Source: an uncultured Actinomycetota bacterium (GTDB lineage Bacteria > Actinomycetota > Thermoleophilia > RBG-16-64-13). Taken from it: a stretch of DNA of 64,000 nt. Position numbers and translations under genes: made by a program. The stretch lies in contig CAWCLH010000020.1 in the NCBI GenBank assembly GCA_963796315.1, positions 689,039-753,038 on the forward strand, written 5' to 3'. Numbering within the stretch: position 1 is the first letter of the stretch; each line of letters begins with the position of its first letter. This document shows positions 1 to 64,000 of the stretch, piece after piece. The notes below the pieces were generated by a model. That model saw nothing but the letters and a program-made list of their open reading frames with translations, was not told the origin of the DNA and made no database searches.

Positions 1-921
1 GTTGCGCCGGACCGTCCCGACCGCGGCCAAGCGGGCGGCCAACGCGGCCAGGTCGACGTCGTGCCCGGGGCGAGGCACGATCTGCACGGCGTCGCGTCCG
101 CACAGGGAGACGGCATCGTACTCCTCCTCCGCCTCGAGGTAGGGGAACTGCGCCATGCCGCAGGCGGGGCAACGCTCGTCGCGGACGACCGGGATGCTTT
201 GGAACGAGAGATCCCAGAGGTCCAGCGCCAGCAGGTCGCGATTGCGGGCCTCGGGGTCGACCAGGAGCTTCACCGCCTCCACCGCCTGCAGGCTGCCCAC
301 GACGCCGACGACGGGTCCCAGGATGCCGGCCGTATCGCAGGTGGGCGCGGCGCCCGGTGCCGGAGGCCGGGGGAAGACGCAGCGGAGGCAGGGACCCTCG
401 CCGGGCACGATGGTCATGGTCATGCCGGACGCCCCGATGACGCCCCCGTAGACCCAGGGAATCCCGCGACTGACCGAGAAGTCGTTGACGAGGAAGCGGG
501 TGGCGAAATTGTCGGTCGCGTCGACGAGCAGATCCAGGCCCTCGCCGAACGCGAGGATGCTGTGCGGGTTGAGGTCGGCCACCATCGGCTCGACCACCAC
601 CTGACTGTTCGCGGCCCGCAGGTGGGCGGCGGCGGCTTCGGCCTTGGGGAGCCGCCGAGCAACATCATCCTCCGTGTAGAGCATCTGTCGCTGGAGGTTG
701 TTGAGCTCCAGGAAATCGCGGTCGACCACGCGCAGGTAGGCGACCCCGGCGCGAACGAGTTCCGAGGCGATCACCGAGCCCAGCGCCCCGCACCCCACCA
801 GCCCGACGCGCGCCCGACCCAGCTTCGCCTGTCCCTCCTCCCCCACCGGCGGGAACAGGATCTGGCGGTGATAGCGTGAGCCCTGCGCCGGCGGATCGGG
901 ACGATCGCTGGTCGGAGCCAC
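1..921 (-). CDS. ThiF/MoeB/HesA family adenylyltransferase, 3' end beyond window
   Basis: Manual minus-strand translation: RYHRQILF..VGCGALGS..VVDRDFLELNNLQRQ..DATDNF..GPCLRC..TCDTAGILGP..RCPACG. GTG start at 921 after AGGAAGG. Not in the ORF track because it lacks a stop. Confidence 0.9.
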   Translation of the reverse strand, partial: MAPTSDRPDPPAQGSRYHRQILFPPVGEEGQAKLGRARVGLVGCGALGSVIASELVRAGVAYLRVVDRDFLELNNLQRQMLYTEDDVARRLPKAEAAAAHLRAANSQVVVEPMVADLNPHSILAFGEGLDLLVDATDNFATRFLVNDFSVSRGIPWVYGGVIGASGMTMTIVPGEGPCLRCVFPRPPAPGAAPTCDTAGILGPVVGVVGSLQAVEAVKLLVDPEARNRDLLALDLWDLSFQSIPVVRDERCPACGMAQFPYLEAEEEYDAVSLCGRDAVQIVPRPGHDVDLAALAARLAAVGTVRRN

Positions 922-932
922 CCTTCCTGCTC

Positions 933-2140
933 CTACCGCGCGGTGCTGGAGGTGGTGCCGCCGGCCAGCCGCTGACGGTCCAGGTCTTTGCCCAAGACGA
1001 TCACCACCCGCTGAGCGGGAAGGTCGTCCCGGCGCACCACGCGGCCGACGCCCAGGACCGCCTGGATGCGGCCCGCCTCGATCCACGACTCCTCCCGGGT
1101 GAGTATCTGGGTCTCGGCGACGTTGGGGAACCCGTCGGCGTTCCGGGTGGGGGCCAGCCGGTAGCCGCGCGGAGCCAGGGCGGCCACGACCGCTTCGGCC
1201 ACGCCCAGTTCACCGGAGCCGTTCTGCACCTCCACCGTCAGGCTCTGCTGCACCACCCGCCCGGTCAGGACCGTACTCCGACGACGTCGGGTTCGTAGTA
1301 CGTGGAGTCCGACCCGGCTACGAACATGCCGGGGAGCCGTACCGGCCGGCCGCGATCACCCAGACCGCGCAGGGCGTCCAGGGCCACCCGTCCGCCGTCG
1401 CCCTCGGCGAGCGTGACCGCGGTGACCTCTTTCCCTTGGTCGCCACCCAGATCACCTGCCAGCGCGGCGACAGCCTGGGCAGCCGCTTCCGCCCCCTCCA
1501 CGCCGTCGCCCAGGGCCGGCGGGCGCGAGGCGGTGTCGGCGGCTCGGGCGAGGGCTCCGCGCAGGTCGCTCCAGGTGAGGTCAGCGACGGCGACCGGCCG
1601 CACCCCCAGCAACGATGAGACGGCGGACAAGAGCGCGGTCCGGTCGTGACCCCCGAGCAGGGTCTCCACCCGGGCGAAGCCGGCCGGTCCCTCCAGCAGG
1701 GTGGACGCGGGCATGCCCACCACCAACGGCCGGTCGCGGGCGGGATCGACCAGGACGATGGCCTTCAGCGCTCCCCCGTCCCGCACGGCCAAGACGACCG
1801 GATCCCCTCCACCCCCTCCGGACACCGACTCCGTCCCGTCTCCCCGCACCAGCCGGGCGGCGACGAAGATCAGCGCCAACAGCACGGCGAGCGTGACCAA
1901 TCTGGCCGTCCAGCGAACGACGAAGGCCCGGCGCCCGCTGCGCCGGGCCTGGAGGCGTCGCTGACGGTAGCCCGAGGTGCCGGGCGAGAGGTCTCCCCGG
2001 CGTCCGCCGACCGGTCCGGCACGGAGCGAGGCCGCGGTCACGCGCTCCCCCTTCGGCTCGGGCGGCGGCGTCGGCGGCCGGGCCTCGGGACTCTGCGCCT
2101 CCGGCTCGGGCGGGATCGGAGCTTCGTGGGGTTCATTCAT
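933..2140 (-). CDS. LCP-like/LytR C-terminal domain membrane protein, one frameshift near 1260
   Basis: MNEPHEAP start overlaps the nadD stop (ATGA). One TM segment, then a LytR_C signature VEVQNGSGELGVAEAV...VVIVLGKD in ORF 933..1256. Confidence 0.75.
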
Positions 2141-2829
2141 GGGCAGCGGTACGCCCCGGTCTTCTCGATCAGCTGCCGGACGCCCTCCGGCACCAGATAG
2201 CGGCAGCTCCGGCCGGAGGCCACCCGCTCCCGGATCATGCTGGAGGAGACCGCCAGGCCCGGGATCTCCATGAGCAGCACCCGCTCGCGATGTTCCATCC
2301 CGCCGAGGACACCGGCCAGCCGCCCCAGATCGTAGCCCGGGCGGGTGGCGGCGATCAGCGAGGAGAGCGAGAGGATCCGTTCCGGATCCTTCCAGGTGAG
2401 GATATCCAGGACGGCGTCGGCTCCGGTGATGAAGAAGAGCCGGGCGTCGTCCCGCAGCAACCGGCCCAGGGCGGCGAGCGTGTCGGCGGTGTAGTCGACG
2501 CCGGGCCGGTCTATCTCGAAGCGGGAGACCCAGAACCGCGGGTGCGAGGCCACGGCGACGTGCACCATGAGGTAGCGCAGCTCGGCCGAGGTGGTCTCTC
2601 CCGGTTTGTGCGGGCCCTGTCCGGTGGGCATGAAGACGATGTCGTCCAGAGCGAACTGGTGCAGCGCCTCGTCGGCGGTGACCAGGTGCCCGATGTGGAT
2701 CGGGTCGAAGGTACCCCCCATGATGCCCAACCTGAGGCCGGGCCGCTCCCACAGTCTCTCGAGGAGCTCCACCTCCGGTCTTTGCCCCCTCCCGCCGGGA
2801 CGCCTCTCTTCGCCGGCCGCGTGCTCCAT
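2137..2829 (-). CDS. nadD: nicotinate-nucleotide adenylyltransferase
   Basis: GIMGGTFDPIHIGHL, FFITGADA and VSSSMIRER motifs; ATG at 2829. Confidence 0.96.
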   Translation of the reverse strand: MEHAAGEERRPGGRGQRPEVELLERLWERPGLRLGIMGGTFDPIHIGHLVTADEALHQFALDDIVFMPTGQGPHKPGETTSAELRYLMVHVAVASHPRFWVSRFEIDRPGVDYTADTLAALGRLLRDDARLFFITGADAVLDILTWKDPERILSLSSLIAATRPGYDLGRLAGVLGGMEHRERVLLMEIPGLAVSSSMIRERVASGRSCRYLVPEGVRQLIEKTGAYRCP

Positions 2830-4082
2830 CAGCGCGTGTGGCCGCTCCCGACGACGACGTACTTGGTCGAGGTCAACTCCTTGAGCGCCAGCGGACCCCG
2901 AGCATGCAGCTTCTGCGTGGAGATGCCGATCTCGGCCCCCAAGCCGAACGCTCCGCCGTCGGTGAAACGGGTGGAGGCGTTGACGTAGACGGCGGCCGCG
3001 TCGACGGCGTCGGTGAAGCGCCGGCTGGCCGTGAGGTCGCCCGTGACGATGGCCTCCGAGTGACCCGTGCCGTAGCGGGCGATGTGGTCGATGGCCTGCT
3101 CCAGGTCGTCCACCACCCGTACCGCCATCTTGAGGTCGAGGAACTCGGTGGCGTAGTGCTCGTCGGTGGCGGATTCCAGCCGTGAGCCCGCCTCTCCCAG
3201 AGCCGCGCGGGAGGCCTCGTCCACGTACAGCACGACGCCCCGTTCCTCCAACTCCCGGACCACTCGGGGCAGGAAGGCCTCGGCCACGTCGCGGTGCACC
3301 AGCAGGGTCTCGGCGGCGTTGCAGACCCCGGGACGCTGGACCTTGGCGTTGACGGTGATGTCGACGGCGTCGTCCAAGTCGGCCGTCCGGTCGACGTAGA
3401 CGTGGCAGTTGCCGCCGGCCGCGTAGATGACGGGGACCTTGGCGTTGTCGACCAGGAAACGCTTGAGCTCCTCGCCGCCGCGGGGGATGACCACGTCGAT
3501 CAGCCCCTCCAGCTGCAGCAGGTCCAGCAGCACCTCGCGATCGCGCGACCCCACGAACTGGATGGCCTCGCCCGGCAGCCCGGCCTCCATCACAGCGCCG
3601 GTGATCACCTCGGCCAGGATGCGGTTGGAGTGGAACGCATCCGCGCCGCCGCGCAGGATGACCGAGTTCCCCGTCTTCAGGCACAGCGCCGCGGCGTCGA
3701 CGGTGACGTTGGGGCGGGCCTCGTAGATGACGGCCACCACCCCAAAGGGCACCCGGCGCTTCTCGATCTGCAGCCCTTCCGGCGTCCTCCATCCTTCCAC
3801 CACTTGGCCCACCGGGTCGGGCAGGGCGGCGACGGACCGGAGGCTCTGGGCGATGCCCCGCAGGCGTTCCTCGTCCAGGAGCAGCCGGTCGAGCAGCGCG
3901 TTGGACAGTCCCTTCTTGCGGCCGTCGGCCACGTCCTCGGCATTCTCCTGCAGGATCTCGTCTCGACGGCGTTCCAGCGCATCAGCCATCTCCAGGACGG
4001 CCCGGTCCTTCTGCGCCGAGGAGGCGAGGGCCAGCCGGCGCGACGCCTGCTTGGCCTCCTGAGCCAGCTTCTTGATGTCCAC
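2829..4082 (-). CDS. proA: glutamate-5-semialdehyde dehydrogenase
   Basis: IYEARPNVT, RPGVCNAAETLL and VNASTRFTDGGAFGLGAEIGISTQKLHARGP motifs; intact ORF. Confidence 0.97.
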   Translation of the reverse strand: MDIKKLAQEAKQASRRLALASSAQKDRAVLEMADALERRRDEILQENAEDVADGRKKGLSNALLDRLLLDEERLRGIAQSLRSVAALPDPVGQVVEGWRTPEGLQIEKRRVPFGVVAVIYEARPNVTVDAAALCLKTGNSVILRGGADAFHSNRILAEVITGAVMEAGLPGEAIQFVGSRDREVLLDLLQLEGLIDVVIPRGGEELKRFLVDNAKVPVIYAAGGNCHVYVDRTADLDDAVDITVNAKVQRPGVCNAAETLLVHRDVAEAFLPRVVRELEERGVVLYVDEASRAALGEAGSRLESATDEHYATEFLDLKMAVRVVDDLEQAIDHIARYGTGHSEAIVTGDLTASRRFTDAVDAAAVYVNASTRFTDGGAFGLGAEIGISTQKLHARGPLALKELTSTKYVVVGSGHTR

Positions 4083-4183
4083 CCGACCTCCCGCATCCGC
4101 TGCACGACCGCCGCTTACGATATCAGCAACGTCGGACGAACGGCCGTCGCCTCCGCCGACGGACGCCCGGCCGACCCAGCCCC

Positions 4184-5280
4184 TCAGCCCAACAGGACCA
4201 GGTAGTCCCGATGGATCGCCTCGGACGACGCCTGGGGCAGCACCCGGCCCACCTCCGCGCTTCGCAGGCCCTTGACCTGCTCCAACTCACTCCGGGAGTA
4301 GTTGACGATGCCCTTGGCGAGCTCGCGTCCGGACTCGTCCAACACCAGCACGGCATCCCCGGCGTCGAAGCGCGCCCTCCACCGACCGCACGCCTACCGG
4401 CAGGAGGCTGCCTTGGCCCAGCACCGCCCGGGCGGCTCCCTCGTCCACCACCACGCGGCCGCGCACCGGCTTGGCGTGCAGCAGCCAGAGCTTGAAGGCG
4501 CCCAAGCCCAGGTCGCGGGCGAGGAAGCGGGTGCCCACCGGCTCCCGCGAGAGCACGGCGCCGATGACGCCGGGCCGCGTGCCCCGTGCGATCACCGTCT
4601 CCACGCCGCCGCTGGTGGCGATGCGGGCGGACTCCACTTTGCTCCGCATGCCTCCGCGGCCCAGGGGGCCGCCGGACCCGGTCTCCACGGCGTCGAGCTC
4701 GCGGAAGTCCCGCACCTCGGGGATGACCTCGGCCGCGGGGTCCTCCGCCGGGTTGGCCGTGTAGAGGCCGTCGGTGTCGGTGAGCAGGACCAGCAGATCG
4801 GCTTTGAGCAAGAGCGCCACCTGCGCCGCCAGCACGTCGTTGTCGCCGAAGCAGAGCTCTTCGGTGGAGGTGGTGTCGTTCTCGTTGATGATGGGCACCA
4901 CCCCCCACTCCAGCAGGCGCTCCAGGGTGTTGCGGGCGTTCAGGTACTGCGCCCGCCCGCTGATGTCGAAGGCGGTCAGCAGCACCTGGGCGGTCACCAC
5001 CTCTTCGTGGCCGAAGAGCTGGCTGTACGTATGGTAGAGATGGCCCTGGCCCACCGCGGACGCGGCCTGCTGGTCCACCACCTCCGCCGGACGCCCCTCC
5101 AGGCGGAGCAGACCCATCCCGGCCGAGACCGCGCCCGAGGAGACCAGGAGCATGCGGTGTCCCCGGCGCTGGAGGTCGCTGATCTCCGCCACCCGGCCGG
5201 CCATCGGGCCCCAGACGGAACTTGCCGCGTTCGTCCGTCAGGGTGCTCGACCCCACCTTCACCACCACCGTCACGCCCAC
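4184..5280 (-). CDS. proB: glutamate 5-kinase with PUA domain, frameshifts near 5205 and 4375
   Basis: VVVKVGSS N-terminus, PIINENDT..FGDND, GRGGMRSK; C-terminus EAIHRDYLVLLG*. Confidence 0.93.
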
Positions 5281-5309
5281 GGAGCCTCCCGCGCCTTGCT
5301 CCCCACCGT

Positions 5310-6704
5310 CTACTGGAACTCGAAGAGGTAGCCGGCGATGTCCACGTCGTCCCCCGGTTGCGCTCCGGCTTCGCGGAGCGGCCTCGTTGATGCCCAGGCG
5401 GTCCAGCCGCTCCGCCGAGGTAGCGGACGGCCTCGTCGTTGGTGAGGTCGAAGCGGCGCACCAGCCGCTCCACCTCAAGGCCTTCGACCACGTAGACCCC
5501 GTCCTCGTTGCGGACGGTGATGGCCTCGCGGCGCCGTCCGGCGGGCCGGTAGGTCACGTGGTCCGGCGCCTCCTCCGCGGCCGCGTCCGCTCCGGCCAAC
5601 GGCGAGTAGACCACTTCCCCCGCCGCCTCCCGCGCCCGGCGGAGCGTCCCCACCAGGTCGCCCACCCGAGCCGCCAGCAGTGCCAGCCCTTCACCGCTGA
5701 CCGCGGACACGGCGAGGACCAGCTCCGCCGGCGCGGGCAGCTCCTCCCGGAGCTCCCAGCAGAACGCGGGATGGCCCTCCCGGCGGAGCCGCTCCACCTC
5801 GGTCGTCAGCTCCTCGGCGACCGCCTCGCGGGCGTCGGCATCGAGGGCATCGACCTTGTTCAACGCGATCAGCTGCGGGTTTCGCCGCGAGCTCCGGCGC
5901 GTGGGCCTCGAGTTCGGCCAGGATGGTACGCAGGTTGTCCAAGGGGGAGGAGCCGTAGTACCCGGTGGCGTCGACCACGTGCAGCAGGGCGTGGCAGCGT
6001 TCCAGGTGGGCGAGGAACTCATGGCCCAGACCGATGCCCTCGCTGGCCCCTTCCAGGAGCCCGGGGACGTCCGCCACCGTGTAGCTCAGCTCCTCGTCGC
6101 CCGGGACCTCGACCACGCCCAGCAGCGGCTCGACCGTGGTGAAGGGGTAGTCCGCCACCTTGGGCTGCGCGTTGGACAGGCGGCGAAGGAGCGACGACTT
6201 ACCCGCGTTGGGGAGGCCGGCCAGGCCGACGTCCGCCATCAGCTTCAGGGTGATCACCAGCCAGAGCTCCTCGCCCTCCTCTCCCAGCTCGGCGAACTTG
6301 GGTGCCTGCCGGACCGAGTTGACGAAGCGGGCGTTCCCCCGTCCGCCCAGGCCGCCGGCGGCGACCAGCACGCGCTGACCCGGGTGGGTGAGGTCGGTCA
6401 CCAGCCGATCGTCGGCCCAGACCTGGGTACCCAGCGGTACCGGGATATCCAGGTCGGCGCCGGTCGCTCCCTGCCGACGGGCGCCCTGGCCGTGCTCGCC
6501 CGACTCGGCTTTGAAGTGGACCTTGCGGACGAAGGGGCTGAGGTCGCGCAGCTGCGGGTCGGCCACCAGGTACACGCCGCCGCCGTGCCCCCCATCGCCA
6601 CCGTCGGGTCCTCCGTGGGGGACGTGCTTCTCCCGGCGAAAAGAAAGAGCGCCGTTCCCCCCTCTGCCGGCGGCCACGTGGATCTTCGCGCGGTCGGAGA
6701 ACAT
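5310..6704 (-). CDS. obgE: GTPase ObgE/CgtA with C-terminal OCT domain, frameshifts near 5880 and 5390-5420
   Basis: [41 protein letters not shown]; ends ..FEFQ*. Confidence 0.95.
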
Positions 6705-6737
6705 GGGAGGAGCCGGCGCCCGCGAGTGCGGAGCGCG

Positions 6738-6990
6738 CTACTCGACGATGATGCTGATGCTGCGGCCGGCCTTCCCGCGGGAGAAGACCACGCGGCCATC
6801 GAGCCTTGGCGAACAGGGTGTCGTCGGAGCCGATGCCTACGTTGATGCCCGGGCGGAACCGGGTGCCGCGCTGGCGGACCAGGATCGACCCGGCCGTCAC
6901 CACCTCGCCCCCGAAGCGCTTGACGCCCAACCGCTGCGCGTTGGAGTCGCGACCGTTCCGCGAGCTCCCTCCACCTTTCTTGTGTGCCAT
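6738..6990 (-). CDS. rpmA: 50S ribosomal protein L27, one-base insertion near 6802
   Basis: [38 protein letters not shown]; continues [20 protein letters not shown] in the shifted frame. Confidence 0.96.
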
Positions 6991-7004
6991 GAAAGCGGTC
7001 CTCT

Positions 7005-7304
7005 CTAGCCGATCTTGTCCACGGCGAGGCGGGTCAGGGCGCTGCGGAACCCCTGACGGCGAAGGAAGCCTCGCTTGGGCTTGTGATACAGGATTTTGAT
7101 CTTCGGGCCGCGCAGGTGCTCGACCACGCGCGCGGTGACGACCGGCAGCTCCCCGCCGAGGGAGACCTCGCCGTCGTCACCCATGACGAACACCGAGCGG
7201 AGCTCGACGGTGTCGCCCTCTTCACCGGCCAGGCGGTCGACGACCAGCTCGCTGCCCACCTCGGCCCGATACTGCTTCCCGCCGATATCGACGATGGCTA
7301 CCAT
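7005..7304 (-). CDS. rplU: 50S ribosomal protein L21
   Basis: [25 protein letters not shown]; canonical position upstream of rpmA. Confidence 0.95.
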
Positions 7305-7395
7305 GTGTCATCCTCGTTCCGTTCGTGACCCGTCTCCCGCCCAGGCAGCATCGCGACAGCAGGCGACGACCGGTCCTCGGAGGCGGGAGCGATGG

Positions 7396-7404
7396 AGTAT
7401 AGCA
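7396..7404 (-). promoter_or_regulatory. extended -10 promoter (TGcTATACT) for rplU-rpmA
   Basis: Sequence match about 90 nt upstream of the rplU ATG. Confidence 0.65.
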
Positions 7405-7577
7405 GGGACCCGTCTCCCGGGCTACCCGGGGACGGCGCGCGGCGGACCACATCGCCCCACCCGTCCCGGCCCCCACGCCCCGTCCGTCCGGGCCGGGCGA
7501 GCAGGCGGCACGGTCGGGCGGGAAGGGCTAAGATTGGCGTACGAGGCCACCCGGCCTCCCGAACAGGAGGTGCTGCT

Positions 7578-7820
7578 GTGAACCCCAAGCTGCACGGCAT
7601 CCCTGAGGAGATCCGCGTCGGTGACAAGGTCGAGACCGCCCTGGGGGTCGGCCGGGTCACTCGGATCTCCAAGCCCGTGCGCGACCGCGACCAGGCGAAG
7701 CTCGAGGTCGACCTGGGGCACAAGTGGCTGAACGTGGAGGACGTGCGCTCCATCGTACGCCACGGCGAAGAAGGCGTGCGCCGGCGCGAGCCGGACATGC
7801 ACTGGGACGAGCACGAGTAG
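7578..7820 (+). CDS. small hypothetical protein (80 aa), KOW/SH3-barrel-like
   Basis: AGGAGG at 7565-7570, GTG at 7578, TAAGAT -10 at 7529-7534. Sequence IRVGDKVETALGVGRVTRI; GC3-rich codons. Confidence 0.8.
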   Translation: MNPKLHGIPEEIRVGDKVETALGVGRVTRISKPVRDRDQAKLEVDLGHKWLNVEDVRSIVRHGEEGVRRREPDMHWDEHE

Positions 7821-7823
7821 GGA

Positions 7824-7840
7824 CGACCCCGGAGGGGTCG
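7824..7840. terminator. hairpin between convergent genes
   Basis: CGACCCC-gga-GGGGTCG; no U-tract. Confidence 0.45.
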
Positions 7841-7847
7841 GCCCGAC

Positions 7848-9514
7848 CTACCCCTCCAGCAGGTGCGCGTAGGCGCAGAAACGGTTGGCCTGCTCGACCA
7901 CCACGCGCACCTGCTTACCCACCATCTCGGCGGCGCCGGTCACGCTGACGACGTAGCCGTCCAGCCGGGCGACGCCGTCCCGCCGGTCGTAGGCGTGCAC
8001 CTCGTCGATGGTCACCTCGCGCTCCTCGCCGGCGACCACGGGCAGGGCGGCCCGCTCGATCAAGTCCCGGTTGCCCTCGGCGCTGACCCGGACCTCGCCC
8101 ACCCGCAGGTGGTCGACGCCCTCGATGCCGAAGAACTTCCCGCTCTTGGTCTGCAACTCGCGCAGGCGGGCGCCGCCGTCCCGCATCAAGGCGCGCCCCA
8201 CTTCGGGGCTGACCTCCACGAGGAACGCCTCGGCGCCACTCTCGACGGCGATGCGCCGCAGCCGGCGTTCGGCCTCGATGGCCAGCGTCTCGTCGGAGAG
8301 GACGACACGCCCGGCCCTGACAGGTGGGACAGGTGTCGGTCATGGTGCCCCGGATGCCGTCGGTGACGTTCTGCCGGGTCATCTCCACCAGGCCGAGCGG
8401 CGAGAGCTCCACCACGTAGGTCTTGGTGCGGTCCTTGGCCAGCTCGGCGTTCAGCAGTTCCAGCACCTGCTCCCGGTTCTCCCGGCGGGACATGTCGATG
8501 AAGTCGATGACCACGATGCCGCCGATGTCGCGGATGCGCAGTTGGCGGACCACCTCCCGGCAGGCCTCGAGGTTGGTGTTGAGGATGGTGTCCTCCAGAT
8601 GCTTCTTGCCCACGTACCGACCGGTGTTGACGTCGACCACGGTCATGGCCTCGGTGTGGTCGATGACCAGGTAGCCTCCGGACGGCAGGTCCACGCGCCG
8701 CTCCAGCGCCTTGCGGATCTCCTCGTCGATGCCGTAGGTCTCGAACAACGGTTTGCTGCCCTGGTAGAGCTCCACCCGGTCGGCCAGCTCGGGCGTGGTG
8801 GCCTGCAGAAAACCCTGCACCCGCTTGAGCAGGGCATCGTCGTCGATGAGCACCTGGGTGAACTCCTCGTTGAGCAGGTCGCGCACGATCTTCATGGCGA
8901 GCTCGGCCTCCGAGTACACCACCGAGGGTGCCTCCAGCGTCTCCAGCCGCCTCTCCACGGTCTGCCAGACCTTCTCCAGAAAACGCACGTCCCGCGGTGA
9001 TCGCCTTCTCGCTGATGCCCTCGGCCGCGGTGCGGATGATCACGCCCGCGTGGTCCGGCTTGATCTCGCGGCAGAGCTTGCGGAGCCGCTGACGTTCCTC
9101 GTCCGGCAGGCGCCGCGACACGCCGCAGAGGGTGCCTTCGGGGACGTAGACCAGGTAGCGGCCGGCGATGCTGAGCTCGGTGGTCAAGCGGGCGCCCTTG
9201 GAGCCCATCGGGTCCTTGGTCACCTGCACGACCAGCTCCTGGCCGGCCTTGAGCAGCTGGGTGATCTTCTTCGGCCCCTGGTCCTCCTCTCTCGGGGAAC
9301 ACCACCTCGTCGACGTAGAGGAAGCCGTTCTTCTCGAACCCGATGTCCACGAACGCGGCGTCCATGCCGGCCAGCACGTTCTCGACCCTGCCCTTGTAGA
9401 TGTTGCCGACGATGGAGGTCTGGTCCTGGCGCTGGACGTAGAGCTCGGCCAGACGGTTGTTCTCCAGGACGGCGACCCTCGTCTCGCGGGCGTCCTGGGC
9501 GATGAGCAGCTGCT

Positions 9515-9518
<4 letters not shown>
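7848..9518 (-). CDS. rng: Rne/Rng family ribonuclease with C-terminal TRAM-like domain, frameshifts near 9290, 8990 and 8310
   Basis: GNIYKGRVENVLAGMDAAFVDIG, QVTKDPMGSKGARLT, VVDVNTG, RQLRIRDIGGIVVIDFIDM, LGLVEMTR; tail DGVARLDGYVVSV..VRVVV. Confidence 0.92.
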
Positions 9519-12203
<2,685 letters not shown>

Positions 12204-12207
<4 letters not shown>

Positions 12208-13053
12208 CGCCGGAGGCGTTTCGCCAACCGAACGATACGGCCCGGGCGTCGCGGGCGCGCCTTCCTCGAAGTAGCGCAGGGCGGCCCGCCCGAGTGCCAG
12301 GGTGCCCGAGTAGCCGATCCCCGCCTTCCAGGCCACACCGGGCCCGGGGATCAGATCGACCACCTGCCGCGCGATGGTGCGGAACGTGAAGCCGACGCCC
12401 AGGACGGCCAGCAGCTCGAACACCCGTTCCTGGTTGAGCTCCAACCCGTGCATGGCCGCCAGTCCCAAGACCAGCTTGATCTGGTTGAGGGTCATCAGCG
12501 GCATGTCGGTGCCGGGCACGAAGAAGGCGACCGCGATCACGCCGTTCTGCCTGGCGGTCTTGGTGATCATGCGGTGGGCGCAGGCCCGACGCAGGCCGGG
12601 GTGCCGCCGACCCAAGGCCACCAGGTGGTCGTCACCGAGATCGCACACCGCCTCGCGGACGGCCTCCCAACCCGGCTCGTCCGTCGAGAACGACACGCGC
12701 AGCAGATCGTTCTCGTATCGGGTGATGTCGTGACTCGCCACGGGCCCCTCGTCGACGGCCACCACCCCGCCCAGCGGCAGGCCGGCTGTGCGCAGCCCGG
12801 GAAGGATCCGATCCTCCTCGCTGGGTTGGATCAACACGAGGAGGATCTCGGCGGGGCCCAGCTTCAGGTTCGCCAGTTGGTCGACGGGGACGGAGGAGCG
12901 CCGCAGCGGGGTGCCCCCGCCCAGGACGGCGTCCGCCGACGCGACCAGGTCCGGGTCGCCGGAGGCCACGACGAACGCCGCCGCCTCGGCCGCGTGAGAG
13001 GCCTCCTTCCAGGCCTGCCACGCTTTGCTCGGATCAACTAGGAATCTGGGCAT
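12204..13053 (-). CDS. DUF697/YcjF-like membrane-associated protein, one-base insertion near 12240 hides its stop
   Basis: TARQNGVIAVAFFVPGTDMPLMTLNQIKLVLGLAAMHG..RTIARQVVDLIPG..GYSGTLALG. Removing one G gives ..RIVRLAKRLRR* with TGA overlapping the next ATG. Confidence 0.75.
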
Positions 13054-14249
13054 ACGCCTCCCCTTTGAAGCGCCCGCCGTACAGCGACGTGCGTGAATGG
13101 ACGTGGACGCTCTCCAGCAGACCGATCGCGATCAAGAACACCACCAGGGAGCTCGACCCGAAGCTGACGAAGGGCAGAGGCACGCCGGTGATGGGCATGA
13201 TCCCGATGGTCATACCCACGTTGAGGAACACCTGGAACAAGATGACCGAGGCGATCCCGGTGGCGATGAGGCTCCCGTAGAGCGACTTCGACATGCTGGC
13301 GATCCGCACCGCCCGCCACAGCACGATCAGGAAGAGGCCTAGCAGCACGATGGCGCCCACGAACCCCAGTTCCTCCCCCAGCACGGCGAAGATGAAGTCG
13401 GTGTGGTGCGCGGGCAGGAAGTTGAGGTGCGTCTGGGTACCGCGCATGTAGCCCTTGCCGCTCAGCATGCCGCTCGCGACCGCGATCTTGCTCTGGGAGA
13501 GCTGGTAGCCGATACCGCTGGGGTCGCGCTCCGGATCGAGGAAGACGAAGAGCCGCTGCCACTGGTAGGGCTTGAGCAGGTGGATCCCCAGCGACGGGAG
13601 GACCCGGAGCACGGCGACGACGACGGCCAGCCCGGCCCCCATCAGCACCGCCAGATGCGCCCAGCGGATGCCCCAGACGACCAGCATGGCGAGCAGGATG
13701 ACGGCGAACACCAAGGCGGTCCCCAGGTCCGGCTCGATGAACACCAGCAGCGCCGGCAGGGCGACGTACCCCACTCCCAGGATCACGAAGCGAAAACGGT
13801 CCCGCAGCTCGACCCCGTGCGCCAGGAAGCCGGCGAAACAGACGATCAGCAGGATCTTGCCCACCTCGGAGGCCTGCAGGTCGAAGAAGGGCAGGGCGAT
13901 CCAGCGTCGGGCTCCCATCCTCACCGAGCCGACCACCAGCACCAGGAGCAGCAGCCCGATCATCGCGCCGTAGAGGACGCGGCGCCAGCTGTCCAGCCAC
14001 GAGAAGTCGATCAGGCTGGCCGCGACCAGCAGGATGGTGCCCAGCAGGACCCCCTGCAGCTGCGCCCGCACGTAGTAGGTGGGGGTGGCGATGTTGCTGT
14101 CGGCGTGGGTGGCCGAGTAGATGGTGGCGATCCCCAATCCGATCAAACCGAAGGCGGCGAAGAGCAGCACCCAATCCAGGTTGCGCAGGTACGCGCCCCA
14201 GACTGAACCCGGGTAGCGACCGTTCGCCGGCCCGCTGCAGCACGCTCAC
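13034..14249 (-). CDS. rodA: rod shape-determining SEDS protein RodA, probable frameshift near 14195
   Basis: GARRWI, QASEVGK, EPDLGTA, GYQLSQSKIAVASG, HTDFIFAVLGEELGF, GVPLPFVSFGSSS. Confidence 0.95.
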
Positions 14250-16193
14250 TCGGTCACCGTCACGTCGGCCGGAGCGGTGGGCGGGATATGGAAGTAGGAC
14301 TCCATCACCTGGCGGACGACCGGCGCGGCCACCGAGCTGCCGTGACCCCCCTGCTCCACCAGCGCGACCACCAGGATCTCCGGGTCGTTGGCCGGAGCGT
14401 ACCCCATGAACCAGGCGTAGTCCTTCTCGGGCTTCTTCTCCGCGGTGCCGGTCTTGCCCGCCACCGGGATGGGGAATCCCTGGAAGGCGGCGTAGGCGGT
14501 GCCGTTCGGGTCGGCCGTCACGCCCAGCAGACCCTTGCGTATGGCGGCCAATTCGGTGGCCTTCAGGGTGATCTGGTTCCGCCGCTCCGTCTCGAACCGG
14601 TGGATCACGTTACCGGAGGCGTCGGTGATCTCGCGGCCCAGGCGGGGCACCAGCACGTCCAGTACGTCTTCCTTGGGCGCGCCCTTGCCCTGCTGCGCCG
14701 GCTTGGCATCGGCGAAGGCCGCGAACGCCGTGGCCAGCTGCAGCGGCGTGACCAGCAGGTCGCCCTGGCCGATCGACAGGTTGACGTCGTCGCCGGTGTA
14801 CCAGATACGGTCGGACGCGGTCTTGCCCGACCCGTTTCTTCCAGACCTTGTCCGGGACCCGGCCGGCGTACTCGCCGGGCAGGTCGACCCCGGTGGGCTG
14901 CCCGAAGCCGAACTGACTGACGCCGTCCTGCAGCACCGGCCCGGTCTGCCCGTGCAGAAGCTTGCCCAGGTTGTAGAAGTAGACGTCGCACGACTCGGTC
15001 AGCGCCTGCACCAGGTTGACGTCGCCGTGGCCGTCGGGCTTCCAGCAGCGCCAGACCTGCTGGTTGATGCGGAACGTACCCGGGTCGTTGAAGAGCGTAT
15101 CCGGTGGTGATCAGCCCGTCTCCGGAGCGCGGTGGCGGCCACGAACGGCTTGAAGGTGGAACCCGCCGGATAGCGCCCCATGATGGCGCGGTTCAGCAGC
15201 GGGTCGTGGGCGTCGGGAGCGGTGAGCGCCTTGAAGGTCTTGTTCGGCATACCCCCTACCCACAGGCGTGGGGCTGTACGACGGATAGGAGGCCATCGCC
15301 AGGATCTCGCCGGTCTTCGGGTCGAGCGCCACGACCGCGCCCGCGGCCGCCTCCTTGAATCCTGCCGCTCGGGCCCGCAGGATGCCCTCGTTGACCGCCT
15401 TCTCCGCCGCGGCCTGGACAGTGCTGTCGATGGTCGTCACCAGGTTCTTGCCCGGCTGCGGGTCGACTTCCTCCAACACGCGCTTCGGCCGCCCGCGGAA
15501 GTCCACCTCCACCGTGCGGTTGCCGTCGGTGCCGCGAAGGTAGCTGTCGTACTGCTGCTCGATCCCGTCCTTGCCGATCTGGTCGCCCGGCTTCAGGCCG
15601 CGGTAGACGTCCTCGCCCAGCTCGGCGTCGGAGATCTCTCCCACGAAGCCCAGCACGTGGGCGGCCAGCATGGTCTTCGCCCGGGCCAGCGGGTACTCGC
15701 GCAGGGAGGTCTTCTCCACCCGCACGCCGGGGAACTCCAGGCTGTGCTCCTTCAGGTAGGCCACCACCGGGGTCTCGGACACGTCGTCCTTGATCGGGAC
15801 CACGACGTACGGGTTGGCCTCGCCCCGCGCGAGCTTGGCCCGGATCTCCTCCTCCGGGACGTGCAGCAGCGTCGCCAGGCGGGGCAGGACGATGTCCTCG
15901 TCCCGCAGGTCCATGGGCAGGATGCCGACCGTCAGGCCCGCACGGTTCTCCACCATGGCCTTGCCTTGCCGGTCGTAGATCACGCCGCGAGGAGCCGGTA
16001 CCGCCACCACGCGCGTCCGGTTGTTGTCCGCCAGGACGACGTAGTGGTCCCCGGACAGGACCTGCAGGAACCACAGGCGGAAGGCCAGGATGCCGAACAG
16101 GGCCACGGCGACGGCGACGATGAGGCCCAGGCGCACGCCGAGCGAGACGTCGTCGCTGGGGGCCCGGTGCTTTCGGACAGGCTCGAGGAACAC
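14246..16193 (-). CDS. mrdA: penicillin-binding protein 2, several frameshifts at 14800-15280
   Basis: RLWFLQV..PAPRGVIYDR, GKDGIEQQYD, PAGSTFK (SxxK), SCD (SxD), GKTGTAE (KTG). Confidence 0.93.
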
Positions 16194-16201
16194 CGCGACT
16201 C

Positions 16202-16741
16202 CTACCGGAACGACGGGCCGGTAGCCTGCCCGGCTCGTCGGATCACGTGCAGGCGGCCCAACACCATGGACAGTGGAGCGGCGACCAGGGCGTCCAGCGC
16301 CGCCGCCGGCAGCATCTGGATGCGCACCATCGTCAAGAAGCCGAGCCCCTCTCCGATCAAGAACTGGAAGAGTCCGTACAGCCCCTGACTGGCCAGGGAC
16401 ACCACCGCGGTCCCGAGCACGATCGTCCAGGCGTTGACGACGCCGATCTCCTCGCTGTACCGCCCCACCGCGTACCCGGCCAGCAGGTAGACGAAGGCGC
16501 GCCATCCCACCGGATCGAGGAAGACCAGGTCCGCCACCAGGCCCGCGGCGAAGCCGAACACGGCCCCGGTCAGCGAACCCCGGTCCAAGCCGACCAGCAC
16601 CACCAGGACGATGAAGAGGTCGGGAGTGACGCCCAGCACGGTCAGCCGGGCCGAGAGGACGGTCTGCAGGGCCACGGCCGCCACCAGCACCAGGGTGAGC
16701 CGGCTCACGGTGGCCAGGTGGTCGGGACGGGTGGCGCCCAT
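16202..16741 (-). CDS. mreD: rod shape-determining protein MreD
   Basis: Hydrophobic ORF with VTPDLFIVLVV..GAVFGFAAGLVADL, between mreC and mrdA. Confidence 0.9.
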   Translation of the reverse strand: MGATRPDHLATVSRLTLVLVAAVALQTVLSARLTVLGVTPDLFIVLVVLVGLDRGSLTGAVFGFAAGLVADLVFLDPVGWRAFVYLLAGYAVGRYSEEIGVVNAWTIVLGTAVVSLASQGLYGLFQFLIGEGLGFLTMVRIQMLPAAALDALVAAPLSMVLGRLHVIRRAGQATGPSFR

Positions 16742-17692
16742 CACTTCGGCTTCGCGGTGGTCGAGGTACCGGAGGCGGCGGACGCGGCCGGCCCGACGGC
16801 GGTCAGCGCCTCGGCGGCCGGCGAGACCGGGGTCAAGAGGACCATCACCTCTTCCAGCGTGCGGAAGTCGACGAAGGGGCGGACCTCGATCTGCTTGTAG
16901 CTGTTCACGTCCTCCTGCCCCACGCTCTCGACGATGCCGACGGGGATGCCCTTGGGAAAGATGCTGACCCGGTTGAAACCCGAGGTGACCACGATCCGCT
17001 TCTCCTGCACGGGCTGATCCCGCTCCACGTAGTCCATCACCAGCTTGCCCGACACGCTGCCCTCCAGGATGCCCTCCGCCCGCAGTCCTTGGACCACCAC
17101 GGCCACGCTCGACTCCGAGTCGCTGATCAGCTGGACCTGAGCGGCGTGGCTTGAGACCGCCACCACCTTCCCCACCAGACCCTTGCCGGAGAGCGAGTCG
17201 TCCACCGGCACCGTGGCCCCCACCACCGGCTGGTTGAGCGCGATGCCGTCGGCCGTGCCGCGGTCGATCTGCACCCACTCCTGCCACTTGGTGGGCGACT
17301 TGCCGATCACCCGGGCGGTGACGAAGCGGGTGCCCTCGGGGAAGCTCACCGCCTCCTTGAGCTGGAGCAGTCCTTTGAGACGCTGGTTCTCCTCGGAGGC
17401 CTCGCCCAGGGAGACCACCTGGCCGCGCAGGCGCTCGAGCTCCGCGAGCCATCTCCTTGTTCCGGCTGTTGGCGGCGAAGAGATCCCTGGTCCAGCGATA
17501 GCCGTCCTGGAACGGCTGGACGGCTTGGCTGGCGATCCGTTGGAGCGGCGAGAGCACGCCGGAACCGTCGTGTTGCGCCTGGTGGAGCGCGCCGGACGCG
17601 GGTTCGCGGAGGAAGGCCGTGAGCAACACGAGCGCGATGATGACGAGCGCGCCGATGATCAGCCGCCGCCTGACTGACTCGTTCCGTGGCAT
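16741..17692 (-). CDS. mreC: rod shape-determining protein MreC, frameshift near 17450
   Basis: N-terminal TM, coiled coil EENQRLKGLL, ARVIG, IDRGTADG, GLVGKV, VTSG..FPKGIPVG. Confidence 0.92.
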
Positions 17693-17708
17693 AGAGGGAC
17701 CTCCGCTA

Positions 17709-18811
<1,103 letters not shown>

Positions 18812-18945
18812 CCTGCTCCCCCGGACTGCGGCACGCCCTCGGCCCCGAACGGAGCGCCACGGGGTGTCGCCGGCGGCCGGGAGGGCGCCAGAAGGGGCCG
18901 CGGCGCGGTGCCGGCGGCCGGTCGAGAGACCGCCCTCCACCGGCC

Positions 18946-19601
18946 TCAGGGCACCCAGGTGCGCGTCAGCAGATCGAACCCCTGGCGGCGGAAGAGCTGC
19001 GCCACCAGGTGCACGGGCAGCCCCACCACGTTGGCGTACTCGCCGACGATGCCCTCGATGAACAGGGCGGCCAGACCCTGGATGGCATACGCCCCCGCCT
19101 TGTCCTCCCACTCGCCCGAGGCCAGGTACGCGTCCAGTTCGGCGTTGGTCCAGCGGGCGCACGTCCACCCGGGTGGAGGCCGCCCCGCTCAGCAGCCGGC
19201 CCGCGTCGCCGGGCGACGCCGGGTCGGCCTCGCCCAGCCGGGCCAGGGCCACACCCGAGATCACCTGGTGCGCCCGGCCGGACAGCAAGGCCAGCATGCC
19301 CCGGGCGTCGGCCTCGTCCGCGGGCTTCCCCAGCGGCCGGCCGTCGACCACCACCAGGGTGTCGGTACCCAGGACGAAATCGCCGGGAGCGGCCTGCGAC
19401 GGGAGCCGGGCGCCGGCGACCTTGGCCACGGCGTTCCCTTCGGCCAGGTGGGAGGGCCGGTCACCCTCCAGACGCTCCTCCGACTCGGAGGGAACCACGG
19501 TGAAGGGGACTCCCAGGCCGTCGCAGCAGCTCGCGCCGCCGGGGGGACTGCGAGGCCAGGTAGAGGCGGAAGTCCGCGGGGAAGGGAGGTCGACGGTCCA
19601 T
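18946..19601 (-). CDS. maf: Maf family nucleotide pyrophosphatase, frameshifts near 19515 and 19155
   Basis: [59 protein letters not shown]. Confidence 0.9.
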
Positions 19602-19615
19602 GCGGTCCCGGCCCG

Positions 19616-20039
19616 TCAGGCGATGAGGTCCTCCGGGCGGAAGTAGAGGCCGATCTCCCGTTCCGCGCTCTCCAGGCCGTCGGAGCCGTGGACCACGTTC
19701 TCCCCGATCTCCAGGGCGAAGTCGCCGCGGATGGTGCCCGGCGCCGCCTCGATGGGGTTGGTCGCTCCCATCATGTCGCGGACCACCTTGACCGCCGACT
19801 CTCCCTCCACCACCATGGCGACGATGGGCGACGGAGGTGATGAAGTCCACCAGGTCGGCGAAGAAGCCCTTGCCCCGGTGCTCCTCGTAGTGGCGCTCGG
19901 CCAGTTCGCGGGACACCTGCAGCATCCGCAGCCCGGTCAGCCGCAGACCGCGCCGCTCGAACCGCCCGATCACCTCGCCCACCAAGCCCCGGGTCACGCC
20001 GTTCGGCTTGACCAGCACCAGCGTCCGTTCCGTCGCCAT
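19616..20039 (-). CDS. ndk: nucleoside-diphosphate kinase, one-base insertion near 19832
   Basis: [23 protein letters not shown]; [21 protein letters not shown]. Confidence 0.95.
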
Positions 20040-20144
20040 ATCGGTCCTCCTCGCTCCTTCAGTCCTCGTCGGCGGGCGGAGCCCACCCCTCACAGCAAAG
20101 CGGCGGCCGCAGCCGCCGCGATCTCGCCCCTCGGTCCACGCCGA

Positions 20145-20678
20145 TCAGATGGTGCCCCGGTAGGCCTCCCGCGCCGGTCCCGTCTGGCCGGTGCTCGGGG
20201 TAGGGGACGAGCTGGTCGCCTGGGGCAGACCGGCGTCCTGGCCGCAGTAGGGACATACCTTCCAGGAGTGCTCCAGCGGCCGGCCGCACGAGACGCAGGT
20301 GCTGCGCAGCGGCCGGCGGCACTTGGGGCAGACCACGTAGTCCTCCCGCACCGGCTCCCGACAGTTGGGGCAGGCCCGGACACCCCGCAGCTCCAGTTCC
20401 ATCGCCCGCATCTCGAGCTCGCGCTCGCGCACGTCGGAGAGGTACTCCGCCGGTCGCAGGATGGCGTAGACCAGCGTGCCGATGAAGGGAAAGACCAGCG
20501 AGGTCGCCGTGGCGACGCCGACGATCAACGGATCTTCGATGCGCTTGCGGGCGTCCTTCAGCGTCCAGAAGACCAGCGAGAGCCACAACGTGACCAGAGA
20601 GAAGAGCAAGAGATACCAGAGCAGCGTCCAGATAGGACTGGCGATGATGTCCTGTACCCGTTGGAAGAGATTGTCCAC
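20145..20678 (-). CDS. membrane protein with double zinc ribbon (four CxxC)
   Basis: Two TM segments (..DARKRI..ILRP), then CPNC, CPKC, CVSC and CPYC; GTG start after GGAGG. Confidence 0.85.
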   Translation of the reverse strand: MDNLFQRVQDIIASPIWTLLWYLLLFSLVTLWLSLVFWTLKDARKRIEDPLIVGVATATSLVFPFIGTLVYAILRPAEYLSDVRERELEMRAMELELRGVRACPNCREPVREDYVVCPKCRRPLRSTCVSCGRPLEHSWKVCPYCGQDAGLPQATSSSPTPSTGQTGPAREAYRGTI

Positions 20679-20760
20679 GCGCCCCCCTGTCCTCCTACAG
20701 CGACCAGGCGCCGGCGCGGCACCGGCGCGCACAGCATAACATCTGTCCTGCCCTGTCCAT

Positions 20761-22065
20761 CTAGCCCGCCAACGCTCGTTTCAGGTCGGCGATCAGGTAG
20801 AGCGACCCGGTGACCAGCACCACCTGGTTGGAGTTGGCCAGACGGTAGGCGCTCATGAGGGCCGAGCGCGGGTCGGTGTCCACAAACACCTCCGGTCCCT
20901 TCTCGATGGCCTCCAGCAGGGCCGCGAGCTCGGCGGCCGGGTAGGAGCGGGGGTTGGTGTTCTCGGTGACGAAGAGGATGTCGCAACGGGGCGCCAGGTC
21001 GGCCAGCATCTCGAGCGCGCCCTTGTCCCGCAGGATGGAGACCACCCCGATCAGGCGCCGCCGGTCGAGCAACTTGTCCAGCGAGCGGCCCAACTCCTTC
21101 ATGCCATGGGGGTTGTGCGCCCCATCCAGGATGCAGAGCGGCTGCTCGCTGATCACCTCGAGCCGGCCGGGGATGGTGGTGCACCGCAGCGCCCGCCGCA
21201 CCACCCCGATGTCCGGCGCCTCGTCCCAGGAAGAGCTCGAGGGCGCCCAGGGCCACCGCCGCGTTGACCTCCTGGTAGCTCCCCAGGACGGAGAGCCCGA
21301 TGCCCGTGTAGAGGTCGTACCGGCCGAACACGTCGAAGGTCGAGCGGCCGTTCTCGTTGAGGAGCGAGACGTCCTCCCCGAGGAAGCTGACCGTGGCCCC
21401 GCGCTCGGCGCAGATGGCCCGCAGAGCGATCGTGGACGTCCGGATCCAGGAGGCCGGCCATCACCTTGCCTCCCGACGGGATGACCGCGGCCTTCTCCTC
21501 CAGGATGGCGAGCGGGGTCTCGCCCAAGAGCTCGGCGTGCTCCAGACCGATGCTGGTCAGCACCTGCACCTCGGACTCGATGATGCTGGTGGCGTCCCAC
21601 CGCCCGCCCAGCCCGGCCTCGATCACGGCCACCTCGCAGCCCGTGCTCGGCGAAGGTCAGGAAGGCGGCCGCCGTCAAGACCTCGAACTGGGTCAGCCGT
21701 TCGCCCTCCGGCAGCGAGGCCTCGATCTCCTCCGCGACCGGCTTGACCCGAGAGACCGTCTCGTAGAACTCCTCCTCGGTGGTCGGCGCGCCATTGATCA
21801 GTTGGCGCTCCGCCAGGCTGACCAGGTGGGGACGAGACGTAGGTACCCACCTTGAAGCCCGACTCGGTCAGCAGGGAGGAGAGGAACCGCGTGGTGGACG
21901 TCTTGCCGTTGGTGCCGACCACGTGGATCGTCCGGTAGGCCAGGTGGGGACTGCCCAACGCCTCGCACAGTCGCCGGACGCGGTCCAGACCCAACCGGAT
22001 CCCCAGCATCTCCAGACCCTCGACGTACGCCCGGGCGTCGTCCAACACGCACTGTCCACGATCAT
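20761..22065 (-). CDS. folC: folylpolyglutamate synthase/dihydrofolate synthase, several frameshifts
   Basis: IRLGLDRV, IHVVGTNGKTST, VIEAGLGGRWDAT, PGRLEV..ILDGAHNPHG, VTGSLYLI. Confidence 0.92.
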
Positions 22066-24734
22066 AGGTCGAGCTCCTCACCGATACGTTCCCGATACTG
22101 CCTGCGCAGGTCCGCCAGGAGCGTCTTCGGCCCTGGCCAAGCGGTCCCGTTCCTCCTCGACCACCGCGGCCGGCGCCTTGGCGACGAACCCCTGATTGTC
22201 CAGCTTCTTGCGGGCGCGTGCCGCCTCGGCCGTGGCCTTCTCCGCCCGGCCGCGCAGCCGCCCGCGTTCGCGCTCCACGTCGACGAAGCCCTCCAGGGCC
22301 AGCAGGGCCCGCACGTCCGGACCCTCCACCGACGCGAACCGGCCGTCGGGCAGCAGCGTCCCCGGAGGCCATGACGCCCACCACCTCGCACGCGGCCAGC
22401 TGGCGCAGGGACCGGGCCTCGTGGGCCACCGCCTCGGCGGCCGCCGGGTCGGCCGCCACCAAACGCACCTGCCCGACCGCGTCGCGCGGCACCTCCAGCT
22501 CGTCGCGCGCCGAGCGCAGGCCGGCCACGATGGCCACCACGTTCTCCATGGCCCGCTCGGCCGCCGGGTCGAGCCAGTCCGGGCTCCGGGTCGGGGAAGC
22601 GCCAGTCGAAGAGGCTCGCCGGCCGTTCGCCGCTCAGCACCTGCGGCAGGTGCTGGTAGATCTCCTCGGTGACGAAGGGCATGACCGGATGGAGCAGGGC
22701 CATCACCGCTCGAGCAGGGCCAGCAGGTTGCCGCTCGACCTCGCGGCGCTCCTGGGCATCGTCGCTGTAGAGGCGGGGCTTGGCCATCTCCAGGTACCAG
22801 TCGCACATCTCGTTCCAGACGAAGCGGTAGAGCAGCCGCGCGGCCTCGGCGAAGTCGTAGCCCTCGTAGAGCGCCGCCAGCTGCCCGCTGACCGTCGAGA
22901 GGCGGCTGAAGATCCACCGGTCGGACGTGGTCGCCAGGGTGACGGCGGGGCCGGCCTCCGGGTCCGCCCCCTGCAACACCAAGCGCGAGGCGTTCCAGAT
23001 CTTGTTGGCGAAGTTGCGCCCCATCTCGATGCGCTCGGCACTGAAGCGCACGTCCTGTACGGAGCTCATGTAGAGCAGACCGAAGCGGGTGGCGTCGGTG
23101 CCGTACTCCGCGATCAGCTCCAGCGGGTCCACGCCCGTGCCCAGGCTCTTGCTCATCCGTCGGCCGTCGGCCGCCAGGATCGTCGGATGGATGATGACGT
23201 CGCGGAAGGGGACCTTGCCCGTGAACTCCAGGCCCATCATGATCATCCGCGCCACCCACAGGTAGATGATGTCCCGGGCGGTGGACAGCACCGAGGTCGG
23301 ATAGAACTCGCGCAGTTCCGGGGTGTCTCTCCGGCCAGCCCAGGGTGGCGAACGGCCAGAGCGCCGAGCTGAACCAGGTGTCCAGCACGTCGTCGTCCTG
23401 GCGCACGGTCCCACCGCAGTCGGGGCAGGCGGTCGGCTCGTCCAGGGAGACGATCACCTTCTCGCACTCGTCGCAGTACCACACCGGCAGCCGGTGCCCC
23501 CACCAGAGCTGCCGGCTGACGCACCAGGGGCGGATGCCCCGCATCCAGTCCAGGTAGACGTCCTTCCAGCGCTCGGGCACGAAGCGGACCTCGCCCCGCT
23601 CCACCACCTCGATGGCCGGCGCCGCCAACCGTTTCATGTCCATGAACCACTGCAAGCGAGAGCAGCGGCTGGATCACCGAGCCGCAGCGGTAGCAGGTGC
23701 CCACCGAATGGGTGTAGTCGTCGGCGCGGACGAACAGCCCGCGCGCCTGGAGGGCCTCGACCACCCGCGTCCGCGCCTCGTCCACCTCGAGGCCGCGGAA
23801 CTCGCCGGCCTCCGCGTTCATCCGGCCGTCGAAGTCGATGACCGACACCGCCGGCAGGTCGATGCCGCTGCCCGATCTCCCAGTCGTTGGGGTCGTGCCC
23901 CGGGGTGATCTTGAGCGCCCCGGTCCCGAACTCCGGGTCCACGTGCTCGTCGGCGATGATGGGCACCTCGCGCTCGACCAGGGGGACCACCGCGGTGCGG
24001 CCCACGTACTTGCCGTAGCGGGGGTCTTTGGGGTTCACCGCGATGGCCGTGTCGCCCAAGATCGTCTCCGGCCGGGTGGTGGCCACCGTCAGGCTCTCCT
24101 CCGCGCCCACGATGGGGTAGCGGACGTAGTAGAGCTTGTCGGTCCGCTCCACGTGCTCCACCTCCAGGTCCGAGATGGCCGAGCCGCAGTGGGTGCACCA
24201 GTTGACCAGGTAGACGTCGCGGTAGATGTCGCCCTTCTCGTACAGGCTGACGAACACGCGCAGCACGGCCTCGTGGTAGGCCTCGTCCATGGTGAAGCGC
24301 TCGCTCCCGTAGTCGCAGGCGCAGCCCAGGCGCTTCAGCTGGTGGATGATGGTCGAGCCGTACTCCTCCCGCCAGTCCCACACCCGCTGCTCGAAGCCGT
24401 CCCGCCCCAGGTCGTACTTGCGGAGGCCCTCGCTGGCCAGCTGGGCCTCCACCTTCGCCTGGGTGGCGATGCCGGCGTGGTCGGTGCCCAGCACCCAGAG
24501 CGTGTTGAAGCCCCGCAGGTGGTGATAGCGGATCAGGGCGTCCTGGATGGTGCCGTTCAGCGCGTGCCCCATGTGCAGCGACCCGGTGACGTTGGGCGGA
24601 GGGATGGCGATGGAGTAGCTCGGCCGCGAGGGGTCGACGTCCGAGTGGAACGCGTCGCGTTCCAGCCAGGCGGCCATCAGCCGCTCCTCCACCTCATGCG
24701 GCGCGTAGCGGGCGGGCATGGTCACGTCGGTCAC
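22062..24734 (-). CDS. valS: valine--tRNA ligase, several frameshifts
   Basis: [57 protein letters not shown]; C-terminal coiled coil [10 protein letters not shown]. Confidence 0.96.
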
Positions 24735-27267
24735 TCGGACTCCTCTCCGCTCGTCCCTGCGGTCGGGGGCGCGCCTGCGCTCAGCACCCAGGGCACCACC
24801 TCGGGGAAGCGCGCCACATAGACGATCTCCAGGCCCCGCAGGAGCTCGGCCGAGACCTCCTTGACCTGCCCCTGCATGCCGTCGGGAAGGATGACGACGA
24901 GCACGCCCTCCCGCCGCGCCGCCAAGCAGCTTCTCTTTCAGCCCGCCCACCGGCAGGACCTGGCCGGTCAGGGTGATCTCGCCGGAGAGCGCCACCCGCG
25001 GCAGCAACGGCACCTGCGTCAGCGCGGACAGCAGGGACACCGCCACGGCCACGCCGGCGGACGGGCCCTCCTTGGGCACGCGCGCCCTCGGGCAGATGCA
25101 TGCGCACCTCCAGCGCCGACAACAGCTCGTGGTCGCTGGGGCCCGGCGCCTCGCCCTCGGCGACCTCGCCGCCTTCGGCCTCTCCTGCCTCCACCAGGGT
25201 GCCCGGCTCGCCGGGACCGTCGCCCCCCAGCCCCTCCGGCGGCGTGAAGTGCTCGGCCAGGTAGGCCCGGCCGGGCGATCCCTCCCACAGCGCGCGCAAC
25301 ACGGGCTCGCGGGTCAGGGTGGTCTTGAGATAGCCCCAGGCAGCCGTCACGCTCTCCTGCATGACCTCGCCCAGCTGACCGGTCAGGTGGAAATCGCCCT
25401 TACCCGGGCGCCACCACCGTCTCGATCCGCAGGATGTCTCCCCCGGCGCCGGTGTAGGCCAGACCGGTGCTCACCCCCACCAGCGGCTCGTCCTCCAAGC
25501 GGGGGCGCAGGTAGGGGCGGGCGCCCAGCAGGCGCTCCACCTCTCGGGGGCCCACGCGGCGGGGCAGGGGCTTGGCGTCGACCCGCAACCGCGCCAGCTT
25601 CCGGTACACCTTGCCGATGAGCCGGGCCAGCTCGCGCACGCCCGCCTCCCGGGTGTACTCCTCGATGATCAGACGGAGGGCGGAACGGGTGACCACGTCC
25701 CCCAGCTCGGCCAGGCCGTTCTCCTCGGCCAGCTTGGGCAGCAGGTGGCGCCGGGCGATCTCCTCCTTCTCTCGGTCGGTGTACCCGGGCAGGCGGATGA
25801 CCTCCAGCCGGTCGTGCAGGGTCTCCGGGATGTCCTCCTCGTAGTTGGCGGTGGCGATGAAGAGGACATGCGAGAGGTCGTAGTCGAGCTCCAGGTACGT
25901 GTCGCGGAAGGCGTGGTTCTGGACCGGGTCCAGCACCTCCATCAGGGCCGCCGCCGGGTCGCCGCGCCAGTCGGACTCCATCTTGTCCAGCTCGTCCAGG
26001 ATGACCACCGGGTCGTCCACCCCGGCGCGCTTCAGCGCGTCCAGGATGCGGCCGGGCATGGCGCCCACGTAGGTGCGGCGGTGGCCCCGGATCTCGGCCT
26101 CGTCGCGGACGCCGCCCAGGCTGATGCGCTGCAGGGGCCGCCCCAGCCCCTCGCCGATGGCGAGGGCGATGGAGGTCTTGCCCACGCCGGGCGGGCCCAC
26201 CAGGCAGAGCACCGTGTTGGGCGGGGTGCCCTCCCGCAGGCGGGCCACCGCCAGGTACTCGATGATGCGGTCCTTGACGTCCTCCAGGCCGTAGTGCGTC
26301 TCGTCCAGCACCCGGGCGACCGCGACCACGTCGGGCAGCTCGGCGCCCGAGCGCTTGCCCCAGGGCAGGGCGAGCGCGTGTGTCCAGATAGCCGGTGGCC
26401 ACGGCCACCTCGGCGGAGAACGGGGGGAGGTCGCCCAACCGGCGGATCTCCTTGGTGATGGCGGCGGCCGCCGCCTCGGGCAGGTTCTTCTCCTGCAGGA
26501 GCTTCAGGTACTTGCCCTGCTCGCCCTCTTCCTCGGCCTCCTCGCCCAGCTCCTCGCGGAGCACGCGCAGTGCGCTCGCGCAGAAACACGCGCCGCTGGT
26601 GCCGTTCGATGTTGTCGTGCACCCGATCGGCGATGTCGTGCTCGATGACCAGGAACTCGTTCTCCTCGATCAGCATCTCGAGCAGCCCCATCAGCCGCGG
26701 CTCGACGTCCTCCCCCTCCAACAATGCCTGCTTGCGGTCCGGCGCCACCAGGAGGTGCGAGGCCACGATGTCGACCATGTCCTCCGGGTCGGTGACCGAG
26801 TCGAGGACGGTCTCCGCTTCCTCCGGCAGCTCGGGCGTCTCGGAGACGTACGCCGCGAACTCGCGCGCCACCGCCTCCATCAGCGCTCGGATGCGCGACC
26901 AGTTCTGGGGAGCCTTGGTCTCGAGCGGCCGCACGCGCACGGCGAAGTGGGGCGCCACCGAGTCGAAGGACTCGATGGTGACCCGGCTCTGCCCTTCGAT
27001 CAACGCCTTGACCGTGCCGTCGGTCAGGCGGGAGAACTGGACCACCTTGGCCAGCGTGCCCACCCGCTCGATGTCGTCTGCGTCGGGCTCCTCGACCGAG
27101 GCGAGCTTCTGCGCCGACAGGATCAGAGGGGTGCCGGTGACGTAGGCCTGCTCCAGGGCGCGCACCGACTTCTCCCGGCCCACGAAGATGCTGGTCAGCA
27201 TCTTCGGGAAGAGGATCAGGTCACGTGTCGCAAGGAGCGGAAGGGTCGTCCGCTGGAGATCGGGCAA
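24731..27267 (-). CDS. lon: ATP-dependent protease Lon, several frameshifts
   Basis: Lon N domain, [48 protein letters not shown] (Ser), VGGLKEK (Lys). Confidence 0.94.
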
Positions 27268-27280
27268 ACTCGCGCTCCCG

Positions 27281-28552
27281 CTAGGCCGATTCTTCGTCCA
27301 GCTCGAGCTCGTCGTGGACCGTGCTGGTGACCAGGGTCGGTTCGATCTGCTTCTCGATGACCTCTTTGGTCACCACGCACTTGCTCACGTCGCGGCGGCT
27401 GGGCAGCTCGAACATGACGTTCAGGAGGGCGTTCTCGATGATGGAACGCAGCCCGCGGGCGCCGGTCTCCCGCAGGATGGCCCGCTCGGCGATGGCGTCC
27501 AGCGCCTCGCTCTGGAAGATCAGCTCCACCCCGTCGTAGGCGAAGAACTTCTTGTACTGCTTGACCAGCGCGTTCTTGGGCTCGGTCAGGATGGCGACCA
27601 GATCCTCCCGCTTGAGCTGGTGGACGTTGGAGACGACGGGCAGCCGTCCGATGAACTCGGGGATCAGCCCGTACTCCAGCAGGTCCTCCGGGAGCACGTG
27701 GGCGAAGAGCTGACCCACGTCGCGGTCCTGCTTGCCCTCGATGATCGCGCCGAAGCCCACGCCCTTCTTCCCCACGCGCCGCTCGATGATCCTCTCGAGG
27801 CCGGCGAACGCACCCCCGCAGATGAAGAGGATGTTGGTGGTGTCGATGGTGAGGAACTCCTGGTGCGGGTGCTTGCGGCCGCCCTGCGGCGGGACGCTCG
27901 CGGTGGTGCCTTCCAGGATCTTCAGCAGGGCCTGCTGGACTCCCTCGCCGGAGACGTCCCGGGTGATGGAGGGGTTCTCCGCCTTGCGGGCGATCTTGTC
28001 GATCTCGTCGATGTAGATGATGCCCGTCTCCGCCTTCTTGACGTCGAAGTCGGCGGCCTGGATCAGCTTGAGCAGGATGTTCTCCACGTCCTCGCCCACG
28101 TAGCCCGCCTCGGTCAGCGCGGTGGCGTCGGCGATGGCGAAGGGGACGTTCAGGATGCGGGCCAGGGTCTGCGCCAGCAGGGTCTTGCCGCAGCCGGTGG
28201 GGCCGATCAGCATGATGTTCGACTTCTGCAGCTCGATGTCGGCGTCCTCGTACGCCCCCATCTGGACCCGCTTGTAGTGGTTGTACACCGCTACCGACAG
28301 GCTGCGCTTGGCCTCGTCCTGCCCGATCACGTAGTCCGAGAGGACGTCGTGGATCTCCTTGGGCTTGGGCAGGTGCTCGAGATCGAGCGGGACCGGGGCG
28401 GCCAGCTCCTCGTCGATGATCTCGTTGCAGAGATCGATGCACTCGTCGCAGATGTACACGCCGGGACCGGCGATCAGCTTCTTGACTTGGCGTTGGCTCT
28501 TCCCGCAGAAGCTGCAGAGCAGCTGTTCGGAGCCTCCAGACGACTTGGGCAC
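27281..28552 (-). CDS. clpX: ATP-dependent Clp protease ATPase subunit ClpX
   Basis: CSFCGK..ICDECI zinc finger, [25 protein letters not shown] loop; intact. Confidence 0.98.
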
Positions 28553-28563
28553 CGGCTCGTCTC

Positions 28564-29148
28564 CTACCTGTGGTCGATGATCTTGTCCACGATCCCGTAC
28601 TCCAGCGCCTCGGCGGCGGTCATGAAGTAGTCCCGGTCGGTGTCTTTCCCGACCTTCTCGATGGGCTGCCCGGTATGCTCAGAGAGTATCTCGTCCAGGC
28701 GGCGGCGCAGGTTGAGCGCTTCCCGTGCCTGTATCTCGATATCGGCCGCCGGACCCTGGAACCCTCCCGAAACCTGATGGATGAGTATCTTGGAATTCGG
28801 CAGCGCGAGGCGCTTCCCCTTCGTGCCGCCCGCCAGGAGCAGAGCGCCCATCGACATGGCCACGCCCACGCAGATCGTGGAGATGTCCGGCTTCACGAAC
28901 TGCATGGTGTCGTAGATGGCCAGCCCCGCGTAGACGCTGCCGCCGGGGCTGTTGACGTAGATGGCGATGTCCTTGTCCGGATCCTCGGACTCCAGGTGCA
29001 GCAACTGGGCGACGATGAGATTGGCGACCTGGTCGTTGACCGGCGTGCCAAGGAAGATGATGCGCTCGTTGAGCAGGCGGGAGTAGATGTCGAAGGCTCG
29101 CTCGCCTCGGCTGGTCTGCTCGACCACCATCGGGACCAATGGGCTCAC
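28564..29148 (-). CDS. clpP: Clp protease proteolytic subunit
   Basis: [40 protein letters not shown]. Confidence 0.97.
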
Positions 29149-29185
29149 GATCGTATCCTTTCGGCTCGGGTGATGTGAGCGAGGA

Positions 29186-30578
29186 TCAGGCTTCGGGCCC
29201 GGGCTCCTCGTGCGACTCCGCTTCGCCGCCGGCCTGCTCCGACTCCTCGCCCTCCGCTTCAGGCACCTCGGGCTCGGCCACAGGCTCCGTTGGCACGGCA
29301 TTCTCGACGATGAGGTCGGCCGCTTTCTCGCGCACCAGCTGCCGTCGGACCGTGGTCATTCTACCAGACTCCTCCAGGCGCGAACGGAACTCCGCGGGCT
29401 CCATACCGGCCTGAGCAGCCATTCCGTCGAGTCGTTGCTCGAGCTCCTCGTCGCTCGCGGTCAGGCCCTCGGCTTCCGCCACCGCGTCGAGGACAGCCCC
29501 GGTCTTCACCGTGGTCTCGGCGCCTGGACGGACGTCGTTCAGCATGGACTCCACCGTGGTGCCGGTGGCTTCCAGGTACTGGCGCACGTCGGCTCCCTGC
29601 AGCTGCAGCGACCGGAGGAAATCGTCCATCATCTCGTGGGCCTGCTCCTCCACGACCACCTCGGGCAGCTCGACGGAGGCGAGGTCGACGGCCTTGGCGA
29701 TGGCCGCGTTGCGGAAGCGCCGGCGGCTGTTGGCGTCGCGGGTGCCCTGCAGCTTCTGACGGATGTCCAGACGCAGCTCCAGCAACGTCGCGAACTCGCT
29801 CACGTCCTTGGCCAGCTCGTCGTTCAACTCGGGCAGGACGAGCTCCTTGAGGTCCTTGAGCCGCACGGTGAAGTCCACCGTCTTGCCGGCCAGCTCCTCC
29901 GCCCCGTAGTCCTCGGGGAAGGTCACGGCCACCTGCCGCTCCTCCCCCACGCTCATGCCGACGATGCCCTCCTCCAGGTCCGGCAGGAACTGGCCGCTCC
30001 CCAGCTGGTACTGGTAGTCCTCCACCGCGGTGTTCTCGACGGTCTCGCCGTCCAGCACGCCGGAGAAGTCCACCACCACGTAGTCGTCCTTCTGGGCCGG
30101 GCGGCCCTCGACGGTGGTCAGCTCCGCGAACTCGCCGCCGCAGCCTGTCCACCTGCGCGTCCACCTCGGCGTCCTCGACCTGGGACTCCTCCCGCGGGAC
30201 CTCCAGGCCCTTGTACTCGCCCAGCTCGGCCTTCGGCATGACCTCCACCGTCGCCTTGAACGTGAAGGGCCTACCGGCCTCCGGGTCCTCGTCGTAGTCC
30301 ACGTCCGGACGGCCCACGGGAGTGATGCCCGACTGCGCCGCTGCCCGCCCGTACCAGACGCTCAGATGGTCGTCGAGCATCTGATGCGTGATGGCATGCA
30401 TGCCGAAGCGCTGCATCACCAGATTGCGGGGCACCTTCCCCTTACGGAAGCCGGGCAACCGGACGTCCTTGGCGAGCTGGCCCACGGTCGCGTCGAGCGC
30501 CTGCTGCACCTCCTCCTCGGACAGTTCGACGTCCAGGCGGACGGTGTTGCCTTCCTGCTCGCTGACGGTGCTCTTCAC
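29186..30578 (-). CDS. tig: trigger factor, one-base insertion near 30138
   Basis: [10 protein letters not shown] ribosome-binding motif; FKBP domain [15 protein letters not shown]; position upstream of clpP. Confidence 0.95.
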
Positions 30579-30646
30579 GCTGCTCCTTTCCGGGATGACA
30601 CGGGGCGCCCCGGGCGGACGCCCGGCTCCGAGATGCTCGATCGAGG

Positions 30647-30726
30647 TGCGGGTGAGAGGACTCGAACCTCCACGTCAAAGACACATGATCCTAAATCATG
30701 CGCGTCTGCCATTCCGCCACACCCGC
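30647..30726 (-). tRNA. tRNA-Leu(TAG)
   Basis: GCGGGTG/CACCCGC acceptor stem, CATGA-TTTAGGA-TCATG anticodon arm, long variable arm, GGTTCGAGTCC. Confidence 0.95.
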
Positions 30727-30737
30727 ATGCGTACGAC

Positions 30738-30784
30738 AAAACGACCCTTCGCCGGCCACCGGTGCGGCGCCGCGCGAAGGGTCG
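30738..30784 (-). terminator. putative intrinsic terminator or processing hairpin between tRNA-His and tRNA-Leu
   Basis: 11-bp stem CGACCCTTCGC/GCGAAGGGTCG followed by TTTT on the minus strand. Confidence 0.5.
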
Positions 30785-30795
30785 CCCCGTCGAGG

Positions 30796-30870
30796 GGTGA
30801 ACGACGGGATTTGAACCCGCGACCGCTGGGGCCACAACCCAGTGCTCTACCTAGCTGAGCTACGTTCACC
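30796..30870 (-). tRNA. tRNA-His(GTG)
   Basis: G-1 plus GTGAACG/CGTTCAC-C acceptor; CTGGG-TTGTGGC-CCCAG anticodon arm. Confidence 0.95.
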
Positions 30871-30958
30871 ACACCGAGGCAGCCCGGGCGCTCCCGGAGG
30901 TCCCCAAGAAGGCGGCCTCGCGGGGATGGATCGGCGCCCCGGCTGTCGTGCGCGAGCC

Positions 30959-30964
30959 ATTATA
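30959..30964 (-). promoter_or_regulatory. -10 box (TATAAT) upstream of tRNA-His
   Basis: Perfect hexamer about 90 nt upstream of tRNA-His. Confidence 0.6.
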
Positions 30965-31329
30965 GCCGATGCGGCGCGGGCCCGCGGACGTCGGGATGGG
31001 GCGGCCGCAGGCGCGAGGGGGTCACCGTTCGCTTCGCAGCAGTCGACGCGCGATCAGGAAGGCGGGGACGACGATGTGGGAGGCGTGGTCGCCCAGGAGA
31101 TGGAGCCCGTGGATGACCATGGCGATGCGCGTGAAGTGCACGAAGAAACCGCCATGGCACAGAACAGGACCCACCGGGAACCCCAGCGTGGGGCGGCGAC
31201 ATCGGCTCCAGTGACGCGCCGGCAAGAGCCGAGAGCGTCCTCCCGACGGCTCCCTCACGCCCCAGACGAGCAGGGAGCGTTCCTCAAGCAACTCCGACAA
31301 CCCTAGTGCCCCCCTCCTCACTCGAGAGG

Positions 31330-31403
31330 CGCGCCTGGCAGGACTCGAACCTGCGACAAGCGGATTAGAAGTCCGCTGCTCTATCCATCTGAGCTACAGG
31401 CGC
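31330..31403 (-). tRNA. tRNA-Arg(TCT)
   Basis: GCGCCTG/CAGGCGC acceptor; GCGGA-CTTCTAA-TCCGC anticodon arm. Confidence 0.95.
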
Positions 31404-31444
31404 TCGTCACTCGCCGTGCGCGGCCCTCACCGGAGAAGAGAGGA

Positions 31445-31517
31445 AGCGGGCGACGGGATTCGAACCCGCGACATCCAGCTTGGAAGGCTGACGCTCTACC
31501 AACTGAGCTACACCCGC
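31445..31517 (-). tRNA. tRNA-Gly(TCC)
   Basis: GCGGGTG/CGCCCGC-T acceptor; CAGC-CTTCCAA-GCTG anticodon arm. Confidence 0.95.
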
Positions 31518-31547
31518 CCGTGCGCCCTCCGACCTCTCGGTGGCTAG

Positions 31548-31621
31548 TCGGGACGAGAGGATTTGAACCTCCGACCCTCTGCTCCCAAAGCAGATGCGCT
31601 ACCAGGCTGCGCCACGTCCCG
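31548..31621 (-). tRNA. tRNA-Pro(TGG)
   Basis: CGGGACG/CGTCCCG-A acceptor; TCTGC-TTTGGGA-GCAGA anticodon arm. Confidence 0.95.
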
Positions 31622-31898
31622 TCCGTGGACCGCGCGGCGATCGGGCGGGAGTATATCCCAGGGATCGTTCCTCCTGGCCGCCGGCGCCACGGTCCCTGCC
31701 AGTGTAGCGCCCCGGCGCGACGGCTGAAAGACCGGTTCGGGCCGCACTTTCCGGTCCGCACCGGTTGCTATAGAATGAGCGCCGGCGCCCGGCCGGGCGC
31801 TCGGGCGCTCCCGCGGGTCATCGTCGTCGATACGACCCTGCTCCCGCAGCACATCCGCCCAAGCCCACACAGCACCAGCGCGACGAGAGGACAGCGCC

Positions 31899-32825
31899 TT
31901 GAAGATACTCGTCACGGGGGGCGCCGGCTTCATCGGCTCCCACATCGTCGACCGCTTCCTGGAGCTCGGTCACGACCTGGCCGTGGTGGACAACCTGGCA
32001 ACGGGCAAACGGGAGCATGTGAACGCGGAGGCCGCCTTCCACGAAGTCGACATCCGCGACGCGGCCCTGGACGAGGTCTTCCGGACCGAGCGGCCGGAGG
32101 TGGTGGTGCATCACGCCGCCCACATCGACGTGCGCCGTTCGGTCAGCGACCCGGCCTACGACGCGGGCGTCAACGTGCTGGGAAGTCTCAACCTGCTGGA
32201 GTGCGCCCGGCGCGCCGGGACACGCAAGGTGCTCTACGCGGGCACGGGCGGGGCCCTCTTCGGAGAGGCGCAGTACCTGCCGGTGGACGAGGCCCACCCT
32301 ATCGACCCCATCTCGCCCTACGGCGTGAGCAAGCACACGGTCGAGCACTACCTCTTCACCTACCGGGTGAACTTCGGGCTGGACTTCACCGTGCTGCGCT
32401 ACCCCAACGTCTACGGTCCCCGCCAGGACCCGCACGGCGAGGCGGGCGTGGTGGCCATCTTCGCCCTGCAGCTCCTGGAGGGGAAGCAGCCCACCATCTT
32501 CGGGGACGGCACCAAGACCAGGGACTACTGCTACGTGGGCGACATCGTCCAGGCGAACGTGCTGGCGCTGGAGGCGGGGACCGGTGGCGTGTACAACATC
32601 GGGCGGGGAATCGAGGTCAGCGACCAAGGCATCTTCGAAGCCGTGCGGGACGCGGTCGGCAGCTCCATGGAACCGGCCTACGGCCCGCCCCGCGCCGGCG
32701 AGGTCGAGCACATCGCCCTGGACGCCGCCTGCGCGCGCCGGGAGCTGGGCTGGGAGTGGCAGGTCGATCTATCGGATGGGGTGGGACGCGCGGTGGCGTT
32801 CTACCAAGGACAGGGAGTGAGGTAG
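31899..32825 (+). CDS. galE: NAD-dependent epimerase/dehydratase, UDP-glucose 4-epimerase-like
   Basis: ILVTGGAGFIGSH, YGVSK (YxxxK), LRYPNVYGPRQDPHGEAGVV, GDGTKTRDY. Confidence 0.85.
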   Translation: MKILVTGGAGFIGSHIVDRFLELGHDLAVVDNLATGKREHVNAEAAFHEVDIRDAALDEVFRTERPEVVVHHAAHIDVRRSVSDPAYDAGVNVLGSLNLLECARRAGTRKVLYAGTGGALFGEAQYLPVDEAHPIDPISPYGVSKHTVEHYLFTYRVNFGLDFTVLRYPNVYGPRQDPHGEAGVVAIFALQLLEGKQPTIFGDGTKTRDYCYVGDIVQANVLALEAGTGGVYNIGRGIEVSDQGIFEAVRDAVGSSMEPAYGPPRAGEVEHIALDAACARRELGWEWQVDLSDGVGRAVAFYQGQGVR

Positions 32826-32828
32826 GCA

Positions 32829-33206
32829 GTGGCACGAGGCGGACGCGGCGGCAGAGACGCATCGGATCGAGACCGGGATAGGGATCGAGACCGCGACAGG
32901 GACAGGGACCGCCAGAACCTGCGGGGCCGTGACGGCGGCGACGGCGACTTCGGCGAGGTCGAGCGCGACTCCCTGGCCGCCCTCAAGACGATCCTGCTCA
33001 AGGTGGCGGGACTGCTCAAGCCGCTCGGGCTGACGCCGGCCGAGTCCACCAACCTGGTGGAGCGCCTCTACGAGGGCGTGATCGAGCTGGACGTGAAGCT
33101 CGCCGGGGAACCCGACGAGGCCCGCCGCAACCAGATGCTCGAGTTGGTCCAGCAGGCGACCGTCCGGCGCGAGGACGACGAGTTGGTCATCGACTACGCC
33201 GAGTAG
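32829..33206 (+). CDS. hypothetical protein with N-terminal RGG and (DR)8 tract
   Basis: GTG 3 nt after the galE stop with GAGG upstream; high-GC3 helical C-terminal domain; followed by a hairpin. Confidence 0.8.
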   Translation: MARGGRGGRDASDRDRDRDRDRDRDRDRQNLRGRDGGDGDFGEVERDSLAALKTILLKVAGLLKPLGLTPAESTNLVERLYEGVIELDVKLAGEPDEARRNQMLELVQQATVRREDDELVIDYAE

Positions 33207-33210
33207 CGCC

Positions 33211-33244
33211 CGGGAGGGGCGGCCTTGGCAGACCGCCCCTCCCG
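33211..33244. terminator. bidirectional hairpin between convergent genes
   Basis: Perfect 12-bp stem CGGGAGGGGCGG/CCGCCCCTCCCG. Confidence 0.65.
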
Positions 33245-33258
33245 CCGGAGCGACGGCC

Positions 33259-34056
33259 CTACCGCGCCCCGGCCAGTGCCGAGCCGCAGCCGCAATCCCG
33301 GGGATGGTGCGGCAGCGTGGGGATGACCGCGAACAGCAGGTCCCGCAGACGCGCGTTGTTCGCCTCGAACACCCGGATGACCTCGGCGTGGCTGACCGGG
33401 GAGACCCCCGGGTCGTCGCCCACGCCCACGTCGTAGTCGGTGATCAGCGACACGTTGGCGTAGCAGAGCTCCAGCTCGCGCGCCAAGTAGCCCTCGGGGT
33501 AAGCCGTCATGTTGATGACCTCCCAGCCCGCTGAGCCGTACCACTTGCTCTCCGCGCGGGTGGAGAACCGCGGTCCCTGCACCACGACGACGGTGCCCCG
33601 CTCATGCACGTCGATGCCCAGCACCTTGGCCTGGTCGATCAACGCCCGGCGCAGGATGGGACAGTAGGGGTCGGCGGACGAGACGTGGGTGGTGATGGGC
33701 CCGTCGTAGAACGTGTCCTTGCGGGCGTTGGTCCGGTCCACGAACTGGTCCGCCACCACGAAGTCGCCCGGCTTCACCTGCTTCTGAAGGCTCCCCGAGG
33801 CGCAGGGCCCGAAGAGCCGGGTGACGCCCAGCTCCTTCATCCCCCAGACGTTCGCCCGGTAGTTGATGGCGTGAGGAGGCAGCTGGTGCCGGCGACCGTG
33901 CCGGGGGAGGAAGGCGACCCGCACCCCGCCCACCTCGCCGATCAGGTAGCTGTCGCTGGGGGGACCGTACGGAGTCTCGACGACGACCTCCTCGACGTCC
34001 TCCAAGAACGAGTAGAACCCGGACCCGCCGAACACGCCGACCTCTGCCTTGGGCAT
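33259..34056 (-). CDS. mtnP: S-methyl-5'-thioadenosine phosphorylase
   Basis: GVFGGSGFY, TPYGPPSD, LPRHGRRH, NYRANVW, GPRFSTRAES, INMT, ITDYD. Confidence 0.93.
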   Translation of the reverse strand: MPKAEVGVFGGSGFYSFLEDVEEVVVETPYGPPSDSYLIGEVGGVRVAFLPRHGRRHQLPPHAINYRANVWGMKELGVTRLFGPCASGSLQKQVKPGDFVVADQFVDRTNARKDTFYDGPITTHVSSADPYCPILRRALIDQAKVLGIDVHERGTVVVVQGPRFSTRAESKWYGSAGWEVINMTAYPEGYLARELELCYANVSLITDYDVGVGDDPGVSPVSHAEVIRVFEANNARLRDLLFAVIPTLPHHPRDCGCGSALAGAR

Positions 34057-34076
34057 CGCGCCTCCTCCGCTCGCAC

Positions 34077-34653
34077 TCACTCGTCCACCTTCGGCTCGTC
34101 GGCGGAATCCGGCCCGCCCGTCCCGGCCGCGTCCGCGTCGGCGGGCGTCGGGGCCTCGACGTCCGGCTCGGGCTGCGCGCCCGATTCGGGCTGCGGCGCC
34201 GATTCGGGCTGAGCGTCGGCGGTAGTGTCGATGGTTTCGGCGGCGGTGGTGTCGGCGTCGGCGGCCGTCGGAGCGCTCGTAGTCCGCCTCGACCACCTCA
34301 TCCTCCTCGGGAGGCGCCGACTCCCTCTCCACCTGCGCGACGAACGCCATCTGCATCTGCGCCAGAGTGCTCCGGTACATCCCCACCTCGTCGGCCGGTC
34401 GCAGTGGAGCGACCACCTCGAGCAAGGCTCTGAACGCATCGATGGCCAAGCGGGACTGGGCCAGGTCCCGGTCGCCCTGCGACTCCGGGGTCAGGCCAAG
34501 GTGCTGGAAAGCCAGGCTGGGAAGGATCTGCATGAGATGGAGCAGGTGGTCGGCCACGGTCAGCCGCCGCATCTCCTCCTGGAGCCGCTCCAGCAACTCG
34601 GCCTCGAAACGCGCGCGATCGGCGCTCTCGGCGCCCGATTCCTCCGGTGTCAT
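34077..34653 (-). CDS. DUF1844-like protein with acidic low-complexity tail, frameshift near 34275
   Basis: LAFQHLGL..RDLAQSRLAIDAFRALL..LAQMQMAFV; ATG after GGAGG; tail has QPES repeats. Confidence 0.7.
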
Positions 34654-34737
34654 GCGTCCTCCACGCTGTCGGTTCAGGGGCGACTCCATAGTATCCTCGG
34701 GGGGCGTGACCGGGTCAAACGCACCACGGGAGAGCGG

Positions 34738-35751
34738 ATGGACTACGGCGAGTTGCTGAATGGGGCCTGGCGGGTGGTGTGGCGGCACCGGTACCTGTGG
34801 CTCCTGGGGCTGTTCGCCGGCGGCGGCGGGTTCGCCGGGTGCGGCTCGCCCGGAGGGCAGAACTACCGCTACGACGTCCCCTCCGGTTCGTTCGGGGGGA
34901 ATCTGGAGGAGCATCTCCCTCTGATCTTCGGCCTGGCGGCTCTGGCCCTCCTCGTGGTCCTGGTGCTCGCCGTCATCTCGGTGGCGGCGACCGCAGGGCT
35001 GGTCACCGGGACGGACGCGGCCTACCGAGGGGCGCCGATCCGGGCGCGGGAGGCGTGGCGGCAGGGGTGGTCCGCGTTCTGGCGGCTGCTGGGACTGTGG
35101 CTGCTGGTGGGCGTCGTCGTGACGGCCGTCGTGCTGCTGCTCGTGGCCGTGGTGGCGATCCCGCCGGTCGTCTCGGCCGTGGCGCGTGACGGCGGGCCCT
35201 CGGGTTGGGCGATCCTCTACGCGGTGGGCGCGGGGCTCGTGGCGCTACTCGTACTGCTGGTGGGGGGCGTGGCCGTCAGCATCGCCCTCCAGTGGGCGTT
35301 ACGCGCGCTCGTGCTGGACGGGGCAGGGATCGTGGACTCCTTGCGTCGCAGTGCCGGCCTGCTGCGGTCGAGACCGGGCAGAAGCCTGGGGGTCTGGGGG
35401 ATCAGCCTGGGGTTGAGCCTGGTCATCGGGCTCGTCGTGGGCGGCGCGGTCTTGGCGGCCGCGGTCCCCGCCATCCTCATCGGCGTGGCCGCCTGGCGAA
35501 CGGAGGCCGCCGCCGTGTGGGCGTTCGTTCCGCTGGCTGCGCTGCTCGCCCTGGTCGTGTTCGGCTTGCTGAAGGCGGTGAGCTCCACCTTCTTCTCGGC
35601 CTACTGGACGATCGCCTACCTCCACCTGACGGAGGAGTTGGCGGGAATCGCCGCGGGGCCGCAAGGAAAGCTGAGCGCAGGAAGAGAGAAACGGATCCCG
35701 GCGCCCTACGCGACGCCGGCCGGTTCCCCCATCGTCTCGGCGACATTGTGA
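34738..35751 (+). CDS. multi-pass membrane protein (MDYGELL..AWRVVWRHRYLW family)
   Basis: Six to seven hydrophobic segments; AWRQGWSAFWRLL, SLRRSAGLLR and WTIAYLHL patterns typical of uncharacterised GDPD-membrane-domain-like proteins. Confidence 0.8.
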   Translation: MDYGELLNGAWRVVWRHRYLWLLGLFAGGGGFAGCGSPGGQNYRYDVPSGSFGGNLEEHLPLIFGLAALALLVVLVLAVISVAATAGLVTGTDAAYRGAPIRAREAWRQGWSAFWRLLGLWLLVGVVVTAVVLLLVAVVAIPPVVSAVARDGGPSGWAILYAVGAGLVALLVLLVGGVAVSIALQWALRALVLDGAGIVDSLRRSAGLLRSRPGRSLGVWGISLGLSLVIGLVVGGAVLAAAVPAILIGVAAWRTEAAAVWAFVPLAALLALVVFGLLKAVSSTFFSAYWTIAYLHLTEELAGIAAGPQGKLSAGREKRIPAPYATPAGSPIVSATL

Positions 35752-36860
35752 CGATGGATCTCTCGGATGTCGAGTCCCGACCGGAAGAGCTCCAGCTGGC
35801 GCTGCGCGGAGTTCCCCGTCGAGAGCATCGTCTCCACGTGCGCCAACTCGTCGACCACTCCCACTCGGTCGGCCGCGGAAGCAGCCCGATCGAGCAACCG
35901 ACGGATGGCCTGGACGGCCGGTTCTTCCGCCCGCCGGTCGATGTCGATCAGTTTGCCGTCCAGGCCATAGCGCAACGCCCGCCAGCGGTTCTCCTCGATG
36001 AAGCGGGAGGCGTGCGTGGGCAAACGGCCCGTGCGGTCGTACTCGTCCAAGAGGGTGGCGGTAAGGGCGACGACCAGCCCTCCCAGCGCCATGGAATCCG
36101 CGAAACGAGGCTGCGCGTCCGTCGCCCGGAACTCAAGCGTCCCGAACGCCGGGTGCATCCGCACGGTCCACCAGATCTGGGTGGGCTCGACGACCGAATT
36201 CGTCTTCCACAGGAAGTCCGCGTAGTCGGCGTACGTGGCCCAGTCCCCGTAGATGTCCGGGACGCCGCAGCGGGGGAAGGCGCGTATGAACACCTGCGAG
36301 CGTGTGGAGTGCAGGCCCGTCGCCATCTGCTCGTAGAAGGGCGAACTGGCCGAGAGCGCGAGCAAGGGCGGGATGAACGAGCGGAAGGCGTCGTGGAGAG
36401 CCACGGCCCGGTCCGGGCCACGCACGCCGACGTGGACGTGTAGGGCGAAGGTGTTGTTGGTCCAAGCCACGTACTGCAGGTTGTCGACCACCCGCTGGTA
36501 GTGCGGACTCTGGATGAACTCCTGGTCCTGCCAGCGGCTGAAGGGGTGGACGCCGGTAGCGCATAGCCGCAGGCCCAATCGGCGGGCGGCCTGGACCAGC
36601 AGCGCGCGCTTGCGAACCATGTCGGCCCTCGCCTCGGCAAAGGTGTAGGCCTTGACACTGTTGATCTCCGCTTCAGACCGAAGCAGCTCCGTATAGACCA
36701 GCTGCCCGCCGAAGAGGCGGTCGCCCTCCTCCTTCAGATCATCGAACCGGCTGGTCAGCGCAAGCGTCTGCGCATCGAGGATCTGGAACTCCTCCTCGAG
36801 TCCGATGGTCAAGTCCTCACTGTCGGCGAAGACCCGTTCCGCGTCTTCCAGCATCCCCAC
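35706..36860 (-). CDS. carboxylate-amine ligase, YbdK/GCS2 glutamate--cysteine ligase family
   Basis: TIGLEEEFQILD, ATGVHPFS, ALHVHVGV, LLALSASSPF, GTLEFRATD, ENRWRALRYGLDG. Confidence 0.93.
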   Translation of the reverse strand: MGMLEDAERVFADSEDLTIGLEEEFQILDAQTLALTSRFDDLKEEGDRLFGGQLVYTELLRSEAEINSVKAYTFAEARADMVRKRALLVQAARRLGLRLCATGVHPFSRWQDQEFIQSPHYQRVVDNLQYVAWTNNTFALHVHVGVRGPDRAVALHDAFRSFIPPLLALSASSPFYEQMATGLHSTRSQVFIRAFPRCGVPDIYGDWATYADYADFLWKTNSVVEPTQIWWTVRMHPAFGTLEFRATDAQPRFADSMALGGLVVALTATLLDEYDRTGRLPTHASRFIEENRWRALRYGLDGKLIDIDRRAEEPAVQAIRRLLDRAASAADRVGVVDELAHVETMLSTGNSAQRQLELFRSGLDIREIHRHNVAETMGEPAGVA

Positions 36861-36905
36861 CCGGCTCCCCGCTCCCAGAGGGCAGGCCCGGCCGGCTTGC
36901 CCCCG

Positions 36906-36939
36906 TTGGTAGAATGACCATCGCGCGTGAGTCTACCAA
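36906..36939. promoter_or_regulatory. symmetric pair of extended -10 elements for the divergent ybdK-like and ECF sigma genes
   Basis: TTGGTAGA-N18-TCTACCAA; reads TGgTAGAAT on + and TGgTAGACT on -. Confidence 0.65.
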
Positions 36940-36973
36940 AACGGCCTGCCGGCCCGACGAGACGAGGGGATGA

Positions 36974-37648
36974 GTGCAGCCGCCCGACGCCACGGTCGAC
37001 CCGGATGCAGCGCTCGTCGCCCGAGCCCGCCTGGGCGACCGGAAGGCCATGCACGAACTCTACCAACTGCACGAACGACGCGTGTACAACCTGGCCTTGC
37101 GGATGACCGGCAATCCCTGGGACGCCGCGGACGCCACCCAGGAGGCCTTCATCAAAGCCTTTACGGGCCTGGAGAGCTTCCGCGGAAACGCGCGCTTCAG
37201 CACCTGGATCCATCGCATCACCGTCAACGTCGTCTACGACCACCTGCGTCGCCGCCGCCCCGATCCCCTCGACGAGGAGACCATGGACCGGCTGGCATCG
37301 ACGCCCTCAGACCAGAGCCCGGGCCGCTCCGGGACGTTGCAGGGGATCGAGCCGATCCTGGACGGGCTCTCCGACGAGGTCACGTCCGCGCTCCTTTCCC
37401 TCGAGGAAAGCTTCCGGCTGACCGTCGTGTTGTGCGATCTGCTGGGCTTCAGCTACGGCGAGGCCGCCGAGATCCTGGAAGTCCAGGAGGGTACGGTCAA
37501 GTCCCGCCTGTTTCGTGCCCGGGCGCTGCTCGGGAAGCAGCTGGCGTCCCGGAGAGGGCCTCAGCCCTCTCCAGACCCAGGGACAGCCAGGAACCCCAAG
37601 GACGCGCCGGACGTCCCATCAACGAAGACCGCGAAAGAGACGGGTTGA
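36974..37648 (+). CDS. ECF-type RNA polymerase sigma factor
   Basis: DAADATQEAFIKAF..FRGNARFSTWIHRITVN (region 2); FSYGEAAEILEVQEGTVKSRLFRAR (region 4). Confidence 0.95.
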   Translation: MQPPDATVDPDAALVARARLGDRKAMHELYQLHERRVYNLALRMTGNPWDAADATQEAFIKAFTGLESFRGNARFSTWIHRITVNVVYDHLRRRRPDPLDEETMDRLASTPSDQSPGRSGTLQGIEPILDGLSDEVTSALLSLEESFRLTVVLCDLLGFSYGEAAEILEVQEGTVKSRLFRARALLGKQLASRRGPQPSPDPGTARNPKDAPDVPSTKTAKETG

Positions 37649-37649
37649 G

Positions 37650-38702
37650 GTGAACGAGCGGGACAGGCACATCGCCACTCCCCTGCCGGGGCCGGACGTG
37701 CACGTGCACGATTGGGGCGCGCTTGCGCTCGACTACGTCGACGGGACGCTGGGCCCGGAAGCCTCGTCGGCGGTGGAACAGCACCTCGCCTCCTGCGAGG
37801 AGTGCCGCTCGGTCCTCGCCCAGCAGTCGGCGGCCGCCCAGGCGCTCACCGCGGCTTCCCTAGCCCCGCCGCCGGCCGAGTTGCACGCCGCCGTGTTCGC
37901 CGCCCTGGACCTCTCACTGGCCGCCGCACGACCGGCGCGCCGGAACTGGTGGACCCGGCTGGAGCCGCGGCTGCTCCGGCCCCGCGTCCTGCTCCCTGCC
38001 GCAGCCGCCATCCTGCTGCTCGCCGTGACGTTGAACGGCCTGCCCCTCGCCCGCTGGGCGGCCGACGAGTCCGCCACTACCACGTTTCCGGCGGAGATGA
38101 CGGTCGATGCCGGCCAGGCCGCCGGAGCCACCGCCACGACTGCCGCGGGGAACGCGATGGGCTTCCTGTCGTCGACCGCGACGACGAGTTACGCGGCGCC
38201 CAGTGCACCGTCGACGACCGTCAGCTTGGGGACCACACGGGGCACCACGTCGAGTGTCACGCAGACGGCCTCCGATGCGTGGGAACCGAGTGCCTCCCTC
38301 CTCACGCCTTACCTGGTGGAAGCCCGGGCCCCGGCCGACGGCCATCCGGCGGCCCTGCTCGTCAGCTCCTCCCTCGGCGTGAGCCCGGTGACATCGAGTC
38401 TCTGGCTGGGCGGGCCGACCTTCGCCGTGCTGGTGCCCCGGATCGAGCTGAGCGCCCTGTTCGCCCGCCTCGAACGCACCGGCCTCACGCTGAATGCGTT
38501 CGCGCAGGGGAGCGCGCGCCCTGGTTCGCCGGCCGCGCTCCTGGCTCACGCGTGGCGCAGCTATCCCGTATTGGTGGCTCTGAACGTGGGAGACCCGCTG
38601 GGACCGGTGTTTATCCCGCAGACGCTGGGCCCTACCCCGGGGGACACGCCGCCGGCCGGCCTGGCCCTAGTCGTCGTCACCGCGTCGGATCAGGTCAGGT
38701 AG
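37650..38702 (+). CDS. zinc-finger (zf-HC2/ZAS) transmembrane anti-sigma factor
   Basis: DYVDGTL..EQHLASCEEC (HxxxCxxC), one TM segment, Thr/Ser-rich linker and an extracytoplasmic domain; directly follows the sigma gene. Confidence 0.88.
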   Translation: MNERDRHIATPLPGPDVHVHDWGALALDYVDGTLGPEASSAVEQHLASCEECRSVLAQQSAAAQALTAASLAPPPAELHAAVFAALDLSLAAARPARRNWWTRLEPRLLRPRVLLPAAAAILLLAVTLNGLPLARWAADESATTTFPAEMTVDAGQAAGATATTAAGNAMGFLSSTATTSYAAPSAPSTTVSLGTTRGTTSSVTQTASDAWEPSASLLTPYLVEARAPADGHPAALLVSSSLGVSPVTSSLWLGGPTFAVLVPRIELSALFARLERTGLTLNAFAQGSARPGSPAALLAHAWRSYPVLVALNVGDPLGPVFIPQTLGPTPGDTPPAGLALVVVTASDQVR

Positions 38703-39325
38703 AAGTACAGGGCGTAGAGCATCTCCTCGGCCGGGTTGATCGTGTGCACCGTCACGGCTTCCGGCACGGCGATCAAGGTCTCGGTGTAGTTGAAGATGAT
38801 GCGCACCCCGCCCTCGACCAAGGCGTCCGCGGCCTTCTGCGCCTCGGCGGGCGGCACCGCGATCACGCCGAGCACGATGCCGCTCTCGCGGCAGCGCTCG
38901 GCGATACGGCTGTTCGGTTCGATAGGGAGATCCCCCACCTGGCTGCCGATCTTGTGAGGATCGTTGTCGAACGCGGCCACGATGCGGAAGCCGTGCTCGC
39001 GGAAGATCGAAGAGGTCGCGATCGCGCTCCCCAGATGTCCCACTCCCACCAGCGCGATGTTGTGGATGCCGCTGGTGTGCAGGATCTCCTGGATCTGCGA
39101 GATCAACGAATCGATGTTGTAGCCCACGCCGCGCTTGCCGAACTTGCCGAAGGTGGAGAGGTCGCGTCGCACCTGAGTGGGGTTCACGTTCGCGTGCTCG
39201 CTGATCTCCTGGGAAGAGATGCTGTCCAAGCCCTGCTTCTTTGACTGGGTCAAGATCCGCAGGTAGGCAGACAGCCGTGCCGCGACACCCAACGTCAACT
39301 TCTCGGCCACCTTCTCGTCCTCCAT
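38690..39325 (-). CDS. rex: redox-sensing transcriptional repressor Rex
   Basis: RLSAYLRIL..ISSQEI..QVRRDLSTFGKFGKRGVGY, LVGVGHLGSA, AAFDNDPHKIG. Confidence 0.96.
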   Translation of the reverse strand: MEDEKVAEKLTLGVAARLSAYLRILTQSKKQGLDSISSQEISEHANVNPTQVRRDLSTFGKFGKRGVGYNIDSLISQIQEILHTSGIHNIALVGVGHLGSAIATSSIFREHGFRIVAAFDNDPHKIGSQVGDLPIEPNSRIAERCRESGIVLGVIAVPPAEAQKAADALVEGGVRIIFNYTETLIAVPEAVTVHTINPAEEMLYALYFYLT

Positions 39326-39377
39326 GCTTCCCCCAGATCCGGGCTCACGACGTCGACCGCCACAGCTCTCCAAGAGC

Positions 39378-39395
39378 TTGTGAACACTTTCCCAT
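39378..39395. promoter_or_regulatory. candidate Rex operator (autoregulation)
   Basis: TTGTGAA-CACT-TTCCCAT versus consensus TTGTGAA-N4-TTCACAA (2 mismatches), 53 nt upstream of rex. Confidence 0.65.
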
Positions 39396-39454
39396 AAAAT
39401 GCCAAACCGCACAAGCTGCCCCGACGAAGCCGACGCCGTTCACTCGGGTCCTGC

Positions 39455-40093
39455 TCAGCCCCCCGTCTGTTCGTCGGGCGGGAGGGCTTCCATGCCCGCC
39501 TGATACGCGCGCACAGCGTGACGCACGCGCGCTAGGCGCTGGCGCAGTTGCTCGGTTGCGTCGAGCGGTGAGGCCTCCGGCGGACGCGGCATCTCCGCCT
39601 CCTCCAAGTCCTGGAGCGCGCTCTGAAGCTCGCCCGGGGAGAGGTCGGCCAGCGCCTGCAGGTCCTGCTGCATCACCCGATGGCTGGCCTCGGCCACCCG
39701 ATCCATCTGTCGACGGACCACCGGGTTATACACGGCCCCGGGGTCGATGCGCGCCGCGATCTCGTCCACCTCGCGCACGATGTCTTCTTCGCTCGCCCCC
39801 GGCTTGGGACGGATGGTCACCCGGCCGAAGGCGTCCTCCTCCACGGACTCGATCGACAGGAACGAGCGGAGGAACCCCTCGGCGAAGGCGACGGGAACGC
39901 TGGCGGCCGTGGCCAGGATATCGAAGACGTCGCGGGCGAATTCGCCGAAGGTCTGCGTCCGCACGTAGCTCGACTGGATGAGGCCAAGGACCATCGGACG
40001 CAGGACGGACTGACCGGGCGCTGACCGAATGTCGAGCAACGCCGGATCGCCCGAGGCGGCGGGGTCGACGGACTGGTCAAGATCACGATCCAC
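39455..40093 (-). CDS. hypothetical protein (~212 aa), no family recognised
   Basis: AGGAGG then GTG at 40093; open frame with high GC3 filling the gap between tRNA-Pro and rex. Confidence 0.8.
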   Translation of the reverse strand: MDRDLDQSVDPAASGDPALLDIRSAPGQSVLRPMVLGLIQSSYVRTQTFGEFARDVFDILATAASVPVAFAEGFLRSFLSIESVEEDAFGRVTIRPKPGASEEDIVREVDEIAARIDPGAVYNPVVRRQMDRVAEASHRVMQQDLQALADLSPGELQSALQDLEEAEMPRPPEASPLDATEQLRQRLARVRHAVRAYQAGMEALPPDEQTGG

Positions 40094-40129
40094 TGGTCCT
40101 CCTGGCGGGCTAAGTCCAGATAAAGGAGG

Positions 40130-40203
40130 TCGGGGTGCCGGGATTTGAACCCGGGACCTCATCGTCCCGAACGATGCGCGCTACCAGGCTGCGCCACACC
40201 CCG
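40130..40203 (-). tRNA. tRNA-Pro(CGG)
   Basis: CGGGGTG/CACCCCG-A acceptor; CATCG-TTCGGGA-CGATG anticodon arm. Confidence 0.95.
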
Positions 40204-40215
40204 CGGACGCGTATC

Positions 40216-43200
40216 TTACACGACCCCCGATGCCCCCGCCACCAGCAGCCGGCACAGCTCGTCCTGCTCGCAGCCCCGGCACTCGGGACCTTCCCGCGCC
40301 GGATACAATCCGGCCTGCAGGCCCGCGAGCGCTCCGTCCATCGCCCGTTCGAGGACAGGACGGTCGACCTGACGGAACGCCACATCGACCGGGCGGGACG
40401 GGTCGCGCAGGAGCAGGAAGCTGACCACCACCCGCTCCGCCCCGGCGAGTAACCCGGCCAGCGCGTACACCTTCGCCTGCAGGTCGTAGGGGGCAAGTAC
40501 CTCCTCCAGAGAGCGACCGTCGAGGCGGTTGGTCTTGTAGTCCACGATCCGCCACTCCTCGTCCCCTCGGAGCAGGAGGTCGAAGTAGCCGGTGAGCAGG
40601 ACGTCCCCGTGGACGAAGGAGAAGGGGACCTCCCGGGCTCCCTGAGCGAGCCGGGGATCGTCGACCAGGGACGAGTCCCAGAAGGCCGCGACCAGGGGAG
40701 CGGCCTCTCGGAACAGGGGTGTGGGCCCGTCTCCGAAGCCACCGAGAGCGGTCGCGCCGGCGGCGAGCAGACGATCGAGTCCGTCCCGATCGGGGCGGCC
40801 CCGGAGGTCGGCGACCTCCAGGGCCGCGTGCACCAGGGTTCCCAGAGCCCGCCCGTCGGGCTCGTCCGTGCCCCCACGGGCCGGAAGCGAAGGGTCGGAC
40901 TCTGGGACCTCGCCGTCTAAGGACGGAAGATGCAGCCCCAAGCACGCGCTCGAGGTAGTACCGCCGGGGACACTGCTCGTAGAGGTGCAGCGAAGAGAAG
41001 CTCACGGGCCCGCCCCCGACCCGGCCGGAGTACCGGCTGCAGGAAGGCGGGCGGCGGCGGCGCCCACGCGCCGGGGGCTTCCCCGCCGGCCTGCGATGCC
41101 CGGGCCTCGTCGTGACCGACGGCGTCAGGGCGAGGCAGGGAGTCGACCACCAAGTCGAGGCCGGTGACAGGCCGAAGCGGCCCGCCCTGCCAATCGCCCT
41201 CCACCCCCGCACTCGCGAGAAGACATGCCAGAGGATCGTCCCCGCCGCCGTTCCGCGGCGGGAGCCCGGTGACGATCACCCGCTCCTCGGCCCGGGTAAT
41301 CGCCACGTAGGCGAGCCTCTTCTCCTCCTCCGCCTCCTCGGCGGCCGCCTGCTCCCGCAGACGACCGATGGGGCCCAGTCCCAGGCGCTCCTCGTCCTTC
41401 TTGACGTACGAGGAGGGGAGCAGGATACCTCGGTCACCCTCCCGCCCCACCAGGAAGAGCGAGGACGAGCCTCTCGTCCGCGTCCGCCCGAGGCCGGCGA
41501 GCACCACCACGGGGAACTCGAGCCCCTTGGCCTTGTGGATGGTCATGATGCGGACCACGTCCTCGTTCTCGGCCAGGACCGCGGCGCTGCCCTCCTGGGC
41601 GGCCAGGTCGCCCCGCCGGGACAGGTGGGTGACGAACCGGCGAAGGTCGGGGCCTTCCACCGCCTCGAAGGCGGCGGCGAACAACTGCAGCTTCCTCAGG
41701 TTGGCGAAGCGACGCTTGCCCGAGGGTGCGGACAAGACCACCAGGTCGTAGTCGAAGGTCTCCAGGCAACGCTCGAGGAGGTCGGCCAGGCCCGGGCGGC
41801 CAAGCGATCCGCGAAGTGATTCGAGGCGTTCCCGGAACCGGCTGAGCCTCTGTAGCTCGACGGAGCCCGCCCCGTCCACCACGCCGCCACGCACCGTCTC
41901 CCAGAGAAACTCTCCCTGGTCGGCGCGGAGTTGCCGGTGCAGCAGGTAGAGGAGGTCGTCGGAGCAGCCCGCCAGCGGCGACCGCAGGACGGTGAGCAGG
42001 GCCAGGTCATCGCAAGGGTTGACCAGCACGCGGAGCAGCGCCAGGAGGTCGGTCACCTCCTCTCGAGCATAGTAGCCGCGACCGCCGACGACGTAAGCAG
42101 GGACGGCGGCCTGCTCGAGCGCGTCCTCGAACTGCTCTACGTGGGTGAAGGAGCGCAGCAGAACGACGATGTCGCCCGCGCTCCAGCCCTCCTCGTCGAT
42201 CAGCCTGCGGATACGCTGCCCGACTCCCCGGGCCTCGCGCTCGCGGTCCGGATCGTCCCCCCGTCCTCCTCCGTCGGCCTCCGCGAGCAGGAGGATCTCC
42301 ATCGCCGGTCCGAGCACGGGGTCTGACCCCTCGCGGCCGCGACGCGGACCCTCGGCGCCGCGGTGCGCCCGAAGGCGGGGAAACTCAGCACCGAAGAGCC
42401 GCTGGCCGGCGAAGAGATGGTTGATCACGTCCACGAGCGGCCCCCGCGAACGGAACGTCGTCGCCAGGGGCAGGACGGCGGCCCGTCCGCCCTCCCCCTC
42501 GCCGCACCGGTCGCGTCGCTGCAGGAAGACCTGAGGGTCCGCCCCCCGAAACGCGTAGATGCTCTGGTGGTAGTCCCCTACGGTGAGCAGGGTGCCTGCG
42601 CCCAGGCGGTCGATCAGACGGCACTGCAGGGCGTTCGTGTCCTGGAACTCGTCGACCATCAGGCGGGCTTCCGGGGCGAAAGGCACCAGCCCGCCCTCGA
42701 GGAGCCCCACCGTGTGCAGCTCCAGGTCGGCGAAGTCCAACATCCCCGCCTCGCCCTTCCGCCCCTCGTAAGCAGAGTGAAACTGTTGAAGGAGGCGGTC
42801 GATCGTCCGGGCCAACGGCACCAGGCAGTGGGCCGCCAGCACCCGCCGGTAGCTCTCAAGCGCCTCCCGCGCTTCCGCGAAGAGGGGCTTGGCTTGAGCG
42901 GCGCAGTTCATCGCCGGGAAGTACCGCAGGGTGCGTCTCAGGCTCAGGAGGGTGTCGGCGCTGCCGGGAAGCCACGCGCGGCACTCCCGCAGGAGCTCCG
43001 TGTTGCGCACGGCCGTCTTCGTATCGAAGCGGGCGGTCTCCCCGCAGACCCGATCCAGGACCCGACCGAACGCCTCCTTGGCCGGCCATAGGTCGGGAGG
43101 GTCCTCCACACGGAATCGAGGAGAGCGCTCGCCGGCGCCCCTCAACCGATCGTAGGCGGAGACCAGTTGGCCTTCGATCTCTCCTCGGAACCGCGCCATC

Positions 43201-43643
43201 AGGTCCAGCTCCGCCGCTCCCGCCTCGCCGACGGCCCGCGCCCAGACGTCGCGCCACACCTCCGCGCGAAGGAGAAGGGACGCGTCCTCGTCCAACAGTC
43301 CGAACTCGGGGTCGAGGCCGGCCTCCAGAGCGTGCTCTCGCAGCAAGCGGGCGCACAGGCTGTGGATGGTGCCGATGGGCGCCGCCTCCAGGGACCAGGC
43401 CAGGTCGGGTCTGCCCCGATCCAGCATGGCCCGCCGGATACGTTCCTTCAGCTCGGCAGCCGCTTTGCGGGTGAACGTCACCGTGGGCAGCAGCTCGATC
43501 GGGACCGCCTGATCGACGGCCGCTCGTACGTACCGCTCCACCAACAGCGAGGTCTTGCCGCTGCCCGCCCCGGCCGCGACGAAGACGGTGGGCTGGGCAG
43601 CATCCAGGACCCGGCCCTGTTCCTCGGTGAACGACAGCGTCAT
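40216..43643 (-). CDS. AddA/AdnB-type UvrD helicase with C-terminal PD-(D/E)XK nuclease, frameshifts near 41015 and 40945
   Basis: AGAGSGKT, TFTRKAAAELKERI, TIHSLC, VDEFQDTN, VGDYHQSIYAFRGA, MTIHKAKGLEF, LAYVAITRA; nuclease GYFDLL..IVDYKT..Q..Y. Confidence 0.92.
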
Positions 43644-46600
43644 CGTCTCCCCCGAGAGCGGCAGAGGGGACCCAACCGGCAGTAGGAGGGGCAGGATCGG
43701 GGAGACTCCGGCTGGATGCGACCCGCCCGCATGCCCTGGGCCGCGGCCCGCGCGGCGTCGAGGCAGGCGGCGAGCTCCGCCTCGAAAGCATCCTCCTCCA
43801 CCGCGGCGCTGCGCGACAGCCACGACCCCAGCAAGGGGGCGTGCTCTTTGAGGACCATGCCCCGCCGCTTCTCCGAGGCGAGCGCCACGTAGCCCCCGCC
43901 GGCCAGCCGCCGCTCCGGTGATGCGGCGCGAAGAGCCGACAGGTAGAGCGGGACCTGGAGCGCGCCGTTGGGGGCGAAGGTCGGACCGTAGGCCGTGCCG
44001 CCGCTCTTGTAATCGATGACGAAGACCGGCCCGTCCGCCGGTCCCACGTCGACGCGGTCGATCCGGCCGGACAGCCGGAAGCCGTCCAGGTCGACGCCGT
44101 CGCCCGCCCCCACCTCCTGCTCGAACGACGTCGGGAGCATCGAGCTGCCCGTGACGGCTTCGGCCGCCAGGAAGGCGAGCACCCGCTGACGGACCTCGAG
44201 CCCGGCCAGCCTGCGTTCCGCAGCGTCTCCCCGAGAGGCGTAGGCCTCGAGTCCGGCGTCGAGGTGGTGGTCCACCAGCGCCGCGGCCCGCTCCAAGCGG
44301 TCCTCGTCCAGCGGCAGCAACCCTTCGGTCCGCAACGCCCGATAGACGTCGGCCAGCACCTGGTGCATCACGGTCCCCTGCACGCGCGCGTCGAAAGGCA
44401 GCTCCAAGCTGACCGGACGCAGCAGCCGCTCGACGAACCAGGCGAACGGACACTGCGCATAGGATTCCAGCTCCGATGCGGAGAAGACCTCTCGCGGGCC
44501 CAGGTGGGCGAGGGCCAGGGGATGCTCCAGCGTCACCGGCGGCCGCCGCCACCGGGGTAGGTCCTCCAGGTGACGCGGGGCGTCCGCCGGTGGGCGCCGA
44601 GCCAGGGCGCAGGCGCGCAGGTACGCCCGCCGGCTGACGGGCGGCAGGGGACGCAGGTCGGGAGCGCTCCCGCCCGCCACCGGTAGGCCGAGTGGACGCC
44701 TCCTCCACGAGCGGGTCGACCACGTACCCCAGGTCCCGGGAGCGCCACACCGGCGGGCTGCCCAACGCCTCGTACGAGGCCGTCCAGTACGGGGAGACGA
44801 CGGCCTCGGCGCCATCATCCTCCGCGTTCCGCGCGGAGAGGTACAGCAGCTGCCAGGCTCGGGAGAGGGCGAAGGCGTAGAGCGCGCGTTCCTCTCCGGT
44901 GTCCGGATCGGCCAGCAGGGGAGCCGAGGCCGCGTCGTTGAGCGCGCGCCGCTCCGCATGCGACAGGAGACCCGGGCGTCGGGGCACGCCGGGGAACTCC
45001 CCGTCGACCAGACCCAGAAGGAAGACCACCTGCCAGCGACGGGCCCGCGCCCGATGCACGCTGAGGACGTGGACGACTCCACGGGCTTCCTCTCCCCCGG
45101 TGCGCACGGGCACCTGCTCCAAGACCGACGCCAACGCAGTCCAGGGAAGCCCGGCCTCCGCCTCGGAAGGGTCGGCGTGATGGCCCTCCCACTCGTCGAG
45201 CGTCCGCTCGAGCGCGGCCAGCGCCCGCGCATCCTCCTCCAGCTCCGCTCGAGGTGAGCGAGGCTCCCCGCGCCGCCGTGCGAAGGAGGCGGGCGGCGAG
45301 CGCGCGCAACTCCGCGACATCGGGACGAGCCCACCCTCCCTCTTCTGCGGGAGCGGCCCCGAGAGCCGCCCGGAACCCTGAAACCACCGTTGGCAGCGCC
45401 TGCTCGACCGCGGCCAGGAGCGCCTCTCCGGTGAGCCCTGGGTCCCGGATCAGGGTGGCTTCCAGCGTGTCGACAACGTCGGGGGGGATCCCGCTGAAAG
45501 GCGTACGCAGGTAGGTGAGCAGGCCGCTGCGGTCGGCGAGCGCGACCCCGCGAAGACCCGCCAGAAGGGCGTACCCCAGACCGGTCCGGCAGAAGGACAG
45601 CTCGCCGTCCAGGCGAAAGGGCACGCCCGCCCGCCGAAACACCCGTTCCATCACCTCCTGCCAGGGGCCCAGCTGGCGGACGAGGACCCCGATATCGTCC
45701 GGCGCCACACCCATGCGGAGGAGCTCCACGATCTCCGCTGCTGCGAGCTCCACCTCATTGCGACGCCCCGCCGAGAGGAGGAAGCGCACCCCCGCCAGCG
45801 GTCCATCCTCCGCCGGGGGCTCCGCTCCCGGTGCTTGGTCCGGGACGGCGTCGCCCGCGGCCAGCCGCTCGACACGGGCCAGCGCGCGTGACGAGAAGGC
45901 CCGCGGCTGCACCTCGAGCCGACGTACGGCCTCGGCCGTGTCCGTCCACAGTGAAGCCTCGAGGCCCGCGGAGGCGGCCGAGCCGGAGCTCGCCGCCCCA
46001 GACTCGTAGGGGAGCGCCAACAACACGGGGGCGTTCTGGGACAGGGCACGCAGCAGCCGGCGCTGCGACGGCGTGAACGACGAGAAGCCGTAGCAGGCGA
46101 CCGGCCTGCACCATCCGGTCGCCGCCTGTGCCGCCTCCAATGCGGCCTCCCCTCGCTCCGCCCGTCCTCGTCGTCTGCGCCGTTCGACGTACTCCTGGTG
46201 CAGCAGTGCGACGTCGGCGGCCACGGCTTCGGTCTCGGACGACCCCGCCCGCCAGTCGACAAGGACCTTCGCCACCTTGTCCGCCCCCAGTCCGCCGTCG
46301 GCCAGCTCCTCCAACAGCGCGGCCAGCCCTCGAACGGCGCCCGGCATCCCGCGGACGGCGCCCAGCCTAGGATAAGGGGAACCGCTCGAGCAGGGCGGCG
46401 GTCAGCAGCAGGCGCTCGGTGCGACCCATCAGCCGGGGGCGCCGCCCCAGCACGGACGCCACCACGCCGTCGAACGTCATGACCGGCCGGCTGCCCACCA
46501 CCGGCCCGATCCGTCGCAGCAACTCGAGGGAGACCGCCTGCTCCGCCGGCCGGGTGGGCACCACGATCACCGGTTCTGACACCCGCCGCTCTTCCCACCA

Positions 46601-46669
46601 CCCGATGACGTGGCCCAACTTGCCCGCATTGGGCGGGCCGAGCACGAGCGATATCCCAGAGTCAGCCAT
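43640..46669 (-). CDS. AddB/AdnA-type helicase-like scaffold with C-terminal PD-(D/E)XK nuclease, frameshifts near 46360, 45250 and 44700
   Basis: N-terminal GPPNAGKL, YGFSSFTPSQ, GLVDGEFP, ERALYAFALSRA; nuclease FSASELESYAQCPF..GRIDRVD..IDYKSG..LQVPLY..CPSYCRLGPLC. Stop overlaps the partner ATG (ATGA). Confidence 0.88.
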
Positions 46670-46676
46670 GCCCGGG

Positions 46677-46698
46677 ATTCTAACGCAGCCCTCGGACA
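46677..46698 (-). promoter_or_regulatory. PafBC/RecA-NDp-type promoter driving leaderless addB-like gene
   Basis: TGTCCG-N10-TAGAAT, then 7 nt to ATG 46669; known mycobacterial motif is TGTCGG-N10-TAnnnT. Confidence 0.75.
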
Positions 46699-46737
46699 GA
46701 CCACCGTTCCGGCCGACAGGTGCGCTACCCTTGCGTC

Positions 46738-47766
46738 ATGCCCCGCGATGACGAGAAACTGCTGCGCCAACTCTCCTTGGTCTCGTATCTGCTCTCTTCC
46801 GGCCGGCCGCGTTCCACGCGCGACATCCAGAGCTCGGTAGAGGGTTACGCCACGATGAAGGACGAGACGTTCGCCCGCCGTTTCTATGCCGACCGGGACG
46901 ATCTGGCCACGGCCGGCGTGGTGATCGAACAGGTGGACGATGCGGACGACCCGACCGGATACGCTTACTCCCTTCCCGCTCAGAACTACTACCTGGCCGA
47001 CCTCCACCTGACCGACGAGGAGCGGCGCAGCCTCGCGCTGGTGCTCGCCGTCATGGAAGGCCACTTCGCGTACGCGCGCCCGTTGCGCCTGGCTCTGGCG
47101 AGCCTCTTGGGCGGCCAGACGGGCCCCAGCGGTGACGACGTCGACCGGCTGGCCATCCGCCTCGCCGCCGATCGAGAAGCCTCTGCCGCAGGTGACCGCC
47201 TCGCCCGGCTGGACGAAGCGGTCGCACGCGGCAAGAGCGTGGTGTTCGATTACCGCACCGTCCGGGGCGATCACGCCGCCCGCACGGTCGACCCGTACAG
47301 CCTCTTCCGTATCGCCGGTCACTGGTACGTGGTCGGGCTCGATCACGACCGCGTCGACCTGCGCATGTTCCGGCTGGGACGCATCCAGGGGGCGGTCCAC
47401 TTCCTGACCAAGAAGCCGCGCGACTTCTCGATCCCCGACGACTACGATCCGGAGGCTTTTCGCTCGCGTCCCCCCTGGCTGCTGGGGACCGCGGTAGGAG
47501 TGGCCCGGGTCAGACTCGACCCGGCACTGAGCTGGTGGGTCGAGCGGACCTACCCCGGCATCCCCGCTCGCGCCCACGCGGAGGTCGCGGGCTGCGAGGC
47601 GGAGAACGTCGCGATCGATCTGCCCTACGCGGACGCTCACGCCCTGATCTCCTGGGTGCTGGGCCTGGGCGAACAGGCGGAGCTGCTGGGACCCCCCGAG
47701 CTCCGCGCCCGTCTGCTGGCGGGCCTGGACGCGATCCTCGCCGCGCACGAGGCCCCCGATGCCTGA
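46738..47766 (+). CDS. pafB: wHTH-WYL-WCX transcriptional regulator, PafB-like
   Basis: LSLVSYLL..IQSSVEGY..ETFARRFYADRDDL N-terminus; RTVDPYSL..GHWYVVGLDHDRVDLRMFRLGRI; WVLGLGEQAELLGPPELR. Confidence 0.85.
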   Translation: MPRDDEKLLRQLSLVSYLLSSGRPRSTRDIQSSVEGYATMKDETFARRFYADRDDLATAGVVIEQVDDADDPTGYAYSLPAQNYYLADLHLTDEERRSLALVLAVMEGHFAYARPLRLALASLLGGQTGPSGDDVDRLAIRLAADREASAAGDRLARLDEAVARGKSVVFDYRTVRGDHAARTVDPYSLFRIAGHWYVVGLDHDRVDLRMFRLGRIQGAVHFLTKKPRDFSIPDDYDPEAFRSRPPWLLGTAVGVARVRLDPALSWWVERTYPGIPARAHAEVAGCEAENVAIDLPYADAHALISWVLGLGEQAELLGPPELRARLLAGLDAILAAHEAPDA

Positions 47767-48745
47767 CGCCCCCATCGTCCCCGAACGCCTCTCGCGCGTC
47801 CTTTCCCTGCTGGGCTACCTGCTGGACGAGCGTCGTGGAGACCGGGTCCCGCTGGCGGATATCCACCGTGACCTGGGATTGGACCGCCGCGGGGTCGAGG
47901 AGGACCTCGCCGTGCTCAACCTGGTCAATTTCGGCGGGGGCAACTACGTGATCTACGCGTGGCTCGAAGGCGACCAGGTGGAGATCGACCGCCAACTGAT
48001 GAGTGACCCACTGGCCCGGCCCGCCCGCCTCTCTCCGTTGACGGCACGCGCCCTGCTGCTGGCGCTGGACCTCGTCGGCGACACGTTCACCGGCGCGGGC
48101 CTGGTTCCGCTCGCCTCGGTCCGGGACAAGGTGGCCGACCTCGTCGCCGAGCTTCCCGCTCCCGGTACCGTCGACCTGGTCGACCTGGCCCCCGTCGACG
48201 CCGGGGTGGTACGCGCCCTGAACCTGGGCATCCGCGAGCGGCGGCTGGTCAGGCTGACCTACTACACCTCCTCGCGCGGGGAGCTGCGAGAGCGGATCGT
48301 CGAGCCCTACCTGCTCTTCCATTCGGGGACCGCGTGGTACCTCGAGGCCTTCTGCCGGACGGCCGGCGGCGAGCGGACGTTTCGCCTCGACCTGGTCCGA
48401 GAGGCCGTCCCGTCCGAGGAGACCTTCAGCCCCCGGCCCGAGCTCGAAGCCAGACGGAGACCGGAGGAATCGCTCTTGCCCGCCTCCGGAGCCGCGGTCG
48501 CGACCGTCCGGTTCCCCGCCGGCCACCGGATCCGTCTGGAGGAGCAGGGCCTCTCCGTCGAAACGGGGAAGGACGGCGACGTGCGGGCCCGAATCCCCTA
48601 TCTAGACGAGCGATGGTTGGTGCGCGAGGTCCTGCGCTACGCGGGGGAGGCCGTGATCGAGGAGCCTGCGGAAGCGAGGGCGTCGCTGGTGCGTTCCGCG
48701 CGCTCGCTGAAGGAACGCTACCGGCGCCTGCCGACGACCGAGTGA
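47759..48745 (+). CDS. pafC: wHTH-WYL-WCX transcriptional regulator, PafC-like
   Basis: ERLSRVLSLLGYL..VEEDLAVL, RPARLSPLTARALLLAL, YYTSSRGELRERIVEP..WYLEAFC..RTFRLD; 8-nt overlap with pafB. Confidence 0.85.
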   Translation: MPDAPIVPERLSRVLSLLGYLLDERRGDRVPLADIHRDLGLDRRGVEEDLAVLNLVNFGGGNYVIYAWLEGDQVEIDRQLMSDPLARPARLSPLTARALLLALDLVGDTFTGAGLVPLASVRDKVADLVAELPAPGTVDLVDLAPVDAGVVRALNLGIRERRLVRLTYYTSSRGELRERIVEPYLLFHSGTAWYLEAFCRTAGGERTFRLDLVREAVPSEETFSPRPELEARRRPEESLLPASGAAVATVRFPAGHRIRLEEQGLSVETGKDGDVRARIPYLDERWLVREVLRYAGEAVIEEPAEARASLVRSARSLKERYRRLPTTE

Positions 48746-48755
48746 GGAGGGACCC

Positions 48756-49097
48756 GTGAGATTGCTGCTCCGCTGGGTGATCGATGCCGTCGCCGTGATC
48801 GCGGTGCTGTACCTGCTTCCCCACATCGTGCTCGACTCCCTGGTAGTCGCACTGGTGATCGCCCTCGTCCTGGGATTGGCCAATGCCGCGGCGCGCCCGG
48901 TCTTCGTGGTGCTGTCCCTCCCACTGAACCCGGCCACTTTGGGGATCTTCGTGCTCGTGATCAACGCCGCGCTGCTCGAGCTCTTCCAGCTGGTGTTCGG
49001 AAGCTTCGACCTGGGCGGGATCCTCTGGCTCGCGATCGCCACCGTCGTCATCGCGATCCTCACCACGGTGATCAACGTCCTGGTGAGTGACGAGTAG
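48756..49097 (+). CDS. 4-TMS phage-holin family (YvlD-like) membrane protein
   Basis: MRLLLRWVIDAVAV..ALVLGLANAAARP..LSLPLNPATLGIFVLVINA; GAGGAGG RBS. Confidence 0.88.
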   Translation: MRLLLRWVIDAVAVIAVLYLLPHIVLDSLVVALVIALVLGLANAAARPVFVVLSLPLNPATLGIFVLVINAALLELFQLVFGSFDLGGILWLAIATVVIAILTTVINVLVSDE

Positions 49098-49119
49098 CCT
49101 CTCGACAGAGGGCGAAGCG

Positions 49120-49413
49120 CTACCCGACGTCCGGCTCTTCCTCGCCGACGTTCCACATCCGGTCCAGGTCGTGCTTCGAGTAGCAGCGGAAGGCCATCAG
49201 CGTCTCGGTGCCGATGATGCCCTCCACCTGGGCCAGCCGTTCGGTGACGACCTCGGCCAGATCCTCGTAGGCCGCCACCCGGATCACGGCGACGAAATCG
49301 AACTCTCCGGCCACCGAGTAGACCTCGGCGACGCCCTCCACATCGGCCAAGCTCTCGGCGATGGTGGCCAACTCCTGCCGTTCGGCATTGATCAGGACGA
49401 ATCCGGTGATCAT
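49120..49413 (-). CDS. stand-alone Lrp/AsnC ligand-binding domain protein (no HTH)
   Basis: MITGFVLINAE..IAESLADVEGVAEVYSVAGEFDFVAVIRV..EGIIGTETLMAF. Confidence 0.9.
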   Translation of the reverse strand: MITGFVLINAERQELATIAESLADVEGVAEVYSVAGEFDFVAVIRVAAYEDLAEVVTERLAQVEGIIGTETLMAFRCYSKHDLDRMWNVGEEEPDVG

Positions 49414-49976
49414 GAGGCCTCCCTCGTCGCGTGTCTCCATCGATAGGCTCCCACGCACCGTTCGTCTCCGCGGGTGCGTTTGGACTCGTAGTGCAGCTCC
49501 ACCGCGGGATTCAGGCCGGCGACCATGCCCACCTCCCACCGGGAGAAGGCGCCGCAGGGCTGGCGGCCCCACCAGGGTTGGCTGGACCACGGACACCCCG
49601 GCGTGACCACCCGGGCCTCCTCGGGGCCGTCCGCCTCCACTCGGGCGTCGATGCGGTAGAGACGGTTCGCCAGCGCCACGGCCCGGGCGCACTCCCGGGG
49701 ATCACGCCCGTAGCCCAGCTGCTCGCGAAGCGCCCGCCCCTGCTCCTCGCCGATGCCCTGCAGCACGGCACCGGACGACCCCTCTCCTCCCCCGGTCATC
49801 CGAGCGACCACCAGCCCCAGCCCGTAACTGGCGGTGGCCCAGCGCAGCCGCAGCAGGACCAGTCGGGGATAGCGGAGGGCGACCAGGCCGAGGATGCGCG
49901 GGACGCGGGGGACGCCGGGGACATCCAAGGGTCGAAGCAGCCGGAGCCGGTCACGGAACGCACGCAGGACGATCAC
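49410..49976 (-). CDS. hypothetical protein with V4R/ATC-hydrolase-like Cys motif
   Basis: GEEQGRAL..VTPGCPW..C..E.GMVAGLNP..TRGDERC; GGAGG RBS and TGtTAGAAT promoter at 49995-50003. Confidence 0.7.
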   Translation of the reverse strand: MIVLRAFRDRLRLLRPLDVPGVPRVPRILGLVALRYPRLVLLRLRWATASYGLGLVVARMTGGGEGSSGAVLQGIGEEQGRALREQLGYGRDPRECARAVALANRLYRIDARVEADGPEEARVVTPGCPWSSQPWWGRQPCGAFSRWEVGMVAGLNPAVELHYESKRTRGDERCVGAYRWRHATREAS

Positions 49977-50052
49977 CTCCCGAGGGTCAGCCGGATTCTA
50001 ACAGAGGCACCGGCGGCGCCCGTCGGGGGAGCCGCAACGCGTCCTTCGAGAC

Positions 50053-50090
50053 GTCGGCCGCCGCCCGCGCGTTGGCGGGCGGCGGCCGAC
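50053..50090. terminator. strong GC hairpin downstream of the PilT-like gene
   Basis: Perfect 16-bp stem GTCGGCCGCCGCCCGC/GCGGGCGGCGGCCGAC with a 6-nt loop. Confidence 0.7.
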
Positions 50091-50116
50091 CGACCGGACT
50101 CCCTCGAAAGTCGGGC

Positions 50117-51206
50117 TCAGTCCACCAGGGCGACGTCGTGGCCGCGCGCCTGCACCAGGAGCTTGAAGTCGTGCGGGCTGGTGGCCACCTGCACCGCGTC
50201 CTGGAGGGTGACCAAGCCCTGCTCGTAGAGGTCGAGCAGGCTCTGGTCGAAGGTCTGCATGCCGTAGTACTCGCCCTCGCGGATGGCGATCTCGATGTTG
50301 TGGGTCTGGGCGGGGTCCAGGACGAAGTCTCGGATGCGCCCCGTCGCCACCATGACCTCGACGGCGGGCACCCGTCCGACTCCGTCCGCGCGCGTGAGCA
50401 GTCGCTGGGAGATGATCCCCCGCAGGGAGCCGGCCAGCATGATGCGGACCTGCTTCTGCTGGTAGGGGGGGAAGAAGTCGATGATGCGGTTGACCGTCTC
50501 GGTGGCGTCGATGGTGTGGAGCGTGCTGAGCACGAAGTGCCCGGTCTGGGCGGCGGTCAGGGCGGTGCGCACCGTCTCCAGGTCCCGCATCTCGCCGATG
50601 AGGATGTCGTCCGGGTCCTGACGCAGCACGTACTTGAGCGCGGAGCTGTACGACTCGGTGTCCAGGCCGACCTCGCGCTGGTTGATGATGGACTTCTTGT
50701 CCCGATGCAGGATCTCGATCGGGATCCTCCACCGTCACGATGTGCCGGCGCAGGTTGCTGTTGATGTGGTCGATCATGGCCGCGAGCGTGGTGGTCTTGC
50801 CCGAGCCGGTCGTCCCGGTGACCAGCACCAGGCCCCGCGGCTCCAGGGCGAGCTTCTTGACCACCGCCGGCAGCAGCAGCTCCTCGAAGCTGGGGATGCG
50901 GGTGGCCACCTGCCGGATGGCGATGGAGATGCTGCCCCGCTGGCGGTACACGTTCACCCGGAACCGGCCCACCTCGGGACCGCTGTACGCGAAGTCGATC
51001 TCGTTGGTCTCGCTGAAGTGGCGGATCTGCTTGTCGCTCATGAGCGCGGCGGCGTAGTCCTTGGAGTGCTCGGGCAGGCAGACCTCTTCGTCGGCCAGTT
51101 GCAGCTCGCCGTCCACCCGGAAGACCGGGGGGCTGCCGGACTTGATGTGCAGGTCCGACGCTCCCAGCTTCACCATGCTCTGCAGCAGCTGATCGATGGT
51201 TCTCAT
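50117..51206 (-). CDS. PilT/PilU family type IV pilus ATPase, one-base insertion near 50722
   Basis: GASDLHIKSGSPP, GRFRVNVYRQRG, GTTGSGKTTTLAAMID, EDP-IE, LRQDPD.ILIGEMRD, TGH.VLSTLHT, GMQTFDQSL. Confidence 0.93.
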
Positions 51207-51352
51207 AGCACCTCCCGACAGATGAAACGCGCGCTCACGATCGAAGTTCCGCGTCCGCGCGCGGAGGACGTCTAGGTCCCTCATCGGAGAAGGGGGAGAC
51301 AGACTTGAGAGCGTGTGGGCAGAGCGTGTGCGCAGGGGAACGCTGCCGGCAG

Positions 51353-52399
51353 CTAGTTCGGCGGGAACACTCCCTGCCAGTCGTCCCGGATCGCAGCGAT
51401 GGTGAGGTGGACGGCCTCCTGCTCGACGGGACTGACCAGGGGCGAGAAGTCGGGAAGCTGTTCCTGCAGGCCCCGGATGGTGGCGACGATCGAACGGGCC
51501 ATCATCCCCGGGTCGTATCCCCCCTCCAGAAAGCAGACGGGACCGGCCGCGCCCAACTGGTCGGCCAGCCGGCTCAGCCGCGCGGCCATCCATTGGAACG
51601 CGGTCGTGCTCAATCGGAGGTCGCCCAGCGGGTCGCCTTCCTGAGAGTCGTAGCCGGCGGACACCAGGATGAGCTGCGGACCGAACGCCCGAGCAAGAGG
51701 TTCGAGCAGGTCGCGGAAGAGCGCCAGGGCCGCGCCGTCGCCAGAACCGGCGGGCACCGGTACGTTGGCGGTGTGCCCCGCCGCCTCGCGCGCGCCCGTC
51801 TCGCCGGCGCCACCCGTACCCGGGTAGTGGTTGGCCTCATGCAGGCTGACGAAGACGACCCGCGGGTCGGAATAGAACGCCGCCTGCGTCCCGTTGCCGT
51901 GGTGGACGTCCCAGTCGACGATCAGCACCCGCTCCAGCCCCAGCTCCTCCAGAGCGTAGGTGGCCGCCACGGCGATGTTGTTGAAGAGACAGAAGCCCAT
52001 GCCCCGGTGGAACACGGCGTGATGGCCCGGAGGGCGGACGAGAAGGAACGCGCGCTGTCCCCGCTCCACGGCCGCCCGAGTGGCCTGCAGACCGGCACCG
52101 GCCGCCAGCAGGGCCGCTTCGCACGAGAAGGGAGAGACCACGGTGTCCCAGTCGAGGCGACCGCCGCCTCCGGCGGACAGGTCGCTGACGTGCTGCACGT
52201 AATCGGTCGAATGGACGCGGGCGATCGCCTCAGGCGCCGCAGGCGAGGGGGTCACCCACTCCACGTCCAGGCCGCTCTGGTTCAGCGCGTCGCGGACGAC
52301 GGTCAGCCGATCGGGACACTCCGGGTGGTTGCCCGTCTCGTGGTCGAGAAACCGCGGGTGGAAGTACACGGCCGTCGGCGCCACCAGGCGGGCGGTCAT
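51353..52399 (-). CDS. histone deacetylase family protein
   Basis: HPECPDRL, RPPGHHA, GFCLFNN, VDWDVHHGNGTQ, YPGTG, SAGYD, LEGGY. Confidence 0.95.
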   Translation of the reverse strand: MTARLVAPTAVYFHPRFLDHETGNHPECPDRLTVVRDALNQSGLDVEWVTPSPAAPEAIARVHSTDYVQHVSDLSAGGGGRLDWDTVVSPFSCEAALLAAGAGLQATRAAVERGQRAFLLVRPPGHHAVFHRGMGFCLFNNIAVAATYALEELGLERVLIVDWDVHHGNGTQAAFYSDPRVVFVSLHEANHYPGTGGAGETGAREAAGHTANVPVPAGSGDGAALALFRDLLEPLARAFGPQLILVSAGYDSQEGDPLGDLRLSTTAFQWMAARLSRLADQLGAAGPVCFLEGGYDPGMMARSIVATIRGLQEQLPDFSPLVSPVEQEAVHLTIAAIRDDWQGVFPPN

Positions 52400-53567
52400 C
52401 TAGCGTATCCGGGTCGCCCCGGTGTAATCGCTCCGGTCGATCCCTCTGATCCTGACGCTGGAGCCGGTGTACGGCGCCTCGATCATGTCGCCTCCGCCCA
52501 CGTAGATGCCCACGTGGTGGATCGGGCTTCCGAAGAAGACCAGGTCCCCCGGTGACAGCTGGCTGCGCGAGACGTGCGTGCCCGAGTTGTACTGAGCCCC
52601 CGAGGAGTGCGGCAGGCTGATCCCCAGCCGGCCATACACGTACATGACGAAGCCGGAGCAATCGAAGCCGCTGGGGGAGGCTCCGCCCCACCGGTACGGC
52701 ACGCCCAGGTACTGCATGGCGATGTCCACCGCAGCGTTGCCCGAACGGGACGGGGCCACGCTCCGGGACGGCGAGGAACTGCGCGTCGGCGAGGCGCTGC
52801 GGGCCGCGGAGCCCCCTCCCGAGGATGAGGAGGACTGGCCGACCCGAGCCACCGCGTTCCTGGCGGCCTGCGCGCGCGCGGCACTGGCCTCGGCCCGAGC
52901 CTGGGCCCGGGCGGCGGCGAGCGGCTCGACGGGCCTGCTCCACCAACCTAGCCTGGCGCTCGCGCTCCTGACGCTCGAGCTCCGCCACCTGGCGCTCCTT
53001 GCCCCGCAACGCTTCCTTGCGCTGGTCCAGCTTACGGAACACCTGCGCCTTGGCGCTTGCGGCCTGGGCGACCAGCTGCTGCTGGCGCTTGCGGTCCTTC
53101 GCCAGCTGCGTCTTCTGAGCGGCGACCTGGGCGCGGTAGCCCGACACCTGCTTGAGGACCTCGCTGTCCTGCGTGCCGATCTTGCCCATCAGGTCCAGAC
53201 GGTTGACGAACTCGGAGAGGGACTTCGAGCCGAAGAGGGCTTCCAGGTACGACGCGCGGCCGTTACGGTAGATGCCGCGCACTCGTTCGTCCAGACGCTT
53301 GCTGGCGACCTTGAGGTCCTTCTGCGCGCGTTCCAGGCGGGCCTGGTTCTGGGCGACCGCCTTGTCGGTCTTCTGGAGCTGGTAGCGGGCGTCGTTGTAC
53401 TGCTCGACCGACACCTCGAGGTCGTTGTTCAACCCGTCTATCTGCGCTCGCAACTGCTCCGCTTCCTGCTTGGCCTGGGCGACAGCCGCGGGGCTGGCGA
53501 CGGCCACGGAAGAGAAGGTCAGAAGGAGGAGGAAAGTGAGGAGAAGGGGGGAAAGGATGCGGAACAA
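52400..53567 (-). CDS. secreted coiled-coil (PcsB-like) NlpC/P60 peptidoglycan endopeptidase, frameshift near 52920
   Basis: Signal peptide, long coiled coil, Ser-rich linker; YLGVPYRWGG..GFDCSGF..PGDLVFF..HHVGIY. Confidence 0.92.
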
Positions 53568-53712
53568 CGTTCTTTGGGCCGAGTCGCTGATCGTGGCCTC
53601 CCATGGTAGTTGCCAGGTCTCTGCCCGCTCAGCGGCGCGCGGCCGGACTCTACCACGGCCACTACTGCGACTTCAAGCAAGAGGCATGCAGCCGAACTCC
53701 CCCGCGCGTCGT

Positions 53713-54780
53713 TCAGCGACGCTGGAGATACGAGTCCAGACCGTGCACGATGGCCTGCGCCTCGGTGGCGATCACGTCCGGCCGGAGCAGCGAGGGTCCC
53801 TCCTCGGGGTGGGTGACGAAGCCGGGCTCCACCATCACGGAGAGGGCGTCGACCTCCCGCAGACACGCGAAATTCCGGCCGTGCGTGCGCAGGTCGTCCC
53901 GGCCGAGGTCTTCCACCAGCGCCTTGACCACGTAGCCCGCCAATCGTTTGCCGGACTCGGCGAAGTAGCTGCCGTTGGCGAAGTAGTAGGTGGCGGCGCC
54001 GCGGGCTCGGCGGCTGCCGGTGTGGTTGTGGTGCACGCACAGGTGGACGTCTCCGGCCCAGGCGTTGGCCGCGTCGGTCCGCTCGTACAGGTCGACGGCC
54101 CGGTCGGAATCGCGCAGCAACAGGACCGTGGCCCCCGCGCTCTCCAGCCGGGACGCCAACTCTCGCGCAAGGGCCAGGTTGACGTGCTTCTCGAGGAGCC
54201 CGCCCGGGCCCACGCCACCCGTCTCCCAGCCGCCGTGGGCCGGGTCGATCGAGACCCGCAACCCCTCCAGGGTAGCCCGACCCACGTAGCCGTCCATGCG
54301 ATCGGGGATCTTGCGCGCCTGCGCGCCCATCTCCGCCTTGCGGATGCGCTGAAGGTGCGACAGGGTGGCCTCTCCCATGATGGCGTCCACGTTGACGCCG
54401 GCGTTCCGCTGGAACTCGATCAGCCCGTTCTCGGTCAGCGGGCCGAAGATACCGTCCTCCGGTCCGCAGTCGAACCCCAGCTCGTTCATGCGCCGCTGCA
54501 GAGCCAGCACGTCGTCCCCGCGCATGAAGGGCATCCGGAGGTAGAGCAGCCGGTCCCCCATGGCATAGCCGGCCTCCACCAGCTCTCGCCACGTGTTGTC
54601 GCCGACGATACCGTCCGCCATCAGCAACCGCCGCTGCTGGAACTCACGAGTGGCCCGTTCGGTGTTCGGGCCGACGTGGCCGTCGGCACCCTCCCGGCCG
54701 AGGAAGAAGCCCAGTGCGCGGAGGCGGGTCTGGATATCGACCACCTCCTTGCCCCTATCGCCTCGCGAGACCGGTCGCAT
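53713..54780 (-). CDS. N-acetylmuramoyl-L-alanine amidase with two PG-binding domains (CwlM-like architecture)
   Basis: Two repeats of GD..V..Q.RL..LGF..DG.FGP.T..FQ; Amidase_3 residues IDPAHGG, LEK, VHHN, VEPGF. Confidence 0.9.
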   Translation of the reverse strand: MRPVSRGDRGKEVVDIQTRLRALGFFLGREGADGHVGPNTERATREFQQRRLLMADGIVGDNTWRELVEAGYAMGDRLLYLRMPFMRGDDVLALQRRMNELGFDCGPEDGIFGPLTENGLIEFQRNAGVNVDAIMGEATLSHLQRIRKAEMGAQARKIPDRMDGYVGRATLEGLRVSIDPAHGGWETGGVGPGGLLEKHVNLALARELASRLESAGATVLLLRDSDRAVDLYERTDAANAWAGDVHLCVHHNHTGSRRARGAATYYFANGSYFAESGKRLAGYVVKALVEDLGRDDLRTHGRNFACLREVDALSVMVEPGFVTHPEEGPSLLRPDVIATEAQAIVHGLDSYLQRR

Positions 54781-54850
54781 CCGACGTTCACACTCCTCCG
54801 GGCCGCCATCCCGAGTCGGGCCATCCCCGCGGACACGATACTATAACCGC

Positions 54851-56101
54851 GTGACCCGACTGGAACGGACACGCGCACGCAAGGAGCGGCAGGCCCGTCG
54901 GGTCCTCTTCTCGCTCTGCGTGCTGCTCCTGGCCGCCTCCATCGTGATCGGCTTCACCTTCGCCAACGAGGCGGTCGATACCCTCGCGGGCGGCGGAAGC
55001 GCAGGGATCGTCCGGGGCGGAGCGCGTCGCCGGCGGGCGGTCCCTTCCGAGCGCCCCGACCACCATCGCGCCTGGGGGAGCAGGGCTCGTCGGACCCCTC
55101 CGACCCGCGGCCACCCTCGGTCACACGGCGCGCCTTCAGCCTGGCCGCGGGCGGGGACGTCATCGGCGATCGGAAGGTGGGCCAGTTCATCGACGCCCGC
55201 GGCGGCGCGGCCGTGTTCGCGTCGGTGGCTTCCTTCCTCGGGGACGCGGACCTGGCCTTCGTCAACCTGGAGTCCCCCCTGTCGGACAAGGGGACGCGGG
55301 ACACCGAGAAGGACGTCACCCTGCGCGGCCGTCCGGCGCTGGTGACGGGCCTCCGCTCCGCCGGCATCGACGTGGTCAGCTTGGCCAACAACCACCAGCG
55401 CGATTGGGGCGCCGAAGCCCTGCTCGACACCATCGCCCGCCTCGACCGGGCCGGGGTGGCGTCGGCGGGCGCCGGCAAGGATCTGGCCGCCGCCCGCGAG
55501 CCCGCCCTGCTGGAATCCCCCGGCGGCAGCGTGGCCTTCCTCGCGTTCAGCGTCATCCAACCGGCCGGTGGGCTGGCCGGGACGGACAGGGCCGGCATCA
55601 ACCCCGGACGAGAGGATCTCACCCGCCTCCTGGCCGACGTCCGCGCGGCCAAGAGGCGGGCCGGCTGGGTGGTGGTCAGCTTCCACTGGGGCATGGAGTA
55701 CGACGCCCACGCGAACGCCGACCAGCGGCGACTGGCCCACCAGGTGATCGACGCGGGCGCCGACGTGATCCTGGGCCACCACCCCCACGTGCTCCAGGGT
55801 CTGGAGCTCTACCACGGAGGTCTCATCGCCTACAGCCTGGGCGACTTCGTCTTCGACCACCGCTCCCGCGAGACCGGCGAGACGGTGATCCTGCGCCTGG
55901 GCTTGAAACCGGACGGTCCGCCGACCGTGGAGCTGGTCCCGGTCTATCTCAGCGACAGCCATGGGATACCGGCGGTCGTCAAAGGCAGCGAGGCGGCGGC
56001 CATCCTCAAGCGGATGCGCGCGCTCAGCCTCGAGCTCGGGACCACCGTGCGGCTGAGCGGCGACCGCGCCTTCGTCGGGGCGGCGGTCCCCGAGCAGCTA
56101 G
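54851..56101 (+). CDS. CapA/PgsA family metallophosphatase, frameshift near 55020-55130; stop inferred at 56099-56101
   Basis: N-terminal TM; AAGGDV, FVNLESPL, VSLANNH, SFHWGME, ILGHHPHVLQG, YSLGDFVFD. Confidence 0.85.
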
Positions 56102-57498
56102 GCTTCGGGGACGCCCGGCTCAGTCAACGGCGCCGGGTCCAGCAGACGGTCCAAGGCCTCGCCGTCCAGGACGCCCTCGGCCAGAGCCGCCTCGCGCACG
56201 GTCAGGTCCTCCGCCACCGCCCGTTTGGCGACCTCGGCGGCGCGCGCGTAGCCGATGACCGGCGCCAGCGCCGTCGCCAGCGCCGTGTTGCGGGCGAGCA
56301 GGTCGGCCAAGCGCCGTTCGTTGGCCCGGATACCGCGCACGCAACGGTCCGCGAACAGGACGACCCCGTTGGTCAGGATGGTCAGCGAGGTGGGCAGACG
56401 GTCCGCCATGACCGGCGCGAACACGTTGAGATCCAGCTGGCCGTGCATGCCCGCCAGCGCGACGGTCAAGTCGCCGCCGATCACGGCGAAGGCCACCATG
56501 TCGAGCATCTCCGCCATGGAGGGGTTGACCTTCCCCGGCATGATCGACGATCCCGGCTGCACCGGGGGAAGGACCAGGTCACCCAGCCCCGCCCGCGGGC
56601 CGGAGCTCAGGAGGCGGAGGTCGTCGGCGATCTTCGCCAGGTCGACCGCGAGCGCGCGCAACGCGCCCGAGAAGCGGACGAAGTCGTCGTAGCTCTGGGT
56701 GACCTGGACGTAGCTGTCCGGCGGCCGCAGCGCCCACCCCGTGGCCTCGCGCAGCACGACCAGGACGGCCGCCCGGTACTCGGGGCGGGCGTTGGTGCCC
56801 GTCCCCAGGGCGGTGGCCCCGAGATTCAGGCCCAGCAGGCCGTCCGCGGCCTGCGTTAGCGCCTGTCGCGCCTTGACCACCGTCACCCGGTAGGCCCCGA
56901 ACTCCTGGCCCAACCGGATGGGCACCGCATCCTGGAGATGGGTGCGCCCGGTCTTGACGATCCCGTCGAACTCCTGCTCCTTCTCTGCGAAAGCGGCTTC
57001 CAGCCCGGCGAGGGCGAGGTCCAGCCGATCGCGACCGCGCAGGACGGCCAGCCGCACCATGGCCGGGACGGCGTCGTTGGAGGACTGGGCCATGTTGACG
57101 TGGTCGTTGGGGTGGACCGGCACATACTCCCCGCGCCGCCCGCCCAGGAGCTCGTTCGCCCGGTTGGCCAGGACCTCGTTCGCGTTCATGTTGTGAGAGG
57201 TGCCGGCCCCCGCCTGGAGACGGTCCACCACGAACTGATCGGTCCAGCGGCCCTCCTCCAAGATCTCGTCGGCAGCGGCGGCGATGGCGCACCCCCGCGC
57301 CTCGTCCAGCTGACCGGTGCGCACGTTGGCCAGCGCGGCCGCCTTCTTCACCAGGATGGTCGCCCAGAGGAAATCGGGGTGCGGCCCCTGGCCGCTGACC
57401 GGGAAGTTCTCCACCGCCCGCTGAGTCTGGATGCCGTACAGGGCCTCCGCCGACACCGGCAGCTCGCCCAGGCTGTCCCGCTCGATGCGCGTCTCCAT
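56098..57498 (-). CDS. aspA: aspartate ammonia-lyase (fumarase/aspartase family)
   Basis: YGIQTQRAVENF, AGAGTSHNMNANEV (aspartase-type), HPNDHVN, GRTHLQDA, GSSIMPGKVNP. Confidence 0.82.
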   Translation of the reverse strand: METRIERDSLGELPVSAEALYGIQTQRAVENFPVSGQGPHPDFLWATILVKKAAALANVRTGQLDEARGCAIAAAADEILEEGRWTDQFVVDRLQAGAGTSHNMNANEVLANRANELLGGRRGEYVPVHPNDHVNMAQSSNDAVPAMVRLAVLRGRDRLDLALAGLEAAFAEKEQEFDGIVKTGRTHLQDAVPIRLGQEFGAYRVTVVKARQALTQAADGLLGLNLGATALGTGTNARPEYRAAVLVVLREATGWALRPPDSYVQVTQSYDDFVRFSGALRALAVDLAKIADDLRLLSSGPRAGLGDLVLPPVQPGSSIMPGKVNPSMAEMLDMVAFAVIGGDLTVALAGMHGQLDLNVFAPVMADRLPTSLTILTNGVVLFADRCVRGIRANERRLADLLARNTALATALAPVIGYARAAEVAKRAVAEDLTVREAALAEGVLDGEALDRLLDPAPLTEPGVPEA

Positions 57499-57538
57499 GC
57501 TCGCCTCCTCCCCCGGGGGCCCGGGTCCGTCGCTCGTC

Positions 57539-58732
57539 TCAGCCTGCCGGCCCAGAGGGCGACTCGCGCACCTGCACCATGACCTTGAAGACGTCGCCCA
57601 GGCCGCCCTCCTCCACCAAGCTCCCCAAGGCGGAGGCCTCGAAGTCGCGGTCCAGCGAGTGCTCCGCCTCTTCGCGCAGGCGGGCCAGCTCCTCCCCCGC
57701 GCCCATGGCCCGCAGCACCGGTCCCAGACCGGTGAACAGCAGCAGGTCGAAACCGCCCTCCGCGCCGGCGAGGGCGAGCGCCCGGAAGTCGACGTCGGCG
57801 GTGATGTCCTGTCCTCCCACGAGGTCGTACGGGGAAGCGCGCCTCTGGTGGCGGTAGTAGCAGCGCAGGCTGCTCCGGTGGGGCTGGACCCGCTCCGGCG
57901 AGGTGGCGAGCAACTCAGGCCCCGCCAGCCAATCGCCGTAGTCGATCGTCACCAGGAACCCCTCCTCGACGACGGTGGCGGCATCGTGGACGAAGTCGGC
58001 GATGCCGGGGCGCACCTCGAGCCGGCCGTCCTGGGTGAACGGACGCACGCCCGCGGCCTCCCGCGTGGAGAAGAGCCCGTCGAGCTCGTGCAGGGCGGTG
58101 CCGGAGGCGGGAAGCCAGCGTTCTTCCAGCTCCTGCTCGTCGGCGGTCAGTCGCACCCAGGCCTCCAGCACCTCGTCGCCCGCCACGTCCAGACGGTGCA
58201 CCGGCAGAGCGTCCAGCAGCTCGTTGGTCACCACGATGGCGACATGGGGAGCGTCCGCCGGATCGGCGAGCACGGGCTGCCACGTCACCGACCAACCCTG
58301 GGCCATGACCGGGCGGAGCGCCTCCAGCTGCCGATCCCGCAGGCCCTCGCCCACCTCCACCAACCGGTAGGCGACGCGATCGCGGAGTTCCGGTCGCTCC
58401 CGAGCCCACCGGGCGAGCACGCCGGCGGCCAGGTCCCCCTCACCCGGACCCACTTCGTAGATCACGACCGGGGCGTCGGCCGCCGACCGGGCTCCGCAGG
58501 CCGTCACCGCCGCGTCCACCAGCTCCGCCAGGAGGTCGGCCAGCGCCCGATTGAAGGCCGGCACCTTGCGCGGTGCGGTGGTGAAGTCGCCGCGTTCACC
58601 CAACCGGCGAGAAGGCGAGGTGTAGTAGCCGGCCTCGGGATCGGTCAGCGCGAGCTCCATGAAGCGCGCGAAGGTGACGAGACCTCCCTCTCTCCGCAGC
58701 GCCGCCCGGATGGATGCAGGAAGAGAGGTCAC
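57539..58732 (-). CDS. MidA/NDUFAF7 family SAM-dependent methyltransferase
   Basis: TFARFMELAL..GYY..GDFTTAP, EVGPGEG, NELLDALPV, IDYG, QDITADVDF, FKVMVQ. Confidence 0.92.
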   Translation of the reverse strand: MTSLPASIRAALRREGGLVTFARFMELALTDPEAGYYTSPSRRLGERGDFTTAPRKVPAFNRALADLLAELVDAAVTACGARSAADAPVVIYEVGPGEGDLAAGVLARWARERPELRDRVAYRLVEVGEGLRDRQLEALRPVMAQGWSVTWQPVLADPADAPHVAIVVTNELLDALPVHRLDVAGDEVLEAWVRLTADEQELEERWLPASGTALHELDGLFSTREAAGVRPFTQDGRLEVRPGIADFVHDAATVVEEGFLVTIDYGDWLAGPELLATSPERVQPHRSSLRCYYRHQRRASPYDLVGGQDITADVDFRALALAGAEGGFDLLLFTGLGPVLRAMGAGEELARLREEAEHSLDRDFEASALGSLVEEGGLGDVFKVMVQVRESPSGPAG

Positions 58733-58760
58733 GTCGCGCGGGCTGTGGGGGCAGACGAGC

Positions 58761-61034
58761 TCACGCGGCCCCGCCGTCGCCCGCGGACGGCGCCTGGCGG
58801 TAGACCGAGTACTCCGCCATGCGCGCCAGGATGCGGATGGAGCTCAGCGGTGAGGGCAGGACCACCGCCGAGTAGCGCTGGCCGCCGGCGGGGAAGACGG
58901 CCCGGTCCATCGGCGTGAACGACACGCTGATGACCGGCTTCTGGAACTCGTTCATCAAAGCCCCCATCTCCGCGATGAAACGCCCCTCACGTTGGCAGAG
59001 GGCGTCGGCGACGGGCAGGTCGCCCGGTCCGAAGGTGACGCCGGCCGCTTCGCGGATGCGCCGGGTTGCATCGATGGACTCGATGGGGGCGGTCAGCATC
59101 CCGACGACGCCCAGGACCACCACGGCGTCCACCACGTCGCTGCGGACGACCGCCCGCACCGCGGTCTCGACAGCACCCGGCGTGAGCGTGCCCACTAGGT
59201 CGACCGGGTTGCCGTGGCTCCAGAACGCGGGCAACACGGCGCTGATCTCCTCGATGACCTCCGCCGGCAGGGTGGCGAGCTCCAGACCGCTGCGGGCCAC
59301 CTCGTCGGCACTGACCACCCCCCAGCCGCCCCCGACCGTGACGACACCCACTCGGCGCCCGCGAGGCAGGGGGAGGCAGGAGAAGCCCAGACCCAGATCC
59401 AAGAACTCGTCCGGGTCGGTCGTCGCGATGATGCCCGCCTGGCGTACCATGCCGTTGAACACCCGGGCGGAGCCGGCCATGGCCCCGGTATGCGACGCCG
59501 CCGCCCGCTGACCTTCCGCGCTCTCGCCCGCGTGCAGGAGGACGATCGGCTTCTTCTGGGTGGTCTCCCGTGCCACCTCCAAGAACCGGCGGCCGTCCTC
59601 GACCCCCTCGACGTAGGCCAGCACCACGCCCGTCTCCGGGTCGTCGCGGAAGTGGGCGAACACGTCGGTGGTGCTGACCAGCGCCTCGTTCCCGACGCCG
59701 ATGAACTTACCCACGCCGGTCTTCCGGCGTTCTGCCCCGGCCATCAGCTGGATGCCCAGGTTGCCGGACTGGGAGATGAAGCTGGCCGGCCCCGGCTCGG
59801 GCTGAAGGATCTTGGCTCCCGTCGCGAAGAAGCGACTCCAGGACGACATGACGCCCATGCAGTTGGGGCCCACCAGCGCCACTCCCTGCTCCTGGGCGGT
59901 GGCCGCCAGTTCCGCTTCGAGAGCGGCCCCGGCGGCGTCCAGCTCGGAGAACCCCGCCGAGATCACCACCACCGCCCGGCTGCCGCGCCTGCCGGCCGCC
60001 TCGATCACCTCGCGCACGGCGGGGGCCGGCACGGCGACCAGCACCAGGTCGGGCGCCTCCGGCAGCTCGTCCAGGGTGGTGTAGGCCCGCTCGCCCAGCA
60101 CCTCTCCCCCGCGGGGGTTGACCCGATACACCGGCCCCGGGTAGTCGCCGCTCAGGATGCTCACCGTGATCATGCCGCCCCACTTCATGGGGTCGTTGGA
60201 GGCGCCCACGACGGCGACGCTGCGCGGATTGAACACGGCGTCCAGATTGGCCATGATCGAGGCGGGCAGCGCCGGACGGACGTGCCGCTGGGCGGGGACG
60301 CCGTCGGGCGAGAGGCTGACCAGCGCGTCCACGGCGACCGGACGGCCGTCGTCCAGCAGCAGCGGGTTGATATCGACCTCGGCGATCTCGGGATGGTCCA
60401 GGGCGAGCTGTCCCAGAGCCTGCAGGATGCCCACGAGGGCCGGGCGGTCGACCGCCGGAGCCCCCCGGAACTCCCCGAGCAGACGGCGGGTGCGGATGGC
60501 GTCCAGCAATCCCTCGGCGTCCCGCTCGCTGAGCGGGGCCACGGCGAAGGCCACGTCGTCCAGCGCCTCCGTGAGCACGCCACCCAAGCCGAACATCACC
60601 ACCGGACCGAACTGCGCATCCCGGAACATGCCGGCGACGAACTCCCGGCCGGTGGGAACGAAGCGCTCCACCAGCACGCCATCCAGGGCCTCGCCTCCCC
60701 GTTCCTGCAGGAGGGCGTAGGCGGAATCCAGGCCGTCTCGGTCGCGCACGTCCAGGATCACCAGGCCGGAGTCGCTCTTGTGCTGGATGGTGCGCGAGAG
60801 ACCTTTGAGGACCAGGGGGTAGCCCAGCGCCCCGGCCGCCTCCCGCGCCTCCTCCAGCGAGTGGGCGGCGATGCCGGCGACGACCGGGATACCGTACGCG
60901 CGGAAGAGCGCCTTGCCGGCCGACTCGTCGAGGGCCCCTTCCCGCCGGCGGAGGGCCTCGTGCAACACCGCCCTCGCCGTCGCGCCACGGTCGCTCGAGA
61001 CCTGTGCGCGGCCGAGCCTCTCCCCCTTCGCCAT
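58761..61034 (-). CDS. ADP-forming acyl-CoA synthetase (acetate--CoA ligase family), beta-alpha fusion
   Basis: N-terminal ATP-grasp (GYPLVLK..HKSDSG, DAQFGPVVMFGLGG, DINPL); then CoA-binding SVAVVGAS, GPNCMG, SQSG, ASHTG, NPVDL. Confidence 0.92.
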   Translation of the reverse strand: MAKGERLGRAQVSSDRGATARAVLHEALRRREGALDESAGKALFRAYGIPVVAGIAAHSLEEAREAAGALGYPLVLKGLSRTIQHKSDSGLVILDVRDRDGLDSAYALLQERGGEALDGVLVERFVPTGREFVAGMFRDAQFGPVVMFGLGGVLTEALDDVAFAVAPLSERDAEGLLDAIRTRRLLGEFRGAPAVDRPALVGILQALGQLALDHPEIAEVDINPLLLDDGRPVAVDALVSLSPDGVPAQRHVRPALPASIMANLDAVFNPRSVAVVGASNDPMKWGGMITVSILSGDYPGPVYRVNPRGGEVLGERAYTTLDELPEAPDLVLVAVPAPAVREVIEAAGRRGSRAVVVISAGFSELDAAGAALEAELAATAQEQGVALVGPNCMGVMSSWSRFFATGAKILQPEPGPASFISQSGNLGIQLMAGAERRKTGVGKFIGVGNEALVSTTDVFAHFRDDPETGVVLAYVEGVEDGRRFLEVARETTQKKPIVLLHAGESAEGQRAAASHTGAMAGSARVFNGMVRQAGIIATTDPDEFLDLGLGFSCLPLPRGRRVGVVTVGGGWGVVSADEVARSGLELATLPAEVIEEISAVLPAFWSHGNPVDLVGTLTPGAVETAVRAVVRSDVVDAVVVLGVVGMLTAPIESIDATRRIREAAGVTFGPGDLPVADALCQREGRFIAEMGALMNEFQKPVISVSFTPMDRAVFPAGGQRYSAVVLPSPLSSIRILARMAEYSVYRQAPSAGDGGAA

Positions 61035-61082
61035 CAGCCTTCTCCTTGGTAGCCCGCGATGCGTACGGCCGTGCGCCGGGGG

Positions 61083-61105
61083 GCCGGGCGGCGGCGCCGC
61101 CCGGC
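61083..61105 (-). terminator. hairpin immediately downstream of ssrA
   Basis: 10-bp stem GCCGGGCGGC/GCCGCCCGGC. Confidence 0.5.
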
Positions 61106-61114
61106 GGTGGTGAG

Positions 61115-61471
61115 TGGAGGCGGGGGGAATCGAACCCCCGTCCGAGACCCGTCTGGACAAAGCTTCTACGAGCGTATCCCCTACTTTGTTGTTTCGCCTC
61201 GCGCCCCCGTAGAGGATGGGTGCGTCTGACTAGCCGCCTTCCTGTCCCTCCGGTGCCGGCGACGCTCGCCGAAGGTGAGTCCGTCTGCATAATGCCGCTC
61301 ATCTCCTCGACGGACGAAGGAGGAGCGACAGGCGCCTAAGGGATTAGCTTAGGCGGCCAGTGCCAGTTCTTCATTGGCAGATGTTGTTTCCAACCTGTTT
61401 AACGAGAACGGTTGGGATCTCGGCTCGCTACTCTGACTCAGACCTGAGCCCCGTCGAAACCAGTCGCCCCC
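61115..61471 (-). ncRNA. ssrA: tmRNA; tag (A)ANEELALAA at 61349-61378
   Basis: 5' GGGGGCGACTGGTTTCGAC, 3' GGTTCGATTCCCCCCGCCTCCA with a G3:U70 acceptor; tag ORF ends LALAA-TAA; adjacent to smpB; TATACT at 61515-61520. Confidence 0.96.
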
Positions 61472-61545
61472 CAGAAGAAGCCGGCCATGCACGGAGTCAT
61501 GCCTGCATAGTCAAGTATATACCAGCCCCGACGACCGGCACGTCC

Positions 61546-62016
61546 CTAGTCGCCCCGTTGACGCTGGCGGAGGGCGCGTTCGACCTCCCGGGCGGCGTCG
61601 CGCTTGGCCATCGCCTCCCGCTTGTCGTAGAGCTTCTTGCCTCGGGCCAGCCCGATCTCCACCTTCACCCGACCGTCCTTGAAGTAGAGCTTGGTCGGTA
61701 CCAGCGTGTAGCCGCTCTCCTTGATCGTGGCGTGGAGCTTGCGCAGCTCTTTGGCGTGCATCAAGAGCTTCCGGCGCCGGAGCGGGTCGTGGTTGAAGAT
61801 GTTGCCCTGGTCGTACGGGCTGATATGCACGCCCGTCAGGTACAGCTCGCCCTCTTCGAAGGACGCGTAGGAGTCGCGCAGGTTCGCCCGTCCGTCGCGC
61901 AGCGACTTGACCTCTGTGCCGGTCAGGACCACGCCGGCTTCGAACGTCTCCTCGATGAAGAAATCGTGGTACGCCTTGCGGTTCTGGGCGATGAGCTTGA
62001 TGCCGACGGGCTTCAT
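61546..62016 (-). CDS. smpB: SsrA-binding protein
   Basis: [47 protein letters not shown]. Confidence 0.97.
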
Positions 62017-62195
62017 GGTCCAGGGAGTATACCCGGCTCCTCTCCCGCCCGCGGGAGAGTCAGGTCGCCCGGGCGGCCGCTTGGCCGCCCGGCGTGACGC
62101 CGGAGTGAGGAGGGGGCGGAGGTCGACACGTCGCCTCCGCCCCGGAGGGAGCCGCGGGTCCGCCGGGGGGAGCAGACCGACGGCGGGGTGACCGC

Positions 62196-62879
62196 TCAGA
62201 CGGTCCGAGCCTGGCGCCCCAGTTGACCGAGCAGATGACCGAGCACCAGCATCATCCAGAAGGCGGCGGGCAGCAGCACCAGGATCCCCAGGAACGGCAC
62301 CGCTTGCAGCAGCAGGACGACCAGACCGCCCGCCACCCCCACCACCGACACCACCAGCAACATGAGCAGATACGTCCCCAGGTTCTCGCCCAGGTAGCGG
62401 AGGATCCACCCGAAGTCGAACATGCTGACCCATTGCCCGGTGACCGCGTAGCGGAGCATCGCGACCGGGAACGCCGCCCACAAGACGGCGCCCACCAGCA
62501 GAGCCAGGAAGGCGACCACCAGCAGGCCGGCCCCCGGGGCGGGAGTCAGCACGGCCACGCCGTCGCCGGAGGAGACCGAGGTGAGCTGTGTCCCCTGCAG
62601 GCCCCAGAGCACCGCCAGCAGGCCCAGCAGCAGCACGGGCAGGCTCCAGAGGAAGCTCGCGACCGAGACACCGAAACCCTTGGACACGTACTGACCGAAC
62701 CGGTCCCAGCGCGGCAGCTCCTCCGAGTCGCCCTCGGCCACGCGCCGCGTCACCTCCAGTCCGTACCCCGCCTGAGCCATGTTGGCGATGGGCACGAGCC
62801 CGATGAGGGCACCCAGTGCCACCTTGCCCACCCAGGATGGGTCCTGCAGAGGGAAGGTGACCGCCCGCCCGTACTCCAT
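62196..62879 (-). CDS. DUF4013 family membrane protein
   Basis: [14 protein letters not shown]...GY.LEV.R.V..G...LPRWD.FG...KG pattern; multiple TM segments. Confidence 0.85.
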
Positions 62880-62969
62880 GCCTCCTCCTTCGCGACCGTG
62901 ACCGCCGACGGCGGGAGCGACCCCGCGTCCTTCCTATCGGCAGCGGGCGGGCCGGAGTAGAGGGTGGGA

Positions 62970-63131
62970 TCAGGCCGGCGGGTCCTCATGGTCCTGGCCG
63001 GCCGCCGAGCCCCGGTGCCGGCGTTCGAGGGGGCCGTGCGGGTGGGCGTGATGGTGGTGGCCCAGATCGCCATGACGCTGTGCGTCTGCCGAGGTCTGCT
63101 GGTCGTCCTGACCGGACGCCGGAGCGGGCAT
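62970..63131 (-). CDS. possible His-rich small protein (53 aa), or read-through extension of the upstream mini-ORF
   Basis: [53 protein letters not shown]; ATG directly follows the upstream TGA in the same frame; no own RBS. Confidence 0.4.
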
Positions 63132-63278
63132 TCAACAGCCAGGCTCCCCGGGGTGACCGCAGCAGGGCTGCCGGTTGCGCAGCTTGGACCACTGGTTGCT
63201 CCCGAGGAGCCGCAGCTTGCGAGAAAGGGGCATCGGCCTCCGCAGGTTGTCGAGCCAGGCTTTCGGGTCGGGATTCAT
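63132..63278 (-). CDS. small protein (48 aa) ending CCGHPGEPGC
   Basis: GGAGG RBS; ATG overlaps the rnr stop (ATGA); MNPDPKAWLDNLRRPMPLSRKLRLLGSNQWSKLRNRQPCCGHPGEPGC*. Confidence 0.7.
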   Translation of the reverse strand: MNPDPKAWLDNLRRPMPLSRKLRLLGSNQWSKLRNRQPCCGHPGEPGC

Positions 63279-64000
63279 GGGGTACCTCCGGGTCGGGGGT
63301 GCCGGGCAGAGGGCCGCTCGTCGCGGTCCTCGGTGGGGAGGGCAAGGTTCACCTTGCCCCGAGCCTCGTCGATGCCGGTGACCGTGATCGGCAGCAGGTC
63401 GGCCAATCGGTAGGCGGCGCCGGTCCGCCGTCCCACCAGGGCGGTCCCCAGCTCGTTGAGCTCGTAGTAGTCGCCGGGCAGCACCCGGGCGGGTAGGAAG
63501 CCCTCGTAGAGCTCGTCGAACAGCACGAAGGCCCCGGCGTGGACCAGGCTGACGATCTGCCCCTCGAAGACCGTCTGCCACCCTGCCCCGTCCAGGCGTG
63601 ACTTGAGCAGGTGCGCCAGAGCGATGTCGTCGGCCCGCAACTCCACCTTGGCCGCCTCGCGCTCCATCCGAGAGCAGTGCTCGGCCCACTCGGAGAGGGT
63701 GGAGGTGACCGGACGCTGGTCGAGGCCCAGACGCCCCAGGAGCGCGCGGTGGACGAGGAGATCGGGGTAGCGTCGGATGGGCGAGGTGAAGTGCGTGTAG
63801 GTCCCCAGAGCCAGGCCGAAGTGACCGATGTTCTCGGTCTGGTAGACGGCGCGGGCCTGAGCGCGCAGTACCTGCGATACCAGTGCCTCCTTGCCCCGGC
63901 CTTTGGGCGTGACCCGGTCCACCCACTCGGCCGTCTCGCGCACCACGCGCCGGACCTCGGCGGGCGTGGCCGCCAGGGGGTCGAAGACCGGCGTGGGCAG
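63275..64000 (-). CDS. rnr: RNase R/RNB family exoribonuclease, C-terminal part
   Basis: GHFGLALGTYTHFTSPIRRYPDLLVHRAL plus an S1 domain; 5' part lies beyond the window. Confidence 0.9.
   Translation of the reverse strand: MPTPVFDPLAATPAEVRRVVRETAEWVDRVTPKGRGKEALVSQVLRAQARAVYQTENIGHFGLALGTYTHFTSPIRRYPDLLVHRALLGRLGLDQRPVTSTLSEWAEHCSRMEREAAKVELRADDIALAHLLKSRLDGAGWQTVFEGQIVSLVHAGAFVLFDELYEGFLPARVLPGDYYELNELGTALVGRRTGAAYRLADLLPITVTGIDEARGKVNLALPTEDRDERPSARHPRPGGTP

Follow-up and report, generated by a model that had tools for sequence, protein, structure and literature searches.

In Mycobacterium smegmatis, PafBC is activated by single-stranded DNA (ssDNA) bound at its WYL domains, with resection tails as a proposed ligand (PMC11804915), and it contacts region 4 of sigma-A (PMC8635444). 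The published PafBC promoter consensus is tGTCgg(N10)tA(N3)T (PMC8635444). The resection gene adnA reportedly depends on PafBC alone in both M. smegmatis and M. tuberculosis (PMC8682763), and AdnAB has UvrD-like motors in both subunits (PMC5314763). DriD of Caulobacter, SiwR, CapW and BrxR share the wHTH-WYL(-WCX) architecture and also sense ssDNA, but differ from the proteins described here in being single-gene homodimers.

Here we describe a locus of an uncultured Actinomycetota bacterium (Thermoleophilia, RBG-16-64-13), analysed within a 64,000-nt stretch of contig CAWCLH010000020.1, hereafter the window. In this Pup-less member of the Thermoleophilia/Gaiellales, the locus is probably the pafB–pafC operon, placed back-to-back with one of its own target operons, addB–addA, the regulation of which was inferred from sequence only. 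It resembles mycobacterial PafBC and the fused PafBC of A. aurescens in having two tandem wHTH-WYL-WCX paralogues, which are fused into a form of ~700 aa in many relatives. A break-resecting helicase–nuclease is a predicted target here, as one is a target in mycobacteria (PMC8682763), and LexA coexists in the genome. By contrast with mycobacteria, the pair lies outside a pafA/Pup-proteasome locus and belongs to a class without a detected Pup ligase, the addBA target is directly adjacent, and both transcripts are probably leaderless.

Organisation of the locus

The two wHTH-WYL-WCX genes are located on the + strand at 46738–47766 (WYL1) and 47759–48745 (WYL2), with 8 nt shared between the ORFs (47759–47766), and diverge from addB–addA on the − strand (46669–40216). 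The latter comprises addB (43640–46669) and addA (40216–43643), coupled by an ATGA at 43643–43640 in which the addB stop codon TGA overlaps the addA ATG. The spacer between the addB ATG (46669) and the pafB ATG (46738) is 68 bp. Of two candidate start codons of pafB, ATG 46738 and GTG 46720, orthologue alignment favours the former. The coordinates and the overlap confirm a sequence-only reading of this DNA, which had described a tandem WYL pair diverging from a translationally coupled helicase–nuclease pair across 68 bp.

A further gene at 48756–49097 (+), which starts 11 nt past pafC and is preceded by GGAGGG, probably belongs to the pafBC operon as its third member; it encodes a small membrane protein with four TM segments (PF04020, Phage_holin_4_2 family; Pfam 8e-20). 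A PF04020 homologue was also located directly 3′ of pafC in 39 loci besides the window when 94 partly redundant relatives' loci were searched. In mycobacteria, by contrast, pafC is followed by tatAC. The neighbourhood consists of housekeeping genes, including Rex, an ECF sigma factor, clpXP and lon.

Phylogeny of the WYL proteins

Pfam detected WYL and WCX domains in both + strand ORFs and HTH_PafC in the second. WYL1 matched no Pfam HTH model, although its N-terminal part can be aligned with the HTH of PafB. The top PDB match of WYL1 was M. smegmatis PafB (chain 7p5x_AY, 1.5e-19), and for WYL2 the matches, at 7e-19, were M. smegmatis PafC (7p5x_AX) and the PafC portion of the fused A. aurescens protein (6sj9). 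In other Actinomycetota, the upstream gene was closest to WYL1 and the downstream gene to WYL2 at 16/16 loci. In a quick maximum likelihood tree of 58 rows, a branch with support 94 set apart the 28 rows in PafB position, and the 28 in PafC position formed a single clade (support 99); two other WYL proteins fell outside both groups. The locus and tree rows were labelled by the higher-scoring query, and the label corresponds to gene order in every locus. These sequence comparisons, together with the location of the pair's matches beside pafA in Pup-bearing Actinomycetota, identify WYL1 as an orthologue of PafB and WYL2 as one of PafC, in agreement with the pafBC-like identity first proposed for them.

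Two PafB arginines, R46 and R50, are reported to read GTC. The R46 equivalent is kept in the window PafB (R47), whereas the R50 equivalent, Ala51, varies across the class and is not conserved, a difference from the mycobacterial protein. R48 and R53 are invariant in the class.

The same searches bear on whether the pair could instead be a CapW/BrxR-style defence repressor that holds the nuclease operon off until ssDNA appears. Such ssDNA-sensing WYL repressors are known (PMC11662680), and WYL2 gave weak PDB matches to BrxR (7e-4) and another WYL protein (5e-4 to 7e-4 for the two), but the PafB and PafC matches of the pair are 15 orders of magnitude stronger and none of DriD, SiwR, CapW and BrxR was among the WYL1 PDB matches at E ≤ 1e-3. 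The surroundings are housekeeping, and the box described below sits at an activator position (−26 relative to the −10 element, without a −35), which leaves a defence repressor barely credible. A defence-island reading was rejected on the housekeeping neighbours and the PafB/PafC PDB matches.

Distribution of the Pup system

Domains of a Pup ligase, the proteasome or the Tat system were not detected in the flanking ORFs scanned. A Pup ligase was not found genome-wide in this assembly of 78% completeness, and PF03136 (Pup ligase) was found in 0/41 genomes of the class. The Pup-independence first suggested by the lack of flanking pafA and proteasome genes thus extends to the genome and the class. 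In the phylum sample, one family showed PafC-like matches in 11/11 genomes and a Pup ligase in 0/11, and other families likewise had PafC-like matches without a Pup ligase. In Pup-bearing genomes, a PafC-like match was located 1–6 kb from the Pup-ligase match (19 examples read). Location in the pafA/Pup cluster is a trait of the mycobacterial locus and not of the PafBC protein family.

Identity of the helicase–nuclease pair

Pfam, PDB and NCBIfam comparisons identified addA as encoding a UvrD-type SF1 helicase with a C-terminal PD-(D/E)XK nuclease (Pfam UvrD-helicase, UvrD_C and PDDEXK_1), and addB as encoding an N-terminal degenerate P-loop (GPPNAGKL) and a C-terminal PD-(D/E)XK nuclease that includes a Cys cluster (PDDEXK_1 at 9e-34). 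No helicase/UvrD Pfam domain was detected in any addB fragment. The top PDB match of an intact AddA orthologue was B. subtilis AddA (3u44_A, 1.2e-61), against 2e-23 for AdnB, and the sole PDB match of an intact AddB orthologue was B. subtilis AddB (3u44_B, 6e-4), with no match to AdnA.

The pair shares with B. subtilis AddAB (3U44/3U4Q) the gene order addB–addA, an AddA in which an SF1A helicase is joined to a RecB-type nuclease, and a helicase-like, motor-dead AddB that has both a nuclease and a Cys cluster. In the addB translation, a single Cys lies near the beginning of the nuclease and three more lie close to the C-terminus; these may bind an Fe-S cluster, as in B. subtilis AddB. The window pair differs in a C-X2-C-X5-C motif, also present in its AddA nuclease as judged from the translation, and is very divergent, since AddB gave just the 6e-4 match and all NCBIfam scores fall below the cut-offs: 311–320 bits for addA_Gpos (equivalog cut-off 708), 53 bits for addB_Gpos (cut-off 904), and TIGR03623 likewise. 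Because of these scores, the pair was filed as divergent AddAB-type and not as an equivalog.

With mycobacterial AdnAB it has in common a role in double-strand-break resection and the class of its regulator, adnA being PafBC-dependent (PMC8682763). AdnAB identity was nevertheless ruled out, since the first subunit of the window pair has no detectable UvrD domain, AdnA was not matched and AdnB was matched more weakly than AddA. Judged by sequence, the pair is AddAB-type and not AdnAB; the earlier label "AddAB/AdnAB-type" holds in its first half, on the PDB matches, and fails in its second, AddB having no detectable UvrD domain.

Frame changes in addB and addA

As assembled, addB contains three frame changes (~46359–46388, 45175–45242 and 44637–44707) and addA two (~41089–41202 and 40892–40902), mapped by tblastn with an intact orthologue from a relative; the sequence-only reading had not mentioned them. 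All five shift the frame in the same direction within 6.4 kb, and a search for homopolymer runs at these sites revealed none that was obvious, as might be expected if addB and addA were real pseudogenes in a decaying module. By contrast, GC3 remains high in the shifted frames, essential and housekeeping genes of the window (lon, valS, maf and ndk) are also split or truncated across frames, as is recA elsewhere in the genome, and the assembly itself consists of 21 contigs at the completeness given above. The addB and addA orthologues of relatives are single ORFs.

Contigs from three short-read runs, 92–96% alike, have 1 base fewer at 46368/46373, 1 base fewer at 45248 and a net 10 bases fewer at 44653–44693, which are the three addB frame-change sites; in frame terms, each site differs by a net single base. 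The short-read contigs, obtained from four runs and 90–99% like the window, represent the DNA of relatives and not of this strain: DNA runs with this sequence carry just 7–15% of sampled words, which together with the degree of likeness indicates that most contigs come from relatives. Among RNA runs, none was found to contain this sequence. The comparison bears on addB only, the addA sites having little or no contig cover. Most likely, all five frame changes are indels introduced during assembly, and we give very little credence to pseudogenes.

Promoters in the intergenic spacer

A predicted PafBC-type addB promoter was located at 46677–46698 (−) from the sequence, the published consensus and its conservation. 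It consists of a −26 element TGTCCG (46698–46693), a 10-nt spacer and a −10 element TAGAAT (46682–46677) separated from the addB ATG by 7 nt, so the addB mRNA is probably leaderless. In silico, the box fits the published consensus bar one low-conservation position. It is kept as yGTCCG-N10-TAcAAT in 25/26 adjacent loci, the window included, and in 48/56 named Thermoleophilia/Gaiellales loci. As in mycobacterial PafBC promoters, the −26 element contains GTC, its distance to the −10 element is fixed and a −35 is lacking, whereas the window clade has yGTCCG in place of the published tGTCgg.

A second TGTCGG (46713–46718, −), read from the sequence 20 nt upstream of the first, has no −10 at the matching distance and is not conserved as such in relatives. 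On the opposite strand, the likely pafBC −10 hexamer TACCCT (46726–46731, +) ends 6 nt before the pafB ATG, so the pafBC mRNA is probably leaderless too; TAnnnT at −12 to −7 of pafB, inside the conserved gTGCGCTAgtCT, was present in 22/26 loci. The addB −26 element lies a few bp from the −35 region of this opposite-strand promoter.

The −10 portion of the box is generic for sigma-A, and the adjacency could be neutral, with the box an ordinary addB promoter independent of PafBC. We regard this as very improbable: GTCCG is kept at exactly N10 across loci while the 10-nt spacer varies freely and the PafB-like proteins are ~35–55% identical to that of the window, no conserved −35 was found at addB among the compared loci, and the architecture is that of the published PafBC hybrid promoter. 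The conserved PafBC-type promoter, as predicted from sequence, argues for direct PafBC control of addBA.

Conservation of the arrangement

The addBA–pafBC adjacency was found in 22/24 same-family relatives, in 3/3 genomes of a second family and in 53/56 named Thermoleophilia/Gaiellales loci (the related-loci search used a 7-sequence alignment). This recurrence indicates that the adjacency is more than chance. In a phylum sample of 301 genomes it was confined to two families of one class, so the arrangement does not look ancestral, as had been thought possible.

Where addBA was not adjacent, the box was absent upstream of pafB in 13/13 loci. The ~450 nt upstream of non-adjacent Thermoleophilia addB genes contained the clade-pattern box in 0/14 cases, and a loose pattern gave 1 doubtful box in the same 14. 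Control of addBA by PafBC is therefore not a general trait of the class. The difference between adjacent loci (25/26 with the box) and non-adjacent addB genes of the class (0–1/14) underlies a further, tentative proposal, which we hold to be possible and still rather doubtful: that back-to-back placement with pafBC drew addBA into the PafBC regulon in Gaiellales-like Thermoleophilia, where one bound PafBC–RNA polymerase complex would switch on addBA and modulate its own synthesis.

The candidate PafBC regulon

Genome-wide, GTC[CG]G-N10-TAnnnT occurred 74 times, compared with 27–46 times at N7–N9 and N11–N14, an excess of about twofold. Among 40 strict box matches, for which regions were scanned as stop-to-stop segments, downstream genes included lexA, a recQ-like DEAD helicase gene and a recJ-like DHH/DHHA1 gene, and strict boxes also preceded UvrD helicase and PHP-domain polymerase genes; many of the 40 precede unrelated genes or fall inside genes. 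No box was found within ~400 nt of recA, the nearest being ~960 nt upstream, inside pgsA. The genome search for lexA that had been proposed thus recovered the gene with a box upstream. These matches suggest a genome-wide PafBC regulon of some tens of promoters, and with boxes before other repair genes and the N10 excess, pafBC appears to be a global regulator, of which the neighbouring addBA is one target among others.

The locus had been read as a self-contained, dedicated sensor–effector unit with local positive feedback, in an ancestral Pup-independent arrangement. The tight divergence across a shared 68-bp control region is in keeping with this, as are the box counts at adjacent and non-adjacent addB genes (25/26 against 0/14 with the clade pattern) and the finding that WYL1 and WYL2 are the sole WYL genes in the genome. 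Against it, the same box stands before the lexA, recQ-, recJ-, uvrD- and PHP-polymerase-like genes, the adjacency is restricted to two families of the phylum sample, and the pafBC pair is retained in 40/41 genomes of the class irrespective of addBA adjacency. "Self-contained" does not survive these results, and we consider such a unit unlikely.

Discussion

In our preferred reading of a pafBC operon back-to-back with one of its targets, the steps would follow the mycobacterial system. DNA damage would lead to ssDNA binding at the WYL domains, the PafB HTH would read the −26 element, and PafBC would bridge to sigma-A region 4 ("sigma adaptation"), whereupon RNA polymerase would initiate the leaderless addBA mRNA. 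AddAB would then resect double-strand breaks, leaving 3′ single strands for RecA. Resection tails could feed back on PafBC, and such a loop would exist without adjacency. Positive feedback via ssDNA, part of the original interpretation, is plausible in this scheme; it is not specific to adjacency, since in mycobacteria adnA already depends on PafBC acting in trans (PMC8682763).

The current picture of PafBC function is unchanged, and the arrangement is a lineage-specific variation on a known repair circuit. Given its presence in a class without a detected Pup ligase, PafBC is not bound to the Pup-proteasome locus from which its name derives, and the results suggest that PafBC and its −26/−10 "sigma adaptation" promoters reach a deep, largely uncultured actinobacterial class. 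The conserved 68-bp spacer, with two probably leaderless starts and one GTC element, offers a compact test promoter for PafBC from outside the mycobacteria. Adjacent addBA with the box, set against non-adjacent addBA at which none was found, amounts to a small natural experiment on regulon recruitment. If the relocation proposal were true, the locus would unite break sensing, resection and autoregulation in one cis-wired unit, and would be an instance of regulon growth by gene relocation.

Results

The window corresponds to G000:C20:689039-753038 (G000, the source genome; C20, its contig) in an assembly of 3.13 Mb with ~70% G + C content. It carries a pafB orthologue (WYL1; 46738-47766, + strand; WYL and WCX domains) and a pafC orthologue (WYL2; 47759-48745, + strand; WYL, WCX and HTH_PafC domains), whose reading frames share 8 nt. 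On the opposite strand lie addB (46669-43640), encoding a protein with a degenerate P-loop and a C-terminal PD-(D/E)XK nuclease, in which the domain search detected no helicase domain, and, downstream of it, addA (43643-40216; UvrD-type helicase and PD-(D/E)XK nuclease). The addB stop codon overlaps the addA start in an ATGA, and 68 bp separate the addB ATG from the pafB ATG at 46738, a start favoured by orthologue alignment. The sequence-only reading had described this anatomy, tandem WYL-WCX genes divergent from a coupled helicase-nuclease pair, correctly.

The gene that begins 11 nt past pafC (48756-49097, + strand), with GGAGGG before its start, has a 113-aa product with four TM segments that belongs to PF04020 (‘phage holin 4_2’). 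Homologues follow pafC in 39 loci besides the window (94 partly redundant relatives’ loci searched), and the gene is probably a third member of the pafBC operon. Immediately past addA and in its orientation, a 235-aa ORF (39455-40162, − strand) had no Pfam match and was conserved in only five of the relatives’ loci searched. An ECF sigma factor gene (36974-37648, + strand) and a Rex-type redox repressor gene (38690-39439, − strand) lie just outside the module, and no link between them and pafBC-addBA was seen.

The best PDB match of WYL1 was Mycobacterium smegmatis PafB (7p5x_AY, 1.5e-19), and WYL2 matched best, at 7.1e-19, M. smegmatis PafC and the PafC portion of the PafBC fusion protein from Arthrobacter aurescens; other WYL regulators were ~15 orders of magnitude weaker or unmatched. 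A fast maximum-likelihood tree, built from 58 rows each labelled by its best-scoring query (a label that equalled gene order in every locus), separated 28 PafB-position rows (support 94) from 28 PafC-position rows (support 99). The two window proteins, for which a phylogeny had been proposed as a check, fell in the PafB-position and PafC-position groups respectively; two further WYL proteins, from the same class (Thermoleophilia, 41 genomes searched), lay outside both groups. In all 16 loci retrieved from other families, WYL1 was the better match to the upstream gene and WYL2 to the downstream gene. WYL1 and WYL2 are the only WYL genes in G000. In most relatives’ loci (e.g. L010, L016, L021-L027), pafB and pafC are naturally fused into one frame of ~690-745 aa; they are separate, overlapping genes in the window and in a few relatives.

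The nuclease pair was compared with AddAB and AdnAB, which the sequence-only reading had left side by side. The intact AddA orthologue matched Bacillus subtilis AddA at 1.2e-61 versus 2e-23 for mycobacterial AdnB, and the sole match of the AddB orthologue was a weak one to B. subtilis AddB (6e-4); the AdnAB identity was rejected on these scores and the AddAB half of the proposal was retained. The top NCBIfam model was addA_Gpos for AddA and TIGR03623, followed by the addB models, for AddB, all AddA/AddB models scoring well under their equivalog cut-offs. By similarity, the pair is assigned to a divergent AddAB-type enzyme.

As assembled, addB contains three frame changes and addA two, an intact relative’s orthologue mapping to the window addB in frames -1/-2/-3/-1 and to addA in frames -3/-1/-2. 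These are most likely assembly indels, because housekeeping genes are likewise split, relatives are intact, metagenome contigs are without the extra bases, and the shifted frames of both genes keep high third-position G + C. The gene lon is split over at least three frames and maf over two, valS is interrupted, ndk is truncated, and recA is broken into four pieces in the same genome; the split housekeeping genes are located at window positions 18500-27400 and at G000:C20:518348-519143. Relatives’ orthologues are single ORFs (addB ~1015-1035 aa, addA ~1160-1250 aa). In a comparison confined to the three addB sites, short-read metagenome contigs from three runs, which derive from relatives of the window strain (92-96% like the window), were shorter by one base at 46368/46373, by one base at 45248 and by a net ten bases at 44653-44693. 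Given the split housekeeping genes, the 78% completeness and the 21 contigs, indel errors look assembly-wide, and ORF-based readings of G000 call for caution.

In the addB orientation, the spacer runs TGTCCG-N10-TAGAAT-N7-ATG. This box fits, bar one weakly conserved position, the in vivo PafBC motif tGTCgg(N10)tA(N3)T, described in the excerpted text of PMC8635444 as joining a -26 element specific to PafBC to an ordinary -10 and lacking a -35. Because of the box-to-ATG spacing, the addBA mRNA is probably leaderless. Across the window and 25 relatives with adjacent addB, yGTCCG-N9/10-TAnnnT, mostly with TACAAT, stands 5-10 nt upstream of the addB start at 25 of 26 loci; TATCCG replaces yGTCCG at the 26th. 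Among 56 named loci in the genome collection, a set partly overlapping these 26, addB was adjacent and divergent at 53 and the box was present at 48. The three non-adjacent loci are labelled Miltoncostaeaceae and Solirubrobacterales, the rest Thermoleophilia, Gaiellales or just Actinomycetota.

A separate element, gTGCGCTAgtCT, is conserved on the pafB side; in 22 of the 26 loci its -10 hexamer occupies positions -12 to -7 relative to the ATG, so that the pafBC mRNA is probably leaderless too. In many relatives, the addB box, in reverse complement, lies a few bp from a -35-like cTGACC, which places the addB and pafB promoters back-to-back. No box was found upstream of pafB at the 13 loci where pafBC is not beside addBA. 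Relative to M. smegmatis PafB, the HTH of the window protein keeps R47 (the R46 equivalent), R48 and R53, the latter two invariant in the class, but loses the R50 equivalent, which is Ala in the window and varies across the class; this residue pattern may be connected with the GTCCG variant of the box.

Genome-wide, GTC[CG]G-N10-TAnnnT occurs 74 times versus 27-46 times at seven other spacings (N7 to N14). The genes just downstream of the 40 strict matches include addB, lexA and those for a recQ-like DEAD helicase and a recJ-like DHH/DHHA1 protein, all four with the start codon 6-9 nt past the -10, as well as UvrD helicase and PHP-domain polymerase genes. Boxes lie farther upstream of ruvB, nrdR and an HD/OB-fold protein gene, many further strict matches stand before unrelated genes, and none was found within ~400 nt of recA. 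From these motif placements we conclude that the WYL pair would act as a PafBC-type global damage regulator with addBA as its nearest target; the N10 excess and the boxes at other repair genes speak against a self-contained module. Four pairs of box matches have (near-)identical downstream sequence on small contigs (C5, C9, C10) and on C20; parts of C20 may be duplicated on some of the small contigs, through a repeated element or assembly redundancy.

The pafBC pair, often fused, occurs in 40 of the 41 genomes of the class, and Pup ligase in none of them, which bears out the Pup-independent setting proposed earlier. Of 24 relatives in the same family, 22 have pafBC adjacent to addBA (the remaining two assemblies are fragmentary at the locus), as do all three genomes of a second family, and adjacency was seen at none of 13 loci from five further families. 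In a 301-genome phylum sample, 165 genomes had a PafC-like match and 150 a Pup ligase, tallies that take in 5 and 11 genomes flagged unpublished, respectively. In Pup-bearing genomes, the PafC-like match lies 1-6 kb from the Pup-ligase match (19 cases read, none from unpublished genomes). AddB-like genes were found in 48 of the 301 genomes, and only the same two families have them less than 10 kb away from pafC; the adjacency is therefore lineage-specific, and the possibly ancestral arrangement finds no support.

In the ~450 nt upstream of 18 non-adjacent addB genes, no GTCCG-type box was found, and only one of the 14 from Thermoleophilia had a doubtful loose match; within this distance and the box patterns searched, the data suggest that the box goes together with adjacency. 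At four loci from one family of another class (L149-L152; genomes G249, G281, G325 and G239), 18-20 kb separate addB from pafBC, and GTCA[GC]-N10-TATnnT occurs ~40 nt before the start of addB homology; this pattern resembles a PafBC-type box, here at an addB gene without the adjacency. At three loci without the adjacency, all from one family of the class (L025, L029, L033), the strand opposite to pafBC carries a UvrD-like helicase gene 5-11 kb away; its product shares 27-30% identity with AddA, confined to the motor, and the true AddA orthologue is elsewhere in the genome.

Discussion

In mycobacteria, adnA is exclusively PafBC-dependent, according to the excerpted text of PMC8682763, and an excerpt of PMC11804915 describes PafBC as activated by ssDNA, with resection tails as a proposed source. 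The feedback logic is therefore implicit in the known mycobacterial system. The window locus differs from it in having no Pup context, an AddAB-type resecting enzyme, a GTCCG variant of the box, and a directly adjacent target with back-to-back, probably leaderless promoters. A full-text literature search found no paper linking PafBC with Thermoleophilia, Gaiellales or AddAB synteny, and a term search of the main text of the 2019 Nat Commun PafBC paper (PMC6789036) found nothing on neighbourhood, synteny or phylogeny. The original observation holds, and its interpretation is supported in part, for PafBC identity and Pup-independence. What the pafBC-addBA locus adds is a new conserved gene order around a regulatory circuit that is already known.

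Follow-up and report, generated by a model that had tools for sequence, protein, structure and literature searches.

Promoters of the PafBC-dependent class require PafBC together with single-stranded DNA (ssDNA), are induced by DNA damage, and start transcription 6 to 8 nucleotides (nt) after the -10 hexamer. The consensus described for these promoters is tGTCgg(N10)tA(N3)T, with the box at positions -23 to -28; only the GTC of the box is given as strictly conserved (PMC8635444), and its two guanines are read by residues R46 and R50 of PafB (M. smegmatis numbering). In M. smegmatis, adnA is described as exclusively PafBC dependent (PMC8682763). A review presents pafBC as tightly associated with the Pup-proteasome locus (PMC8223512).

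Here, a window of 64,000 nt (contig CAWCLH010000020.1 of assembly GCA_963796315.1, positions 689,039 to 753,038) from an uncultured bacterium of the Thermoleophilia was analyzed. In this window, a pafBC-like gene pair lies back to back with an addBA-like operon. The genes and the elements between them are as follows.

40216 to 43643, minus strand: addA-like gene, UvrD-type helicase and PD-(D/E)XK nuclease (Pfam UvrD-helicase, UvrD_C, PDDEXK_1).
43640 to 46669, minus strand: addB-like gene, Walker A N terminus and PD-(D/E)XK nuclease C terminus (Pfam PDDEXK_1).
46667 to 46669, minus strand: ATG of the addB-like gene, with the transcription start predicted from the geometry at A 46669 or the preceding base (leaderless).
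46677 to 46682, minus strand: -10 hexamer TAGAAT of the addBA promoter, at N10 from the TGTCCG core.
46691 to 46700, minus strand: -26 element TCTGTCCGAG, with the core TGTCCG at 46698 to 46693 and a preceding c at 46699.
46713 to 46718, minus strand: distal TGTCGG box (preceding c at 46719), most likely a chance match.
46720 to 46731, plus strand: core promoter of pafB, made up of GTGCGC and then the -10 hexamer TACCCT (46726 to 46731), assigned from sequence and conservation.
46738 to 47766, plus strand: pafB-like gene, wHTH-WYL-WCX (Pfam WYL, WCX), with a predicted leaderless start at A 46738.
47759 to 48745, plus strand: pafC-like gene, HTH_PafC-WYL-WCX (Pfam HTH_PafC, WYL, WCX), overlapping pafB by 8 nt.

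Comparison with the mycobacterial system revealed a close likeness. As in the PafBC promoters described for M. smegmatis and M. tuberculosis (recA P1 and adnAB; PMC8635444, PMC8682763, PMC8223512), the addBA promoter has a nonpalindromic, GTC-core box at about -26, a distance of exactly 10 nt from this box to a sigmaA-type TAnnnT hexamer, and no -35 element. The targets are, as in those descriptions, DNA repair genes that include an end-resection helicase-nuclease, lexA, and uvrA, and the regulator is likewise a PafB/PafC pair of the wHTH-WYL-WCX type. The locus differs from the mycobacterial accounts in the fifth base of the box, which is an invariant C at the addBA promoter, whereas theirs is a weakly preferred G, and in the TC that precedes the box in the best sites. 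It also differs in the position of pafBC, which stands back to back with addBA and not beside pupylation genes, and in the recognition helix of PafB, which has the pattern R-R-x4-R instead of the R46-x3-R50 of M. smegmatis.

Other described WYL regulators resemble the locus in part. PafBC of Arthrobacter aurescens (PDB 6sj9; PMC6789036) is described with the same domain order and is a natural fusion, like the single fused PafB-PafC open frames of about 700 amino acids found in many relatives of the present organism; here, the two genes are separate, and the similarity to the A. aurescens protein is modest (E value, 1.4e-17). The accounts of SiwR from M. smegmatis (PMC10693628) and DriD from Caulobacter (PMC9186387) likewise place a WYL gene beside a damage-induced target operon, but SiwR and DriD are single-gene homodimers, whereas the pair here is heterodimeric, with a genome-wide regulon and a hybrid -26/-10 promoter.

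The 68-bp gap (46670 to 46737) contains two core promoters back to back, that of addB on the minus strand and that of pafB on the plus strand. The proximal module on the minus strand reads TCTGTCCGAG-N8-TAGAAT-7 nt-ATG. Its TGTCCG box, in which the GTC is present, begins 16 nt upstream of where the -10 hexamer begins, and the 7 nt between TAGAAT and the ATG are those from 46676 to 46670. The distal TGTCGG box lies on the same strand, with 20 bp from start to start between it and the proximal TGTCCG. On the plus strand, TACCCT is followed by 6 nt and by the pafB ATG at 46738 to 46740. All motif coordinates of an earlier note on this DNA, which had been made from the letters alone, were confirmed on both strands. 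The same note had stated that neither gene has a Shine-Dalgarno sequence, and this is borne out: at the start codons of addB and pafB, no GGAGG-like sequence was seen, nor is there space for one. A -35 element was not recognized for the addBA promoter either, where ggtggt and cggtgg at 17 to 18 nt 5' of TAGAAT are unlike TTGACA (read by eye).

The promoter of pafBC, GTGCGC-TACCCT, is probably ordinary, driven by its -10 hexamer, and constitutive. The GTGCGC 5' of this hexamer was considered as a special operator and rejected. GTGCGCTAnnnT, of the GTGCGC-TAnnnT form, has nine copies genome-wide including that of pafB, several of them before start codons, and it precedes other genes too, so that GTGCGC looks like a general promoter feature. 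GTGCGC directly 5' of TAnnnT often stands 5 to 7 nt before an ATG (e.g., at C11:215666, C20:237496, and C20:641063), and judging from these sites, the combination may represent, for leaderless genes, an extended -10 feature specific to this lineage.

The genome of the host comprises 3.13 Mb in 21 contigs, with a G+C content of about 68%. A genome scan with spacings of k = 4 to 18 revealed 16 occurrences of TGTCCG-Nk-TAnnnT at k = 10, compared to 0 to 7 at the 14 other spacings. For [TC]GTCCG-Nk-TAnnnT, 40 occurrences were found at k = 10 and 4 to 19 at other spacings. The extended form TCTGTCCG was found 8 times at the matching spacing and 0 to 1 times elsewhere, and GTCCGA[GC]-N8 was found 19 times, compared to 0 to 3 at other spacings. 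Six genome sites have the exact 10-mer TCTGTCCGAG with N8-TAnnnT after it; TGTCCGAG has 194 genome copies, 6 of them with TAnnnT at N8. No spacing spike was obtained in the genome with the mycobacterial form TGTCGG (4 occurrences at k = 10 versus 0 to 5 elsewhere), and TGTC-N12-TAnnnT gave 43 occurrences versus 17 to 37 at the other spacings tried. The spacing signal is thus far sharper with the local form TGTCCG than with TGTC alone. These results indicate that TGTCCG is the consensus form in this organism and that TGTCGG is the odd one. The earlier note had located both boxes correctly but had taken TGTCGG as the perfect box and TGTCCG as an imperfect one; this ranking does not hold, since TGTCGG shows no spike, and the box treated as imperfect is the canonical one. 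A position weight matrix (PWM) built from 10 sites was also run over the genome, with the reversed genome as the control. Nine nonseed sites scored higher than the reversed-genome maximum of 17.9. The sites above the control include the promoters of rmuC, of an SLT gene upstream of uvrB, and of holA, and the recJ promoter scored 17.4.

Could the proximal match be a chance resemblance, with addBA under an ordinary constitutive promoter? Actinobacterial promoters often lack a -35 element, and TAGAAT alone could support basal transcription. The spacing spike, the content of the regulon, and the conservation of the box inside a variable spacer, the last two of which are described below, make such a coincidence extremely unlikely. 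The genome-wide spacing spike and the conservation in relatives place the proximal module beyond chance. Together with the regulon, they also uphold the proposal that the box-N10-TAnnnT arrangement is the PafBC-type promoter of addBA.

The open reading frames 3' of the module sites were named by Pfam. Sites of the TGTCCG form precede addBA, lexA, a UvrD-like helicase gene, and recQ (6 nt between the -10 hexamer and the ATG), as well as genes for a DUF2779 nuclease and an OB+HD nuclease and one gene with no assigned function. Another site of this form precedes an LppM-like gene that is followed by sbcD and sbcC. An EamA transporter gene and a pirin gene also have the TGTCCG form, and a further site of this form was located within mcsB, upstream of clpC. 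CGTCCG itself, or a variant close to it, stands before uvrA (8 nt to the ATG), recJ, rmuC, the SLT gene upstream of uvrB, holA, dnaG, nrdR with ribonucleotide reductase, and a PHP-domain polymerase gene; it is also found at the housekeeping or unrelated genes purC and thrS and at genes for a HAD hydrolase, an ABC transporter, DUF1015, and DUF520. The module is clearly enriched at DNA repair genes. Because it also stands before housekeeping genes or inside genes, the motif alone does not define membership in the regulon. Upstream of recA of the host genome, no recognizable module was found, although recA would be expected to carry one as a classic PafBC target, and in this the organism differs from mycobacteria. 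A genome scan at repair genes, which had been suggested as a check of the proposal, was thus positive for lexA, uvrD, recQ, sbcDC, uvrA, recJ, and rmuC and negative for recA.

Several of the sites have further features. The lexA module is present in 8 of 30 lexA loci of the family, the own genome included (L139 to L168). Eighteen of the 22 lexA loci without the module were printed, and all 18 have GAAC-N4-GTTC around or after TATACT; in 14 of these 18 promoters, a second GAAC-N4-GTTC box abuts the first one upstream (both read by eye). In the inspected part of the own lexA leader, no GAAC-N4-GTTC box was found. The PHP-domain polymerase gene (L169; G000 C20:855377-858577) has the module CGTCCGAG-N8-TAGGCT, a LexA-type box, CGAACAGATGTTC, a few bases after the -10 hexamer, and a second one, CGAACATTTGTTCG, about 40 nt upstream of the module. 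This arrangement of motifs suggests dual control of the gene by PafBC and the SOS response, as has reportedly been seen for dnaE2 in mycobacteria. The recQ gene (C6:100467, plus strand) also belongs to a back-to-back pair, with GCGC-TACACT-6 nt-ATG of a divergent gene at C6:100416 on the minus strand. At another locus (L001; G000 C6:13967-17167), two boxes lie on the same strand 21 bp apart (C6:14146 and C6:14167), in the order TGTCCGAA and then TCTGTCCGAG-N8-TAGACT. The gene downstream encodes at least about 95 amino acids, starts with a GTG 31 nt after the -10 hexamer, has no Pfam match, and contains a frame break.

Homologs of PafB were found in 59 of 61 related genomes, and 30 family loci, the own locus included, were compared. 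The N terminus of the addB-like gene diverges from pafB in 30/30 loci, and [TC][GA]TCCG-N10-TAnnnT is present on the addB strand in 28/30; the two exceptions have N9 spacing (L030) and a CGTCCT box (L047). The addB -10 hexamer at N10 is TACAAT, TAGAAT, or TAGACT in the relatives. The first in-frame addB start codon follows the -10 hexamer by 0 to 10 nt in 28 of the 29 evaluable loci, mostly by 7 nt (10 loci). On the pafB side, TAnnnT is followed by 6 nt and ATG in 26/30 loci and by 7 nt in 3 more. Alignment of 15 gap sequences (alignment A2) revealed invariant columns on both -10 hexamers and on the box, where the columns read GGA..G on the plus strand, corresponding to C..TCC on the addB strand; TG.G.TA..CT is invariant on the pafB side. 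The N terminus of PafB (M-x-R-D-x-x-K-L-x-R-Q-L-S-L) is kept from residue 1 onward, and this establishes the ATG at 46738 as the start codon. The conserved distance between -10 hexamer and ATG supports the view, already expressed in the earlier note, that both addB and pafB are leaderless, with predicted transcription starts. Among 80 further named loci, partly from the same genomes, 40 have the module upstream of pafB, and most of the other 40 belong to a more distant group with 38 to 41% identity.

The distance between the box and the pafB -10 hexamer is 28 nt in 12 of the 28 module loci, with a 13th (L047) assigned by eye, and 27 nt in the host; the other loci have 12 to 17, 29, 39, 63 to 81, or 157 nt. 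The distance of 157 nt is due to about five tandem copies of the 16-nt unit gcggatgctgaccggc in one addB-pafB gap (L051, from G034). A fixed coupling of the two promoters was considered, and with a distance so variable, a strict geometric constraint is not supported. In the relatives, a -35-like cTGACC of pafB lies only about 5 nt from the box; this element is missing in the host genome.

Among solved structures, the best relative of PafB is PafB of M. smegmatis from the RNA polymerase (RNAP) complex (7p5x, chain AY; E value, 1.5e-19), with which the present PafB aligns from residue 7. NCBIfam gave no name for PafB or PafC. The WYL domains of these two proteins are the only ones found in the assembly, which is reported as 78% complete. 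At the pafB/pafC junction (47658 to 47926), the related contigs have no gap. Residues 45 to 56 of PafB, F-A-R-R-F-Y-A-D-R-D-D-L, form the recognition helix. R46 of M. smegmatis PafB aligns with R47, which is invariant in a 12-sequence family alignment, as are R48 and R53. R50 of M. smegmatis aligns with A51, a position that is A, D, or G across the family, so that one of the two base-reading arginines is absent; R50 and A51 are paired in a HMMER alignment that has no gap here and is flanked by F and L. The arginines R211 and R214, described as needed for ssDNA binding by PafB in M. smegmatis (PMC11804915), have as their aligned counterparts in the WYL domain R212, which is invariant, and R215, which is conserved to at least 90%. 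From these alignments, the altered helix of PafB and the GTCC box may belong together. A count of the helix motif over loci L059 to L138 is biased, as the motif itself was among the search patterns, and was not used as evidence. The neighbors of pafBC are addBA and genes for a holin-like membrane protein and a T2SSE ATPase, with no pupylation genes nearby. The Pup ligase family PF03136 was found in 0/37 family genomes, 25 of which are at least 90% complete, and a PafB-like gene was found in 35 of these 37. PafBC is here a "proteasome accessory factor" in name only.

These data bear on the identity of the reader of the module. The module could be genuine and be read by an alternative sigma factor or an unrelated HTH activator, with the adjacency of pafBC being coincidental. 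In line with this, PafB has no equivalent of R50, its role is predicted from sequence, an ECF sigma/anti-sigma pair is encoded about 9 kb away in the window, and other regulators may be missing from a genome that is 78% complete. Against it, no other WYL protein was found in the assembly, and all of the GTC core, the targets, and the 30/30 linkage with the regulator gene fit PafBC. Moreover, 10 nt do not leave enough space for a sigma -35/-10 pair, and this spacing is the hallmark of the PafBC class as described in PMC8635444. A reader other than PafBC is accordingly considered quite improbable.

The distal TGTCGG box was assessed separately. TGTCGG has 2,061 copies on both strands of the 3.13-Mb genome, and by chance, about 0.03 copies of TGTCGG and about 0.06 of TGTC[CG]G would be expected among the free positions of the gap on either strand. 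No TAnnnT stands at N10 from the distal box. The box was found in none of 29 relatives' loci, where its position falls in a variable stretch of alignment A2, and a consistent second box was not seen among the 80 further loci. A palindromic partner of the box was not seen at the addBA promoter either; an opposite-strand box occurs solely at recQ, 39 nt upstream. Mycobacterial PafBC is described as needing RNAP on the DNA (PMC11804915), so binding to a lone box without a -10 hexamer is not to be expected. In all likelihood, the distal TGTCGG is a chance match without function.

The earlier note had suggested for the distal box a possible role in autoregulation or cooperative binding, which is not supported for a box that is unconserved, has the form that is not enriched in the genome, and lacks a -10 hexamer. 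In such a role, a second PafBC or the same complex would bind there, about two helical turns upstream, and would either repress pafBC, as the location of the box at -25 to -20 of the pafB promoter would allow, or help to activate addBA. A same-strand TGTC[CG]G stands 20 to 21 bp 5' of the proximal box at 2 of 14 module promoters (addBA and C6:14146), with an expectation of about 0.036 per promoter within 55 positions, but this count was noticed post hoc. As the host lacks the cTGACC that its relatives have in the pafB promoter, that space may be taken by something else. According to the accounts available for mycobacteria, however, PafBC does not bind promoters without RNAP, whether ssDNA is present or not (PMC11804915), and PafBC does not change in level, either as mRNA or as protein, on DNA stress (PMC8223512, PMC6789036). 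A function of the distal box therefore appears unlikely.

The operon on the minus strand was compared with known end-resection enzymes. AddAB of the Bacillus type and AdnAB of mycobacteria are likewise encoded by two-gene operons, in which the first subunit has a Walker A N terminus and a PD-(D/E)XK nuclease C terminus and the second has a UvrD-type motor and a PD-(D/E)XK nuclease. AddA consists of a UvrD-type motor and a RecB-type nuclease, and AddB consists of a nuclease domain and a degenerate motor. The addA ATG at 43643 overlaps the addB stop codon, and the C-terminal part of addA is in another frame. The best NCBIfam match of the fragmented addA gene is addA_Gpos (E value, 4.9e-95; 319 bits versus a cutoff of 708), and the AddB models gave weak matches to the fragmented addB. 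All NCBIfam matches are below the curated cutoffs, partly because the genes are fragmented in the assembly, and the assignment to AddAB rather than AdnAB is tentative. By analogy, addBA can be regarded as the functional counterpart of adnAB. Just past the addA end of the operon, genes for an ECF sigma factor with a zf-HC2 anti-sigma factor and for a Rex-like redox repressor (CoA_binding and Put_DNA-bind_N) were found (36974 to 38702 and 38690 to 39412).

The addB gene is read in several frames, with breaks near 46368 to 46373, 45248 to 45250, and 44653 to 44693. Related short-read contigs (about 94 to 95% identity) lack 1, 1, and 10 bases, respectively, at the three breaks. Since the bases are lacking exactly at the breaks, these represent assembly errors or strain-private differences and not a dead operon, and on this comparison, they are probably assembly indels rather than marks of a pseudogene. 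Other frame-split genes are recA (G000 C20:518348-519143), recQ (L009), uvrA (L175), and clpC (L003). With indel errors in the assembly, spacings may be wrong by single bases, and their exact values rest partly on the related contigs, in which no indel was found between 46669 and 46708/46713, where the long contig pieces end.

The observed motifs, their enrichment and conservation, and the identities of the genes argue for a reading in which the addBA promoter is PafBC dependent, damage induced, and leaderless, the pafBC promoter is ordinary, and the distal box is a chance match; the probability of this reading is estimated at about 80%. Weighing against it are the missing module at recA, the presence of the module at only 8 of 30 lexA loci, the module sites at housekeeping genes or within genes, the alanine in place of R50, and the indels of the assembly. 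The minus-strand promoter would be a hybrid of the RecA-NDp type, with the -26 element (TC)TGTCCG(AG), a spacing of 10 nt, and the housekeeping -10 hexamer TAGAAT but lacking a -35 element. In analogy to the mycobacterial system, DNA damage would produce ssDNA, which would bind to the WYL domains of the PafB and PafC proteins encoded next to the operon. The activated PafB/PafC is then predicted to insert between the -26 element and region 4 of the sigma factor of the RNAP positioned at the -10 hexamer ("sigma adaptation"). This would switch on a leaderless addB-addA mRNA, starting at or next to the predicted position, and thereby end resection at double-strand breaks. The same module would drive a DNA repair regulon that includes lexA, uvrD, recQ, sbcDC, uvrA, recJ, rmuC, and other genes.

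The short distance between the two promoters may have a consequence of its own. The predicted starts of addB and pafB are 69 bp apart, so that the polymerase footprints must overlap, and this layout makes interference between the addBA and pafBC promoters possible. As the proximal box also lies at -45 to -40 of the pafB promoter, a complex of PafBC and RNAP on the addBA promoter could exclude RNAP from pafBC. A more far-reaching proposal is that PafBC is hard-wired to addBA in a family in which no pupylation genes were found, that the helix (R-R-x4-R) and the box (GTCC) have changed together, and that negative feedback on pafBC is built in. This combined proposal is rather doubtful. If it were true, pafBC would be subject to negative feedback by occupancy of the addBA promoter, which is not described in mycobacteria.

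In the literature searched, no paper that deals with both PafBC and Thermoleophilia was found, and within that literature, the PafBC promoter class has not been described before in the Thermoleophilia clade. The site itself is a further member of a promoter class already known from mycobacteria and will not surprise a specialist. It extends the class of PafBC sigma-adaptation promoters to uncultured, deep-branching Thermoleophilia (Gaiellales-like) and provides the local -26 form and a first regulon list for this clade. It also indicates that pafBC can occur apart from the Pup-proteasome locus, in contrast to the tight association presented in the review (PMC8223512). The addBA operon is likely the oldest target of the adjacent pafBC genes, and the change in the recognition helix, together with that in the box, amounts to a natural experiment on DNA reading by PafB.
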